A DNA stretch of 47,668 nucleotides from Candidatus Omnitrophota bacterium (GCA_013202525.1 JABMQS010000036.1:1-47668), one strand, 5' to 3'; counted from the first letter of the stretch, positions 1-47,668 are shown. Notes: a model not told the origin generated them from the letters alone. Made by a program: numbers and translations.

Positions 1-40
1 TCTTCAAGAACTACTTTGGGGCGGGTGATTGAGTTGCTGC
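1..40 (-). repeat. intergenic repeat motif C, copy 1 (cut by window edge)
   Basis: tcttcaagaactactttggggcgggtga matches 1581-1608 exactly, and similarity continues with one 1-nt indel. The core 18-mer actactttggggcgggtg lies at 10-27. Confidence 0.8.
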
Positions 41-483
41 AGGTTTTCTTCTATTCTCTTATAACCTATTATGATATTTTTACCTATCGATTTTTTTATT
101 TCGAAGATTAGATAGTCATTTTCCCTAAACGGGCAGGACAAGGCTTTATACTTTATTCCTGATTCCTGCGTTGGCCATCTATGCTTATAAAGAAAAGATA
201 TTTCAGGATCTTTCCATTTCCCGTTTAAGATTTCTAAATTGTTATAAGTAACTTTGTATACGTAGTTATAATAGTCACCGTCTAGTATTTTCTCAAGTTC
301 TAACCGTTCTCTAAATTTACCTTTTAATGTTATATCACCCTTAGTTTTATTGGGCGGCCAGATTAGTTTATTATCTTGCAAATAAGCATTAACGGTTCTT
401 TCGTGCTTAAAAATGCCGCAACCGCTACATCCCAATATAAGAGCGCACCCTAAAATTAACACGGCAATTATTCTTCTATCCAT
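4..483 (-). CDS. putative lipoprotein, unknown function
   Basis: 159-aa ORF. The N-terminus MDRRIIAVLILGCALILGCSGC looks like a signal peptide with a lipobox Cys. AGGAG lies 5 nt upstream of the ATG. The last ~13 codons lie inside repeat motif C at the window edge, so the 3' end is uncertain. Confidence 0.55.
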   Translation of the reverse strand: MDRRIIAVLILGCALILGCSGCGIFKHERTVNAYLQDNKLIWPPNKTKGDITLKGKFRERLELEKILDGDYYNYVYKVTYNNLEILNGKWKDPEISFLYKHRWPTQESGIKYKALSCPFRENDYLIFEIKKSIGKNIIIGYKRIEENLQQLNHPPQSSS

Positions 484-509
484 CGCTTCTCCTACCTAAA
501 CTGCTCCTT

Positions 510-1547
510 TTACTTCTTCTCTACCACTTCTATGGTAATGGTGTTGGAGGTGAGGGTGCCTGAAAAAACACCGTCCATCTCTGCAATGCCTCCGTTCTTT
601 TTCATATACCAATTTTCTCCTTTGTAGTTTGCTTTTATCTTATACATTCCTTTCGCAAATTTCCAAGTAGTTATAATATCTGCATCATAACTTATTGTTT
701 GACCAGAATGAAGCGTAGCGTAGTCACTTTCCCGCAGCATGACGCTTGCCTGCGGTCTAATACGCTCAAGATTACCATCTTTAGTCTCTATTGCCCAGAA
801 AGGAAAATAATTATTATGCACATCTGGAATAAGGTAAACAAAATCATACTGGCTTATGTTATTTAGTGAGGCAGTTAAAACTATCTCCTCCCCCACCTCA
901 TACACATCCTTATCTGATTTTATGGTAAGCTGGAAGGGTTGGGGTTTTGCCAAGGTAGACCTCCAAATAGGAATTCCTTTCTTTAGGCCCTCAGGGTCTT
1001 GTTCTCCTTTAATAAGGACAACCGATGCTCCTGTAATTTTGTTTAGAGCATCTGCTAAGGTATATTGAAATCTCTCGTGGGCAGTGGCGCTTTCACCACC
1101 TGGCTCCCGAATTGCAAACCGTTCTGCAACAATAAGCATAAAAGGGACAGGTCTTTTATCTCTTAAACTACCTAATGCTTTGGCACATTTAATTTGGACA
1201 TCATCAGCTGGGTGGCACAACCCACTTGTAAGACACCAAATCGCATTGGCTTCAGAAAGCTCTTTAACGCCTTCAAACCACTCTCTATTTCTTTTTTTTG
1301 CATTAAGTTTTTCGTAAGATAACTTCAAGGTAGGGTTGCTTGACAATTCCTTTGCTAGGCCTATCTTTACTTCATCTGTGAGGGGTGGGCATTCTGGATA
1401 TGAGATTATCCACATAGGACGAGTAATAACGGCATCAATTAGTTCCTGTGTTTCCTTAGAAACAACTGGTTCTGCTTGCTTTGTTTGCCCATACCCAACA
1501 CTCACCGTTAACAGCAATATTGTCATTGTAAGTAATATCTTTTTCAC
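510..1547 (-). CDS. secreted protein, unknown function (helical N-terminal part, beta-rich C-terminal part)
   Basis: 345-aa ORF with a GTG start 8 nt after AAGGAG. N-terminal signal peptide MKKILLTMTILLLTVSVGYGQ. I recognise no family motif. Confidence 0.6.
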   Translation of the reverse strand: MKKILLTMTILLLTVSVGYGQTKQAEPVVSKETQELIDAVITRPMWIISYPECPPLTDEVKIGLAKELSSNPTLKLSYEKLNAKKRNREWFEGVKELSEANAIWCLTSGLCHPADDVQIKCAKALGSLRDKRPVPFMLIVAERFAIREPGGESATAHERFQYTLADALNKITGASVVLIKGEQDPEGLKKGIPIWRSTLAKPQPFQLTIKSDKDVYEVGEEIVLTASLNNISQYDFVYLIPDVHNNYFPFWAIETKDGNLERIRPQASVMLRESDYATLHSGQTISYDADIITTWKFAKGMYKIKANYKGENWYMKKNGGIAEMDGVFSGTLTSNTITIEVVEKK

Positions 1548-1578
1548 TTAAATAGCTCCTTTAGCCAGCCTTGCTGAC

Positions 1579-1620
1579 GTTCTTCAAGAACTACTTTGGG
1601 GCGGGTGAATTGAGTTGTTA
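1579..1620 (-). repeat. intergenic repeat motif C, copy 2
   Basis: Lies between the stop of 1625-1954 and the RBS of 510-1547. Contains a perfect 13-nt palindrome gttcttcaagaac (1579-1591) and the core 18-mer (1590-1607). Confidence 0.8.
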
Positions 1621-1624
1621 TCTT

Positions 1625-1954
1625 TTATTCTATTCCTTTTCGATAAATTTCTTTTAGTTTCTTTTTTGAATCAAAGATTATGGACCAGGCATAGAATTGG
1701 TTTTTACTAGTATCACATTTGATATATAACCACCTTTGTTTACTATCATACATGTAAATATTTAGTGGTTTTCCAAGAAGTCGTCTAGCTTCTTCTGTTG
1801 ACATGCCTTTCTTGAGGCAATTATCTTTTAGCCATATAAAATCTTCCACATTTTTTTCTTTTTTCCATCTTTCTGATATTTCGTCAACCTTTGCAGAGAC
1901 ACAACCTGATAGAATTGTCGAGGCAATAATTAGGAGTATTATTATCCTTTTCAT
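1625..1954 (-). CDS. small lipoprotein, unknown function (possibly BamE/SmpA-OmlA-like)
   Basis: ATG at 1954 (MKRIIILLIIASTILSGC, lipobox) is preceded by GAGAGGAG. The longer track ORF begins at a TTG. The segment GMSTEEARRLLGKP resembles BamE-type small lipoproteins, but this is a weak resemblance. Confidence 0.55.
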   Translation of the reverse strand: MKRIIILLIIASTILSGCVSAKVDEISERWKKEKNVEDFIWLKDNCLKKGMSTEEARRLLGKPLNIYMYDSKQRWLYIKCDTSKNQFYAWSIIFDSKKKLKEIYRKGIE

Positions 1955-2006
1955 TCTAAAATAACTCCTCTCAATTAGCAATTAGAGACTAGCTATATTT
2001 ACCCCT

Positions 2007-2036
2007 ATTCTACGCCTATAGAGGGGGTGTTTTCAA
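2007..2036 (-). promoter_or_regulatory. sigma70-like promoter, module A copy 1 (TTGAAA-N18-TAGAAT)
   Basis: Minus strand reads TTGAAAacaccccctctataggcgTAGAAT upstream of 1625-1954. The same spacer sequence recurs at 2833-2862 and 14434-14463. Confidence 0.55.
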
Positions 2037-2072
2037 GCTTTTTTTGTTTCTGTAAGAACTGACCACCTATAT

Positions 2073-2124
2073 AAAAACCCAAGCGGCTAAGGCTTGGGTC
2101 GTGTGGCTGTTTCTCTTTTTATGT
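2073..2124 (-). terminator. Rho-independent terminator plus conserved 3'UTR, module B copy 1
   Basis: Minus strand forms CCCAAGC-N7-GCTTGGG followed by TTTTT (hairpin 2078-2098). 2074-2124 matches 13531-13581 at 49 of 51 positions. Confidence 0.7.
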
Positions 2125-2175
2125 TTAGTCTTCACATCTGGTTAAAATATTCCTTTGCCTTATTTATAGGGGCCA

Positions 2176-2811
2176 TTACAGGTCCCTATAAATGCTAAGA
2201 GAGCATTCTAACAATGTAACTTTTCCTTTGGCTTCTTGCTTGTCTTGTGTCACATCTTGAGTCGATACATATGCGCATAAATCTTTTTTTCTGGCCCAGA
2301 TACTCACCACATCATAAACACCTCTACCTCGGTAGCATCTATGCTTGGAGACTTCCTTAATATTCCATCCGTTATTAACCAATTCTTGTTTATAAAAATC
2401 AGCAACCTCCTCAAAGTCGGCATTTACATTAAAACACGATTCAAACCTTGGGCCTTGACCGCTTCCGCTAAAGGGGTTTATACTTGTTGAAAGCTTCTCA
2501 GCGCTGGGATACATAGGGATTTCTCGTCTTGCAGTCAAACGAAGATGTCTTTCTATTAATAAAGTTGGTCCTCGGAAAGCTATTGGCCAGCTAATTAACG
2601 CAACAACTACAATGCTCCACCAAGGCAGTGCAGGAATCATTCTTTTTTTTGCTAATAATATAAATATGCCAACGGATACTAAAATTGGCAGAAGAACAGG
2701 ATATATAAGTATTACCACCATGGGGGTTTGGTCTATAATAAGTAAAACATCTAATAAAATCCCGACTGCTATACCTATCACTATACCCAATACGATTCTT
2801 CTCTTCTTCAT
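2176..2811 (-). CDS. membrane protein, unknown function
   Basis: 211-aa ORF with GGAGG 5 nt upstream of the ATG. It has about 3 N-terminal hydrophobic helices and a soluble C-terminal domain (ADFYKQELVNNGWNI). Confidence 0.6.
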   Translation of the reverse strand: MKKRRIVLGIVIGIAVGILLDVLLIIDQTPMVVILIYPVLLPILVSVGIFILLAKKRMIPALPWWSIVVVALISWPIAFRGPTLLIERHLRLTARREIPMYPSAEKLSTSINPFSGSGQGPRFESCFNVNADFEEVADFYKQELVNNGWNIKEVSKHRCYRGRGVYDVVSIWARKKDLCAYVSTQDVTQDKQEAKGKVTLLECSLSIYRDL

Positions 2812-2832
2812 AACTACCTCCTATTCACTCCA

Positions 2833-2887
2833 ATTTTACGCCTATAGAGGGGGTGTTTTCAAGGATATTTTGTGTTTTGGGAAAACT
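2833..2887 (-). promoter_or_regulatory. sigma70-like promoter, module A copy 2 (TTGAAA-N18-TAAAAT) with conserved upstream extension
   Basis: The -10 is at 2833-2838 and the -35 at 2857-2862. 2837-2887 is nearly identical to 14437-14489 (2 substitutions and 1 indel). Confidence 0.55.
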
Positions 2888-3275
2888 CTTTCAGAACTGA
2901 CCTTAGTTCCTTTCGGAACTGACCACCTTTTATGGAAGACAATATCTAGACAGATACAGGTAGTTTATGGGACCCAAGAGGCCTTTTGAAAAGGGGGACG
3001 GCTTGGTGTCCATATAGTGTCCATCACGCACATACATAGCCATACATACACATACGTTGCCATACATTGAAATTTGACGTAAGTCTAAAGGAAGGAATGT
3101 ATTTGTAGCAATTGTAAGGAGTTATGAAAATTGCCTTAGTCAGTTCCGGAAACTGGTGCTCCCCGCGGCGCTTAACTATCCTCCGCCGTAGGCGGATCCG
3201 CCTTTTGCGCCTGGGGCGCATCTGCCTTTGGCTGAGGCGGAAACTGAGCTACAGGCGCTCCAGGAGTTCCTTGCG

Positions 3276-3593
3276 CTAATCTAGCCCATCAGGAGGCAAC
3301 TCGACACTTGTCACCGTCCAATCATCACCAAAATTCTTCTTATTAAGGTGGACTGTTATGGTCTGGTAGTCGTCAACGACTTCGACGATTGCGCCGCTTT
3401 TTCCTTCGACAACATGCGCGGTGGTAAGATCGTCAACATCACAGTCATAATTATCAGCGACATATTGCTTTGCTATCATCTCCACAGTATACATGGACGG
3501 ATTACGCTCTGAGAGGTCATACTCCTCGGCAGAGTAGCCAATAGCCGGAGAAAAAACAAAGACTGCTATAATAAGCCACGCTATATTTCTCAT
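3276..3593 (-). CDS. small secreted protein, unknown function
   Basis: 105-aa ORF with AGGAGG 6 nt upstream of the ATG. Signal peptide MRNIAWLIIAVFVFSPAIGYSA; the mature part is acidic. Confidence 0.6.
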   Translation of the reverse strand: MRNIAWLIIAVFVFSPAIGYSAEEYDLSERNPSMYTVEMIAKQYVADNYDCDVDDLTTAHVVEGKSGAIVEVVDDYQTITVHLNKKNFGDDWTVTSVELPPDGLD

Positions 3594-3619
3594 TTTCGTC
3601 CTCCTGTCTAATTTTTTAT

Positions 3620-3649
3620 ATTATACTATAGCCGCTTATGGAACAGCAA
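3620..3649 (-). promoter_or_regulatory. sigma70-like promoter (TTGCTG-N18-TATAAT)
   Basis: Minus strand reads TTGCTGttccataagcggctatagTATAAT, about 25 nt upstream of the ATG at 3593. Confidence 0.4.
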
Positions 3650-3653
3650 GGGA

Positions 3654-5228
3654 TTAATCGCGGCCTGGTGAACTTTTAATCAACCCCAGATTATGGCGGG
3701 GATTTGTATAAGCGCTATCCAATGCTATCGCCTTTTCGAATGCTGCGATAGCCTCTTTGCGCATGCCAAGATGATAATATATATAGCCTAGCGTGTTGTA
3801 GGCCTCTGCGGAATTCGGATCTGCCTCGATCGCCGTCAGGCACAGCCCCAGGGCCTCCTGGCCTTTCCCGATCCTTGTGCTGAGTATGGCCAGGCCAAGA
3901 TAGGAGTTGATATATCCCGGGTTTAATGATATCGCCTTCTTAAATGTCTCTAAGGCTGGCCTTATTTCGCCACGGGAGCTGTATTCGCTGGCAAGCTTCT
4001 CGCATATTATGTAATTATCAGGCTCATGCTTCAGTATGTTTCTGTAAAATGTCACCGGGTCTCTCCATATCCTGTTCTGCCTGATCGTAGAACAGGAATA
4101 AGATATCAAAATAGCTGCTATGAGGGCTGTTGCCAAAATCCTTCTTGGCCATCTCCTGTACAGAAAAATAAGGAACCTTGACAGGAGTATGAAGAATGCC
4201 ACTGACGGCACATATAGATAATGCTCAGCCATATAAAAGGGCAGCGGATGAAAGATACCTGAAACAGGCAAAAGCGTTAAAAAGAACCAGAAGATACAGA
4301 AAGACAATATCTTGTCGTCTCTTCTCTTCTTCAGTGCGTAGAATAATAATAAAGAAAGTATTAAAGCGCCCAGGACGGCCTTGAAACCAACAGGATACAT
4401 CGAGGCCTTTCCATACCACATATGAAGATCAAACGGGAGAAGCAGGAGCCTCAAATAATTGGTCAGGGCAACACAAAACCTTGGCACTGCTTCAAGCGAA
4501 AAGGCGATCTGCCCGGTATGAGCAAAGATATTCTTCAGGATAAATACCCTTAAGAAGATGTAGATGCAGGCCAGGCCAAAGAGTGACAGAAAGGCCTTGC
4601 GCCTTAACCTGACCCTGTAAACATAGTGATAAAGCAGTAAAAGCGGTAAAAGGATCAGGCTGTTCTCCTTTGAGGCCAGGGCCAGCGCATAGGCCGGCAA
4701 CAGGATAAGATAGTTCTTCAGATTAGCCTGTTTTATGTAGAAGATAAAGGCCAGCAGCATAAAAAGCAGGGCCAGCGAATCTGCCCTGCCTGATACATAA
4801 TCTACAGCCTCTGTGTGTATGGGGTGTATAACAAAGAATAGAGCTGCCAAAAGAGCAAGCAGTCTATCTTTTGAAAGAAGCCCAACAAACCAGTAGAGGC
4901 CTAATGCGACAAGGATGTGCAGCAGGATATTCGTAAGATGATAAGTGAAGGGTTTGAGCCCGCTGATATAATAATTCAGCATATAGGTCGATGTCTGAAG
5001 CGGGCGATAAAAGGCCCATGCCTGGCCAGGATATGATCTCCTATAACCTGCGCCTATACACTCGGTAAAGGCCTTCGGCAAGCTGGATACGTCTCTTATA
5101 TAGGCGTTGTCTACTACCAGGGAGTAATCATCCCACACAAAACCATTGTTAAGGGAATTTGCATAGACCACCAGGCCGATAAGTATGATAAGGATTATAT
5201 GTAGAGGTAAGATCTTTTCCTGGGGCAT
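3654..5228 (-). CDS. polytopic membrane protein with C-terminal TPR repeats (GT-C / PMT-TMTC-like glycosyltransferase candidate)
   Basis: 524 aa. The first loop carries an N-terminal FVWDD motif typical of GT-C mannosyltransferase-like proteins. There are many TM helices, and the C-terminal ~130 aa are TPR-like (AEAYNTLGYIYYHLGMRKEAIAAFEKAIALD). Confidence 0.65.
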   Translation of the reverse strand: MPQEKILPLHIILIILIGLVVYANSLNNGFVWDDYSLVVDNAYIRDVSSLPKAFTECIGAGYRRSYPGQAWAFYRPLQTSTYMLNYYISGLKPFTYHLTNILLHILVALGLYWFVGLLSKDRLLALLAALFFVIHPIHTEAVDYVSGRADSLALLFMLLAFIFYIKQANLKNYLILLPAYALALASKENSLILLPLLLLYHYVYRVRLRRKAFLSLFGLACIYIFLRVFILKNIFAHTGQIAFSLEAVPRFCVALTNYLRLLLLPFDLHMWYGKASMYPVGFKAVLGALILSLLLFYALKKRRDDKILSFCIFWFFLTLLPVSGIFHPLPFYMAEHYLYVPSVAFFILLSRFLIFLYRRWPRRILATALIAAILISYSCSTIRQNRIWRDPVTFYRNILKHEPDNYIICEKLASEYSSRGEIRPALETFKKAISLNPGYINSYLGLAILSTRIGKGQEALGLCLTAIEADPNSAEAYNTLGYIYYHLGMRKEAIAAFEKAIALDSAYTNPRHNLGLIKSSPGRD

Positions 5229-5252
5229 AGGTTTGTGTGAATGAGGTTCTGG

Positions 5253-5978
5253 TTAAGAGAATCTACCCATAACTACACTGACAGTAAATATGCAGGCTGT
5301 GTCGACCTTTAAGACAAGGGGGCCTAAGCTGACGGGGTCACAATTATTATCCCTGGCAAGCCCTGTCTCCTGCCTGGTAAAATCACCTTCAGGTCCGATG
5401 AATATAGCCACGTCCTTTTTACTCCCTGAAAGCGCCTTGTCCAGAGACCTGGTTCCCTCACAAAGGCAGGGCATGATCTTCCTTGCATAACCCAGTTCGC
5501 CGGCGATATTAAGGGCATCCTTAAAATTCATAGGCTCATATATCTTCGGCAGTGTATCTCTGCCGCACTGCTTAGACGCCTCGACCGCGATCTTATCCCA
5601 TCGCCTCTGCTTGGAGGCCCTGCTCTTTTTATCTACCTTCACTATTGTGCGCTCTGTTATCATGGGTACGATCTCAGAGACACCTAACTCTGTGGCCTTC
5701 TCAACAATATAGTCTATCTTGCTCTTTTTGGGCAGTGCGCATGCCAGAAGCACCTTTGGCACATCTATGCATTTTGATGAGACCTTCTCTATCTCTGCCT
5801 CGACCTTATCGGTCAGGCTCCTGATGCGCAGCGTATATACCTTGCCGGCGCCATCGAGACCCAGGAACCTATCACCAACTTTAAGCCTTATGACATCCTT
5901 TATGTGATGCGCCTCCTGGCCGTCTATGATTATACGGTTATCTCTGATTGTCTTATTGTCCAAGAAAAATCTTCTCAT
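5253..5978 (-). CDS. rsmE: 16S rRNA (uracil1498-N3)-methyltransferase
   Basis: Begins MRRFFLD...GQEAHHIKDVIRLKVGD and has the C-terminal IFIGPEGDFTRQE motif. The ATG at 5978 overlaps the upstream stop (ATGA, 5975-5978). The track ORF extends further 5' into the neighbouring gene. Confidence 0.85.
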   Translation of the reverse strand: MRRFFLDNKTIRDNRIIIDGQEAHHIKDVIRLKVGDRFLGLDGAGKVYTLRIRSLTDKVEAEIEKVSSKCIDVPKVLLACALPKKSKIDYIVEKATELGVSEIVPMITERTIVKVDKKSRASKQRRWDKIAVEASKQCGRDTLPKIYEPMNFKDALNIAGELGYARKIMPCLCEGTRSLDKALSGSKKDVAIFIGPEGDFTRQETGLARDNNCDPVSLGPLVLKVDTACIFTVSVVMGRFS

Positions 5979-6652
5979 AATGTCCTTAAGTATTCTACCG
6001 CGGTCTTGATTATAATGTGCCCGCCCAAAACGACCAGTACAACTCCACATATCTTCTGAAATATGGCAAGGTTCTTCTCATCCTGCAGCAGCTTAAGCCT
6101 TGGTATGGCCCCTGCCAGCATGCCCATAAAGATAAGCGGCGAGATAATGGTCCCAAGCCCGAATGCAGCGCTCATAAGAAGGCCCTGAAAAAAATTGGTC
6201 GATATCATCGTTATATAAGAGAGCACACCGACAAGCGGGACACACGGAAAGATACCCACCAGCACACCAAGGGTTATGAGGCTTTTTGTATCATTTTGTA
6301 TAAGGGAATCATTAAGAAGCCTGCATATCTTTAAATGGCTGTCTTTGCCGAAGAATATGAGCACTCCCAAAAACAGAATAAATATGCCCCCAAATAACCA
6401 TATGATATAACCCGGCATCTCCCAGTAGTAGCTGCGAAAGAGCGCTGCCCCTGTAAAACCTGCGACAACCCCCAGCAAAACATAGACCACGAACCTGCTT
6501 ATAGAAAAGACAAACCAGCTCCACAGGCCGCCCAGAGCCGATTTTTTGGTCCCTGCAATATAGCTTATGAGTACAGGCCCGCACGTAGCAAGGCATGGAC
6601 CTGTGCCAAGGATAAGCCCTGTTAAAAATAGACTGATACATATACGTAACAT
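5975..6652 (-). CDS. DsbD_2/CcdA-like transmembrane thiol-disulfide (cytochrome c biogenesis-type) protein
   Basis: About 225 aa starting at MLRICISLFLTGLILGTGPCLATCGP. It has roughly 6 TM helices, a Cys pair in TM1 and a later FPCVP motif. The 270 nt further 5' in the track ORF overlaps the divergent promoter region and was dropped. Confidence 0.55.
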   Translation of the reverse strand: MLRICISLFLTGLILGTGPCLATCGPVLISYIAGTKKSALGGLWSWFVFSISRFVVYVLLGVVAGFTGAALFRSYYWEMPGYIIWLFGGIFILFLGVLIFFGKDSHLKICRLLNDSLIQNDTKSLITLGVLVGIFPCVPLVGVLSYITMISTNFFQGLLMSAAFGLGTIISPLIFMGMLAGAIPRLKLLQDEKNLAIFQKICGVVLVVLGGHIIIKTAVEYLRTL

Positions 6653-6659
6653 AGCATAT

Positions 6660-6688
6660 ATACTACTATGCAATTGACCTTTTGTCAA
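6660..6688 (-). promoter_or_regulatory. sigma70-like promoter (TTGACA-N17-TAGTAT), possibly giving a leaderless mRNA
   Basis: The -35 is at 6683-6688 and the -10 at 6660-6665. The -10 ends 7 nt before the ATG at 6652, and there is no SD. Confidence 0.4.
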
Positions 6689-6702
6689 AAAGATAGTAGA
6701 AT
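6674..6702 (+). promoter_or_regulatory. sigma70-like promoter (TTGACC-N17-TAGAAT)
   Basis: The -35 is at 6674-6679 and the -10 at 6697-6702. GAGGT then lies 8 nt before the ATG at 6723. Confidence 0.5.
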
Positions 6703-6722
6703 TGCCCTTGAGGTAAAAAGAT

Positions 6723-8966
6723 ATGATATTGATAGCTGCATTATTGGTTGGAATAAACGCCATAGTGAGCCAGGCGGTGCTCATAAGAGAGCTTCTGGTA
6801 AACTTCTCAGGAAACGAACTCCTGCTGGGCATAATCTTTGCGACATGGCTTACAGGCGGGGTTATCGGCAGCCTCCTGATCGCAAAGAGATTTATAGATA
6901 GAGTCAAGAGGCCGCAAGCCATCTTTGCTGCTGCGCTCTCTTTTCTAAGTGTTATAACCCCATCGATACTCTTTCTCTCCCGGGCCGCAAGAATACTTTT
7001 TCATATCCCGATATACGAAATGATCGGGCCTCTGCAGGCGCTTCTTATCTGCGCCCTGCTGCTTATGCCTGTATCGTGTCTTATCAGTATATGTTTTCTG
7101 TTATGCTGCAAGATGCTAAAAGATAGGAACGCCACCGCCAATGCAGCAGGCACTGTCTATGTGCTGGAGGCACTCGGGGCAACCTTAGCTGGTGTGATAT
7201 TCAGCTTCCTGCTGATAAGGCATTTCAGCCCATTTCAGATCGTATTCGGACTGATGTCTATAAACTTCCTGTATATCCTCTGGTTATCGGCAATCTCCAA
7301 AAGGGGCGTCTTTCCTGCCCTGCTCTTGCTTATCATATCTATCGCTGCCATTGCGCTTGGTGCTCCGCAGGCCCTTGATAGGAAAACTCAAGCCCTCCAG
7401 TGGTATCCGCAAGAGGTCGTGGCCTATGAGAACTCACCCTATGGGAACATAAGCGTAACGAAGATAGGTGAGGGTTTCAACTTTTATGAGAACGGGGCAC
7501 TCTTCTTCACCACACACGATAAGGCATTTAATGAAGAGTTTGCCCATCTGATCATGCTGCAGCACCCGAGGCCTGAAAAGGTCCTACTGATAGGAAACGG
7601 CATAGGCGGCCTGCTGCAAGAGCTGCTGCAACATAACCCTCAAGATATCACATATCTTGAGCTCGATCCCATGGCGATAAAGATCGGTAAGGATTTTGTA
7701 TCAGATAAAGACAGGGAGGCTCTCCTCGACCCCCGCATCCACATAATCAACGAGGACGGAAGGTTCTTCATAAAAAGGACGGAAGATGTATTCGATATCA
7801 TAATAGTAAACCTGCCTGATCCCACGACGCTGCAATTGAACCGCTTCTACACAGAGGAGTTCTACTCCGAAGCAAAAAAGCGTCTGGACAGAAACGGCAT
7901 CCTGGCTGCCAGTGTCTTCTCGAAAGAGGCAATAATAAGTAACGAACTGGCGCGCTATAATGCCTCTGTCTACAAGACATTGGAATCCGCCTTCTCCTAC
8001 GTTGAGTTTATACCGGGCGAAAACCTTATATTTGTAGCTTCGGATAGCCCGGGCATAATGGACAACAGGCCCCAAGGCTTAATAGACAGGTTTAAACAAA
8101 GGGGACTTAAAACAGAGTTCCTGACAACGTATCATATAAAAGACGCCTACTACCCGCACGCGGTATCATATTTCAAAAAGAGGCTCACTCAACAAAAGAA
8201 TATAGCCAAGATAAACAGAGACTTTCAGCCCATATGTTTCTATTATGATATTATACTCTGGGCTGTTATGTTTGGGCCTTCTGCGGTAGGATTCTTTAAC
8301 CTTCTGGTAAATTGTAACCTTTATTTGCTCGCAGCTATTCTTATCTTATTATTTTCCGCCGGGCTCTCTGTGATAAGAATAAAAAAAGACCATTTAAGAC
8401 TTATCATCCCACCTATAATAGCAGCGAGCGGAGCAGCCGGCATCACCCTTGAGATGATACTCATACTCTGCTTTCAGATCAGCTACGGCTATGTCTATGA
8501 GAAGGTGGGTCTGCTGATAGCATTATTTATGCTTGGGGCAGCGTCCGGGGCCTATGTGATAAACAGAAACCTCAAACACATAAGAGACCACCTGAAACTG
8601 CTCTGTTCTGTATGCATCGCCTTCTGCGTCTATATAGCAGCTGCGCCTTTTATAATAAGGATGAGCGCATCGATGCCTACAGAGGCCATGCAGCCGATAT
8701 TCTACCTGATGATACTAGGAGCAGGCGGGGCCATAGGCAGCCAGTTTCCGCTCGCTGTGGCCATACTTCAGAAAAAAACCACAGCCGCAAATTCTGCAGC
8801 TGTGGTATGGGGCTCTGATCTCTTCGGTGCTACCTTAGGCACCCTTGTATCAAGTCTTGTGCTTATGCCTGTGCTCGGAATATTTCAAACCGCTGTTGGA
8901 TACGCCCTGCTGGTCGGAGCAGGAGCTATTCTTCTGTTTCTTTCTCGCCAAAGACTTCAGCAGTAA
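6723..8966 (+). CDS. polytopic membrane protein with embedded spermidine synthase-like (aminopropyltransferase-fold) domain
   Basis: 747 aa, and the only plus-strand gene. TM-rich N- and C-terminal regions flank VLLIGNGIGGLLQELLQH...ITYLELDP...DIIIVNLPDPTT...FYTEEFY, which is the SpeE-type motif order. Confidence 0.75.
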   Translation: MILIAALLVGINAIVSQAVLIRELLVNFSGNELLLGIIFATWLTGGVIGSLLIAKRFIDRVKRPQAIFAAALSFLSVITPSILFLSRAARILFHIPIYEMIGPLQALLICALLLMPVSCLISICFLLCCKMLKDRNATANAAGTVYVLEALGATLAGVIFSFLLIRHFSPFQIVFGLMSINFLYILWLSAISKRGVFPALLLLIISIAAIALGAPQALDRKTQALQWYPQEVVAYENSPYGNISVTKIGEGFNFYENGALFFTTHDKAFNEEFAHLIMLQHPRPEKVLLIGNGIGGLLQELLQHNPQDITYLELDPMAIKIGKDFVSDKDREALLDPRIHIINEDGRFFIKRTEDVFDIIIVNLPDPTTLQLNRFYTEEFYSEAKKRLDRNGILAASVFSKEAIISNELARYNASVYKTLESAFSYVEFIPGENLIFVASDSPGIMDNRPQGLIDRFKQRGLKTEFLTTYHIKDAYYPHAVSYFKKRLTQQKNIAKINRDFQPICFYYDIILWAVMFGPSAVGFFNLLVNCNLYLLAAILILLFSAGLSVIRIKKDHLRLIIPPIIAASGAAGITLEMILILCFQISYGYVYEKVGLLIALFMLGAASGAYVINRNLKHIRDHLKLLCSVCIAFCVYIAAAPFIIRMSASMPTEAMQPIFYLMILGAGGAIGSQFPLAVAILQKKTTAANSAAVVWGSDLFGATLGTLVSSLVLMPVLGIFQTAVGYALLVGAGAILLFLSRQRLQQ

Positions 8967-10440
8967 ATATATATATATCGCAGCCGCCTTTCTTCCAGCT
9001 GTCTGCGGGCAGGCCTGCCTTATGCAGACACAGCGAGTCCATAAACCTCTCCCTGGACCAACCGGTCTCAGTGCCTACCTGCGGAAGATAGACGCCGCTC
9101 CTGAACCCCTTCTGTACCATAACCCCGTGCTTTCCTATGACTATCTTCTCAGGGTCATCTATTATCTTCATGGGGGATAGTACAGATATCTCTATATCTA
9201 TATCTTTGAGCTCATCCTTTCTGACCGGCGGAAACCTCGGATCCTGCGTGGAGGCAGATACCGCCATATCACGAATAGTAAGGTATAAAGGCCCTTTGCC
9301 GGTCATGTTTCCTATGCAGCCGCGCAGCTGGCCGTTCTTGTGCAGGGTAACAAAGGCGCCCAACTCCTCATTTAAGACAGGGTCTTCTTCTTTAAAGTCC
9401 GGGACCCTTCTTTCTTTTATGTACGCCTCAAGGGTTGCCCTGGCGATCACAAGCAACCTCCTCTTCTGTTTTGCATTCAACAGCTCTTCCATCTTAGGCT
9501 CCTTCTCTTTCATTTCAGTCTCTGTTTGCGGTGCGGCCTGCCTTGAGGACTTATAAATCACAAGGGAGGCATAGCCTACTACAGCACTCTTATCGATAGT
9601 AACGTCTCCCGACGTTGCATACTTCAACACATCTATCTTGTTTGCGCCGAGGTTGCGGGCAGCCATCATGGTGCCTATCAAGGCCGTTCTTCCGCACGGC
9701 GTATCCTTGTTTGACATGGTTGAAAACTTTAAGAATAGCAACTCAGGATCAAAAGCTGCTATATCGGTGAGGTTGTCTTTGTCTATAAGGCGCGCCTTGG
9801 AATCCGGGTAGTGATGCGAAAGGTCCGTACTTGCAACAATAATGATATCGTCTCTTCCTTTTACAACCGCTGTAAGCGCGTCCCGCAGCAGTGTGCAGGT
9901 ATCATAAGAGGGCACTCCTGTTATTATCACAACGATCTTAAAATCCTCCAAAGACTCCTGCAGGAACGGGATCTCGACCTCTGCCGCATGCTCTGCTACA
10001 AAGGGCTGCGCATAAGAAACTATCCTATCATCGTACTCCAAAAACTGGGTTGTGAGTTCCTTATCTATCGGCACCTTACCCAGCGGCGTAAGATATGAAT
10101 CCTTATACAAGACTGCCAGGCCCTCAAACCCATACTTATGGCTCGGCGCGACTACAATGGCCGTCTTGAAGGGCCTTCCCTTGATCGCCTTAAAGGCATA
10201 GCCGGCTACCCAACCTGAATAAGGATATCCCGCGTGCGGCGCCACCACTGCAATGATCTTTCCATCCACTTCCTTAGCATCGGCCTCATCTATATACTTA
10301 TCGACCATCTTCTTTAAGGCCTTCTTATCCTTCGGATAGAAGAACCCCGCTGTCTGCGGCTGATGCACATCCTCTGCATATACCACACTCCCTGTCAGCA
10401 ATATGATCGTCAGGATTACAGAGATCTTCATCTTTCCCAT
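8926..10440 (-). CDS. AmmeMemoRadiSam system fusion protein (Memo-like protein B fused to AMMECR1-like protein A)
   Basis: The N-terminal half has the Memo motif VAPHAGYPYSGWVAGYAF. The C-terminal half has the AMMECR1 motif FVTLHKNGQLRGCIG. The N-terminus is signal-like (ISVILTIILLTGSVVYA). An alternative ATG at 10431 gives an ATGA overlap with the upstream stop. Confidence 0.8.
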   Translation of the reverse strand: MGKMKISVILTIILLTGSVVYAEDVHQPQTAGFFYPKDKKALKKMVDKYIDEADAKEVDGKIIAVVAPHAGYPYSGWVAGYAFKAIKGRPFKTAIVVAPSHKYGFEGLAVLYKDSYLTPLGKVPIDKELTTQFLEYDDRIVSYAQPFVAEHAAEVEIPFLQESLEDFKIVVIITGVPSYDTCTLLRDALTAVVKGRDDIIIVASTDLSHHYPDSKARLIDKDNLTDIAAFDPELLFLKFSTMSNKDTPCGRTALIGTMMAARNLGANKIDVLKYATSGDVTIDKSAVVGYASLVIYKSSRQAAPQTETEMKEKEPKMEELLNAKQKRRLLVIARATLEAYIKERRVPDFKEEDPVLNEELGAFVTLHKNGQLRGCIGNMTGKGPLYLTIRDMAVSASTQDPRFPPVRKDELKDIDIEISVLSPMKIIDDPEKIVIGKHGVMVQKGFRSGVYLPQVGTETGWSRERFMDSLCLHKAGLPADSWKKGGCDIYIFTAEVFGEKETEE

Positions 10441-11546
10441 ATACCCGCTATCCTCTCGTCACAGAACTTACACTTACCGTCTTTTATATTATACCCTACT
10501 ATACTATAGCCCATCCTCTCAACCAATGGCTTGCCGCAACCGGGGCAGAACGTAGTCTCACCCTTGTGGCCCGGAATATTGCCTATGTATACATAACGCA
10601 GACCTGCCTCTACAGCGATCTTTCTCGCCTTCTCAAGCGTAGATACCGGTGTTGGGGAGAGATTTGCCAATTTGTACATGGGCCAGAAGCGCGCAAAATG
10701 CACGGGTGTATCAGAGCCGAGATGTTCCTTTATCCAGATACAGGTCTCTCTTATATAGCTCATGTCATCGGAGAGGGTCGGGATGATGAGGCATGTGATC
10801 TCAAGCCATACACCCTCTTCTCTAAGTATCTCAAGGCTGCGCAGGACATCTTCCCTTTTGCCCAGGCACATATCATCATAGAACTTGTCCGAACCTTTCA
10901 GGTCTATATTCGCGGCATCCAGGTATTTGCATAATTCCCGCAGCGGTTTCTCATTTATAAAACCTGCCGAATGCATTACATTCAGAATGCCTCTTTTTCG
11001 GGCAAGTTTTGCAGTATCAAGCATATATTCATAGAATATCGTGGGTTCTGTATATGTGTAGGCGATGCTCGCGGAGCCGCTTGAGGATGTAAGGGCAATG
11101 AGATCCTCTGGGCTCAATTCATCATAGGGGACCTCTTCGGGGGAGGCCTGAGATATCTGCCAGTTCTGGCAGAATTTGCAGGCAAGGTTACAACCTGCTG
11201 TTGCTATGGAGAATGACTTTGTGCCGGGCAGCACATGGAACAGGGGTTTTTTCTCAATAGGGTCTACGTGGACAGCACAGGGTTTTCCGTATACGAGTGA
11301 ATATAGTACGCCGTCTCTGTTCTCCCTTGACCTGCAGAATCCCCTCTTTTTGTCTGCAATAACACACCTGCGGGGACATAATACACAGCGCACCTTCTTG
11401 CCATCCATCTTCTCATAATACATCGCCTCTTTGGTATCAAGGGATTGGAGCTTTTCGGCCAGGGCAACAGAGGCATAATGGGAAAAGGCTTGAGTAGATA
11501 CAATTATACCTATAAGGATTAAGACAGAAAACAGCACTCTCTTCAT
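10428..11546 (-). CDS. AmmeMemoRadiSam system radical SAM enzyme
   Basis: Carries the CNLACKFCQNW radical-SAM CxxxCxxC motif and a PFL-activase-like layout. It sits adjacent to and overlapping the Memo-AMMECR1 gene. The N-terminus is hydrophobic (MKRVLFSVLILIGIIVSTQA). Confidence 0.8.
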   Translation of the reverse strand: MKRVLFSVLILIGIIVSTQAFSHYASVALAEKLQSLDTKEAMYYEKMDGKKVRCVLCPRRCVIADKKRGFCRSRENRDGVLYSLVYGKPCAVHVDPIEKKPLFHVLPGTKSFSIATAGCNLACKFCQNWQISQASPEEVPYDELSPEDLIALTSSSGSASIAYTYTEPTIFYEYMLDTAKLARKRGILNVMHSAGFINEKPLRELCKYLDAANIDLKGSDKFYDDMCLGKREDVLRSLEILREEGVWLEITCLIIPTLSDDMSYIRETCIWIKEHLGSDTPVHFARFWPMYKLANLSPTPVSTLEKARKIAVEAGLRYVYIGNIPGHKGETTFCPGCGKPLVERMGYSIVGYNIKDGKCKFCDERIAGIWER

Positions 11547-11585
11547 AATGTTTCTTATTATACTGCAAGCGGGCGGGATTTAAAA

Positions 11586-11655
11586 GAAAAAATTACCGGG
11601 CAGGCAGATCACAAAGGATCTGCCTGTTGCTTTTCCCCTGGCAAGGGCCCGGTAA
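11586..11655 (-). terminator. Rho-independent terminator (nested stems plus T-run)
   Basis: On the minus strand the inner stem is CAGGCAGATC/GATCTGCCTG (11601-11626) and the outer stem is TTACCGGG/CCCGGTAA. TTTTTT follows. Confidence 0.6.
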
Positions 11656-11657
11656 TA

Positions 11658-13154
11658 TTATGCCTGGCTTAAAATATGTCCATCGATGCGCCTGGTGCTT
11701 CCTGCTAAAGGTACTGCGCCTCCGCTGGATGAGAACTTAACAGGCTCTGTCAGCTCACGATTGTCCTTCTGTTCTTCCTGCCTGACAAGAAAGAGCTTGC
11801 AGATCTTCAGGTTCATCTCAACAGGCGCGAATATATTCACCTTTGCTACTTCTTTTCCTTTGGTAGCGGCAGCTATATCATCACATACGTATATATAGGC
11901 GCTATAACCCTTTTCCCTTCTTACTACTACAAAGTGGACCTTCGCATCCTGCTTAAGCGTAAAATACCACCTGTTTTCTACTCCGTGTATCCTGTCAGGC
12001 CCAAATAGTTCCCAATCCGCGTTCTCAGATATGAGGCCATACTCACCCTCTAGGAGCTTGGCGGCATTATGTGCCAGGTGCTTAAAAATCCCATCCTCCA
12101 CTGCAAACTCCCTAAAAGATTTTTCCGGCTTTACACCTTCTGTCTCCGGTTGGGGATACTTTTCTTTGTATCTTCTGCTACAGTCTCCCCATATATTATC
12201 ATTAAGAATAGTAAGGGCCCCTGATAAGGGAGGGTGTATAATATCAAACCACTTGTTAAACCCTTTCTCCGTGCCTTTTCCTTTATATGTATTGTAATAT
12301 TTCTTCCAGATGAAGCCTAATGCATAGTCAGGAGGCAGCTTCCATACGCCGCTGCGCTCAAACTTCTCCCTATACACATAGAATGATATAAAGCAGGCAA
12401 AGTCCCTGTCTGTTACGCAGAGGCCTCTTAGCTGTTCTCGGTTCATCTTCCAGACCTTATCCCACGTCACCCTGCCTCCGGTAAGCAGTTTTAGCAGCCT
12501 CTTAAATCTCTTGATCTCTCTGTGGCGGCCCGTAGCTACGATCTTTCCTTTCTTATTAGCCACCGGCCAGGTCATATAATTATGGACTATGCCGTATGCT
12601 GTATGGCCTGTTATCTGATAGAATCCGTTTCCATTGTGTGACTTCTTATTGTACTTATCCAGGAAATTGGTCTCCCTGGCTACTGTCCCAAGCATAAGGA
12701 GCCTCCAGCGCCTCAGCTGTTCAGCATCCGCATCCGGAATAATTAGTTTAGCCATCTTTTCAACCCTGCTATATTCCTGCGCATAATTCTTGAATTGCCC
12801 GGCATTTAACCTCGCTGAAGCTACAACCGCGGCAGCATAGCTTATGATAGGCTCTTCCGGGGCCGGTGGAATTGGGTTCAGCTCTATTGGAAATTGCGGA
12901 GGCGGCAGTGATGCCAGCAAAGCGACCTGTGCAGGATCTGCCTGGGCTTTTCCTCCTGAAAGACCTAAGACCAGTGCCGCACTAAGGCCTGCCAAGACAA
13001 TGCGCTTTCCAGCCGAGGACTGCTTCTCGGAAGATGACAAACTACTGGCCATAGGCCGTAAGGCATGACGGCTCGCAGAACCACCAAGGCCTGGGGTAGT
13101 AGCCATCATAACCATGGCTACGCAGATTATAAGAGATACTGGTCTTTTCAGCAT
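11658..13154 (-). CDS. secreted protein with possible lytic-transglycosylase-like core
   Basis: 498 aa with an N-terminal hydrophobic segment. VARETNF...GFYQITGHTAYG resembles the E-S/T ... G-x-x-Q-I motifs of SLT domains. This is weak and from memory; the rest is unrecognised. Confidence 0.5.
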   Translation of the reverse strand: MLKRPVSLIICVAMVMMATTPGLGGSASRHALRPMASSLSSSEKQSSAGKRIVLAGLSAALVLGLSGGKAQADPAQVALLASLPPPQFPIELNPIPPAPEEPIISYAAAVVASARLNAGQFKNYAQEYSRVEKMAKLIIPDADAEQLRRWRLLMLGTVARETNFLDKYNKKSHNGNGFYQITGHTAYGIVHNYMTWPVANKKGKIVATGRHREIKRFKRLLKLLTGGRVTWDKVWKMNREQLRGLCVTDRDFACFISFYVYREKFERSGVWKLPPDYALGFIWKKYYNTYKGKGTEKGFNKWFDIIHPPLSGALTILNDNIWGDCSRRYKEKYPQPETEGVKPEKSFREFAVEDGIFKHLAHNAAKLLEGEYGLISENADWELFGPDRIHGVENRWYFTLKQDAKVHFVVVRREKGYSAYIYVCDDIAAATKGKEVAKVNIFAPVEMNLKICKLFLVRQEEQKDNRELTEPVKFSSSGGAVPLAGSTRRIDGHILSQA

Positions 13155-13373
13155 GACTGTCCTTTTATTTAATTCTTTATTAAACTATATAATAAGTAGG
13201 GGAAGAAATAGCGGCTCTTAGAACCGCGTCTTATTAGTATAAATATGCCCTATAACCTCTATAAAGTCAAGGTCAAGGGGCTGATTTTTTGGATTTTTTA
13301 AAAGGCAGGTTTGATACCGTTTTATTCCTTCGTAGCCCTACCATGATATTAGATATTGCAGGGCGAAGAAGAA

Positions 13374-13449
13374 TGGTGGAGATGGGGGGGTTCGAACCCC
13401 CGGCCTCCTGAGTGCGATTCAGGCGCGCTCCCAGCTGCGCTACATCCCC
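13374..13449 (-). tRNA. tRNA-Ala (anticodon CGC), CCA encoded
   Basis: 76-nt cloverleaf. The acceptor GGGGATG/CATCTCC contains the G3:U70 pair. The D arm is GCGC/GCGC and the anticodon stem CCTGA/TCAGG carries the loop AT-CGC-AC. The T arm is GGGGG-TTCGAAC-CCCCC, followed by ACCA. Confidence 0.9.
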
Positions 13450-13464
13450 ACGAAAAGTGAGTGA

Positions 13465-13493
13465 ATTATATCATATGAAGGGGGTATTTTCAA
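13465..13493 (-). promoter_or_regulatory. sigma70-like promoter for tRNA-Ala (TTGAAA-N17-TATAAT), related to module A
   Basis: Minus strand reads TTGAAAataccccCttcatatgaTATAAT. The -10 ends 15 nt before the tRNA 5' end. Confidence 0.55.
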
Positions 13494-13528
13494 GGTAAAA
13501 AACAGACTGCCGGGTTCCCATAGCAAAC

Positions 13529-13581
13529 AAAAAACCCAAGCAGCTAAGGCTTGGGTCGTGTGGTTGTTTCTCTTTTTATGT
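13529..13581 (-). terminator. Rho-independent terminator plus conserved 3'UTR, module B copy 2
   Basis: Minus strand forms CCCAAGC-N7-GCTTGGG (13535-13555) followed by TTTTTT. It matches 2074-2124 at 49 of 51 positions. Confidence 0.7.
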
Positions 13582-13608
13582 CTGCTATGAGCTCGGGGCT
13601 CACTTAGT

Positions 13609-13989
13609 TTAAGCTCCTACAATTAATTCGACTTTGTCGTTACTCCATAACTTGAAACGAAAATGAGCACCATCTTTTTCATATGTAATTCTAGTAATCT
13701 GACTATAGAATATAAATTTTGCGTGCACAACTCGCTCAATGCTGCTTCTTCCGCTATCATTTGGGTCATTGTGGCGAAATATAAACAGCCCCCTATCATT
13801 AATAAAGCATATCTTTGTCAAAGAAGTATTTTCTGCATATAAAACAACATCTGGAAGCTTGCCAAATTTATCATAATACACTTTATTAAAGTCATTCCAC
13901 AATTCTTTTCGCAAGTCATATTGATTTTTCGCATACGCAATACTCGCCACTAAAACCAACGCGATAATTATTATCAATACCTTCTTCAT
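13609..13989 (-). CDS. small secreted protein, unknown function
   Basis: ATG at 13989 (MKKVLIIIIALVLVASIAYA) is preceded by GGAAGGAG. The track ORF starts 8 codons earlier, inside motif C. Confidence 0.55.
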   Translation of the reverse strand: MKKVLIIIIALVLVASIAYAKNQYDLRKELWNDFNKVYYDKFGKLPDVVLYAENTSLTKICFINDRGLFIFRHNDPNDSGRSSIERVVHAKFIFYSQITRITYEKDGAHFRFKLWSNDKVELIVGA

Positions 13990-14011
13990 ATTCTCCTTCC
14001 TAAACTGTTGC

Positions 14012-14029
14012 ACTACTTTGGGGCGGGTG
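14012..14029 (-). repeat. intergenic repeat motif C, copy 3 (core 18-mer only)
   Basis: actactttggggcgggtg is identical to 10-27 and 1590-1607. It again lies between a stop codon and the next gene's RBS. Confidence 0.75.
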
Positions 14030-14056
14030 GGTTAAATGGGTAAACGGCTTTTATTC

Positions 14057-14365
14057 TTAATGTTCAAATCCGTGTTCCGCAATACGCGCTTTTTTATCGG
14101 AGTTTACATTTATCCATACCTCTTTACCAGTCGTTGAAGAAAAATGTAATTTCCAATCTCCTTCCGAAAAGGTCTTTGCAAGGAAGGCACCTATGCAATA
14201 AAAATTTGCATCTTCTTTCTTTTTTAGTTCTTCCTTTGCAATCTTCAGCGCTTCTTCTAATGCTACAGGTGGTTTTTCTGTCTTATTCCACGTGATTCTT
14301 CTAGCGTAAGATGTTCCCGTTGCCACCACAATTAAGAGAATTAGAATTAATAGTATTTTCCTCAT
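14057..14365 (-). CDS. small secreted protein, unknown function
   Basis: 102-aa ORF with GGAGG 7 nt upstream of the ATG. Signal peptide MRKILLILILLIVVATGTSYA. Confidence 0.55.
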   Translation of the reverse strand: MRKILLILILLIVVATGTSYARRITWNKTEKPPVALEEALKIAKEELKKKEDANFYCIGAFLAKTFSEGDWKLHFSSTTGKEVWINVNSDKKARIAEHGFEH

Positions 14366-14433
14366 ATATTTCCTCCGGTTAACACAGCATCAGCAGCTCA
14401 GCCCTTCGTTAGGAGCTAGCCCTATTTACACCT

Positions 14434-14489
14434 ATTCTACGCCTATGGAGGGGGTGTTTTCAAGGATATTTTGTGTTTTAGGAAAAACT
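14434..14489 (-). promoter_or_regulatory. sigma70-like promoter, module A copy 3 (TTGAAA-N18-TAGAAT) with conserved upstream extension
   Basis: The -10 is at 14434-14439 and the -35 at 14458-14463. The spacer and upstream extension are nearly identical to 2837-2887. The first ~35 nt of the 5'UTR resemble 1985-2006. Confidence 0.55.
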
Positions 14490-14551
14490 GCGGGACTTAG
14501 GGGCATTGTAGGTTGCGAAGCACCTTAACAGCGTATGAATTATATCACGCC

Positions 14552-14635
14552 TCACATATACAATATAGCGAACATGACGAACCACGCCAATAGTAGCGCT
14601 ACTGCTATGATTTTAGTGGTATGTTTTTTATACAT
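14552..14635 (-). CDS. possible 27-aa hydrophobic peptide
   Basis: Encodes MYKKHTTKIIAVALLLAWFVMFAILYM. AAGGA lies ~9 nt upstream. It starts 16 nt after the stop of the HAMP gene. It is too short to be called with confidence. Confidence 0.25.
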   Translation of the reverse strand: MYKKHTTKIIAVALLLAWFVMFAILYM

Positions 14636-14650
14636 TTCTACCAATCCTTA

Positions 14651-15073
14651 TCAATACATCTTCCTCTGCCCCTGGATAGTATCCAGCGCCAGATTCATCT
14701 TATCGGCAAATGACTTCAGCTCATCGCCTGAACGTAATTTGACTCTTTGATCCAGATTCCCCTTTGCTATCTCATCCAAAGTCTTTTCTACATTATATAG
14801 CGGGCCTGCTATCTTGTTGGTGTAGACAAGAAAAGGCCTTAAGATCATAAAAAGCGCTACCGGTGTCAAGACAAGCAAGACGGCGTTTACCTTTCTTAAG
14901 GCTGGAAATAATATCTGGATGATGGCCTCGGGAACGAGCATCTCATTTAAAACATTGTAGTATACGATATAATATAATACGGCAGGGCATAGGATTATCA
15001 GAAGCCCTGCAAAGGCCAGCAGTTTAAGCTGGATGCTCTTATTGACCAGAAATTTCCGTCTTCTATTTTTCAT
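14651..15073 (-). CDS. 2TM membrane protein with a single HAMP-like domain and no output domain (paralog of 16774-17196)
   Basis: ATG at 15073 lies 9 nt after GGAGG. The protein has a basic N-terminus, two TM helices about 20 aa apart, then IAGPLYNVEKTLDEIAKGNLDQRVKLRSGDELKSFADKMN and a stop. It overlaps the upstream gene by 11 nt. Confidence 0.65.
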   Translation of the reverse strand: MKNRRRKFLVNKSIQLKLLAFAGLLIILCPAVLYYIVYYNVLNEMLVPEAIIQILFPALRKVNAVLLVLTPVALFMILRPFLVYTNKIAGPLYNVEKTLDEIAKGNLDQRVKLRSGDELKSFADKMNLALDTIQGQRKMY

Positions 15074-15761
15074 CTTTAGCAACCTCCAGTTGTACCCCGG
15101 ACTCTTTACCTATTGTTATATTATCGACCAGCGCCTCTGCCTCACTGCCGGTCAGGTTAGAATTACACATTATCGCGACGGCCCCGGCAGACCTTGAGGT
15201 CTTTTCGCCAAAGGCCTTCTCAAAATCCTCATATATGTTGCGTTCCTCCTGGACCCACTTGCCAGCCTCATCTCTGCCGCTTCTTACGACTATCTGCATT
15301 ATATTCTTGGCAGAGGGGCTCTGCTGCATATGCCCCTCCGGGAGATGCTCTGACCATATATATTCAATAAATCTAAAAGACGGAAAAGTAAACCCAGGGT
15401 AGATAATATATACGCGGGCCGCGTAATCATCCACGGTCTCGCCGCCCTTAAAGTAGGCTTTTTTGGGAAACTTTAATATGCACCATCTCCATCTCAGTAT
15501 CGGATATTGCTTTGGTTTGAAACCTATCTTATAGAATATGACAGAACAGGCCTTTTTGCTGTCGGCGTGGACAAACCCATTATCACCTTTCAGATCGATA
15601 AAATAGTCTACCTTGCCGTCCAGCACCATCTCGCTCCACTTCCCGAGATCGTCCCTGCTGTTAAAGGAAAAATGCTTCAGATACAGGGCATCGCCGAAAG
15701 AGACGGTGCATGCTATAAGTGCGATAGATACCAATAATGTATAAATTATTAATCTGGACAT
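15063..15761 (-). CDS. DUF3047-like exported/anchored protein (paralog of 17186-17845)
   Basis: 232 aa with an N-terminal hydrophobic segment. The blocks IFYKIGFKPKQYPILRWRWCILKFP, DDYAARVYIIYP, GKWVQEERNIYEDFEKAFG and AGAVAIM match my recollection of DUF3047 (PF11249). Confidence 0.65.
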   Translation of the reverse strand: MSRLIIYTLLVSIALIACTVSFGDALYLKHFSFNSRDDLGKWSEMVLDGKVDYFIDLKGDNGFVHADSKKACSVIFYKIGFKPKQYPILRWRWCILKFPKKAYFKGGETVDDYAARVYIIYPGFTFPSFRFIEYIWSEHLPEGHMQQSPSAKNIMQIVVRSGRDEAGKWVQEERNIYEDFEKAFGEKTSRSAGAVAIMCNSNLTGSEAEALVDNITIGKESGVQLEVAKDEK

Positions 15762-15792
15762 AATAAAGACCGTGTTTGCTCTTGGCGTTTTG

Positions 15793-15829
15793 AAAAAAAG
15801 GCGACCTCAGGATTCAACAAGAGATCGCC
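15793..15829 (-). terminator. Rho-independent terminator after the OMP gene
   Basis: Minus strand forms GGCGATCTC-N12-GAGGTCGCC followed by TTTTTTT. It is flanked by an A-run, so it could act in both directions. Confidence 0.75.
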
Positions 15830-15852
15830 TTTTTTCAATTAATACAGATCAA

Positions 15853-16611
15853 TTAGAACCTTACTGTGAGACCTGCTGTCAATGCGGTTTCATCGATAAA
15901 CCTGCCTTCTAAGTTTATCGACGCAACATCCTGAAATACGTAATCACCGCCTACGAAGATACCTATCTTATCATTATTCTCAAAGTCGATCTTGTAGCTG
16001 TTGCCGTTTACCGTAGCCGTTGCATCGCCTGTTGCATCCGAGTACTTCACGCCTACATACGGTATGAAATTATCTATCTCATAGGTGACTTCAAATGCAA
16101 CCTGCCACTCGTCAAATTCATACTTGGGCGCCTGGTTCGGATCGTCGACATCGAGATGGGCCTGCCTGTAGCGTCCGTCAAAACCCAACCTCATGATACC
16201 GTTCCATAGCTCCTTAAACTGCTTCTCGTATACCATAGCTGTACCGCCTACGGCCCATACGATATCATAATCCGAGGACCACTTTATATTGAGGTCCCCA
16301 AATTGAAACGTCTGTTGAGCCTGGCCTCCTCCCAGCACGCCATAGGCAATAAACCTGTCCAAAAAGAGCACGCCTAATTTGCCGCCGAAAAACATAAACT
16401 GAGTATCACTGGCCTGGTCCTTAAGATTGCGGTCAAAGGTGATGTCATTCTCTGACTCCGCAATAATACCATACTGACCCTGCTCATCCTTGATAATTAA
16501 ACCCTTCTTTAACACTGCCGGTGTGGCAATATTGCCTACCGGAGCCGCATACGCCCAAGCTGTGCTTAGCACAAGCGCAAGGCATATAAGCAGGCTGATC
16601 GATCTTCTCAT
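15853..16611 (-). CDS. outer-membrane beta-barrel protein
   Basis: 252 aa with signal peptide ...STAWAYA. It shows an alternating beta-strand pattern and a C-terminal aromatic residue (LTAGLTVRF). GGAGG lies upstream of the ATG. Confidence 0.7.
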   Translation of the reverse strand: MRRSISLLICLALVLSTAWAYAAPVGNIATPAVLKKGLIIKDEQGQYGIIAESENDITFDRNLKDQASDTQFMFFGGKLGVLFLDRFIAYGVLGGGQAQQTFQFGDLNIKWSSDYDIVWAVGGTAMVYEKQFKELWNGIMRLGFDGRYRQAHLDVDDPNQAPKYEFDEWQVAFEVTYEIDNFIPYVGVKYSDATGDATATVNGNSYKIDFENNDKIGIFVGGDYVFQDVASINLEGRFIDETALTAGLTVRF

Positions 16612-16696
16612 CTTTTCCTCCTTTTTTTTATTAGATATATATAAAACTCAGTATGGATAGAAAAACCTGAGCATGGAATGAGTATTAAGTGTTACT

Positions 16697-16725
16697 ATTG
16701 TAGTATCATAACAGAAAAAAGTCAA
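16697..16725 (-). promoter_or_regulatory. sigma70-like promoter (TTGACT-N17-TACAAT) for the OMP gene
   Basis: Lies in the 162-nt AT-rich gap between 16774 and 16611. Confidence 0.4.
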
Positions 16726-16773
16726 TAGAAAATCTAAAAGAAAAAACAGCGGAGAAATAACTGCCCCGGCCTG

Positions 16774-17196
16774 CTACGGCCCGGCCTTGTACAGAAGTTG
16801 ATTTATCTTATCTACTATTGGCCTGAGTACATCCTTTTCGCGCAATTTGATCGGCCCGCTCTTTTTGCTGGAGATCCTCTCATCCAGATCCTTCTCCAGC
16901 CTCACGATAGGCCCCAGCAGCTTATGCGATAGCTCCAGTGCGAGCAACCATATGATAACCAGGGATATGGGCAGGGCCACTGCAATTATCAGGTTTACTT
17001 TTCGCGCAACGGGAATCAGATTATAAGCTACGGCCTCGGGGATCCCTATCTGCCAGGCCATCATGTTGAATATAAGGTAGTAAAGGCATAGCGTCACTAT
17101 GCCGGCAGGCACCACGGCCGCAAAGAATATCAGGACCAGCAGTCTTGTCTGAGCAGGAGAACCTATCATCTTCCTGCTTCTCTTATTATTCTCCAT
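16774..17196 (-). CDS. 2TM membrane protein with a single HAMP-like domain and no output domain
   Basis: 140 aa with the same layout as 14651-15073 (LLGPIVRLEKDLDERISSKKSGPIKLREKDVLRPIVDKIN). It overlaps the upstream gene by 11 nt. Confidence 0.65.
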   Translation of the reverse strand: MENNKRSRKMIGSPAQTRLLVLIFFAAVVPAGIVTLCLYYLIFNMMAWQIGIPEAVAYNLIPVARKVNLIIAVALPISLVIIWLLALELSHKLLGPIVRLEKDLDERISSKKSGPIKLREKDVLRPIVDKINQLLYKAGP

Positions 17197-17845
17197 CCTT
17201 ATACCCCACTTTCACTTCATCGTAGTGCGCCTCTGCGGTACTCAGGCTGTTATCGGTATCTGTCATAATCGCAATCGCCCCGGCCTCGCCGGGATTTCTC
17301 CCGAAAGCCAGCTTGTAGTCCTCATACACGTTTCTCTCTTCAGAAACCCATTTCCCCAGGTTCTTCTTTCCTGATTCAATGACTATGATCTTTATGTTCT
17401 TAAAATACGGGCTTGTCATTACGGTGCCTTCCGGAATATCTTCATCCCAGACATATTCCAGGCTCTTCGTCAGGTTGAAGGCGAGCCGCGGGAAGATAAC
17501 ATAGAACCTGGCGGCATAATCATCCTTCTCAATCCAGTCGCTCTCAGACCTCATGCTCTTCTTCTCCGGGAACTTCACGACCTTCCACTTCCAGCTGACC
17601 ATGGGTTCTTTCTTGGGGTCAAACTTGATCTTGTAAAAAATGCCCGAAGCCGACTCCTTGCTGTAGGCGCTCAGGTATCTGCCCAGCTTTCCGTCTTCAA
17701 CCACATACAAAACCCTGCCTTTGAATATCTTCTCCTCCCACTCCGAGAGGGCCTTTTCTTCTTTAAAGGAAAATTGTTTCGGCAGGCGCTTGGCAAAGAC
17801 AAGCGTATAGCTAAAGATGGCGCAAACTGCAACTATTGACAGCAC
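17186..17845 (-). CDS. DUF3047-like exported/anchored protein
   Basis: 219 aa from a GTG start. The blocks IFYKIKFDPKKEPMVSWKWKVVKFP, DDYAARFYVIFP, GKWVSEERNVYEDYKLAFG and AGAIAIM are present. The frame stays open 13 codons further 5' (KINKTRTKL) after GAGGA, so the true start is uncertain. Confidence 0.65.
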   Translation of the reverse strand: MLSIVAVCAIFSYTLVFAKRLPKQFSFKEEKALSEWEEKIFKGRVLYVVEDGKLGRYLSAYSKESASGIFYKIKFDPKKEPMVSWKWKVVKFPEKKSMRSESDWIEKDDYAARFYVIFPRLAFNLTKSLEYVWDEDIPEGTVMTSPYFKNIKIIVIESGKKNLGKWVSEERNVYEDYKLAFGRNPGEAGAIAIMTDTDNSLSTAEAHYDEVKVGYKDGE

Positions 17846-17906
17846 TAATTTAGTACGCGTCTTGTTTATTTTATTCCTCGTTCAATCTTTTAGGATAAGG
17901 CCGTCT

Positions 17907-18380
17907 TCACTTCTTGGGCGGGGTGGCCTTTTTGGGGCCCGTCTTGGTTGAACGTTCTTTTACAATGTTCTTTTTGACAAAACTATCTATTGCGCGGGTC
18001 TCTTCTTCGCTGGTAGCTATAAACCGTATTGCTATAAAATAGACCGGCAGTACCGATGTATCTCCGCTGGATGAGGGCGACTCGACGCGGACTATCTCGC
18101 CGGTGCACCTGATAGGTTCTTTAAGCATGGGGAATTGCATACCCATGGTAATGGTCTCACCCAGCCTTATCTTTCTGTCATAGTTGAAGAGTGCGCCGCC
18201 GGCACTTATATTTCTGACAGAGACCATATCGTATTCGCCAAATATGGCTATCCTGGACTTTGAATGGAAACGAAGCCTCACCACAAACTGTTTCTTCAGG
18301 CGCCTATATTTGCGTTTTTCGGCCCCTTGGGAACGCTTGAACTTACGCCTTTCAGCTCCTTTATAAGGCTCCTTAGCCAT
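17907..18380 (-). CDS. PilZ domain protein (c-di-GMP receptor candidate)
   Basis: 157 aa. KRKYRRLKK is RxxxR-like and VRNISAGGALF fits D/NxSxxG. GGAGG lies 7 nt upstream of the ATG. Confidence 0.7.
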   Translation of the reverse strand: MAKEPYKGAERRKFKRSQGAEKRKYRRLKKQFVVRLRFHSKSRIAIFGEYDMVSVRNISAGGALFNYDRKIRLGETITMGMQFPMLKEPIRCTGEIVRVESPSSSGDTSVLPVYFIAIRFIATSEEETRAIDSFVKKNIVKERSTKTGPKKATPPKK

Positions 18381-18420
18381 GCCTATGCCTCCTTAATCGG
18401 TTTATCTGTACCATATCTCA

Positions 18421-18448
18421 ATTTTAACTGTTTTTGATGAAATGTCAA
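18421..18448 (-). promoter_or_regulatory. sigma70-like promoter (TTGACA-N16-TAAAAT) upstream of the PilZ gene
   Basis: The -35 is at 18443-18448 and the -10 at 18421-18426. Confidence 0.5.
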
Positions 18449-18485
18449 TACTATTTTCCGTAAGCTACTGATCTTCCTCATCATA

Positions 18486-18806
18486 TCAAACCCCTCTGAC
18501 CACACTGGAGATCCAATCCAGGTACTGTTTATCCCCCTGGCTTATGTCAATGCCTATTATCTCCGGCGTGGTATAACTGTGAAGCTTCCTTACCAGGGCC
18601 TTGAGCCTTTTAAAACCCGCCTGTGTGGTCTTTATGATCAGCAGGCTCTCCTGGGCCTTATCCTTTTTACCCTCCCAGATGAATATAGACTTTACCTTAG
18701 GGATTATATTGACGCATGCACAGGCCTTGGCATCTATGAGCCCGTCGGCTATCTTCTCAGCCTCCTTCTCCGATGAGGCTGTAACAAAGGCTATGATATA
18801 CTTCAT
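18486..18806 (-). CDS. cutA: divalent-cation tolerance protein CutA
   Basis: 106 aa. The sequence AEKIADGLIDAKACACVNIIPKVKSIFIWEGK...SYTTPEII fits the CutA1 family pattern. Confidence 0.8.
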   Translation of the reverse strand: MKYIIAFVTASSEKEAEKIADGLIDAKACACVNIIPKVKSIFIWEGKKDKAQESLLIIKTTQAGFKRLKALVRKLHSYTTPEIIGIDISQGDKQYLDWISSVVRGV

Positions 18807-18939
18807 CTATATGACTCCTGTTAAAGACATTTATATAAGAGCGGGCACTTCTCGGTAGGAAAACACGGTCTCCGATAATGACGTGGTATTTGGGTGAGTA
18901 TATGAATTTAAACGACTAGAGCGCATTGCGAAGCCTTAT

Positions 18940-19161
18940 TTATCCTTGCTTGTCGGCCTTCTTATTATCTCTTAAAGAGATCTCGAAATCCCCCTTGCCT
19001 TCGACCAGGACATGGCCCTCTCTTGCAAGCCATCCCAGGCTCATAAGAACGATGTCCTGCTGCTTGCCGAGCCCCATAACAAGATCAGAGAGCTTGGCCT
19101 TGCCGTGATCATCCAGGTAATGCCAGATCTCCCCTGCAACGATGCCGATATTTATGATCAT
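18940..19161 (-). CDS. small winged-helix protein (DUF2582-like)
   Basis: 73 aa. IVAGEIWHYLDDHGKAKLSDL...LSLGWLAREGHV resembles the DUF2582 wHTH family as I recall it. It overlaps the upstream gene by 4 nt. Confidence 0.5.
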   Translation of the reverse strand: MIINIGIVAGEIWHYLDDHGKAKLSDLVMGLGKQQDIVLMSLGWLAREGHVLVEGKGDFEISLRDNKKADKQG

Positions 19162-19397
19162 GGAGTTGCCTCCTTTCGCTTATTATAACTACTGCACTGC
19201 GGACACTTGGATATAACATCGTGCTGGCTGTCGACATAGGTATGGGTGCATATCTCGCATTGCCAGATCGACTTTTTTTCTGAAGTATAAAGCTTGGGCT
19301 TTGTATCCCTATCAAAGATAAGCCATAGGATTAGAAGACCTATTACCGTCAAAAACAAATATAACGCAACAGCGGTAGATATGTCAAGTTCAATCAT
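19158..19397 (-). CDS. single-pass membrane protein with C-terminal zinc ribbon
   Basis: 79 aa with an N-terminal TM helix (AVALYLFLTVIGLLILWLIF), then CEIC...N15...CPQC. Confidence 0.5.
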   Translation of the reverse strand: MIELDISTAVALYLFLTVIGLLILWLIFDRDTKPKLYTSEKKSIWQCEICTHTYVDSQHDVISKCPQCSSYNKRKEATP

Positions 19398-19414
19398 CGT
19401 TTTGGGCCATTTTT

Positions 19415-20119
19415 TTATTTCGACTCGAATTTGAGAAGGAGTATGCCTTCCTGGTCATCCTGCGGCAGGTCGGGGTTGAGCTGCGAAAAATTCCATTTCT
19501 TGGCATACCTTATAGCGAAAAGATCTATATCCGGGTGGCCGCATGACTCTATCTTTTCTACAGCCTTTACCCTGCCGTCCGGGGCAATGGTAACCTTTAC
19601 CTTTACATTAAAATGGTCCCCTGCGATGTCCTTATCCGCATTGGAGATCAGGTCCCTGAGATCCGGAAGGGCGGGCTTTAGAAGAACTGCCCTTTCCCGA
19701 GCCTCGCCTTCTATTTCAAAATGTCTGTCTTTCGGCTGTGAGAATGGCTCTTTCTCCTCTACGGAAGGCAACCTCCTATGTGTCTCTAATACCTCATCTA
19801 TAGAGACTCTGTAGGGCTTTGCCTTCATCAGGTAGTCACTTTCTCCTCCGGCGCTTAAACGTTTTACAACGAGTTTTCCCCTGGCCGGCAGAAACAACCT
19901 TTTGCGCCTGGGCTGTATGCCCTCTATATCCGAATTCCGGCCCTTGAACTCACGGTGAAAGGAGTCTTCGCTGAGGATAGAACCTATAAAGTACACAGCA
20001 GAAAGCCTCTGCGGCAAGGCACCCACCGGCAGCACAACAATGGTAACTGCCAAAAAGCAGAACAGATGCCACAAAAAAGATATAATAAGCGCGCGGTTAA
20101 AGGTTATCTTGAATAACAT
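19415..20119 (-). CDS. TonB-like energy transducer
   Basis: 234 aa with an N-terminal TM anchor. The C-terminal VKVKVTIAPDGRVKAVEKIESCGHPDIDLFAIRYAKKWNF resembles a TonB C-terminal domain. It follows exbB-exbD. Confidence 0.6.
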   Translation of the reverse strand: MLFKITFNRALIISFLWHLFCFLAVTIVVLPVGALPQRLSAVYFIGSILSEDSFHREFKGRNSDIEGIQPRRKRLFLPARGKLVVKRLSAGGESDYLMKAKPYRVSIDEVLETHRRLPSVEEKEPFSQPKDRHFEIEGEARERAVLLKPALPDLRDLISNADKDIAGDHFNVKVKVTIAPDGRVKAVEKIESCGHPDIDLFAIRYAKKWNFSQLNPDLPQDDQEGILLLKFESK

Positions 20120-20125
20120 GGGGCT

Positions 20126-20533
20126 TTAATCGGTCGTCTGGTTGGTGGCTATATTTACGCGGGAGATGCCTTCCTGCCGGCATATATCCCAGGCCTCGAC
20201 TATGCGCCCCAGGGAAGCCTTCTTATCAGCCTTGATCAAAACAGGGCGGTGCGCGGAGGCTGCCTTCTTCAGCGCCAATGAAAGCTCCTTGGCAGTAACC
20301 AGCCTTCCGTTGTGATAGATAAGGTTTTCCGCTGTTACAGTTATAACGGTGTTCTCCTCACTCAGTATCTCTGAAGTCACAGCACGGGGGAGATTGACCC
20401 TGATGCCGGGCTGAAATATAAAATTAGAGGTCAGCATGAAAAAGATAAGAAGCAGGAAAACAACATCTATCAAAGGCGCTATATCTATGGTACGCAGAGT
20501 CCTTTCTAATTTTAGATGTCTTTTAAGCTGCAT
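20126..20533 (-). CDS. exbD: biopolymer transport protein ExbD/TolR
   Basis: 135 aa with IDIAPLIDVVFLLLIFFMLTS, typical of ExbD/TolR. Confidence 0.8.
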   Translation of the reverse strand: MQLKRHLKLERTLRTIDIAPLIDVVFLLLIFFMLTSNFIFQPGIRVNLPRAVTSEILSEENTVITVTAENLIYHNGRLVTAKELSLALKKAASAHRPVLIKADKKASLGRIVEAWDICRQEGISRVNIATNQTTD

Positions 20534-21155
20534 AATCTTTACCCCTCTGTGTAAGTATGTTTATAAGATCTGTTGCGCTCCTCTCCATATCGAGCACAAG
20601 ATTATTTACCCTGCTCACCAAATAGTTATAAGCCACATAGACCGGGATCGCGACCGCAAGCCCCGCAACCGTGGTAACGAGAGCCTGCGATATACCTCCT
20701 GCCAGGTCTCCGGGTGAGACGGGATTGAAAGAAGTCGATTTCGCCTGTATGACCTGGAAACATCCCACCATGCCAACTACAGTGCCAAGAAGCCCGAGCA
20801 GCGGTGCGATATGAGCTATGGTGGCCAATGCCGTCAGGTTCTTCTCCATCCTCGGCACCTCGTAGAGCCCTGCCTCTTCTATAGACTCCTTTATCTCCTG
20901 CCTTGGCCGGTCATGTTTGAGAATGCCCGCCTTCAAAATATGGGCTATCGGGCCCGGCGTATTATCGCACATCTCTATGGCCTCGACGATCTTATTGCGC
21001 CGCAGGACATTGGCAATATCATCCATGAATTTACGTGTATCGATCCTTGCCCTGTAGAGGTGGTATACCCTCTCTATAACAATGGCCATTGCTATTATCG
21101 AGCACAGGAGTATCGGATACATTATCGGCCCGCCCTTAACAACCATTTCGAACAT
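20523..21155 (-). CDS. exbB: MotA/TolQ/ExbB proton channel protein
   Basis: 210 aa with GGPIMYPILLCSIIAMAIVIER...APLLGLLGTVVGM, the family signature. Confidence 0.8.
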   Translation of the reverse strand: MFEMVVKGGPIMYPILLCSIIAMAIVIERVYHLYRARIDTRKFMDDIANVLRRNKIVEAIEMCDNTPGPIAHILKAGILKHDRPRQEIKESIEEAGLYEVPRMEKNLTALATIAHIAPLLGLLGTVVGMVGCFQVIQAKSTSFNPVSPGDLAGGISQALVTTVAGLAVAIPVYVAYNYLVSRVNNLVLDMERSATDLINILTQRGKDYAA

Positions 21156-21186
21156 CGTTACCTCCTTTTTAGTTATAGCTTAAAGC

Positions 21187-23664
21187 TTATTCTAATTCAT
21201 CCCTGTGTCTGTCCATCCAGCGAAGCCTTTCGCGCGCATACTTAGCCTCCTGGATATCCTCTTCTGCTATGTCCTCATATATCTTTCTGGCATCAGACCA
21301 TCGCTCCTGCGCCTCCAGTATCTGCGCTGCCCTTAACCGGGCACGCGTGACCCAGTACCTGTTCTTCGGGTAGAGATATCCAACCTTGAGATAATCCGAA
21401 ATCGCTTCGTCATACCGGGTCTGATCCTCCATGCATTCTGCGATCCTGAATTGTATCTCCGCGTTAAAGTCACTGTCTTCTGGGGTGAGGGCCTTCCCAA
21501 AATAATCTGTGGCCTCCTCGTAAAAACCCTTCTGCTGATATACAAGCGCGATCTTTTTGTTTATCAGTCTCTTAAACTGGCCGTCCTTGTATCTAGGCAA
21601 AAGCTCCTTAAGGATACGGATGGCCTCTTCAAACCTGCCGGACTCGGTCAATGTGTCGCCAAGTGCAATAGCGGCATTATAGGCAGAATCGCTGTTCGGG
21701 TAGTCCTCTATCACTTTCTTAAACTTCTCTACGGCCAAGTCTAATTTTCCTTCGCGATAGTAGATCCAGCCGAGAAGATAATTGGCATCATCAAGAAGCG
21801 CGCTGCTAGGGAAGCCCTCGATAACTCTGCTAAGACAATTTTGGGCCCTGCCAAAAAGGCCGTTGCTGTAATAGTGCTGCGCAAACCAGAATATAACATC
21901 AGCGGCGATATCACTGTCAGGGTAGAGCGTAAGATAATTATCGAATACCTTTATTGCGACCTTCTCCTTGCCCATCTGAAAATAACACCACCCGAGCTCA
22001 TACCTCGCCAGCCTCTGCAGCTCCTCGTCCGGACTCTTTTTAATAAGACCCTTGAAGACCGACATCGCCTCTGCGTACTTTCCGGAATTATAAAGGCAGC
22101 TTCCTATCTGATATAAGGCCCTGTCCTTGAAGGGGCTGCTATAGAAACTCTCGACGATCCTCTGGTATTGCTCCTGGGCAAGGTCGTAATTGCCCTGTTT
22201 ATAATAGATGCTACCCAGCTGAAACAGGACCTTGGCCCTGAGCCTGGACTCCGGGAAATTTCTGAGGAAGGTCTTGAAGGTTATCTCCGCGCTGTCAAAC
22301 TCCTTCAATCTTATAAAGGTCTCCCCGAGTTGATACTGGGCATAGTCTGCATAATGGCTCTCCGGATAATCCTTGAGCACCATATCATAGTACTCCTGCG
22401 CCTTATTGTACTCGCCTATATCTGAATAGGCATCCGCGATCCTGCACATAGAACTTATCTTGAGATTATCATCGTCTGTAACTTCAGCAGCCTTCTTGAA
22501 CTCCGCTATGGCCTCCTTTCGACTCTCAAGGCGTATAAGCGACCATGCCAGATTGTAACGGGCATCACCCGCGAGTTTAGTATCGGGCGCAGCCTTCAGC
22601 AGCTTCCTGTATGTGGACACAGCCTCTTTATACCTGCCGAGGGAATAGAGCGACTCTGCCTTCCAGAAATAGGCATCATCCAGGTATCCGCTCTTTGGAA
22701 ACTTGTTTATCAGGCGGGCGTAGACCTCTATGGACTTGTCATATTCGCCTTCTATAGCATTGGAGCGGCCCAGGCCGAATAAGAGGCTGTCTTCGTACTC
22801 ATTCTGGGACGGGTCTTCCATGATAGCTTCAAACTCGGCTATAGCCTCATCATATCTACCCAGTTTAAAATATAGCCATCCTATACTCAAGCGGGCGTAA
22901 GGGATCCATTTTCTCTCGCCGGAGAGCGCGAGGGAATCCTTGTAAGCAGTCAGGGCCTCCTGGTACTCTTTAAGCCGATAGAGTATCTCTCCTTTCAGAA
23001 AAAGTATATCCTTGGTCTCGTTGCCAAGGGGAAATTTCACAAGGTAAGATTCGACCCTCTCCCTGGCGTCACCGAGCCTGCCAAGGTCATAAAGGCACTC
23101 TGCTGATTTATATATAGCCGACGGCACGATCCTTGAACCGGGATACTCTTCTGTTATCTTCTCAAAATCTGCCAGGCCCACTTCCATATTATTTACATCG
23201 TTCTTCTTATAATAGGCCCATCCGTGGGAATAGTATGCGTAGGGGACATAGATAGACAGGGGATGCTCGTTTATGAGTTTATTGTAAAATACGATGGCGC
23301 GGTCATAATCGCCTGCCTTAAAATTGACTTCGCCGGCCCAGTATAGTGCCTCGTCTGTCAGTTTCGATTCCGGGGAGGACTTAAGCACTATCTCAAACTG
23401 GTTCAATGCCTGTGGATACTTGTCGCTGTAGAAGTATGATTTTCCAAGCAGAATATGTGCCTCTTCCAGGCGGGCACTTTCAGGATAGGCATCAATAAAT
23501 TCATCTGCCTGCTGTATGGCGATATCATAGAAGGTGTCGTTTACAGCCTTCTTTATGACCAAAAGCTGCTGGGATTCTGCCTCAGTCTCAGCGTAAGAAG
23601 GCAGAATATGGCCTGCAAACAAAAGCAAACTAATAATGATAATGGGCTTGAATAGGGATCTCAT
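21187..23664 (-). CDS. secreted multi-TPR repeat protein
   Basis: 825 aa with a signal peptide. The mature protein consists of recurring TPR/YbgF-like repeats throughout (A..Y..G..YY..G.Y..A...F). Confidence 0.75.
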   Translation of the reverse strand: MRSLFKPIIIISLLLFAGHILPSYAETEAESQQLLVIKKAVNDTFYDIAIQQADEFIDAYPESARLEEAHILLGKSYFYSDKYPQALNQFEIVLKSSPESKLTDEALYWAGEVNFKAGDYDRAIVFYNKLINEHPLSIYVPYAYYSHGWAYYKKNDVNNMEVGLADFEKITEEYPGSRIVPSAIYKSAECLYDLGRLGDARERVESYLVKFPLGNETKDILFLKGEILYRLKEYQEALTAYKDSLALSGERKWIPYARLSIGWLYFKLGRYDEAIAEFEAIMEDPSQNEYEDSLLFGLGRSNAIEGEYDKSIEVYARLINKFPKSGYLDDAYFWKAESLYSLGRYKEAVSTYRKLLKAAPDTKLAGDARYNLAWSLIRLESRKEAIAEFKKAAEVTDDDNLKISSMCRIADAYSDIGEYNKAQEYYDMVLKDYPESHYADYAQYQLGETFIRLKEFDSAEITFKTFLRNFPESRLRAKVLFQLGSIYYKQGNYDLAQEQYQRIVESFYSSPFKDRALYQIGSCLYNSGKYAEAMSVFKGLIKKSPDEELQRLARYELGWCYFQMGKEKVAIKVFDNYLTLYPDSDIAADVIFWFAQHYYSNGLFGRAQNCLSRVIEGFPSSALLDDANYLLGWIYYREGKLDLAVEKFKKVIEDYPNSDSAYNAAIALGDTLTESGRFEEAIRILKELLPRYKDGQFKRLINKKIALVYQQKGFYEEATDYFGKALTPEDSDFNAEIQFRIAECMEDQTRYDEAISDYLKVGYLYPKNRYWVTRARLRAAQILEAQERWSDARKIYEDIAEEDIQEAKYARERLRWMDRHRDELE

Positions 23665-23673
23665 GTTAGGATA

Positions 23674-23702
23674 AGTATATCATTAAGTGGTAATAAATTC
23701 AA
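23674..23702 (-). promoter_or_regulatory. sigma70-like promoter (TTGAAT-N17-TATACT with TG extension)
   Basis: Minus strand reads TTGAATttattaccacttaaTGaTATACT, 10 nt upstream of the ATG at 23664. Confidence 0.45.
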
Positions 23703-23728
23703 TCAAATTCTAGGGTCAAATTTGAGGA

Positions 23729-26602
23729 TCAGGGCCTCAGGGCCTTCTTCAGATAGGCGGCTGTGTAGGAAGATTTCCTTTTAATTATCTCTTCGGGCGA
23801 TCCGCAGGCTACTACCCTGCCACCCTTGTCACCGCCTTCGGGCCCTAGGTCTATTATGTAATCGGCTGATTTTATCACATCGAGGTTGTGCTCGATAATC
23901 AAGGCGGTATTGCCCTGATCGACGAGCCTGTTCAGCACAGACAAAAGTTTGCTCACATCCGCAAAGTGCAGGCCTGTAGTAGGTTCATCCAGTATATAGA
24001 GGGTCTTACCGGTGGCCCTCTTCGAAAGCTCTGAGGAGAGCTTTACCCTTTGCGCCTCGCCGCCTGAAAGCGTAGTAGCCGATTGCCCAAGCTCTACGTA
24101 ACCTAAACCTACGTCCTGGACCATCCTGAGCTTATCTCTTACAGCAGGTATGTTGCTGAATAGGGCGACTGCATCATCCACTGGCATCTCGAGAACATCT
24201 GATATGGACTTTCCCTTGTATCTGACCTCGAGCGTCTGCTGATTAAACCTCTTGCCCTTGCATACCTGGCATCTTATATATATATCCGGCAGAAAATGCA
24301 TCTCTATCTTCTTGACACCGTCCCCTTCACACGCCTGGCACCTTCCGCCTTTGACATTAAAACTGAACCTGCCCGGTTTATAACCCCTTACCCTCGCCTC
24401 GGGAAGCTTACTGAAGAGAGTCCTTATATGAGAAAACACGCCTGTATAGGTGGCCGGGTTGGAGCGCGGAGTTCTGCCTATGGGGGACTGGTCTATGACA
24501 ACGACCTTATCTATATGCTCTGAACCTACTATGCTTTCATGTCTTCCGGGCCGCTGCACAGACCTGTAAAATTTCCGAGCCAGGGCCCTGTATAATATCT
24601 CATCTATAAGAGTCGATTTCCCCGAACCCGATACCCCCGTAACGCAGGTAAACGTTCCGAGCGGGATATGGACATCTACATCTTTTAGATTATGTTCGCG
24701 GGCGCCTTTGATTATAAGCTCTTTTCTGCCTTTATAGGGCCTTCTCTTTCCGGGGCCCGTAACGAGAAGCTTGCCATTTAAATATTTTGCGGTCAGTGAA
24801 CCCTTTGCCTTCAACAGGCCTTTTGCAGTACCACTATATATGACCTTGCCGCCGTGGGTTCCCGCACCGGGGCCTAAGTCCACGACAAAGTCCGCACTCC
24901 TTATTGTTGCCTCATCGTGCTCTACTACAAGTATGGTATTGCCAAGGTCGCGCAGGGCCTTCAGGGTGGATAAGAGCTTGGAATTATCGCGTTGGTGCAG
25001 GCCGATGCTCGGTTCATCCAGGACATAGGTCACGCCGACCAAGCCTGCGCCGATCTGCGTGGCAAGCCTGATGCGCTGGGCCTCTCCGCCCGATAAGGTA
25101 GAACTTACGCGATCCAGCGTAAGGTAGCCGAGGCCGACATTCTTCATAAACCTAAATCTGTTCTGGAGTTCTTTTAGTATCTGCCTTGCTATCATGGCCT
25201 TTTCGGCATCGAGTTTAAGATCTTTGAAAAACTCCGATGCCTGCATGACAGAGAAGCTGCAAAGCTCTGCTATATCCTTGCCGCCGATCTTCACGGCAAG
25301 AGACTCTTTCTTTAATCTTGCGCCTTTGCACTGAGGGCAGGGCTGGATAGACATATAACGGTGAATATGCCTGCGCATATATTCGCTCTCTGTTTCCCGG
25401 AAGCGCCTCTCAAGATTCGGTATCACCCCTTCAAAATACTTTTCGCCTTCTGCGGCCTCAACGCTGCCATACAGGATGACCTTCTGTATGCGCCTGCTTA
25501 AATCCTTAAAAGGCGCATCAAGCCCGAAGCCATAATCATATGCAAGACCGTGAAGAAAGCGGCTGTAATACAAAAGAAGCGACTTTCCACCCTTGCGCCA
25601 TGGTTCTATAACGCCTTCCTTGAGCGACTTTGACTTATCGGGTATTACAAGGTCCGGGTCTATCTCCATCTTATTGCCCAGACCGTCGCACTTCGGGCAG
25701 GCGCCGTAAGGTGAATTGAAAGAGAACGCACGCGGTTCAAGCTCACCGTAGCTTATACCGCAATCCACGCAGGCGTTTTGTGTGCTATATAATTTATCGT
25801 ATTTCGTCCCTTGGCTTGGTTCGACTTTGCTCACCACAAGTCGCTCGGGACGAATCCTGAGCTTTGTCGAAAGATCCGTATCGGGTTGTTGCGATACTAT
25901 TATAAGGCCGTTGCCCACCTTAAGGGCTGTCTCCACTGAATCACTGAGCCGCCTGCCTATGCCTTCCTTTATTGATATCCTGTCTACCACGACATCTATG
26001 CTGTGCTTTCTCTTCTTGTCCAGGCTGATCTTTTCGTTTATATCAAGGATGCCCCCATCGACTCTACATCTCACAAACCCTTCTTTCTTTATCCTTGCAA
26101 AGATCTCCCGGTGCTCCCCTTTTCTTCCGCGTATAATCGGGGCGAGTATAAGCAGTGCGCTGCCTATGGGCGTCTTCAATATGGCCTCTATTATCTGCTG
26201 GGAGGTCTGCATGCTTATCGGCTTGCCGCACTTATAGCAATAGACCTTGCCGGCCCTGGCATATAATAACCTCAGGTAATCATGTATCTCTGTAATAGTC
26301 CCCACGGTCGAGCGGGGGTTGCCGCCGGCAATCCTCTGCTGAATAGCAATGGTCGGGGAGAGCCCTTCTATATAGTCTATATCGGGTTTCTGCATCTGCT
26401 CTAAAAACTGGCGGGCGTATGCGGAGAGGCTCTCTACAAATTTGCGCTGGCCTTCGGCATATATGGTATCAAAGGCGAGCGACGACTTGCCTGATCCGGA
26501 GAGCCCTGTTATCACGGTGAGTTTGTTCCGGGGCAGCCGCAGGTCAACAGACTGCAGATTATGTTCCCGCGCCCCTTTTACTACAATATAACCTTTTTCC
26601 AT
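23729..26602 (-). CDS. uvrA: excinuclease ABC subunit A
   Basis: 957 aa with two ABC ATPase modules ([26 protein letters not shown] twice) and zinc-finger Cys clusters. The collinearity is typical of UvrA. Confidence 0.95.
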
Positions 26603-26633
26603 CTTCCCTGTCTTCCTTAAGGATCTCCAAATG

Positions 26634-26666
26634 CAAGAAGCCCCTTTTTAGATAAGGGGCTTCTTG
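26634..26666 (-). other. perfect 13-bp stem-loop between the poly-Lys mini-ORF and uvrA
   Basis: Stem CAAGAAGCCCCTT / AAGGGGCTTCTTG with a 7-nt loop. Only a weak T tract follows (CATTTGG). It ends 31 nt upstream of the uvrA ATG. Confidence 0.7.
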
Positions 26667-26692
26667 GCTAAGCATTGATAAATATTGAGAAT

Positions 26693-26782
26693 TTACTTCT
26701 TCTTTTTCTTCTTTGCTACGACCTTCTTCTTCTTTGCTACGACCTTCTTTTTCTTCTTTGCTGCTTTCTTCTTCTTTACCAT
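26693..26782 (-). CDS. possible 29-aa poly-lysine mini-ORF
   Basis: Encodes MVKKKKAAKKKKKVVAKKKKVVAKKKKKK. AAGGGGG lies 5 nt upstream of the ATG. At least 35 nt are identical to the tail-coding part of 26827-27156. It is too short for the ORF track. Confidence 0.35.
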   Translation of the reverse strand: MVKKKKAAKKKKKVVAKKKKVVAKKKKKK

Positions 26783-26826
26783 CACTACCCCCTTTGTTTT
26801 GTGTCACAATCAAAAGCGGTTTAATG

Positions 26827-27156
26827 CTATCTCTTCTTCTTTTTCTTTACGACCTTCTTTTTCTTCTTTGCTACCTTCTTCTTTGCTACGACCTTCTTTT
26901 TCTTCTTTGCTACGACCTTCTTTTTCTTCTTCTTACCGCCTCTTGCCATCTTGGCCATCGAAACATCGCCCTGCTTATCAATGAAATATAAATATCCAGC
27001 CTGTCTCTTTATGCCGGCCTTTACGACAACCTTGGGCGATCCGCCTTTCTTCTTACCGCGTGCCATCTTCGCCTTTGCAACATTACCTTTCTTATCTAAG
27101 TAATAGAGGTAACCTTTCTCTCTCTTTACCTTGCATTTCAAAACTTTAGTCGCCAT
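26827..27156 (-). CDS. small basic protein with duplicated N-terminal module and lysine-rich H1-like tail (nucleoid-associated protein candidate)
   Basis: 109 aa with GGGAGG upstream. There are two ~33-aa repeats (KRxxGYLYxxDKxGxVxxAKMARGxKK), then KKKKKKVVAKKKKKVVAKKKVAKKKKKVVKKKKKR. Confidence 0.6.
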   Translation of the reverse strand: MATKVLKCKVKREKGYLYYLDKKGNVAKAKMARGKKKGGSPKVVVKAGIKRQAGYLYFIDKQGDVSMAKMARGGKKKKKKVVAKKKKKVVAKKKVAKKKKKVVKKKKKR

Positions 27157-27247
27157 TTGTCTTTTTCACCTCCCTTCACACTTGTTTTTATCTTTTTTAT
27201 TTTACTCTTTTTTGCCGACGAGCGCAAGATTTTTTTTAAAATAAAAG

Positions 27248-27292
27248 AAAAAAAGAGACGGGCCCATTTTTTCCTTTAATTGGACCTGTCCC
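27248..27292 (-). terminator. probable Rho-independent terminator after nadX
   Basis: On the minus strand an imperfect 11-bp stem (GGGACAGGTCC ... GGGCCCGTCTC, including G:U pairs and one mismatch) is followed by TTTTTTT. Confidence 0.45.
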
Positions 27293-27298
27293 TATTTT

Positions 27299-28114
27299 TT
27301 ACGTGCCTATCCTCAGGTTCTCCTCGAGGATCTGCTTCAATGTAGCGGCCGCTGAAAGCGCTGCAAGAAAACTTGTCTTGGGATTTTCCGGAAAGGGCAT
27401 ATTCTCCGTGCGCGTAACGAGTCTTCCAAAGTCCCCTTCTATCTCTATCTCGTGCATGTTGACCATATATTCAGGCGATGTAATGATCCTCACGCCGGTC
27501 TTATTGGCACCTATGCCTGCAAGGCTGAGGATTGCCGAGACATTTACATTCTTTGGAAAACCCTTCACCGCCTCCCGGGCCGTGCCCTCAAAGATGACCT
27601 TCTCACCGGTTATCGAGTCGAGGTCTATTCCTTTCTCTAATATAAAAGGCGCGCCTCTTAAACCCTTAGGGGGCTTGCGTGTCGTCAGAGTCACCTTCTT
27701 TACCTTGCACATGCTGGCGGATTTGAGTCCGTCGAGGCCGCATATGGCTCCGCTGGGTAGAATGATTCGCGCCTTCTTCTCTCTGGCAAGCCTGAAGAGC
27801 CGGTTCTTGCCGAGGAGCCCGCCGGTGCTCATGATCATGACATCCTTGCCCTTTTCGATCGAGCTCTTGCATATCTTGGCGCTTATGCTGCCGGAGGCTG
27901 CCTCTATGATAAGGTCGGAGGCCTTGATCAACTTATCGAGCTCAAGGACAGGGGGCCTCTTAGAAAGTTTACCCGCAAGGAGCGCTGCCTTCTTCCTGTC
28001 TATGTCACAGAGCCCGGCGATCCTGGCGGTCTTACGAAATTCCTTATCTATCCTCTTTGCGAGAAACCCGCCTATTGCGCCGCAGCCTACGATCCCTATT
28101 CTTTTCATAGTCAT
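27299..28114 (-). CDS. nadX: L-aspartate dehydrogenase
   Basis: The Rossmann N-terminus is IGIVGCGAIGG. LPSGAICGLDGL, KPPKGL, FEGTAREAVKGFPKNVNV and FPENPKTS are collinear with the Thermotoga TM1643-type enzyme as I recall it. Confidence 0.8.
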   Translation of the reverse strand: MTMKRIGIVGCGAIGGFLAKRIDKEFRKTARIAGLCDIDRKKAALLAGKLSKRPPVLELDKLIKASDLIIEAASGSISAKICKSSIEKGKDVMIMSTGGLLGKNRLFRLAREKKARIILPSGAICGLDGLKSASMCKVKKVTLTTRKPPKGLRGAPFILEKGIDLDSITGEKVIFEGTAREAVKGFPKNVNVSAILSLAGIGANKTGVRIITSPEYMVNMHEIEIEGDFGRLVTRTENMPFPENPKTSFLAALSAAATLKQILEENLRIGT

Positions 28115-28123
28115 AGCCTTCTG

Positions 28124-29098
28124 TTATGTTCCGGATATGGAGACCCACTTCTTCTCGCCCGATACGGCAAGCATCCTGTTTACAGAACTATGGGCGCGCT
28201 TTCTTATCTCCTCCGGGACCTCAACCTTGTATTGCATAAACTCAAGGGAATGCGCGATCCAGCCCAGGGTCGTAAGCTTCATATTTGCGCAGAGAAGGCC
28301 CTCTGTCGGCAGATAGAACTTCTTGTCCGGGTTGTCCTGCCGCAGCCTGTAAAGCATCCCCATCTCTGTTCCGATTATAAATTCTTTCTTGTCGGACTTT
28401 TTCACATATTCGATCATGCCTCCGGTCGATGTTATACAATCGGCAAGTTCAAGGACGTCGGGGTTACATTCGGGGTGTGCCACAAACTCCGCGCCTGGAT
28501 AAAGCTTCTTTGCCGAGTTTACCTGATCAGGATGCACACATATGTGGGTTGGGCAAAAACCCTCCCATAGTATTATCTCTTTGTCGGGAACCTGTGTCTG
28601 CACATAACGGCCCAGGTTCTTATCGGGGACAAAGATGACTCTCTTCTCCTCAAGGGAACGGACTATATCAACGGCATTCCTCGATGTGCAGCAGATATCG
28701 CTCTCTGCCTTTATTGCAGCTGCTGTATTTACATAACAGACCACAACGGCATCGGGGTGCTTCTTCTTCGCATCCTTAAGAGACTCCGGCGTAATCATGT
28801 CCGCCATGGGACATCCTGCCTCTTTTACGGGCAGAAGGACCGTCTTCTCGGGGTTTAAGATATAGGCGGTCTCGGCCATAAAATGCACGCCGCAGAATAC
28901 GATGACATCGGAATCTATCTTTACCGCGGCCTTGCTTAGGCCCAGGGAGTCGCCGGTGATATCGGCTATATCCTGCACCTCATCCCTCTGATAATTATGA
29001 ACGATGATTACGGCATTGCGCTCCTTCTTCAACTCTATTATACGCTTCTTCAGATTATCAATATAACGCTTGTCATCTTCTTTTGTGTAATGTTTCAT
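28124..29098 (-). CDS. nadA: quinolinate synthase
   Basis: 324 aa with VHNYQRDEVQDIAD, GVHFMAETA and HPEC-type motifs. Three-domain NadA layout. Confidence 0.9.
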   Translation of the reverse strand: MKHYTKEDDKRYIDNLKKRIIELKKERNAVIIVHNYQRDEVQDIADITGDSLGLSKAAVKIDSDVIVFCGVHFMAETAYILNPEKTVLLPVKEAGCPMADMITPESLKDAKKKHPDAVVVCYVNTAAAIKAESDICCTSRNAVDIVRSLEEKRVIFVPDKNLGRYVQTQVPDKEIILWEGFCPTHICVHPDQVNSAKKLYPGAEFVAHPECNPDVLELADCITSTGGMIEYVKKSDKKEFIIGTEMGMLYRLRQDNPDKKFYLPTEGLLCANMKLTTLGWIAHSLEFMQYKVEVPEEIRKRAHSSVNRMLAVSGEKKWVSISGT

Positions 29099-29100
29099 AT

Positions 29101-29460
29101 CTATTCCTTTTTGATCTTGTTGGAATCATCCAAAACCAAAATCTTTGGATTAAATGTGGACGCCTCTTTCGATTCGACGAGGCAGTAAGATATAATGATC
29201 ACCTTGTCACCCTTCTGTGCCCAACGTGCGGCGGCGCCGTTCATGCATATGGTGCCGCCTCCGGCATCCCCCTCTATTACATAGGTCTCAATCCTTGTCC
29301 CGTTGTTCAGGTTTACGATCTGAACCTTTTCACCGGGAAAGATATCCGCAGCCTTAAGCAGCTCAGAGTCTATGGTTATGCTGCCTGTGTAATTAAGGTT
29401 GGCGTCGGTCACTATTGCGCGATGGATCTTCGACTTATAGATTGTTCTTAACATGGTCAC
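29101..29460 (-). CDS. panD: aspartate 1-decarboxylase
   Basis: [29 protein letters not shown] contains the Gly-Ser self-cleavage site. The start may be the ATG at 29454. Confidence 0.9.
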
Positions 29461-29515
29461 TCCCTGTTCTCGTGTTTTAGTGAATCGCTGTTAGCGAATC
29501 GTGAATCGTAAAAAA

Positions 29516-30364
29516 CTATTCACAATCCACTAATACGTTATCGATCAAACGTGTTCTGCCTATCCGGGCCGCAAGCGCTATCAAGGACTTTGCGCCCAGC
29601 CTATTCTGAGACCTCAATGTCTCCGGATCGGCTATGGTTATATAATCGATATGAATACCGGGTTTCTTTGATATCATGCGCCGCATCGCCGCCTTTATCC
29701 CGGCGCTTTCCCTGCATCCTGACCTTATCAGCTTCTTTGCCTCTTTCAGTGACTCATACAGGGCCGCGGCGTCTCTTCTCTGTTGAGGCGAGAGATATTC
29801 GTTACGTGAACTCATGGCGAGCCCGCCCCGTTCCCGCACTATGGGCATTGTCTTTATCTTAAGGCCCATGTTAAGATCTTTTACCATCCTGGTGATTACC
29901 ACTGCCTGCTGATAATCCTTCTGCCCGAAATAAGCAATGTCCGGCCTTACAATATTAAAGAGCTTTGCGCATACAGTGGTAACGCCTTCAAAGTGGCCGG
30001 GCCTTGATGCGCCGCACATATAGGAAGTCAGGCCTGAGACCTTGACCCTGGTCGCGTACCCTTTAGGATAGATCTGTTTGGCATCGGGGCAAAAGATGAT
30101 ATCGCAGCCTTTGTCCCTTGCGATCTTTCTATCCTGTCTTAAGTTCCGAGGATACTTTTTGTAATCCTCGTTTGGGCCAAACTGTATTGGATTTACAAAT
30201 ATGCTTACAACTACCAGATCGTTATCTCTGCGTGCCCTTCTTATAAGCGAGATATGACCTTCATGAAGATAGCCCATAGTCGGAACAAAACCTATGGTCT
30301 TTCCGCTTTCCTTGATCCTGGATGAGATGCGAAGCATCTCCTTAGAGTTCTTGACTACCTTCAT
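29516..30364 (-). CDS. panC: pantoate--beta-alanine ligase
   Basis: GFVPTMGYLHEGHISL and a downstream FGQKDYQQ motif. The ATG at 30364 was chosen; the track ORF extends 34 codons further 5' across the folK 3' end. Confidence 0.9.
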   Translation of the reverse strand: MKVVKNSKEMLRISSRIKESGKTIGFVPTMGYLHEGHISLIRRARRDNDLVVVSIFVNPIQFGPNEDYKKYPRNLRQDRKIARDKGCDIIFCPDAKQIYPKGYATRVKVSGLTSYMCGASRPGHFEGVTTVCAKLFNIVRPDIAYFGQKDYQQAVVITRMVKDLNMGLKIKTMPIVRERGGLAMSSRNEYLSPQQRRDAAALYESLKEAKKLIRSGCRESAGIKAAMRRMISKKPGIHIDYITIADPETLRSQNRLGAKSLIALAARIGRTRLIDNVLVDCE

Positions 30365-31058
30365 CTGCCTGGGTAGGCTCATTATCCTGGTTGGCTTCAA
30401 CCTCTTGAGCAGCCTCTTGCGGCGGGATATCTTCAGTTTCTGAGCAGCAAGGTTCATCTGTGCCAATATTCGCGCTGGGCGTCTCTAGATCCTGAAGCAG
30501 TTCCTTTATAGACTTTTTTAAGACGGGGTGGATAAGATCCGGGCCTATCTCTGAAAGCGGCCTTAATGCAAATAACCGTTCATGGAGACGCGGGTGCGGT
30601 ATGATAAGGTTATTTCCCTTCATGATAATATCGTCATAAAACATGACATCGAGGTCTATGCTGCGCGAGCCTTTTACCTCAGGCCCTGGATCCTGCTTGT
30701 CTGTATCCTGAGAAATGCCCTTCTCAAAATCCTTAAAATCAATGCTCCCTTCCTGCAGCATCTTAAGCTGTTCTTCACGGCTTACGCGCGGCGCGGAAGA
30801 GTCCTTTCTTCTGCCCATCTCCCCCTCGATCGACTTCAGGCAGTCGAGGAGCTCATCAGGATAGAGGCTCGTCTGTAACCTGCAGGCTGCATTCAGAAAC
30901 TTACCGCCTTCTACTGCCTGCTCAGACTCTGTCTCTATAACAGGGGAGACCTTTTCTACCTCAATGTTCCTTCTCTGTTTTAATTTTTCAATGGCTGTAT
31001 CTATATTCTTCTGCCGGTCGCCAAGATTGGAACCTATTCCTATATATGCAACGCTCAT
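30342..31058 (-). CDS. folK: 2-amino-4-hydroxy-6-hydroxymethyldihydropteridine diphosphokinase (HPPK) with internal insertion and acidic C-terminal tail
   Basis: AYIGIGSNLGDR ... SRSIDLDVMFYDD ... LIIPHPRLHERLFALRPL. At 238 aa it is about 80 aa longer than typical HPPK. Confidence 0.8.
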   Translation of the reverse strand: MSVAYIGIGSNLGDRQKNIDTAIEKLKQRRNIEVEKVSPVIETESEQAVEGGKFLNAACRLQTSLYPDELLDCLKSIEGEMGRRKDSSAPRVSREEQLKMLQEGSIDFKDFEKGISQDTDKQDPGPEVKGSRSIDLDVMFYDDIIMKGNNLIIPHPRLHERLFALRPLSEIGPDLIHPVLKKSIKELLQDLETPSANIGTDEPCCSETEDIPPQEAAQEVEANQDNEPTQADEGSQEL

Positions 31059-32224
31059 TTATGCAGCCTCTCGATCCTGCCCACCGCCTCTGCGAGCCTC
31101 TCTTCTGAAACGGTCAGGGCCATCCTTATATAGCCTTCCCCGTTTGGGCCGAATCCGACCCCGGGGGTGGTAACTATATCTGCCTTCTCCAATAATAACT
31201 TTGTAAGTTCGTTTGAGGTATATCCCGGGGGAACAGGGATCCAGGCATAGAATGTCGCCTTTGGCTTGGACACCTTCCACCCTATCCTGTTTAAACCATC
31301 CACGAGGGCGTCTCTCCTCGACTGATACATACTGTTTATCTCATCTACATGCGACTGATCGCCTTCCAGGGCAATGACCCCTGCAAACTGCACGGCCTGA
31401 AATATGCCTGAGTCTATATTGGACTTTACGGTTCTTAAGGCGGCGATCACCTCGGAATTGCCGCAGGCAAATCCTATTCTCCAGCCTGTCATATTATATG
31501 TCTTTGAAAGCGAGTGGAACTCAACCCCTACCTCCTTGGCGCCATCAAACTCCAGAAAACTTTGAGGTTTATATCCGTCAAAAGAGACCTCAGAGTAAGC
31601 GGCATCATGGCAGATTATAATATTGTTATCCCTGGCGAAATCGATCACCTTTCTGTAAAAGTCTTCTGTTGCGCATGCAGAGGTTGGGTTATTGGGATAA
31701 TTTATAAACATGATCTTTGCGCGCCTTGCAACCTGGGGGTCAATAGCATCCAGGTCGGGCAAAAAATCATTCTCCTCCAAAAGCGGCATCAGATATGGCA
31801 CGCCTCCTGCAAATATCGTACCCGACTTATAGGGCGGATAACAGGGGTCGGGTATAAGGACCTCGTCACCGTGGTTTATAAAAGCAAGCGGTATATGCGC
31901 GATGCCCTCTTTTGAACCTATGAGCGGGAGCACCTCGGTATCAACATCGAGTTCTACGTTGAAACGGCTCTTATACCAGCTTGTGATAGCCTCTCGCAGC
32001 TGCAGAAGCCCGGCGTCCATCGCATAACGGTGGTTCTGTGGATCACTGGCAGCCTTGTAGAGCTGCTCGATTATATGCATTGGTGTAGGTGTATCCGGAT
32101 CACCCACACCCAGATCTATTATATCCCTGCCACTCTGTATTGCTGCCTTCTTTATGCGGTCTATCTCTGCAAAAAGGTATGGCGGTAATTTTTTGAGCCT
32201 ATCTGCTGTCTCTATCTTTAGCAT
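31055..32224 (-). CDS. dapL: LL-diaminopimelate aminotransferase
   Basis: 389 aa. LPPYLFAEIDRIK...DLGVGDPDTPTP and SKTYNMTGWRIG mark a class-I aminotransferase, and it lies within the dap gene string. The subfamily assignment is inferred from context. Confidence 0.75.
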   Translation of the reverse strand: MLKIETADRLKKLPPYLFAEIDRIKKAAIQSGRDIIDLGVGDPDTPTPMHIIEQLYKAASDPQNHRYAMDAGLLQLREAITSWYKSRFNVELDVDTEVLPLIGSKEGIAHIPLAFINHGDEVLIPDPCYPPYKSGTIFAGGVPYLMPLLEENDFLPDLDAIDPQVARRAKIMFINYPNNPTSACATEDFYRKVIDFARDNNIIICHDAAYSEVSFDGYKPQSFLEFDGAKEVGVEFHSLSKTYNMTGWRIGFACGNSEVIAALRTVKSNIDSGIFQAVQFAGVIALEGDQSHVDEINSMYQSRRDALVDGLNRIGWKVSKPKATFYAWIPVPPGYTSNELTKLLLEKADIVTTPGVGFGPNGEGYIRMALTVSEERLAEAVGRIERLHK

Positions 32225-32227
32225 AAT

Positions 32228-33034
32228 CTATATACCTCCTATCACATCCTGCATATCATATAAGCCCGGCGACTTGTCTGCCAGAAACCTTGCTGCCCGC
32301 AAGGCACCTTGCGCAAACACATCACGGGAATGGGCCCTATGCGTTATCTCTATCCTCTCGTTATCGCCTGCATACACCACCGTGTGGTCTCCTACTATAT
32401 CACCTGCGCGGACAGAGTGGATGCCGAGCTGACCCTTTGGCCGCCTGCCCACATCACCTTCTCTGCCATATACGGCTATATCCTTAAGCCTCTTTCCCTT
32501 TGCCTCTGCTATGAGCTCTGCCAGCTTCTTTGCTGTGCCGCTCGGTGAATCTTTCTTTCTGCTGTGGTGCGCCTCTACAATCTCTATGTCGTAATCCTTG
32601 CCTAATGCATTGGCTATCTCCGGCGCAACACGAAACAGGAGATTCACACCCATCGACATATTGGATGAGAACAGAACCGGTATTGAACCGGATGCCTTCT
32701 TCACCGCCCTTAGATCCTCTTCTGTGAGGCCGGTTGTGCCGATCACAATGGGAAGGTTTAACTTCTGCGCTATGTCGAGATTTGAGAGGGTGGATGGAGC
32801 AGAGGTAAAATCTATTATCACGTCTGCACCCTTGGCTGCGCCGGCCAGATCATCGCTTATCTTTATATCGCTGCAGCACACCCCTACTATCTCTTCTAAG
32901 GGCCTGCCTATATCCGGGTGGCCCTTATCCTCTACGGCGCCGAGGATCCTGAAGGTCTCCTCCTGGAGCGCCAGGGATGCTATCCTCTTACCCATCCTGC
33001 CGCTTATACCTGTAATAACTATCTTTGTAATCAT
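32228..33034 (-). CDS. dapB: 4-hydroxy-tetrahydrodipicolinate reductase
   Basis: ITGISGRMG N-terminus and the EAHHSRKKDSPSGTA motif. Confidence 0.9.
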   Translation of the reverse strand: MITKIVITGISGRMGKRIASLALQEETFRILGAVEDKGHPDIGRPLEEIVGVCCSDIKISDDLAGAAKGADVIIDFTSAPSTLSNLDIAQKLNLPIVIGTTGLTEEDLRAVKKASGSIPVLFSSNMSMGVNLLFRVAPEIANALGKDYDIEIVEAHHSRKKDSPSGTAKKLAELIAEAKGKRLKDIAVYGREGDVGRRPKGQLGIHSVRAGDIVGDHTVVYAGDNERIEITHRAHSRDVFAQGALRAARFLADKSPGLYDMQDVIGGI

Positions 33035-33096
33035 AATTATCTCCTCTTCATAAACCTCTTACCTGGAACCCCTGCCTACCGGCAGGCAGGTAACAC

Positions 33097-33975
33097 CTAA
33101 ATAAGGCCGTAGTCCTTTAGTGCGGACTCGAGCTTCTTTCTGTTTTCTTCAGTGATCGAGCACATGGGAAGCCTTAAGGCAGGCTCCAGCATGCCCATCA
33201 TACCCATCGCTGTCTTTACAGGGATAGGATTTGTCTCGATAAACATCGCCTTTACCAGAGGCAGCATCTTATAGTGCAGCTCTCTTGCCTTTTCAATATC
33301 GCCGCCTAAGAATGCGCCTACCATGTCCGATACATCCTTTGGTACAATATTGGCAACAACCGATATGATACCGCAGCCGCCTATTGCAAGAAGCGGCATG
33401 GTCAATGAGTCGTCACCTGATATGAGATCAAAATCCTCGCCGCAGAGCAGCTTAGTCTCTGACATCTGGTTGAGGTTGCCGCTTGCCTCCTTTACACCGA
33501 CGACGTTCTTTATCTTGGATATCCGCGCCATGGTCCTGGGTTCGATGTTTGTGCCGGTGCGCGAGGCGATGTTGTAAGCTACTATCGGGATATCCGCGGC
33601 CTCGGAGATCACCTTAAAATGCTGGTATATCCCCTCCTGTGTAGGCTTGTTATAATATGGCGTTATTATCAGGGCCCCGTCTGCACCTGCCTTCTTGGCA
33701 TGCGTGGTAAGCTCAATGGCCTCCTGCGTATTATTGGAACCTGTCCCTGCTATAACCTTGGCCTTGCCCTTTGCCGCTCTTATCACCACATCTATGACCT
33801 CTTCGTGTTCCTCAATAGATAGTGTCGCAGACTCTCCCGTGGTGCCGCAAGGCACGATAGCAGAGGTACCGTTTTCAATCTGAAAACCTACCAGCTCCTG
33901 GAGCTTCTTGCTGTCTACACAGGCCCCGTTGTCCTTAAATGGTGTCACTATTGCTACCATAGATCCTGTAAACAT
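33097..33975 (-). CDS. dapA: 4-hydroxy-tetrahydrodipicolinate synthase
   Basis: MFTGSMVAIVTPF...PCGTTGES...YNKP motifs. The ATG at 33975 lies 1 nt after the dapF stop. Confidence 0.9.
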   Translation of the reverse strand: MFTGSMVAIVTPFKDNGACVDSKKLQELVGFQIENGTSAIVPCGTTGESATLSIEEHEEVIDVVIRAAKGKAKVIAGTGSNNTQEAIELTTHAKKAGADGALIITPYYNKPTQEGIYQHFKVISEAADIPIVAYNIASRTGTNIEPRTMARISKIKNVVGVKEASGNLNQMSETKLLCGEDFDLISGDDSLTMPLLAIGGCGIISVVANIVPKDVSDMVGAFLGGDIEKARELHYKMLPLVKAMFIETNPIPVKTAMGMMGMLEPALRLPMCSITEENRKKLESALKDYGLI

Positions 33976-33976
33976 C

Positions 33977-34789
33977 TTATACCTCCAATCCTGCCGTACC
34001 GGCAAAAACCTCTTTTGCCTCGCCTTCTAAAAGGACGTCTCTGAAAACACCTTTATTTTTCTTAAAATAGATATTCAATAACCCGCCTTTTGTATAGACC
34101 TTTACCGGGGAACCAAACCCATTTATAATGCCGGCTATAATTGCTGAGGCAACCGCGCCTGTGCCGCACGCAAGTGTCTCTGCCTCAACACCCCTCTCGT
34201 AGGTCCTCATCCATATAGAGCCTTTTGATTTGACCTTTATAAAATCGGCATTGGTGCCGTCAGGCCTGAAGGCCTTATGATATCTTATGGCGCTTCCGAT
34301 CTTATCGACATCGAACATCTCAAGATTCCTTACGAAAAAGACGGCATGGGGCACGCCTGTGTTTATAAAATGGAGCTGATATGCGTCTCTGCCGATCTCA
34401 ATATTAAGGCCCGGCTTTATGTCGGTCGGATCTGTCATCTTTATGCTGACAAGCGAACCCTTCACCTTTGCCTTAAGGAGTCCTGCCTTTGTCTCTATAG
34501 ACATAGAGGACGAACGGACCACCCCTTTTTCCCTGGCAAAGAGGGCTATGCAGCGCGACCCATTGCCGCACATCTCAGGCTCTGACCCGTCTGGATTGAG
34601 GATGCGCATCTTGAAATCCGCCATCTTTGACTTCTCGACCAAAAGGAGCCCGTCTGCGCCTATTCCGAGTTTTCTGTCGCAGAGTCTTCTTGCAAGATCC
34701 GGGACACGCGAGAGGCGATTTAAGCGGTTGTCTATAACGACAAAGTCGTTTCCGGTAGCTACCATCTTACTGAATTTAAGAGATCTCAT
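33977..34789 (-). CDS. dapF: diaminopimelate epimerase
   Basis: FSKMVATGNDFVVID, MCGNGSRC and ACGTGAVA (two catalytic Cys). The ATG at 34789 is preceded by GAGTGGAG. Confidence 0.9.
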   Translation of the reverse strand: MRSLKFSKMVATGNDFVVIDNRLNRLSRVPDLARRLCDRKLGIGADGLLLVEKSKMADFKMRILNPDGSEPEMCGNGSRCIALFAREKGVVRSSSMSIETKAGLLKAKVKGSLVSIKMTDPTDIKPGLNIEIGRDAYQLHFINTGVPHAVFFVRNLEMFDVDKIGSAIRYHKAFRPDGTNADFIKVKSKGSIWMRTYERGVEAETLACGTGAVASAIIAGIINGFGSPVKVYTKGGLLNIYFKKNKGVFRDVLLEGEAKEVFAGTAGLEV

Positions 34790-34829
34790 ATAACAACTCC
34801 ACTCTTTCCAGCGTTGCAAACACGCTGTC

Positions 34830-34935
34830 ATTCCCGCATAAGCGGGAATCCAGTCGTTTATTTAGATCCCCGCTTTCGCGGGGATGAAATTCGCACATAC
34901 AATTTACGCTCCCTTCGGCCGCGTAAATTGTGTGC
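34830..34935. repeat. cluster of three REP-like hairpins between lysA and dapF
   Basis: attcccgc-ataa-gcgggaat (34830-34849); atccccgc-tttc-gcggggat (34866-34885); and a 15-bp bulged stem gcacatacaatttacgc / gcgtaaattgtgtgc (34893-34935). Confidence 0.75.
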
Positions 34936-34940
34936 TCATT

Positions 34941-36203
34941 TCACTTTAATACCCCGGGTATCCTCTCGCCCCTTACCAGGTCGGCGTAGGTCTCCCTTTT
35001 TCTTGTAACGTAGAAATTTCTGCCTATGGCCATGACCTCTGCACTCCTTGGGCGTGCATTGTAATTGCTCGACATGGCAAATCCATAAGCACCTGCACCC
35101 ATAACAGCAAGGAGCTCTCCTTCCTTAACAGCAGCAAGCCTCCTGCCCTTGGCAAGGAAATCCCCGCTCTCACATATCGGCCCTACCACATCATACTTCA
35201 TGCGGGCACGGGATGAGGAAGAACGATGCACAGGCACGATCTCATGATATGCCCCATAGAGGCTCGGCCTTGCAAGGTCATTCATCGCCGCGTCTGTGAT
35301 TATAAAATTCTTGCTCTTCGACTTCTTGACATAGAGCACCTTTGCAACCAGTATGCCGCTGTTGCCCGATATAAATCTTCCCGGTTCAAGGATGAGCTTA
35401 ACACCCAACTTCTTTATCAACGGCGCTACTGCCTTTGCAAAATCAGCGGCTGTCTGCGGCCTCTCTTTGCGATATACAATACCCATACCACCGCCTATGT
35501 TCAGGTAGTCTATCTTGTGGCCTTCGCTGCGCAAAAGCCTGATCAGGGAAGATACCTTCCTTACGGCCTTTACAAACGGCCCAGATTCGGTTATCTGCGA
35601 ACCGATATGCACATGCAGGCATACTATATCAAGGTGCCTGTAGCAATCCTTTTGGCGGAAGATCTTTGTGACAGTATCTATATCGATACCGAACTTGTTC
35701 TCCTGCGTGCCTGTGGTAATATAATGGTGTGTATGGGCATCTACCTCGGGGTTTACCCTCAATGAGATCTTTGCCCTCTTCTTTAGCCTGCCGCACATCT
35801 TCTCTATGGCACAAAGTTCGGGGATCGACTCTACATTAAAGAAGAGTATGCCCGCCTTTATGGCCCTGCTTATCTCATCGGGCGTCTTTCCCACACTCGC
35901 ATATACTATCTTCCCTGGATCTGCACCTATCTTCAGCGCCTTAAAGAGCTCGCCGCCTGATACGATATCCAGGCCCGAGCCTGCCTTTACCAGGGCCCTG
36001 CACAATGCAAGGCTCGAATTGGACTTCATGGAAAAACAGATAAGCGGCCTTAAGGACGCAAAGGCATTCTTTATCTTTCTATAATGCTCGATCAGTGTTC
36101 TGTGGCTGTAGATATAGACCGGCGTCCCTGCCTTCTCCGCTATATCCTTCACCCTTACAGAATCACAATATAACACATTTCCTCGATATCTAAAATAGTG
36201 CAT
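34941..36203 (-). CDS. lysA: diaminopimelate decarboxylase
   Basis: 420 aa with the PLP-Lys motif CFSMKSN plus GGGMGI, EPGR and CESGD motifs. Confidence 0.9.
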   Translation of the reverse strand: MHYFRYRGNVLYCDSVRVKDIAEKAGTPVYIYSHRTLIEHYRKIKNAFASLRPLICFSMKSNSSLALCRALVKAGSGLDIVSGGELFKALKIGADPGKIVYASVGKTPDEISRAIKAGILFFNVESIPELCAIEKMCGRLKKRAKISLRVNPEVDAHTHHYITTGTQENKFGIDIDTVTKIFRQKDCYRHLDIVCLHVHIGSQITESGPFVKAVRKVSSLIRLLRSEGHKIDYLNIGGGMGIVYRKERPQTAADFAKAVAPLIKKLGVKLILEPGRFISGNSGILVAKVLYVKKSKSKNFIITDAAMNDLARPSLYGAYHEIVPVHRSSSSRARMKYDVVGPICESGDFLAKGRRLAAVKEGELLAVMGAGAYGFAMSSNYNARPRSAEVMAIGRNFYVTRKRETYADLVRGERIPGVLK

Positions 36204-36225
36204 CTGATCTCCCTAAAAACTCCTT

Positions 36226-37602
36226 CTACTTCTTCTTGTGCCACTTCTTGAGCTGCTGCCTTACAAGAAGCGGGTTTGTACTTCCAATGGACCTCTTCGA
36301 CATGACCGATCTTTTGGCATCAAGAAGATTGAATACGTCTGAGTCAAACTCCTTTGCGAACCCTTTTAGTTCGTCAAGTTCGATGTTTGAGATCCTGACA
36401 TTATTCTTTGTTGCATGTACAACCACCTTGCCCACGACATTATGCGCCTCGGAAAAGGCAACACCCCTTGAAACCAGGTATTCTGCCATGTCGAGCGCAA
36501 AGATAGACTCATCATCAGCAAGCCTCTGCTGGATCTTCTCCTTGTTTACCTTCATCGACTCCACGAGCCCTTTAAGGATGGCCAATACCGTCTCTGTGAG
36601 ATTTATCGAATCGAACAGAGGCTTCTTGTCGAGCTGCATATCCCTGTTATAGGAAAGCGGCAGGCCCTTCATCATGACCATGGCAGATACAAGGTTTGCA
36701 TATGCCTGGCTGCATGAGGCCCGTATAAGCTCAAGGCTGTCAGGGTTCTTCTTCTGCGGCATTATGCTTGAACCTGTGCAGAAGGCCTCGCCTATATCGA
36801 CGATGTTGAACTCAGGTGTCGAATAGATTATCATATCCTCCGCGAACCTTGAAAAATGCATAAACATGATAGATATCGCAGACAGTATCTCTATTACAAA
36901 ATCCCTGTCGCTCACGGCATCTATGCTGTTTTCATTTACCTTTGAGAAGCCGAGCAGCTTTGCGACATAGGCCCTGTCTATGGTCAGGGATGTCCCTGCG
37001 AGGGCACAAGAACCAAGAGGCATAATATCGCATCTCTCCTTTACCTGGGCGAGCCTCTCTATATCCCTTTGAAGCATATTCAGGTATGCCAGGACCTGAT
37101 GCGCAAGCAGTACCGGAACCGCATGTTGTGTATGCGTAAGTCCCGGTATTATGACATCTATATTCTTTTCGGCAAACGCTGCCAAAGAATACTGCAAGGC
37201 CTTTATCTGATCCGTAATGACTGAGAGCTTGTCCTTGCAATAGAGTAAAAGATCCACCACCACCTGGTCGTTCCTCGACCTTGCGGTATGCAGATAGTCG
37301 GCTGACTTTGGCTTCTTCTTTACCAGTGCAAGATAGACAGCGGTATGGATATCCTCTGCCTTTGGGTCTACAACAAAGGTTCCCTTCTCTATATTCTTCA
37401 ATATCTGAGAAAGGCCTCCCACTATGGCCTGGGCATGCTTCTTGGGTATGATCCGGCACTTACCAAGCATCTTTGCATGAGCTATGCTTGCCTCGACATC
37501 ATACCTTGCCAGCTCCTTATCATAATCAATCGAACTCTGAAACTTCCAGAATAATGGATCCTGCTCCTTTGTGAATCTTCCTCCCCAAAGCTTCTTTGTC
37601 AT
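36226..37602 (-). CDS. argH: argininosuccinate lyase
   Basis: KLWGGRF N-terminus and the fumarate-lyase signature GSSIMPQKKNPD. Confidence 0.92.
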   Translation of the reverse strand: MTKKLWGGRFTKEQDPLFWKFQSSIDYDKELARYDVEASIAHAKMLGKCRIIPKKHAQAIVGGLSQILKNIEKGTFVVDPKAEDIHTAVYLALVKKKPKSADYLHTARSRNDQVVVDLLLYCKDKLSVITDQIKALQYSLAAFAEKNIDVIIPGLTHTQHAVPVLLAHQVLAYLNMLQRDIERLAQVKERCDIMPLGSCALAGTSLTIDRAYVAKLLGFSKVNENSIDAVSDRDFVIEILSAISIMFMHFSRFAEDMIIYSTPEFNIVDIGEAFCTGSSIMPQKKNPDSLELIRASCSQAYANLVSAMVMMKGLPLSYNRDMQLDKKPLFDSINLTETVLAILKGLVESMKVNKEKIQQRLADDESIFALDMAEYLVSRGVAFSEAHNVVGKVVVHATKNNVRISNIELDELKGFAKEFDSDVFNLLDAKRSVMSKRSIGSTNPLLVRQQLKKWHKKK

Positions 37603-37611
37603 CTTTACTCC

Positions 37612-38781
37612 TTATTTTCTGTAGGGTAAGCCCCAGATCTTTATAAAGCCTTCAGCGGCCTTATGGTCAAATGTATCCTTCTCGCTATAGGTGGCCAGGG
37701 CCTCCTTGTAAAGTGAGAACTTCGACTTTCTCCCGACGACCGTACAGCTGCCTTTATACAGCTTGAGCCTGACCTCACCGGTGACCTTCTTCTGCGTGCT
37801 ATCTATAAAGCTGTCGAGTGAGACCTTGAGCTGGCTGTACCAGAGGCCATAATATATCAATTCCGAGTACTTGAGCGCTACCATCTCCTTAAAATGGAAC
37901 AGTTCTCTATCAAGCACCAGGGCCTCAAGCTCTTTGTGCGCAGTATGCAGGATAGATGCTGCAGGGGCCTCGTAGACCTCCCTTGATTTGATTCCGACGA
38001 GCCTGTTCTCCAGCATATCACTTCTTCCTACACCATGCGCTGCGCCTATCTTCTGAAGCTGTAATATGAGATCAACGGGCTTATAGGCCTTGCCGTTAAT
38101 AGTCTTTGGCACACCCTTCTCAAACCCGACTCTTATATAGGCGGGTTTGGCCGGGGCCTGCTGCGGGTCCTTGGTGATCTGATACGCATTCTTAGGCGGT
38201 TCAGCTGCGGGATTCTCCAGTACACCACACTCTATACTGACACCCCATAGATTCTCATCAAGGCTGTACGGACTCTTCCTTGTTGCCTCGACCGGTATGT
38301 TATGGGCCTTGGCATATCTCATCTCCGCATTCCTTGAGGTGAGCTCCCATTCCCTGAGAGGCGCTATGACAGAAAGCCCCGGTGCAAGGGCACCGAGCGA
38401 GACCTCGATCCTTACCTGGTCATTGCCCTTTCCTGTGCAGCCGTGGGCAACATATTTGGCCTTCTCCTTTTTGGCCACCTCTGCCAGTTTCTTTGCTATA
38501 AGGGGCCTTGAAAGGGCTGTTGCCAAAAAGTACTTGGACTCATAGACCGCGTTTGCCTTTAATGCAGGGAAGATAAAGTCCTCCACAAACTCCTCTTTTG
38601 CATCGGCCACATATATCCTGGATGCGCCTATCTTTTTGGCCTTGGCCTTTGCCTTGGCAAAATCCGCCTTCTGGCCTACATCGACAAGGCAGGCTACCAC
38701 ATCATAGCCTCTATCCTTGAACCATCTTATTGCTACCGATGTATCAAGGCCTCCGGAATATGCAAGTATGATCTTCTTCAT
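37612..38781 (-). CDS. argG: argininosuccinate synthase
   Basis: ILAYSGGLDTS, then GCTGKGNDQVR. Confidence 0.92.
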   Translation of the reverse strand: MKKIILAYSGGLDTSVAIRWFKDRGYDVVACLVDVGQKADFAKAKAKAKKIGASRIYVADAKEEFVEDFIFPALKANAVYESKYFLATALSRPLIAKKLAEVAKKEKAKYVAHGCTGKGNDQVRIEVSLGALAPGLSVIAPLREWELTSRNAEMRYAKAHNIPVEATRKSPYSLDENLWGVSIECGVLENPAAEPPKNAYQITKDPQQAPAKPAYIRVGFEKGVPKTINGKAYKPVDLILQLQKIGAAHGVGRSDMLENRLVGIKSREVYEAPAASILHTAHKELEALVLDRELFHFKEMVALKYSELIYYGLWYSQLKVSLDSFIDSTQKKVTGEVRLKLYKGSCTVVGRKSKFSLYKEALATYSEKDTFDHKAAEGFIKIWGLPYRK

Positions 38782-38791
38782 TGATAACTCC

Positions 38792-39706
38792 TCATTTTAA
38801 TAATTCGAGCATGATCGCTTTCTGCACATGCAGCCTGTTCTCTGCCTGGTCGAATACTACCGACTGAGGCCCGTCGATCACCTCATCCGTGATCTCCTCG
38901 CCTCTGTGAGCAGGCAGGCAGTGCATAACCAGTGCCTTCGGCTTTGCCTTCGAAAGCAATGCAGCATCTATCTGAAAACCTTCAAAATCCTTAAGCCTCT
39001 TATCCCTCTCGGCCTCCTGGCCCATGGATGTCCATACATCGGTATAAAGGACATCCGCGTCCGCTACCGCCTCTTCCTTGCTGCTGCAGAGTTCGATATG
39101 CGCGCCTGTGGCCTTGGCCATCTCCTTGGCCTCCTGCAGAATGTCACTATTGGGCTCATAGCCTGCAGGGGTTGCTATTGAGACGCTGAGTCCTGTCTTT
39201 GCAGCGCAATATAGCAGCGAGTTAAGCACATTGTTTCCATCCCCGATGTATGCGAGCTTCTTCCCTTTTAGTCTCTTAAACTTCTCCCTTACTGTAAATA
39301 CATCTGCCATGGCCTGGCAAGGGTGAAGCAGGTCGCTTAAGCCGTTTATAATAGGTATGGTGGCATTACCCGCAAGGTCTATTATGTCCTGATGAGAATA
39401 GGTCCTTGCAACGATACCATCCAGATATCTTGAGAGCGTCTGTGCGATATCCTTTGTCGCCTCCCTTACACCGAGCTTGATATCATCGGGCCCGAGATAT
39501 ATGGCATAGCCTCCCAGCTGATACATGCCCACCTCAAAAGAGACCCTCGTCCTGTTAGACGACTTCTGAAATATCAGGCCTAAGGTCTTGCCCTTCAGTT
39601 TGCAATTGTAGGCAGAGGGGTGCGCCTTTATCTTGGCGGTAAGGACGAAGAGTCCCTCTATCTCTCGCTGCGTCAAATCCTTTATCGTAATCAGGTCTTT
39701 ATTCAT
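38792..39706 (-). CDS. argF: ornithine carbamoyltransferase
   Basis: SNRTRVSFE, HPCQ, DGNNV and HCLPA motifs. Confidence 0.9.
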   Translation of the reverse strand: MNKDLITIKDLTQREIEGLFVLTAKIKAHPSAYNCKLKGKTLGLIFQKSSNRTRVSFEVGMYQLGGYAIYLGPDDIKLGVREATKDIAQTLSRYLDGIVARTYSHQDIIDLAGNATIPIINGLSDLLHPCQAMADVFTVREKFKRLKGKKLAYIGDGNNVLNSLLYCAAKTGLSVSIATPAGYEPNSDILQEAKEMAKATGAHIELCSSKEEAVADADVLYTDVWTSMGQEAERDKRLKDFEGFQIDAALLSKAKPKALVMHCLPAHRGEEITDEVIDGPQSVVFDQAENRLHVQKAIMLELLK

Positions 39707-40893
39707 CTGTACCTCGCTAATACCTCATCCAGTATCTTTATAGCCCTGGTTATCTCGCCTTTCTTCACTGTTAAAGGCGGCATTATCCTTAATATATTCT
39801 TCTGCGTGCAGTTTATCAGGAGCCCTTTGTTAAAACACTCCTCTACTATCTTGCTGCCTTCTATATTGAGCTCAAGGCCTGCCATAAGGGCCATCTGCTT
39901 TATGCCCTTTATAACGCCTGAGTATTTCCTCTTAAGCTTCTTCAGCCTCTTACCGAGAAACTCGCCCATCTTGTTGGCATTATCGAGTAAGTTATCTTCT
40001 TCTATGGCCTCGAATACTCCCAGGGCCGCTGCACAGACGATCGGGCTTCCGCCAAAGGTGGATGCATGCATACCGGGCTTCAACACATCACTGAACTTGT
40101 CATTTACCACCATAGCGCCTATTGGAAAACCTCCGCCCAGTGACTTTGCAAGTGTCATCACATCCGGTTCAATGCCATAATGCTGGTAGGCAAAGAGTTT
40201 GCCTGTCCTTCCCATGCCTGTCTGCACTTCATCGAATATAAGAAGGGCCTCTCTCTCATCGCAGAGCGACCTTATCTTTTTAATATAGGCCTCATCAGCA
40301 ATATTTATTCCGCCTTCGCCCTGGATAGGCTCGATCATAACGGCCGCGGTCTTATCATCCATCGCCTTCTCCAGTGCAGCTATGTCGCCGAATGGAACGT
40401 GGACAAAGCCTTCCGGTAGAGGCTCAAACCCCTTCTTTACCTTGTCCTGGCCTGTCGCTGCTATCATAGCAAGCGTCCTGCCATGGAATGACTTCTCCAT
40501 GGTTATGACCTTATGCTTGCCTACATACTGGCCGCAGGCCCTTGCGAGTTTCACGGCCGCCTCATTTGCCTCTGCGCCGCTGTTTGCGAAAAAGACCTTG
40601 CCGCCGAAAGAGGTATTTGCGATCTTCTCTGCCAGCAAGATCTGCTGTTTGCTGTAATAGTTATTCGATACGTGGATAATATCCTTAAGCTGGTTCTTTA
40701 CAGAGGCAACCACCCTCTTGTGGCAATGTCCTATACCGCTTACAGCCCATCCGGGGAAGAAGTCGAGATACTTCTTGCCCTCGACATCCCAGATATAGAT
40801 ACCCTTGCCCTTTGTAAAAACAACGGGTGTCCGGGTGTATGTATTCAGAATATACTTACTGCATAGATTGATTATTTCTTTGGTCTTTTCCAT
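39703..40893 (-). CDS. argD: acetylornithine aminotransferase
   Basis: Class-III aminotransferase (SGAEANEAAVKLAR, DEVQTGMGRTGK) in arg context. It overlaps argF by 4 nt. Confidence 0.88.
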   Translation of the reverse strand: MEKTKEIINLCSKYILNTYTRTPVVFTKGKGIYIWDVEGKKYLDFFPGWAVSGIGHCHKRVVASVKNQLKDIIHVSNNYYSKQQILLAEKIANTSFGGKVFFANSGAEANEAAVKLARACGQYVGKHKVITMEKSFHGRTLAMIAATGQDKVKKGFEPLPEGFVHVPFGDIAALEKAMDDKTAAVMIEPIQGEGGINIADEAYIKKIRSLCDEREALLIFDEVQTGMGRTGKLFAYQHYGIEPDVMTLAKSLGGGFPIGAMVVNDKFSDVLKPGMHASTFGGSPIVCAAALGVFEAIEEDNLLDNANKMGEFLGKRLKKLKRKYSGVIKGIKQMALMAGLELNIEGSKIVEECFNKGLLINCTQKNILRIMPPLTVKKGEITRAIKILDEVLARYR

Positions 40894-40902
40894 TATTTTC
40901 CC

Positions 40903-41745
40903 CTACTTTACTATCTCTGTGCCGATACCCTTATCAGTGAAGATCTCCTCAAGCAGAGAATGTGGTATCCTGCCGCTTATAACGTGGACCTTGCCGACCC
41001 CTTTGTCCAGAGCCAGAATGCCTGCCTGCACTTTCGGTATCATCCCGCTGTCAATGATGCCTTCGTCTATCAGCTTGTGCACCTCTTTCTCCTTGAGCGT
41101 CGAGATAAGGCTTGCATCATCGTCCTTTTTTGACATGACCCCTTTTACATTAGTAAGCATTATAAACTTCTCAGCAGACAGAAACCCTGCGATCTCCGCT
41201 GCCGCAAGATCCGCATTTATATTATAAGGCTTCTTGTCTTCGCCGACACCCACGGGAGAGACGACTGAGATAGAGTGGTTTTTTATAGCCTCATCTATAT
41301 GACCTGCATCGATTGAAGCCACATCCCCTACAAAATCCCCGTGCGGCGCGCTATCCTTCTTTCTGCCCTTTATGGTAAGCTTCTCCCTGCTCACCAGAGA
41401 CACAGCATCAACGCCTTTGGAGATTACCCTCTCAACCAGGCCGGCGTTTACACTGCTCAGGGCCTCATCTACTATAGAGGCTGTCTCTTCATCGGTAACC
41501 CTCAGGCCCCCAACAAACTCCGGCTCCTTGCCTCTGGCCTTCATAAGCTTGCTTATGGCAGAGCCGCCGCCATGGACCAGCACAACATCGATCTGGTTTT
41601 CGTGGAGGCATATGATATCATCAAGGATGGATCCCGATATCTCCTTATCATCGAGTATACTGCCGCCGTACTTTATGACAAAGACCCTGTCCTTAAACTT
41701 CTCGATATATTTCGATGCGCCCTGTAAAATCTGATTCTTGTCCAT
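40903..41745 (-). CDS. argB: acetylglutamate kinase
   Basis: VIKYGGS, VLVHGGG. About 280 aa and AAK-family. Confidence 0.9.
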   Translation of the reverse strand: MDKNQILQGASKYIEKFKDRVFVIKYGGSILDDKEISGSILDDIICLHENQIDVVLVHGGGSAISKLMKARGKEPEFVGGLRVTDEETASIVDEALSSVNAGLVERVISKGVDAVSLVSREKLTIKGRKKDSAPHGDFVGDVASIDAGHIDEAIKNHSISVVSPVGVGEDKKPYNINADLAAAEIAGFLSAEKFIMLTNVKGVMSKKDDDASLISTLKEKEVHKLIDEGIIDSGMIPKVQAGILALDKGVGKVHVISGRIPHSLLEEIFTDKGIGTEIVK

Positions 41746-41748
41746 AGC

Positions 41749-42936
41749 CTAAGAATACTCTGCGTTGATCTTTACATACTTGGGGCTGAGGTCAGATGCA
41801 TAGACCTTTGCACAGGCAGTGCCGATATTCAGGTTCAGAGCCACTTTTATGTTCTTTGCCTTTAATGTATTCTTCGGCAGCTTATCTTTTAACGCAACGC
41901 CGGAACCTACAGCCTTTATGCCATTTAGATATATATCAACCTTCCCGGGTATTATGCCGCCCTGGTACGCACCGCATGCCGCGGCGATCCTGCCGAAATT
42001 CGGATTCTCACCATAGCACATCGTCTTAAAGAGGCTTGAATTTGCAACGGCCAGGGCTATCGCCTTAGCCTGCTTTTGCGTCTTTGCGCCCTTTACCTCT
42101 ATCTCGATAAATTTCGTTGCGCCTTCACCGTCTTTGACTATCATCTTTGCAAGCTCAAGGCAGACCGCCTTAAGGCCTGACAGAAACTTCTCATAGAGCA
42201 CTTTTGAGCCTGCAACATTCACGCCGGAGGCCCCGTTGGCCAGGATCAGGACAGTATCGTTTGTGCTCATATCACCGTCTACGGTTATGCTGTTAAAGGA
42301 TGGCTCAACAGCCTCCTTGAGGGCCTGTTTAAGTTTTTGCTTGCTCACCTTGGCGTCTGTTGTAATAAGAGATAACATGGTTGCCATATTTGGCTCTATC
42401 ATGCCAGCACCCTTTGCTATACCGGCAATCCTTATCTCTTTTGAGCCTGCCTTGATGCTAAAAACTGCCTCTTTCTTAAATGTATCTGTGGTCATTATGG
42501 CCTCTGCGCATCTTCCTGCGCTGGCCTTCGATAACCAGACTGCCAAAGAAGGTAATGCCGCGGTTATCTTTTTAATCGGAAGCCTCCTGCCGATTATCCC
42601 TGTTGAGCAGATCAGGACCTCACCTCTTTTTGAACCTATAAGCCCGGCGACCTGTTTGGTTATCTTAATGCAATCATCAAGGCCCTTTTTGCCGGTAAGG
42701 CAGTTTGCGTTTCCTGAGTTTATGATGACCGCCTTATGTGTCTTTGAGTTTATATCTTTCTGGCAAAGCACCACAGGCGCGGCCTTAAAGACGTTTGTGG
42801 TAAAGACCCCTGCTGCAACGGCCGGTAGCTCTGATGCAACAAGCGCAATGTCCAGCTTCTTTCTCTTTATGCCGCAATTTAAGGCAGCTGCCTTAAATCC
42901 GAGTGGTGCTGTTATGCCGCCTCTTATCTTCTTCAT
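41749..42936 (-). CDS. argJ: bifunctional ornithine acetyltransferase / N-acetylglutamate synthase
   Basis: 395 aa with the autoprocessing site NMATMLSLITTDA. Confidence 0.9.
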   Translation of the reverse strand: MKKIRGGITAPLGFKAAALNCGIKRKKLDIALVASELPAVAAGVFTTNVFKAAPVVLCQKDINSKTHKAVIINSGNANCLTGKKGLDDCIKITKQVAGLIGSKRGEVLICSTGIIGRRLPIKKITAALPSLAVWLSKASAGRCAEAIMTTDTFKKEAVFSIKAGSKEIRIAGIAKGAGMIEPNMATMLSLITTDAKVSKQKLKQALKEAVEPSFNSITVDGDMSTNDTVLILANGASGVNVAGSKVLYEKFLSGLKAVCLELAKMIVKDGEGATKFIEIEVKGAKTQKQAKAIALAVANSSLFKTMCYGENPNFGRIAAACGAYQGGIIPGKVDIYLNGIKAVGSGVALKDKLPKNTLKAKNIKVALNLNIGTACAKVYASDLSPKYVKINAEYS

Positions 42937-43965
42937 CTATACCAGTCCTGTAGCCTCGGGAAATCCGCAGACTATATTCATATTCTGCACAGCCTGCCCG
43001 CTTGCTCCCTTTAGGAGATTATCGATAGCAGTCACTATCACGCACCTTTTCTTATCAGGCGAAAGCGCTATACCTATGTCACAATAATTACTCCCTGTCA
43101 CGTTCTTTATCTCAGGCAGGCTTCCTTCGTCATAGACTCTGACGAACGGCGCCTTCTTGTAAAAAGTCTTGTACAGCCCTACAAGCTCTGAGAGCCCTGC
43201 CTGCTTCTTTAAGGCCACATAGGCTGTGGTCAGGATACCCCTGTTTATAGGCACAAGGTGCGGTGTAAACAATATGCTCACCTTCTTGCCGGCCGCATTG
43301 CTAAGCTCCTGCTCGATCTCAGGGCAATGCTGATGCACACCTATCTTGTAGGCCTTTATATTCTCATTTACCTCTGAAAAATGAAGCGGCAATATTGCCT
43401 TTCTGCCTGCACCGGTCACACCGCTCTTTGCGTCTATGACGATATCATTAAGGTCTGCCTTCTTTTTAAGGAGAAGGGGCGCGATGCCGAGTATCGACCC
43501 TGTGGGATAACATCCCGGGTTTGCTATAAGCTTTGCCTTCTTGATCCTGGCACTGCAAAGCTCAGGCAGGCCATAGGCGCTGGCAAAGAGATACTTCTTT
43601 TGCAGGTGCTTCTTTCCATAAAATTTCTCATAGATCCTGGTATCCTTCAGCCTGAAGTCCGCGCTCAGATCTATTACGATCTTTCCTTTATCCAGGAATC
43701 TGGGCACATAGTCCATAGAGACCTTGTGCGGCAGGGCCAGGAATACGACGTCTATCCCCTTCTTCAAAACATCATTTACCGCAAGCTTATTGCTGCAGAC
43801 CATCTCAAAAGTGCCCAAAAGCTCAGGAAATACCTCGGATATCTTGACGGGTTTGTCTATCTTCGCGGTCAGGGCCTTTATCTTTACCCTGGGGTGCTTG
43901 AGCAGGATTCTTATAAGCTCAAGGCCCGTATATCCCGTTGCTCCGCATATAGCTACATTGATCAT
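42937..43965 (-). CDS. argC: N-acetyl-gamma-glutamyl-phosphate reductase
   Basis: VAICGATGYTG Rossmann N-terminus and the catalytic NPGCYPT motif. Confidence 0.9.
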   Translation of the reverse strand: MINVAICGATGYTGLELIRILLKHPRVKIKALTAKIDKPVKISEVFPELLGTFEMVCSNKLAVNDVLKKGIDVVFLALPHKVSMDYVPRFLDKGKIVIDLSADFRLKDTRIYEKFYGKKHLQKKYLFASAYGLPELCSARIKKAKLIANPGCYPTGSILGIAPLLLKKKADLNDIVIDAKSGVTGAGRKAILPLHFSEVNENIKAYKIGVHQHCPEIEQELSNAAGKKVSILFTPHLVPINRGILTTAYVALKKQAGLSELVGLYKTFYKKAPFVRVYDEGSLPEIKNVTGSNYCDIGIALSPDKKRCVIVTAIDNLLKGASGQAVQNMNIVCGFPEATGLV

Positions 43966-44013
43966 CTCATAATCCTTCCTTTATTATACTTATACTTATT
44001 TATATAAAGCCTC

Positions 44014-44043
44014 ATTATAAAACAAATTAGCCTATCTTGTCAA
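44014..44043 (-). promoter_or_regulatory. consensus sigma70-like promoter (TTGACA-N17/18-TATAAT) ahead of argC
   Basis: Minus strand reads TTGACAagataggctaatttgtTTATAAT. It lies about 50 nt upstream of the argC ATG, just downstream of the rpsI terminator. Confidence 0.6.
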
Positions 44044-44056
44044 TCTATAAAACCAC

Positions 44057-44095
44057 AAAAAAACGACCCCGCTCTTCTCAAGAAAGGGCGGGGTC
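44057..44095 (-). terminator. Rho-independent terminator after rpsI
   Basis: Minus strand forms GACCCCGC-N15-GCGGGGTC followed by GTTTTTTT. Confidence 0.75.
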
Positions 44096-44132
44096 AACAA
44101 TATAGGCTTCATATTCCGGGGCCAAAAGATAT

Positions 44133-44531
44133 TTATCGTTTAGAGAACTGGAATTTCTTCCGGGCTCCTTTCTGACCGTACTTCTTACGCTCTTTCATAC
44201 GCGGATCCCTCGTTAAAAAGCCGCCTTTTTTCAACCTCGGCCTGAGGCTCTCATCCGCTATAATAAGTGCCCGTGCAATTCCATGCCGTATGGCACCAGC
44301 CTGTGCTGACAGGCCGCTGCCGCATACATTGACCTTCACATCATACTTATCTGTAAGGTCGCAGGCCTTAAAGGGCTGCTGTATGATCATCCTCAAGGTC
44401 TCCCTTGTGAAATAGTTCTCTACGGGTCTCTTGTTGACCGTGAACTCACCCTTTCCGGGTGTCAAGGTAACGCGAGCTGACGCCTCTTTTCGGCGCCCGG
44501 TTGCATTGTATTTGGCTTCATCTGCCATCAA
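44133..44531 (-). CDS. rpsI: 30S ribosomal protein S9
   Basis: 132 aa. [10 protein letters not shown]...GGGLSGQAGA-like core ([19 protein letters not shown]) and C-terminal KKFQFSKR. Confidence 0.95.
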
Positions 44532-44538
44532 TATCTCC

Positions 44539-44967
44539 TTAAAGCTTTATCTCCTGAGGGTCCTGCGCCTTCTGCTTATGCTCAGTTCCGGCATAGACCT
44601 TCAGCTTCTTTATCATATCTCTTCCAAGCGGTGTATCAGGGATCATCCTCTTTACCGCAAGGCGCATCACCCTTGCAGGGAAAAGTTTCATCATATGCTC
44701 CATGCTGCGAACACGGCGGCCGCCCGGATACCCTGAAAATGTAACATACTCCTTCTCCTTCATCTTGTTGCCGGTAACTTTTATCTTGCTTGCGTTTATA
44801 ACAACTACGCCGTCACCGCAATCGACATGAGGAGTATACTCCGGCTTATGCTTGCCGCGCAGTATTATAGCTATGCGCGTCGCAAGCCGGCCAAGTATCT
44901 TGCCGTCTGCATCCACAAGAAACCATTTTCTTTTTATATCTTTTTTCTTCGCCATATATGTCTTCAT
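44539..44967 (-). CDS. rplM: 50S ribosomal protein L13
   Basis: 142 aa. [38 protein letters not shown] is the typical L13 N-terminus. Confidence 0.95.
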
Positions 44968-44991
44968 AAGATTACCTCACAAGAAGTGCGA

Positions 44992-45020
44992 ATTTTAACA
45001 CAAATAGCCATTGTTGTCAA
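44992..45020 (-). promoter_or_regulatory. sigma70-like promoter (TTGACA-N17-TAAAAT) for rplM-rpsI
   Basis: The -35 is at 45015-45020 and the -10 at 44992-44997, about 25 nt upstream of the rplM ATG. Confidence 0.55.
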
Positions 45021-45159
45021 GCAAAATCTAGCTTTCAAGCAGTGGCTTTTTACAGATTTTGCTTGATCCTGAGGAGCCGCATTCATATAACCTGCTGTGG
45101 CGACGAAGGATCTTGTGTGTATAATTTTTCTATGTTATCAAGGGAAAAGTGGGAAGCCC

Positions 45160-45267
45160 TCAGAGCCGCTCGTGTTTCGAGCGCAGGATCCTGGTAAAGC
45201 AATATATGAAAAGGCCTATTATTGCAGTCCATGAAAGGATCATAAATATCCAGCCACCGGTATTCAT
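45160..45267 (-). CDS. NSS-transporter small subunit (MetS-like single-TM peptide)
   Basis: 35 aa, MNTGGWIFMILSWTAIIGLFIYCFTRILRSKHERL. Its ATG overlaps the transporter stop (TAATG). It is not in the ORF track because it is under 60 aa. Confidence 0.6.
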   Translation of the reverse strand: MNTGGWIFMILSWTAIIGLFIYCFTRILRSKHERL

Positions 45268-46823
45268 TAGCTATAACTCCTCATCTTGCGCTTGCGCCAG
45301 GCGATCTTGACCAGGATACAAATAGTAGAAAATATAAGTATAAGGCCGATCCTCGTGCCCAATACAAAAGGCCTATCTGCCTGAGCAACACCCTTCATCA
45401 TTATAGTCGGCACGCCCTCCTGGACAAGCCAGAAACCCAGTATCAACAAAAGAAACACCGGCGTGACATATTTGATTATGTACTTGTAGACCTTCGGTAT
45501 GCGCATCATGGCGCCATGGTGCATCTGCTCCCATGCCTTGTCTATGCCGAATATCCACGCAAAGACGATCGTCTCAACAGTGGCAAAGACGACCAGGCAG
45601 AATGTTCCAGCCCAGAAATCGAGCTCATTCACAACCCCTCTTCCGAGGAAGAATATGACGGGCTGGCAGAGTATAAACGTGACAATGCCAAATATCCAGA
45701 CTGCCTTCCTTCTGTCTACGGCAAACTCATCCTCCAGAAAAGCAATGGCAGGCTGCGCAAGCGATATGGAGGATGTCACTCCCGCTAAAAAAAGCATGCC
45801 AAACCAGAGCAGGCCGAATACCGCGCTCATCGGCAGATTCTGCAGGATAACCGGCATAGTGACAAAGCTTAAATTGAATGCCCCGCCCTTCGCCACCTCT
45901 ACTATGCCGACAGGTCCGAAGAATGCAAACGCAGCCGGTATGATTATAGAGCCGCCGAGTATGACCTCTGCAAACTCATTGGTGCTGGCAGCGGAAAGCC
46001 CTGAGAGGGCAACATCGTCTGACTTCCTCAGGTAGCTTGAGTATGTAAGGATTACTCCGATACCAACGCTCAAGGTAAAGAACATCTGACCTGCCGCGGC
46101 AAGCCATACCTTTGCATCCTTTAGGGCCGAGAGGTCGGGGTTCCACAAAAATCCTAAGCCATTTACAGCATTCCACGCGGGCTGTGACGGATCAGGCGCG
46201 CCCATAGTAAAGACCCTCAGCACGATGATAGCCGCGAATAAAAAAAGGGCGGGCATCGCGATCTTACACAACCGCTCTATCCCGCCTTTTATACCGTAAT
46301 AGACGACCGATATGTTTATGACAAAGGTAATAACAAAAAACAGATACGCTGCCCAGAGCCCCTGAAAATGTTCATTCTGCGTAAGCCCCTGAAAACCCTG
46401 GAGAAAGTTCATCATCGCTGCCTGCGTTGTGCAGCCCTGATACTTGCCCATTATGGCGAATACGCTGTAAGCCAGGCACCATGACTCGATGTAGGTATAG
46501 TATATGAATATGGCCAGGGGCCCGAATATACCGATTACACCGAAGTACTTGATAAAGTGGTTCTTTTCCCACATGCTGTGGAATATGCCGGGGGCCGTGG
46601 AATGCTCAAAACCTCCGCCGAATCTTCCGGCGGTCCACTCTATCCACATAAGCGGAATGCCTAAAAGCAAAAAAGAGATGAAGTAGGGGATCATGAACGC
46701 GCCGCCGCCGTTCTGGGCTGCCTGCACCGGAAACCGCAGGAAATTACCCAGTCCTACGGCGCTGCCTGCAACCGCAAGGATGATCCCTAATTTAGAACCC
46801 CATCTCTGTCTCTGTTTCGCCAT
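45267..46823 (-). CDS. sodium-dependent transporter, neurotransmitter:sodium symporter (NSS/SNF) family
   Basis: 518 aa. RQRWGSKLGIILAVAGSAVGLGNFLRFP is the NSS TM1 signature. About 12 TM helices. Confidence 0.88.
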   Translation of the reverse strand: MAKQRQRWGSKLGIILAVAGSAVGLGNFLRFPVQAAQNGGGAFMIPYFISFLLLGIPLMWIEWTAGRFGGGFEHSTAPGIFHSMWEKNHFIKYFGVIGIFGPLAIFIYYTYIESWCLAYSVFAIMGKYQGCTTQAAMMNFLQGFQGLTQNEHFQGLWAAYLFFVITFVINISVVYYGIKGGIERLCKIAMPALFLFAAIIVLRVFTMGAPDPSQPAWNAVNGLGFLWNPDLSALKDAKVWLAAAGQMFFTLSVGIGVILTYSSYLRKSDDVALSGLSAASTNEFAEVILGGSIIIPAAFAFFGPVGIVEVAKGGAFNLSFVTMPVILQNLPMSAVFGLLWFGMLFLAGVTSSISLAQPAIAFLEDEFAVDRRKAVWIFGIVTFILCQPVIFFLGRGVVNELDFWAGTFCLVVFATVETIVFAWIFGIDKAWEQMHHGAMMRIPKVYKYIIKYVTPVFLLLILGFWLVQEGVPTIMMKGVAQADRPFVLGTRIGLILIFSTICILVKIAWRKRKMRSYS

Positions 46824-46832
46824 ATCCCTTAA

Positions 46833-47588
46833 CTAGTATCTTACGCGTAAAAGGCACAGGCCTTTCGCAGGCGCTGTCGGGCCCGCCTCTGTCCTGTCCT
46901 TTACACGCAGTATCTTCTTCATGCTTCCCGGAGGAAGCTTACCTCTTCCGATCTCGATCAAGGTGCCGACAATATTCCTCACCATATTATATAGGAAGCC
47001 GTTCGCCTCCAGATCTATATTGATTATAGGCCCGTCTTTACGCACCGATATTCTTCTTATATTCCTTATGGAATTGCGCACCTTCTTATCGGCTGCCTGG
47101 AATGACTTGAAGTCACGCCTGCCGACCAGCACGCGTGCCTCACGGGCCATAAGTTTTGCGTCGAGTTTATAGGGAACGTGGTTCTGGTATAGGCGGTCGA
47201 AGGCGGTACTGTAATCGCGGTTTAAGATCTGATAGCGGTATGTCTTTAAGCGGGCATTGAACCTCGAGTTGAAATCAGGCTTTGCCTCTTCGATATCGAC
47301 TATGATTATGTCCTTGGGGAGCAGGGCATTGAGCGCCCTCTGCATAACCGCCATCGGCATCTTGGACTTGGTCTTAAAATTCCCAACCTGGCCCAAGGCA
47401 TGTACGCCTGCATCTGTGCGACCGGCGCCTATAAGCCTGATCTCTTCCTGCAGAATACCGCTTATGACCCTCTCGATAACACCCTGGATGGTCTTCTCGG
47501 TGCCTATCTCCTCGGGCCTCTTCTGCTGGATCTGCCAGCCTTTGTAGCTTGTCCCGTCGTATTCTATGGTGAGCTTTATGTTTCTCAT
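46833..47588 (-). CDS. truA: tRNA pseudouridine(38-40) synthase
   Basis: IEYDGTSYKGWQIQ and GAGRTDAGVHALGQV (catalytic Asp). Confidence 0.92.
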   Translation of the reverse strand: MRNIKLTIEYDGTSYKGWQIQQKRPEEIGTEKTIQGVIERVISGILQEEIRLIGAGRTDAGVHALGQVGNFKTKSKMPMAVMQRALNALLPKDIIIVDIEEAKPDFNSRFNARLKTYRYQILNRDYSTAFDRLYQNHVPYKLDAKLMAREARVLVGRRDFKSFQAADKKVRNSIRNIRRISVRKDGPIINIDLEANGFLYNMVRNIVGTLIEIGRGKLPPGSMKKILRVKDRTEAGPTAPAKGLCLLRVRY

Positions 47589-47668
47589 CTCAGCCTTTCC
47601 CTCACGTTGTTCGGGACCTCTCGCTGAGGGATCCCGAGCGAATGCGAGGGGCAGTCCTTAGCTATTAA

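What the first reader, a model, noticed from the sequence alone, without database searches (positions are those of the whole stretch)
14552..18448. PilZ plus two paralogous [DUF3047-like / sensor-less, output-less 2TM-HAMP] gene pairs flanking a beta-barrel OMP: candidate undescribed envelope signalling module
What the sequence shows:
- 17907-18380 encodes a PilZ-type protein (KRKYRR, NISAGG) behind TTGACA-N16-TAAAAT.
- Downstream, the same two-gene unit occurs twice.
- The first gene of each unit is a ~220-230-aa protein with an N-terminal signal or anchor and a DUF3047-like core. The shared blocks are IFYKIxFxPKxxPxxxWxW..KFP, DDYAARxYxIxP, GKWVxEERNxYEDxxxAFG and AGAxAIM.
- The second gene is a ~140-aa protein with a basic N-terminus, two TM helices only about 20 residues apart, one HAMP-like segment and then a stop. 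It has no periplasmic sensor domain and no kinase, MCP, cyclase or phosphatase output.
- In both units the HAMP gene starts 11 nt before the stop of the DUF3047 gene (17186-17196 and 15063-15073). The translational coupling is therefore conserved between the paralogous units.
- A 252-aa OMP sits between the units with its own promoter-like site and a clean terminator.
- A 27-codon hydrophobic ORF follows the last HAMP gene.

Inference: the exported DUF3047 protein may act as the sensing partner, supplied in trans to a membrane HAMP transducer. PilZ would tie the locus to c-di-GMP. I know of no assigned function for DUF3047 or for this pairing.
Basis: partly seen in the sequence, partly recalled or inferred. 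Interest (0 to 1): 0.8.

Follow-up and report, generated by a model that had tools for sequence, protein, structure and literature searches.

The report
Exported DUF3047 protein with mini-HAMP partner
Omnitrophota bacteria always encode a secreted protein of unknown function (DUF3047) directly ahead of a tiny membrane protein that is only two membrane helices plus one HAMP signal-relay domain; this window holds two old copies of that undescribed gene pair, while the neighbouring PilZ and outer-membrane genes are not part of it.

Summary
The sequence observations are correct. All ORFs, both paralogies (39% and 32% identity), both 11-nt gene overlaps, the PilZ motifs, the promoter-like sites and the terminator after the OMP gene were confirmed.

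It is a two-gene unit:
- a Sec-exported beta-jelly-roll DUF3047 protein;
- a roughly 140-aa inner-membrane protein made of a basic N-tail, two TM helices joined by a very conserved short loop, and one divergent HAMP domain, with no output domain.

The small gene directly follows DUF3047 in 83 of 83 testable Omnitrophota loci, usually overlapping by 4-26 nt, while all flanking genes differ. Three of three reverse look-ups agree. The small protein is never longer, so it is not a broken sensor gene. It belongs to an unannotated family of at least 522 clusters at 50% identity.

The divergent B-type pair recurs as a pair elsewhere (L093). PilZ, the OMP and the mini-ORF are not conserved neighbours, even in the closest relative (73% identity). 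DUF3047 outside the phylum (7 loci) has no such partner.

The best mechanism, which is inferred, is a stoichiometric periplasm-membrane complex in which the HAMP bundle relays a state between DUF3047 and an unidentified cytoplasmic partner. The direction of signalling is unresolved. I rate this a new variant of a known kind, of moderate interest.

The parts
18421..18448 (-). Promoter-like site (TTGACA-N16-TAAAAT) upstream of the PilZ gene. It could drive PilZ, DUF3047-A and mini-HAMP-A as one transcript.
   Evidence: 11 of 12 matches, the best site in 14300-18900. This is a consensus match only. No terminator-like structure lies between PilZ and DUF3047-A.
17907..18380 (-). Stand-alone PilZ-domain protein (157 aa). 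It is a local neighbour and not a conserved part of the module.
   Evidence: PF07238, E 1.6e-9, above GA. RKYRR and NISAGG motifs are visible. It is not linked to the pair in 85 other loci.
17186..17845 (-). DUF3047-A: a Sec-exported, soluble periplasmic beta-jelly-roll protein (219 aa from GTG). It is the ortholog of the module found across Omnitrophota.
   Evidence: PF11249, E 6e-48; 60-73% identity to hundreds of Omnitrophota proteins; beta-sandwich model, pLDDT 70; signal peptides with AXA sites across the family; an in-frame ATA at 17869, preceded by AGGA, may be the true start.
16774..17196 (-). Mini-HAMP-A (140 aa): basic N-tail, TM1, conserved loop (GIPEAVAYNLIP), TM2 continuous with HAMP helix AS1, connector, AS2, then stop. 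It overlaps DUF3047-A by 11 nt.
   Evidence: junction. AF2 pLDDT 79, helices at 14-48, 53-108 and 125-138; hhalign 94% to canonical HAMP; the loop is the most conserved region; the first 15 aa carry 5.1 K+R against 0.4 D+E.
16697..16725 (-). Promoter-like site (TTGACT-N17-TACAAT) ahead of the OMP gene.
   Evidence: 10 of 12 matches. A strong AAAGGAGG ribosome-binding site precedes the ATG.
15853..16611 (-). Probable outer-membrane beta-barrel protein (252 aa) inserted between the two units. It is not a conserved partner.
   Evidence: Chlam_OMP E 6.7e-9 over 36 aa only; OMP_b-brl below GA. One search shows a signal peptide and a C-terminal F. A homolog lies next to the module only in L012.
15793..15829 (-). 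Intrinsic terminator after the OMP gene (GGCGAUCUC...GAGGUCGCC followed by U7).
   Evidence: -23.1 kcal/mol, z -5.4, 0 of 200 shuffles as stable. The consensus scan missed it because the loop is 12 nt.
15063..15761 (-). DUF3047-B: a divergent paralog (232 aa), exported.
   Evidence: PF11249, E 2.8e-37; 39% identity to A; a 59% ortholog in L093, also followed by a B-type small protein.
14651..15073 (-). Mini-HAMP-B (140 aa from ATG 15073; the longest ORF starts at TTG 15082). It overlaps DUF3047-B by 11 nt.
   Evidence: junction. HAMP 22.3 bits and HAMP_2 17.6 bits, both below GA. HAMP regions of WalK and CtpM at about 1e-6; 32% identity to A; 42% identity to the L093 partner.
14552..14644 (-). 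Hydrophobic mini-ORF of 27-30 codons. It is probably not a gene and not part of the module.
   Evidence: only 2 of 78 loci have any hydrophobic mini-ORF in the equivalent position, and none is similar in sequence. L093 has no room for one.

Best explanation
The real feature is a two-gene, translationally coupled envelope module specific to Omnitrophota. It is present twice here as anciently diverged A and B copies.

Gene 1 encodes a Sec-exported, soluble periplasmic beta-jelly-roll protein (DUF3047). Its family-wide conserved residues are mostly Trp, Asp and Asn, which suggests a lectin-like or ligand-binding site.

Gene 2 encodes a roughly 140-aa inner-membrane protein. It has a basic cytoplasmic N-tail, two TM helices joined by a short and highly conserved periplasmic loop, and a single divergent HAMP domain. 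Nothing follows the HAMP domain.

Proposed mechanism (inferred):
- The two proteins are made in fixed ratio and form a complex at the periplasmic face of the inner membrane.
- DUF3047 contacts the conserved loop of a dimeric mini-HAMP protein. It may do so through its Omnitrophota-specific N-terminal segment.
- The HAMP four-helix bundle couples the state of that contact to a cytoplasmic partner that is not encoded in the module.
- Because there is no output domain, any output must be a protein-protein contact made by the HAMP bundle and the conserved basic N-tail.
- The direction is unresolved. It could be outside-in (DUF3047 as a co-sensor, as in LuxP/LuxQ or TorT/TorS). It could be inside-out (the membrane protein holds or releases DUF3047, as in LapD/LapG).

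Shown: gene content, strict pairing, coupling, export signal, topology, HAMP homology, and absence of an output domain. Inferred: the physical complex, signalling, and its direction.
For: Strict pairing
- The small gene lies immediately downstream on the same strand in 83 of 85 loci, and the other two contigs end before there is room for it.
- About 70 of the 83 junctions overlap by 4-26 nt.
- Flanking genes are unrelated between loci.
- Reverse look-ups starting from the small protein find DUF3047 upstream in 3 of 3 cases.

Co-divergence
- B-type DUF3047 pairs with a B-type small protein both here and in L093.

Export of DUF3047
- Signal peptides with AXA sites occur across the family.
- The AF2 model is a beta-sandwich, and Foldseek returns only jelly-roll folds (GH11, GH12, CBM, CFAP20) at TM 0.35-0.45.

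The small protein
- AF2 gives TM1, a turn, TM2 continuous with AS1, a connector and AS2.
- HAMP homology: hhalign 94%, E 8.5e-8 against independent HAMP kinases; family HMM against those kinases, E about 1e-4; Pfam HAMP in 6 of 49 members.
- The loop at residues 47-64 is the most conserved region.
- The N-tail follows the positive-inside rule.

Never fused to an output domain
- All 231 word-indexed hits are 136-152 aa.
- Nearly all of the best 150 hits among 522 clusters are 130-150 aa.

Precedent
- Distant mini-HAMP proteins in L102 and L103 are preceded by a different exported partner.
- LapD/LapG shows that a HAMP domain can regulate a periplasmic protein from inside the cell (PMC4359373).
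Against:
- The exposed loop is only about 17 residues, a small docking surface for a 200-aa protein.
- No conserved third gene was found, so the supposed cytoplasmic partner is unidentified.
- DUF3047 works without such a partner in Proteobacteria and Fusobacteriota, so its core activity does not need a HAMP protein.
- The HAMP segment is divergent: it falls below Pfam's threshold in the window proteins and might serve only as a dimerisation bundle.
- The DUF3047 model is of moderate quality (pLDDT 70, residues 20-57 below 50), so site-level inference is weak.
Confidence: 0.55

Rival explanations
1. Tether or assembly factor without signalling. The small protein only anchors, positions or stabilises DUF3047 at the inner membrane. 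Its HAMP-like helices are a static dimerisation bundle, and no information crosses the membrane.
For: There is no output domain and no conserved third gene. The HAMP segment is divergent and below Pfam's threshold. DUF3047 functions alone in other phyla. Translational coupling fits a stoichiometric structural complex.
Against: HAMP hallmark positions are invariant over 82 sequences: the G-P in AS1, the R and D ahead of AS2, and the N in AS2. AS1 is the second most conserved region. The cytoplasmic N-tail also carries a conserved motif (FANxxH). A passive anchor would not need either feature.
Confidence: 0.22
2. PilZ, the two pairs and the OMP form one c-di-GMP-linked trans-envelope system, analogous to YfiBNR or Lap.
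For: All six genes are on the same strand and close together. PilZ lies 37-61 nt upstream of DUF3047-A with no terminator between them. PilZ-domain proteins occur within 4 kb of the module in a few other loci: a PilZ-T2SSE ATPase (Pfam-confirmed in L059; the L039 protein is assigned only by size and clustering) and a PAS-kinase-PilZ protein (Pfam-confirmed in L075, motif seen in L041).
Against: Neighbour clustering over 82 loci finds no recurrent third family. An OMP homolog is adjacent in 1 of 85 loci, and no ortholog of this PilZ is adjacent in any. The closest relative (73% identity) and the B-type locus L093 lack both. The OMP gene has its own promoter-like site and a strong terminator, which makes it a separate transcription unit.
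Confidence: 0.08
3. Secreted toxin or effector (DUF3047) with a small membrane immunity protein encoded just downstream.
For: The gene order, overlap and partner size (an exported protein followed by a small polytopic membrane protein) resemble bacteriocin/immunity pairs.
Against: The pair is highly conserved: DUF3047 is 50-73% identical across 80 species with unrelated flanks, which points to a core function rather than arms-race diversity. There are no PADLOC hits and no secretion-system, CDI or mobile-element neighbours. DUF3047 in other phyla has no downstream immunity-like gene. A HAMP domain is not a feature of known immunity proteins (background knowledge).
Confidence: 0.05
4. Artefact. 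The small ORFs are 5' fragments of sensor kinase or MCP genes broken by frameshift or misassembly, or chance ORFs.
For: Some source annotations call family members 'methyl-accepting chemotaxis protein' or 'sensor histidine kinase'.
Against: The same 135-150 aa length and the same stop position are seen in 83 independent assemblies, in 231 database proteins and in 522 clusters. What lies downstream differs from locus to locus and is never a kinase or MCP remnant.
Confidence: 0.01

Closest known systems
Af1503 of Archaeoglobus fulgidus (the prototype HAMP structure, PDB 2L7H)
   Same: It is a membrane protein whose C-terminal HAMP domain is followed by no output domain. PMC3585426 describes it as lacking the input and output domains usually attached to a canonical HAMP. 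Its function is unknown.
   Different: Sequence similarity is limited to the HAMP level (E 0.7). Af1503 is not known to be paired with a co-encoded exported protein. The family here is bacterial, about 140 aa, and strictly linked to DUF3047.
LapD/LapG inside-out system (Pseudomonas fluorescens)
   Same: An inner-membrane 2TM-HAMP protein controls a soluble periplasmic protein by binding it. The HAMP domain dominates the regulation (PMC4359373). In this window a c-di-GMP receptor (PilZ) is adjacent.
   Different: LapD has a PAS-like periplasmic domain and a cytoplasmic GGDEF-EAL c-di-GMP receptor module, and the mini-HAMP protein has neither. LapG is a cysteine protease, not a DUF3047 jelly roll. 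The PilZ adjacency is not conserved.
Sensors that depend on a periplasmic binding protein (LuxP/LuxQ, TorT/TorS, MBP/Tar), and intramembrane-sensing kinases with short loops that sense through an accessory protein (BceS/BceAB, LiaS/LiaF)
   Same: A separate extracytoplasmic or membrane partner supplies the stimulus to a 2TM transducer, and the signal passes through a HAMP domain next to the membrane. The very short loop between the TM helices resembles that of intramembrane-sensing kinases. This comparison rests on background knowledge, plus the BceS paper listed.
   Different: All of those transducers carry a kinase or MCP output domain. Here nothing follows the HAMP domain. DUF3047 is not a Venus-flytrap type binding protein.
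DUF3047 (PF11249) proteins of Proteobacteria and Fusobacteriota
   Same: They share the same domain above Pfam's threshold, are also exported, and share a conserved core of Trp, Asp and Asn residues.
   Different: They have no downstream mini-HAMP gene in 7 of 7 loci examined. Their neighbours are often envelope-lipid or envelope-glycan genes such as lgt, pgsA, mprF and EPS genes. The Omnitrophota proteins have many extra lineage-specific invariant residues, including DDYAAR, E130, R171, E205 and the N-terminal FxF...EK.F segment.

Membership tests
DUF3047 (Pfam PF11249) | Full-length match to the family HMM above the gathering threshold (27 bits) | tested here: met
   protein A scores 163.4 bits (profile positions 2-197 of 198) and protein B scores 128.6 bits.
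DUF3047 (Pfam PF11249) | Exported single-domain protein of about 200-250 aa | tested here: met
   signal peptides with AXA sites in Omnitrophota and outgroup members; all listed hits carry PF11249 only and are 193-282 aa.
HAMP domain (Pfam PF00672 / PF18947) | Match to the Pfam HMM above the gathering threshold (25 / 24.3 bits) | tested here: not met
   protein B scores 22.3 and 17.6 bits, and protein A has no hit; only 6 of 49 family members give any HAMP hit at E<=0.1.
HAMP domain (Pfam PF00672 / PF18947) | Profile-level homology to canonical HAMP over AS1, connector and AS2 | tested here: met
   hhalign probability 94.4%, E 8.5e-8, 57 columns, against the HAMP regions of two genuine HAMP histidine kinases. 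HMM E about 1e-4 for the same regions. HAMP regions of WalK, CtpM and MtrB at 1e-5 to 1e-6.
HAMP domain (Pfam PF00672 / PF18947) | About 50 residues directly after TM2: helix AS1 with a conserved Pro, a flexible connector containing Gly, and helix AS2 starting with a conserved acidic residue | tested here: met
   helix 53-108 runs from TM2 into AS1, the connector is 109-124, and AS2 is 125-138. G95-P96, R119, D122 and N132 are invariant.
HAMP domain (Pfam PF00672 / PF18947) | Homodimeric parallel four-helix bundle | not testable with these tools
   Only monomer prediction was available. The fold search with the monomer was uninformative.
Two-component sensor kinases, MCPs, or HAMP-linked cyclases and phosphatases | An output domain (HisKA/HATPase, MCP signalling domain, GGDEF/EAL, PP2C) C-terminal to the HAMP domain | tested here: not met
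   The proteins end 2-16 residues after AS2. This holds for all 83 partners, for all 231 database hits, and for nearly all of the best 150 hits among 522 clusters.
PilZ c-di-GMP receptor (PF07238) | HMM match above GA, plus the RxxxR and (D/N)xSxxG motifs | tested here: met
   38.5 bits against GA 22.5. RKYRR and NISAGG are visible. c-di-GMP binding itself cannot be tested here.
LapD/LapG-type inside-out system | A LapD-type receptor with a periplasmic PAS-like domain and a GGDEF-EAL module, plus a LapG-type protease | tested here: not met
   No such domains appear in any of the six proteins. The resemblance is one of logic only.
Outer-membrane beta-barrel (OMP_b-brl PF13505 / Chlam_OMP PF01308) | HMM match above GA over most of the barrel | tested here: inconclusive
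   OMP_b-brl scores 13.9 bits, below GA 28.7. Chlam_OMP scores 35.3 bits, above GA 20, but over only 36 residues. A signal peptide and a C-terminal Phe are present.
Known anti-phage defence systems (PADLOC) | Match to any PADLOC model | tested here: not met
   no hit for any of the six proteins at E<=0.01.

The most novel reading that the evidence does not exclude
The mini-HAMP protein is a minimal trans-envelope relay that works purely through protein-protein contacts. In this reading a cytoplasmic factor binds the HAMP bundle and basic N-tail (in this genome perhaps the adjacent PilZ protein loaded with c-di-GMP). Through the conserved loop, that binding captures or releases the periplasmic DUF3047 lectin or enzyme. 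This would be a LapD-like inside-out switch stripped down to 140 residues. It would also give the first function for DUF3047 and the first physiological role for an output-less HAMP protein. A sister module with a different exported partner (L102, L103) hints that this could be a general architecture.
Probability: 0.2. Interest if true: 0.75.

Novelty: new variant of a known kind. Interest (0 to 1): 0.55.

Why it matters
DUF3047 has no assigned function. The only paper found that mentions it is a metagenome correlation study.

Output-less HAMP proteins have been a curiosity since Af1503, which supplied the reference HAMP structure yet has no known role.

A strictly conserved, translationally coupled pairing of the two across a phylum gives both a testable partner. 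It also defines a large unannotated protein family: at least 522 clusters with no Pfam or NCBIfam model.

The pair offers a very small system, 140 aa plus one soluble protein, for asking how a HAMP bundle passes information across a membrane without an enzymatic output.

It may bear on envelope biology in Omnitrophota, an uncultured phylum. The practical limit is that the function is still inferred and the organisms are not cultivable, so tests would have to be heterologous or in vitro.

Tried and rejected
1. An iterated HMM search for the small protein drifted into HAMP-HisKA-HATPase kinases. The model grew to 317 positions and produced spurious 'long homologs' at 1e-80. I rejected it and rebuilt the model from size-restricted seeds.

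2. The word-indexed search with small protein B alone found only 2 hits. It needed the family alignment and the exhaustive search.

3. The fold search with the DUF3047 model gave only generic jelly-roll matches at TM 0.35-0.45, topped by ciliary CFAP20-like proteins and the N-domain of glucuronyl C5-epimerase. This supports a fold class only, not a function.

4. The sequence search of the PDB with the DUF3047 profile found nothing.

5. The fold search with the monomeric mini-HAMP model was uninformative.

I redid it with database protein ids as A3.

7. A glycoside-hydrolase reading of DUF3047 (two catalytic Glu residues, as in GH11 and GH12) was considered. E130 and E205 are invariant only within Omnitrophota and are not conserved in the outgroup, so I did not adopt it.

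8. A lipoprotein reading of DUF3047-B (the LIAC lipobox-like motif) was rejected because the L093 ortholog has no Cys.

9. The defence-system reading found no PADLOC hits.

10. The mini-ORF as a third component is not conserved.

11. Terminators after the two mini-HAMP genes are not significant: z -0.7 and z 0.0.

12. The literature search for Omnitrophota plus HAMP listed 10 of 21 papers. Judged by title and abstract only, none looked relevant.

Full report
**1. Observation check**

Family scans confirm the main identifications:
- PilZ at 17907-18380: PF07238, E 1.6e-9, above threshold.
- DUF3047 at 17186-17845: PF11249, E 6e-48.
- DUF3047 at 15063-15761: PF11249, E 2.8e-37.

The two DUF3047 proteins are 39% identical. 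The two small proteins are 32% identical, E 2e-19. The unit is therefore an ancient duplication, not a recent repeat.

Direct reading of both junctions shows an ATG 8 nt upstream of the DUF3047 stop codon. This gives 11-nt overlaps at 17186-17196 and 15063-15073. For unit B the longest ORF starts at a TTG 9 nt further upstream, but alignment with the family favours the ATG.

Transcription signals:
- The promoter-like sites are the best in the region: TTGACA-N16-TAAAAT before PilZ, and TTGACT-N17-TACAAT before the OMP gene.
- The hairpin after the OMP gene is a convincing terminator: -23.1 kcal/mol, z -5.4, followed by U7.
- Nothing comparable follows either small-protein gene.

Pfam HAMP support is weak: 22.3 bits against a threshold of 25 for protein B, and no hit for protein A.

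**2. Source organism**

DUF3047-A has hundreds of homologs at 60-73% identity. Those that carry names are nearly all named Candidatus Omnitrophota or Omnitrophica. The window is an Omnitrophota contig.

**3. The conserved entity is the gene pair**

- Forward test. A scan of one genome per species with a DUF3047 alignment found 260 relatives and kept the best 80 loci, all Omnitrophota. An HMM built only from the window's two small proteins detects a homolog immediately downstream of DUF3047, on the same strand, in 83 of 85 loci. In the other two, the contig ends within 20 nt of the DUF3047 stop. The pairing therefore holds in 83 of 83 testable cases.
- Junctions. About 70 of the 83 overlap by 4-26 nt. 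The most common overlaps are 8, 14, 4 and 11 nt. A minority have gaps of 2-153 nt.
- Size. The partners are 123-170 aa, and 80 of 83 fall between 100 and 149 aa (most are 135-149 aa in the listing). None extends into a kinase, MCP or cyclase.
- Flanks. The flanking genes are unrelated between loci.
- Unbiased neighbour test. All-against-all clustering of the genes at positions -4 to +5 in 82 non-redundant loci finds only DUF3047 (82 loci) and the small protein (80 loci) to be recurrent. The next family is a response-regulator receiver, in 12 loci at scattered positions and on both strands. The rest are lineage-level synteny with housekeeping genes: GDP-mannose dehydratase, AdoMet decarboxylase, nitroreductase and a deaminase.
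- Reverse test. Starting from small-protein homologs on long contigs, DUF3047 is directly upstream in 3 of 3 cases.

**4. PilZ, the OMP and the mini-ORF are local**

- phmmer with the window's PilZ, OMP and CutA against all ORFs of the 85 loci finds an OMP homolog next to the module only in L012. It finds no ortholog of this PilZ protein anywhere.
- The closest relative of unit A (73% identity) has CTP synthase and DUF1846 upstream, and no OMP or second unit.
- A metagenome scan with DUF3047-B found a 59% ortholog (L093). It is followed by a B-type small protein that is 42% identical to B and 32% to A. It has no PilZ, OMP or A-unit within 5 kb.
- The A and B types therefore each keep their own partner. 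This is the expected pattern if the two proteins work together.
- The hydrophobic mini-ORF after unit B has no counterpart elsewhere. Only 2 of 78 loci have any hydrophobic mini-ORF in that position, and none resembles it.

**5. The small protein**

Family size and annotation:
- A profile search of the word-indexed database returns 231 proteins, all 136-152 aa. None has a precomputed Pfam domain. They are labelled 'hypothetical' or carry spurious kinase or MCP names.
- An exhaustive HMMER search of 1.84 billion cluster representatives gives 522 clusters at E<=1e-10. Almost all of the best 150 are full-length matches in proteins of 130-150 aa.
- This is a large, dedicated and unannotated family, not debris from sensor genes.

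Structure:
- The AF2 model (pLDDT 79) has a helix at 14-48 (TM1), a 4-residue turn, one continuous helix at 53-108 (loop, TM2 and AS1), a 16-residue connector, and a helix at 125-138 (AS2).

HAMP homology:
- The alignment shows an invariant G-P in AS1, invariant R and D before AS2, and an invariant N in AS2.
- A profile-profile comparison with the HAMP regions of two independent HAMP histidine kinases gives 94% probability, E 8.5e-8, over 57 columns.
- The family HMM aligns TM2 plus HAMP of those kinases at E about 1e-4.
- I conclude that it is a genuine but divergent HAMP domain.

Topology and conservation:
- The first 15 residues carry on average 5.1 Lys+Arg against 0.4 Asp+Glu. The N-terminus and the HAMP domain are therefore cytoplasmic, and residues 47-64 face the periplasm.
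- That loop (consensus Q.GIPEAIAYN.IPAA.KV) is the most conserved part of the protein. AS1 is second.

**6. DUF3047**

- Family members carry classical Sec signal peptides with AXA cleavage sites, so the mature protein should be soluble in the periplasm.
- The AF2 model (pLDDT 70; the core is above 80 and residues 20-57 are below 50) is a beta-sandwich.
- Foldseek against the PDB gives only generic jelly-roll matches at TM 0.35-0.45: GH11 and GH12 glycosidases, a CBM, CFAP20-like proteins and an epimerase N-domain. No sequence relative has a solved structure.
- Residues conserved both in Omnitrophota and in seven outgroup proteins are mostly Trp, Asp and Asn: W36, W85, W87, D109, Y131, W133, W166, N172, D176, D196 and D198. 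That composition is typical of sugar-binding or metal-binding sites in lectin-like sandwiches. This is an inference.
- The two Glu residues that are invariant in Omnitrophota are not universal. That argues against a GH11/GH12-type catalytic pair.
- Many additional positions are invariant only in Omnitrophota. They include the N-terminal segment of the mature protein, which the monomer model could not place. That segment is a candidate partner-binding element. This too is an inference.

**7. Outside the phylum**

- tblastn against plasmid records found DUF3047 genes in Alpha-, Beta- and Gammaproteobacteria and in Fusobacteriota.
- In seven such loci, no ORF of 40 aa or more matches the small-protein HMM even at E<=10. 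The annotated neighbours are unrelated to it.
- The pairing is therefore a lineage-specific acquisition, not a general property of DUF3047.
- Conversely, more distant output-less 2TM-HAMP proteins (147-212 aa, hitting Pfam HAMP) exist without DUF3047.
- In two of these, one from Muiribacteriota and one from Omnitrophota, the gene directly upstream encodes a membrane-anchored, Cys-containing protein of about 120 aa. The two upstream proteins are weakly related: 28% identity, E 4e-6.
- This hints that 'exported partner plus mini-HAMP' is a recurring arrangement with interchangeable partners.

**8. Mechanism**

Shown:
- an exported protein and a minimal 2TM-HAMP membrane protein are always co-encoded;
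- they are usually translationally coupled;
- they have co-diverged;
- the membrane protein has no output domain.

Inferred:
- they form a complex at the periplasmic face;
- the HAMP bundle links the state of that complex to a cytoplasmic partner through protein-protein contacts.

Two directions have precedents:
- Outside-in, with a separate periplasmic protein delivering the stimulus (LuxP/LuxQ, TorT/TorS, MBP/Tar), or short-loop intramembrane-sensing kinases that depend on accessory proteins. These rest on background knowledge.
- Inside-out, as in LapD/LapG, where the HAMP domain dominates control of a periplasmic protein (PMC4359373).

Because DUF3047 functions alone in other phyla, regulating or retaining an autonomous periplasmic activity is at least as plausible as co-sensing.

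Rivals:
- The main rival is a non-signalling tether.
- The toxin/immunity and artefact readings are poorly supported or refuted.

**9. Comparison with known systems and novelty**

- The nearest precedent for an output-less HAMP membrane protein is Af1503 (PMC3585426). Similarity to it is only at the level of the HAMP domain.
- The small-protein family has no Pfam or NCBIfam model. DUF3047 has no assigned function, and only one paper mentioning it was found.
- The parts and the general logic are of known kinds. The specific, phylum-wide pairing and the complete absence of an output domain are not described.
- I rate it a new variant of a known kind, with moderate interest (0.55). The genomic pattern is very solid, but the function is inferred and the wider PilZ/OMP/c-di-GMP idea is not supported.

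Noticed in passing
L102:2638-3639 and L103:2637-3603: A possible sister module. Distant output-less 2TM-HAMP proteins (212 and 200 aa, with a Pfam HAMP hit) in a Muiribacteriota MAG and an Omnitrophota MAG are each directly preceded by an N-terminally anchored protein of about 120 aa. The two upstream proteins share a Cys motif (C...CP..G.Y.....CT.H) at 28% identity, E 4e-6. In L103 the pair is followed by two T2SSE (PilB/MshE-like) ATPases and a HAMP-PAS kinase.
   Followed up: partly
L041:3514-5442, L075:939-2903 (minus strand), L059:5000-6400 (minus strand), L039:5093-6493 (minus strand): PilZ-domain fusion proteins lie within 4 kb of the DUF3047/mini-HAMP pair in a few loci. One type is a PAS-HisKA-HATPase kinase with a C-terminal PilZ domain. 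The other is a PilZ-T2SSE ATPase. The Pfam assignments were made on L075 and L059; L041 shows the motif and L039 is grouped with L059 by size and clustering only. No baseline frequency of PilZ genes in these genomes was available, so enrichment could not be judged.
   Followed up: partly
window 17845-17884 (minus strand): The called GTG start of DUF3047-A (17845) has no Shine-Dalgarno sequence, and the resulting signal peptide has no basic n-region. An in-frame ATA at 17869 lies 5 nt after an AGGA and would give MNKTRTKLVLSIV..., a textbook signal peptide like those of the homologs. This may be a non-canonical start codon or a sequence error.
   Followed up: no
L086, L087, L088 (plasmid loci); L097:4441-5256: Outside Omnitrophota, DUF3047 genes sit near envelope-lipid and envelope-glycan genes. 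These are lgt (twice), pgsA, mprF, an L,D-transpeptidase and an EPS glycosylphosphotransferase with gmd. In one Omnitrophota locus an LPG_synthase_C gene abuts the pair. The sample is small, but it may be a lead to the substrate of DUF3047.
   Followed up: no
window 18486-23664 (minus strand): Upstream of PilZ on the same strand lies a string of envelope-related genes: an 825-aa TPR protein with a YfiO/BamD-like match, ExbB/TolQ, ExbD/TolR, a TonB_C-like protein, a 79-aa membrane protein with a treble-clef zinc finger, a DUF2582 winged-helix protein, and CutA.
   Followed up: partly
window 11658-14365 (minus strand): Downstream of unit B lie two small proteins with N-terminal hydrophobic helices (signal-peptide-like) and no family match (14057-14365 at 102 aa; 13609-14013 at 134 aa). 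They are followed by tRNA-Ala(CGC) at 13374-13449 and a 498-aa protein with no Pfam hit.
   Followed up: no
L010, L011, L017, L020, L022, L025 and others: Many MAGs titled 'uncultured Planctomycetia' or 'Planctomycetales' carry DUF3047/mini-HAMP modules that are 55-66% identical to Omnitrophota ones. These record titles are probably taxonomic mislabels of Omnitrophota bins.
   Followed up: no
window 1-3000: G+C content is lower (0.37-0.40) than in the rest of the window (0.44-0.52). The region was not examined further.
   Followed up: no
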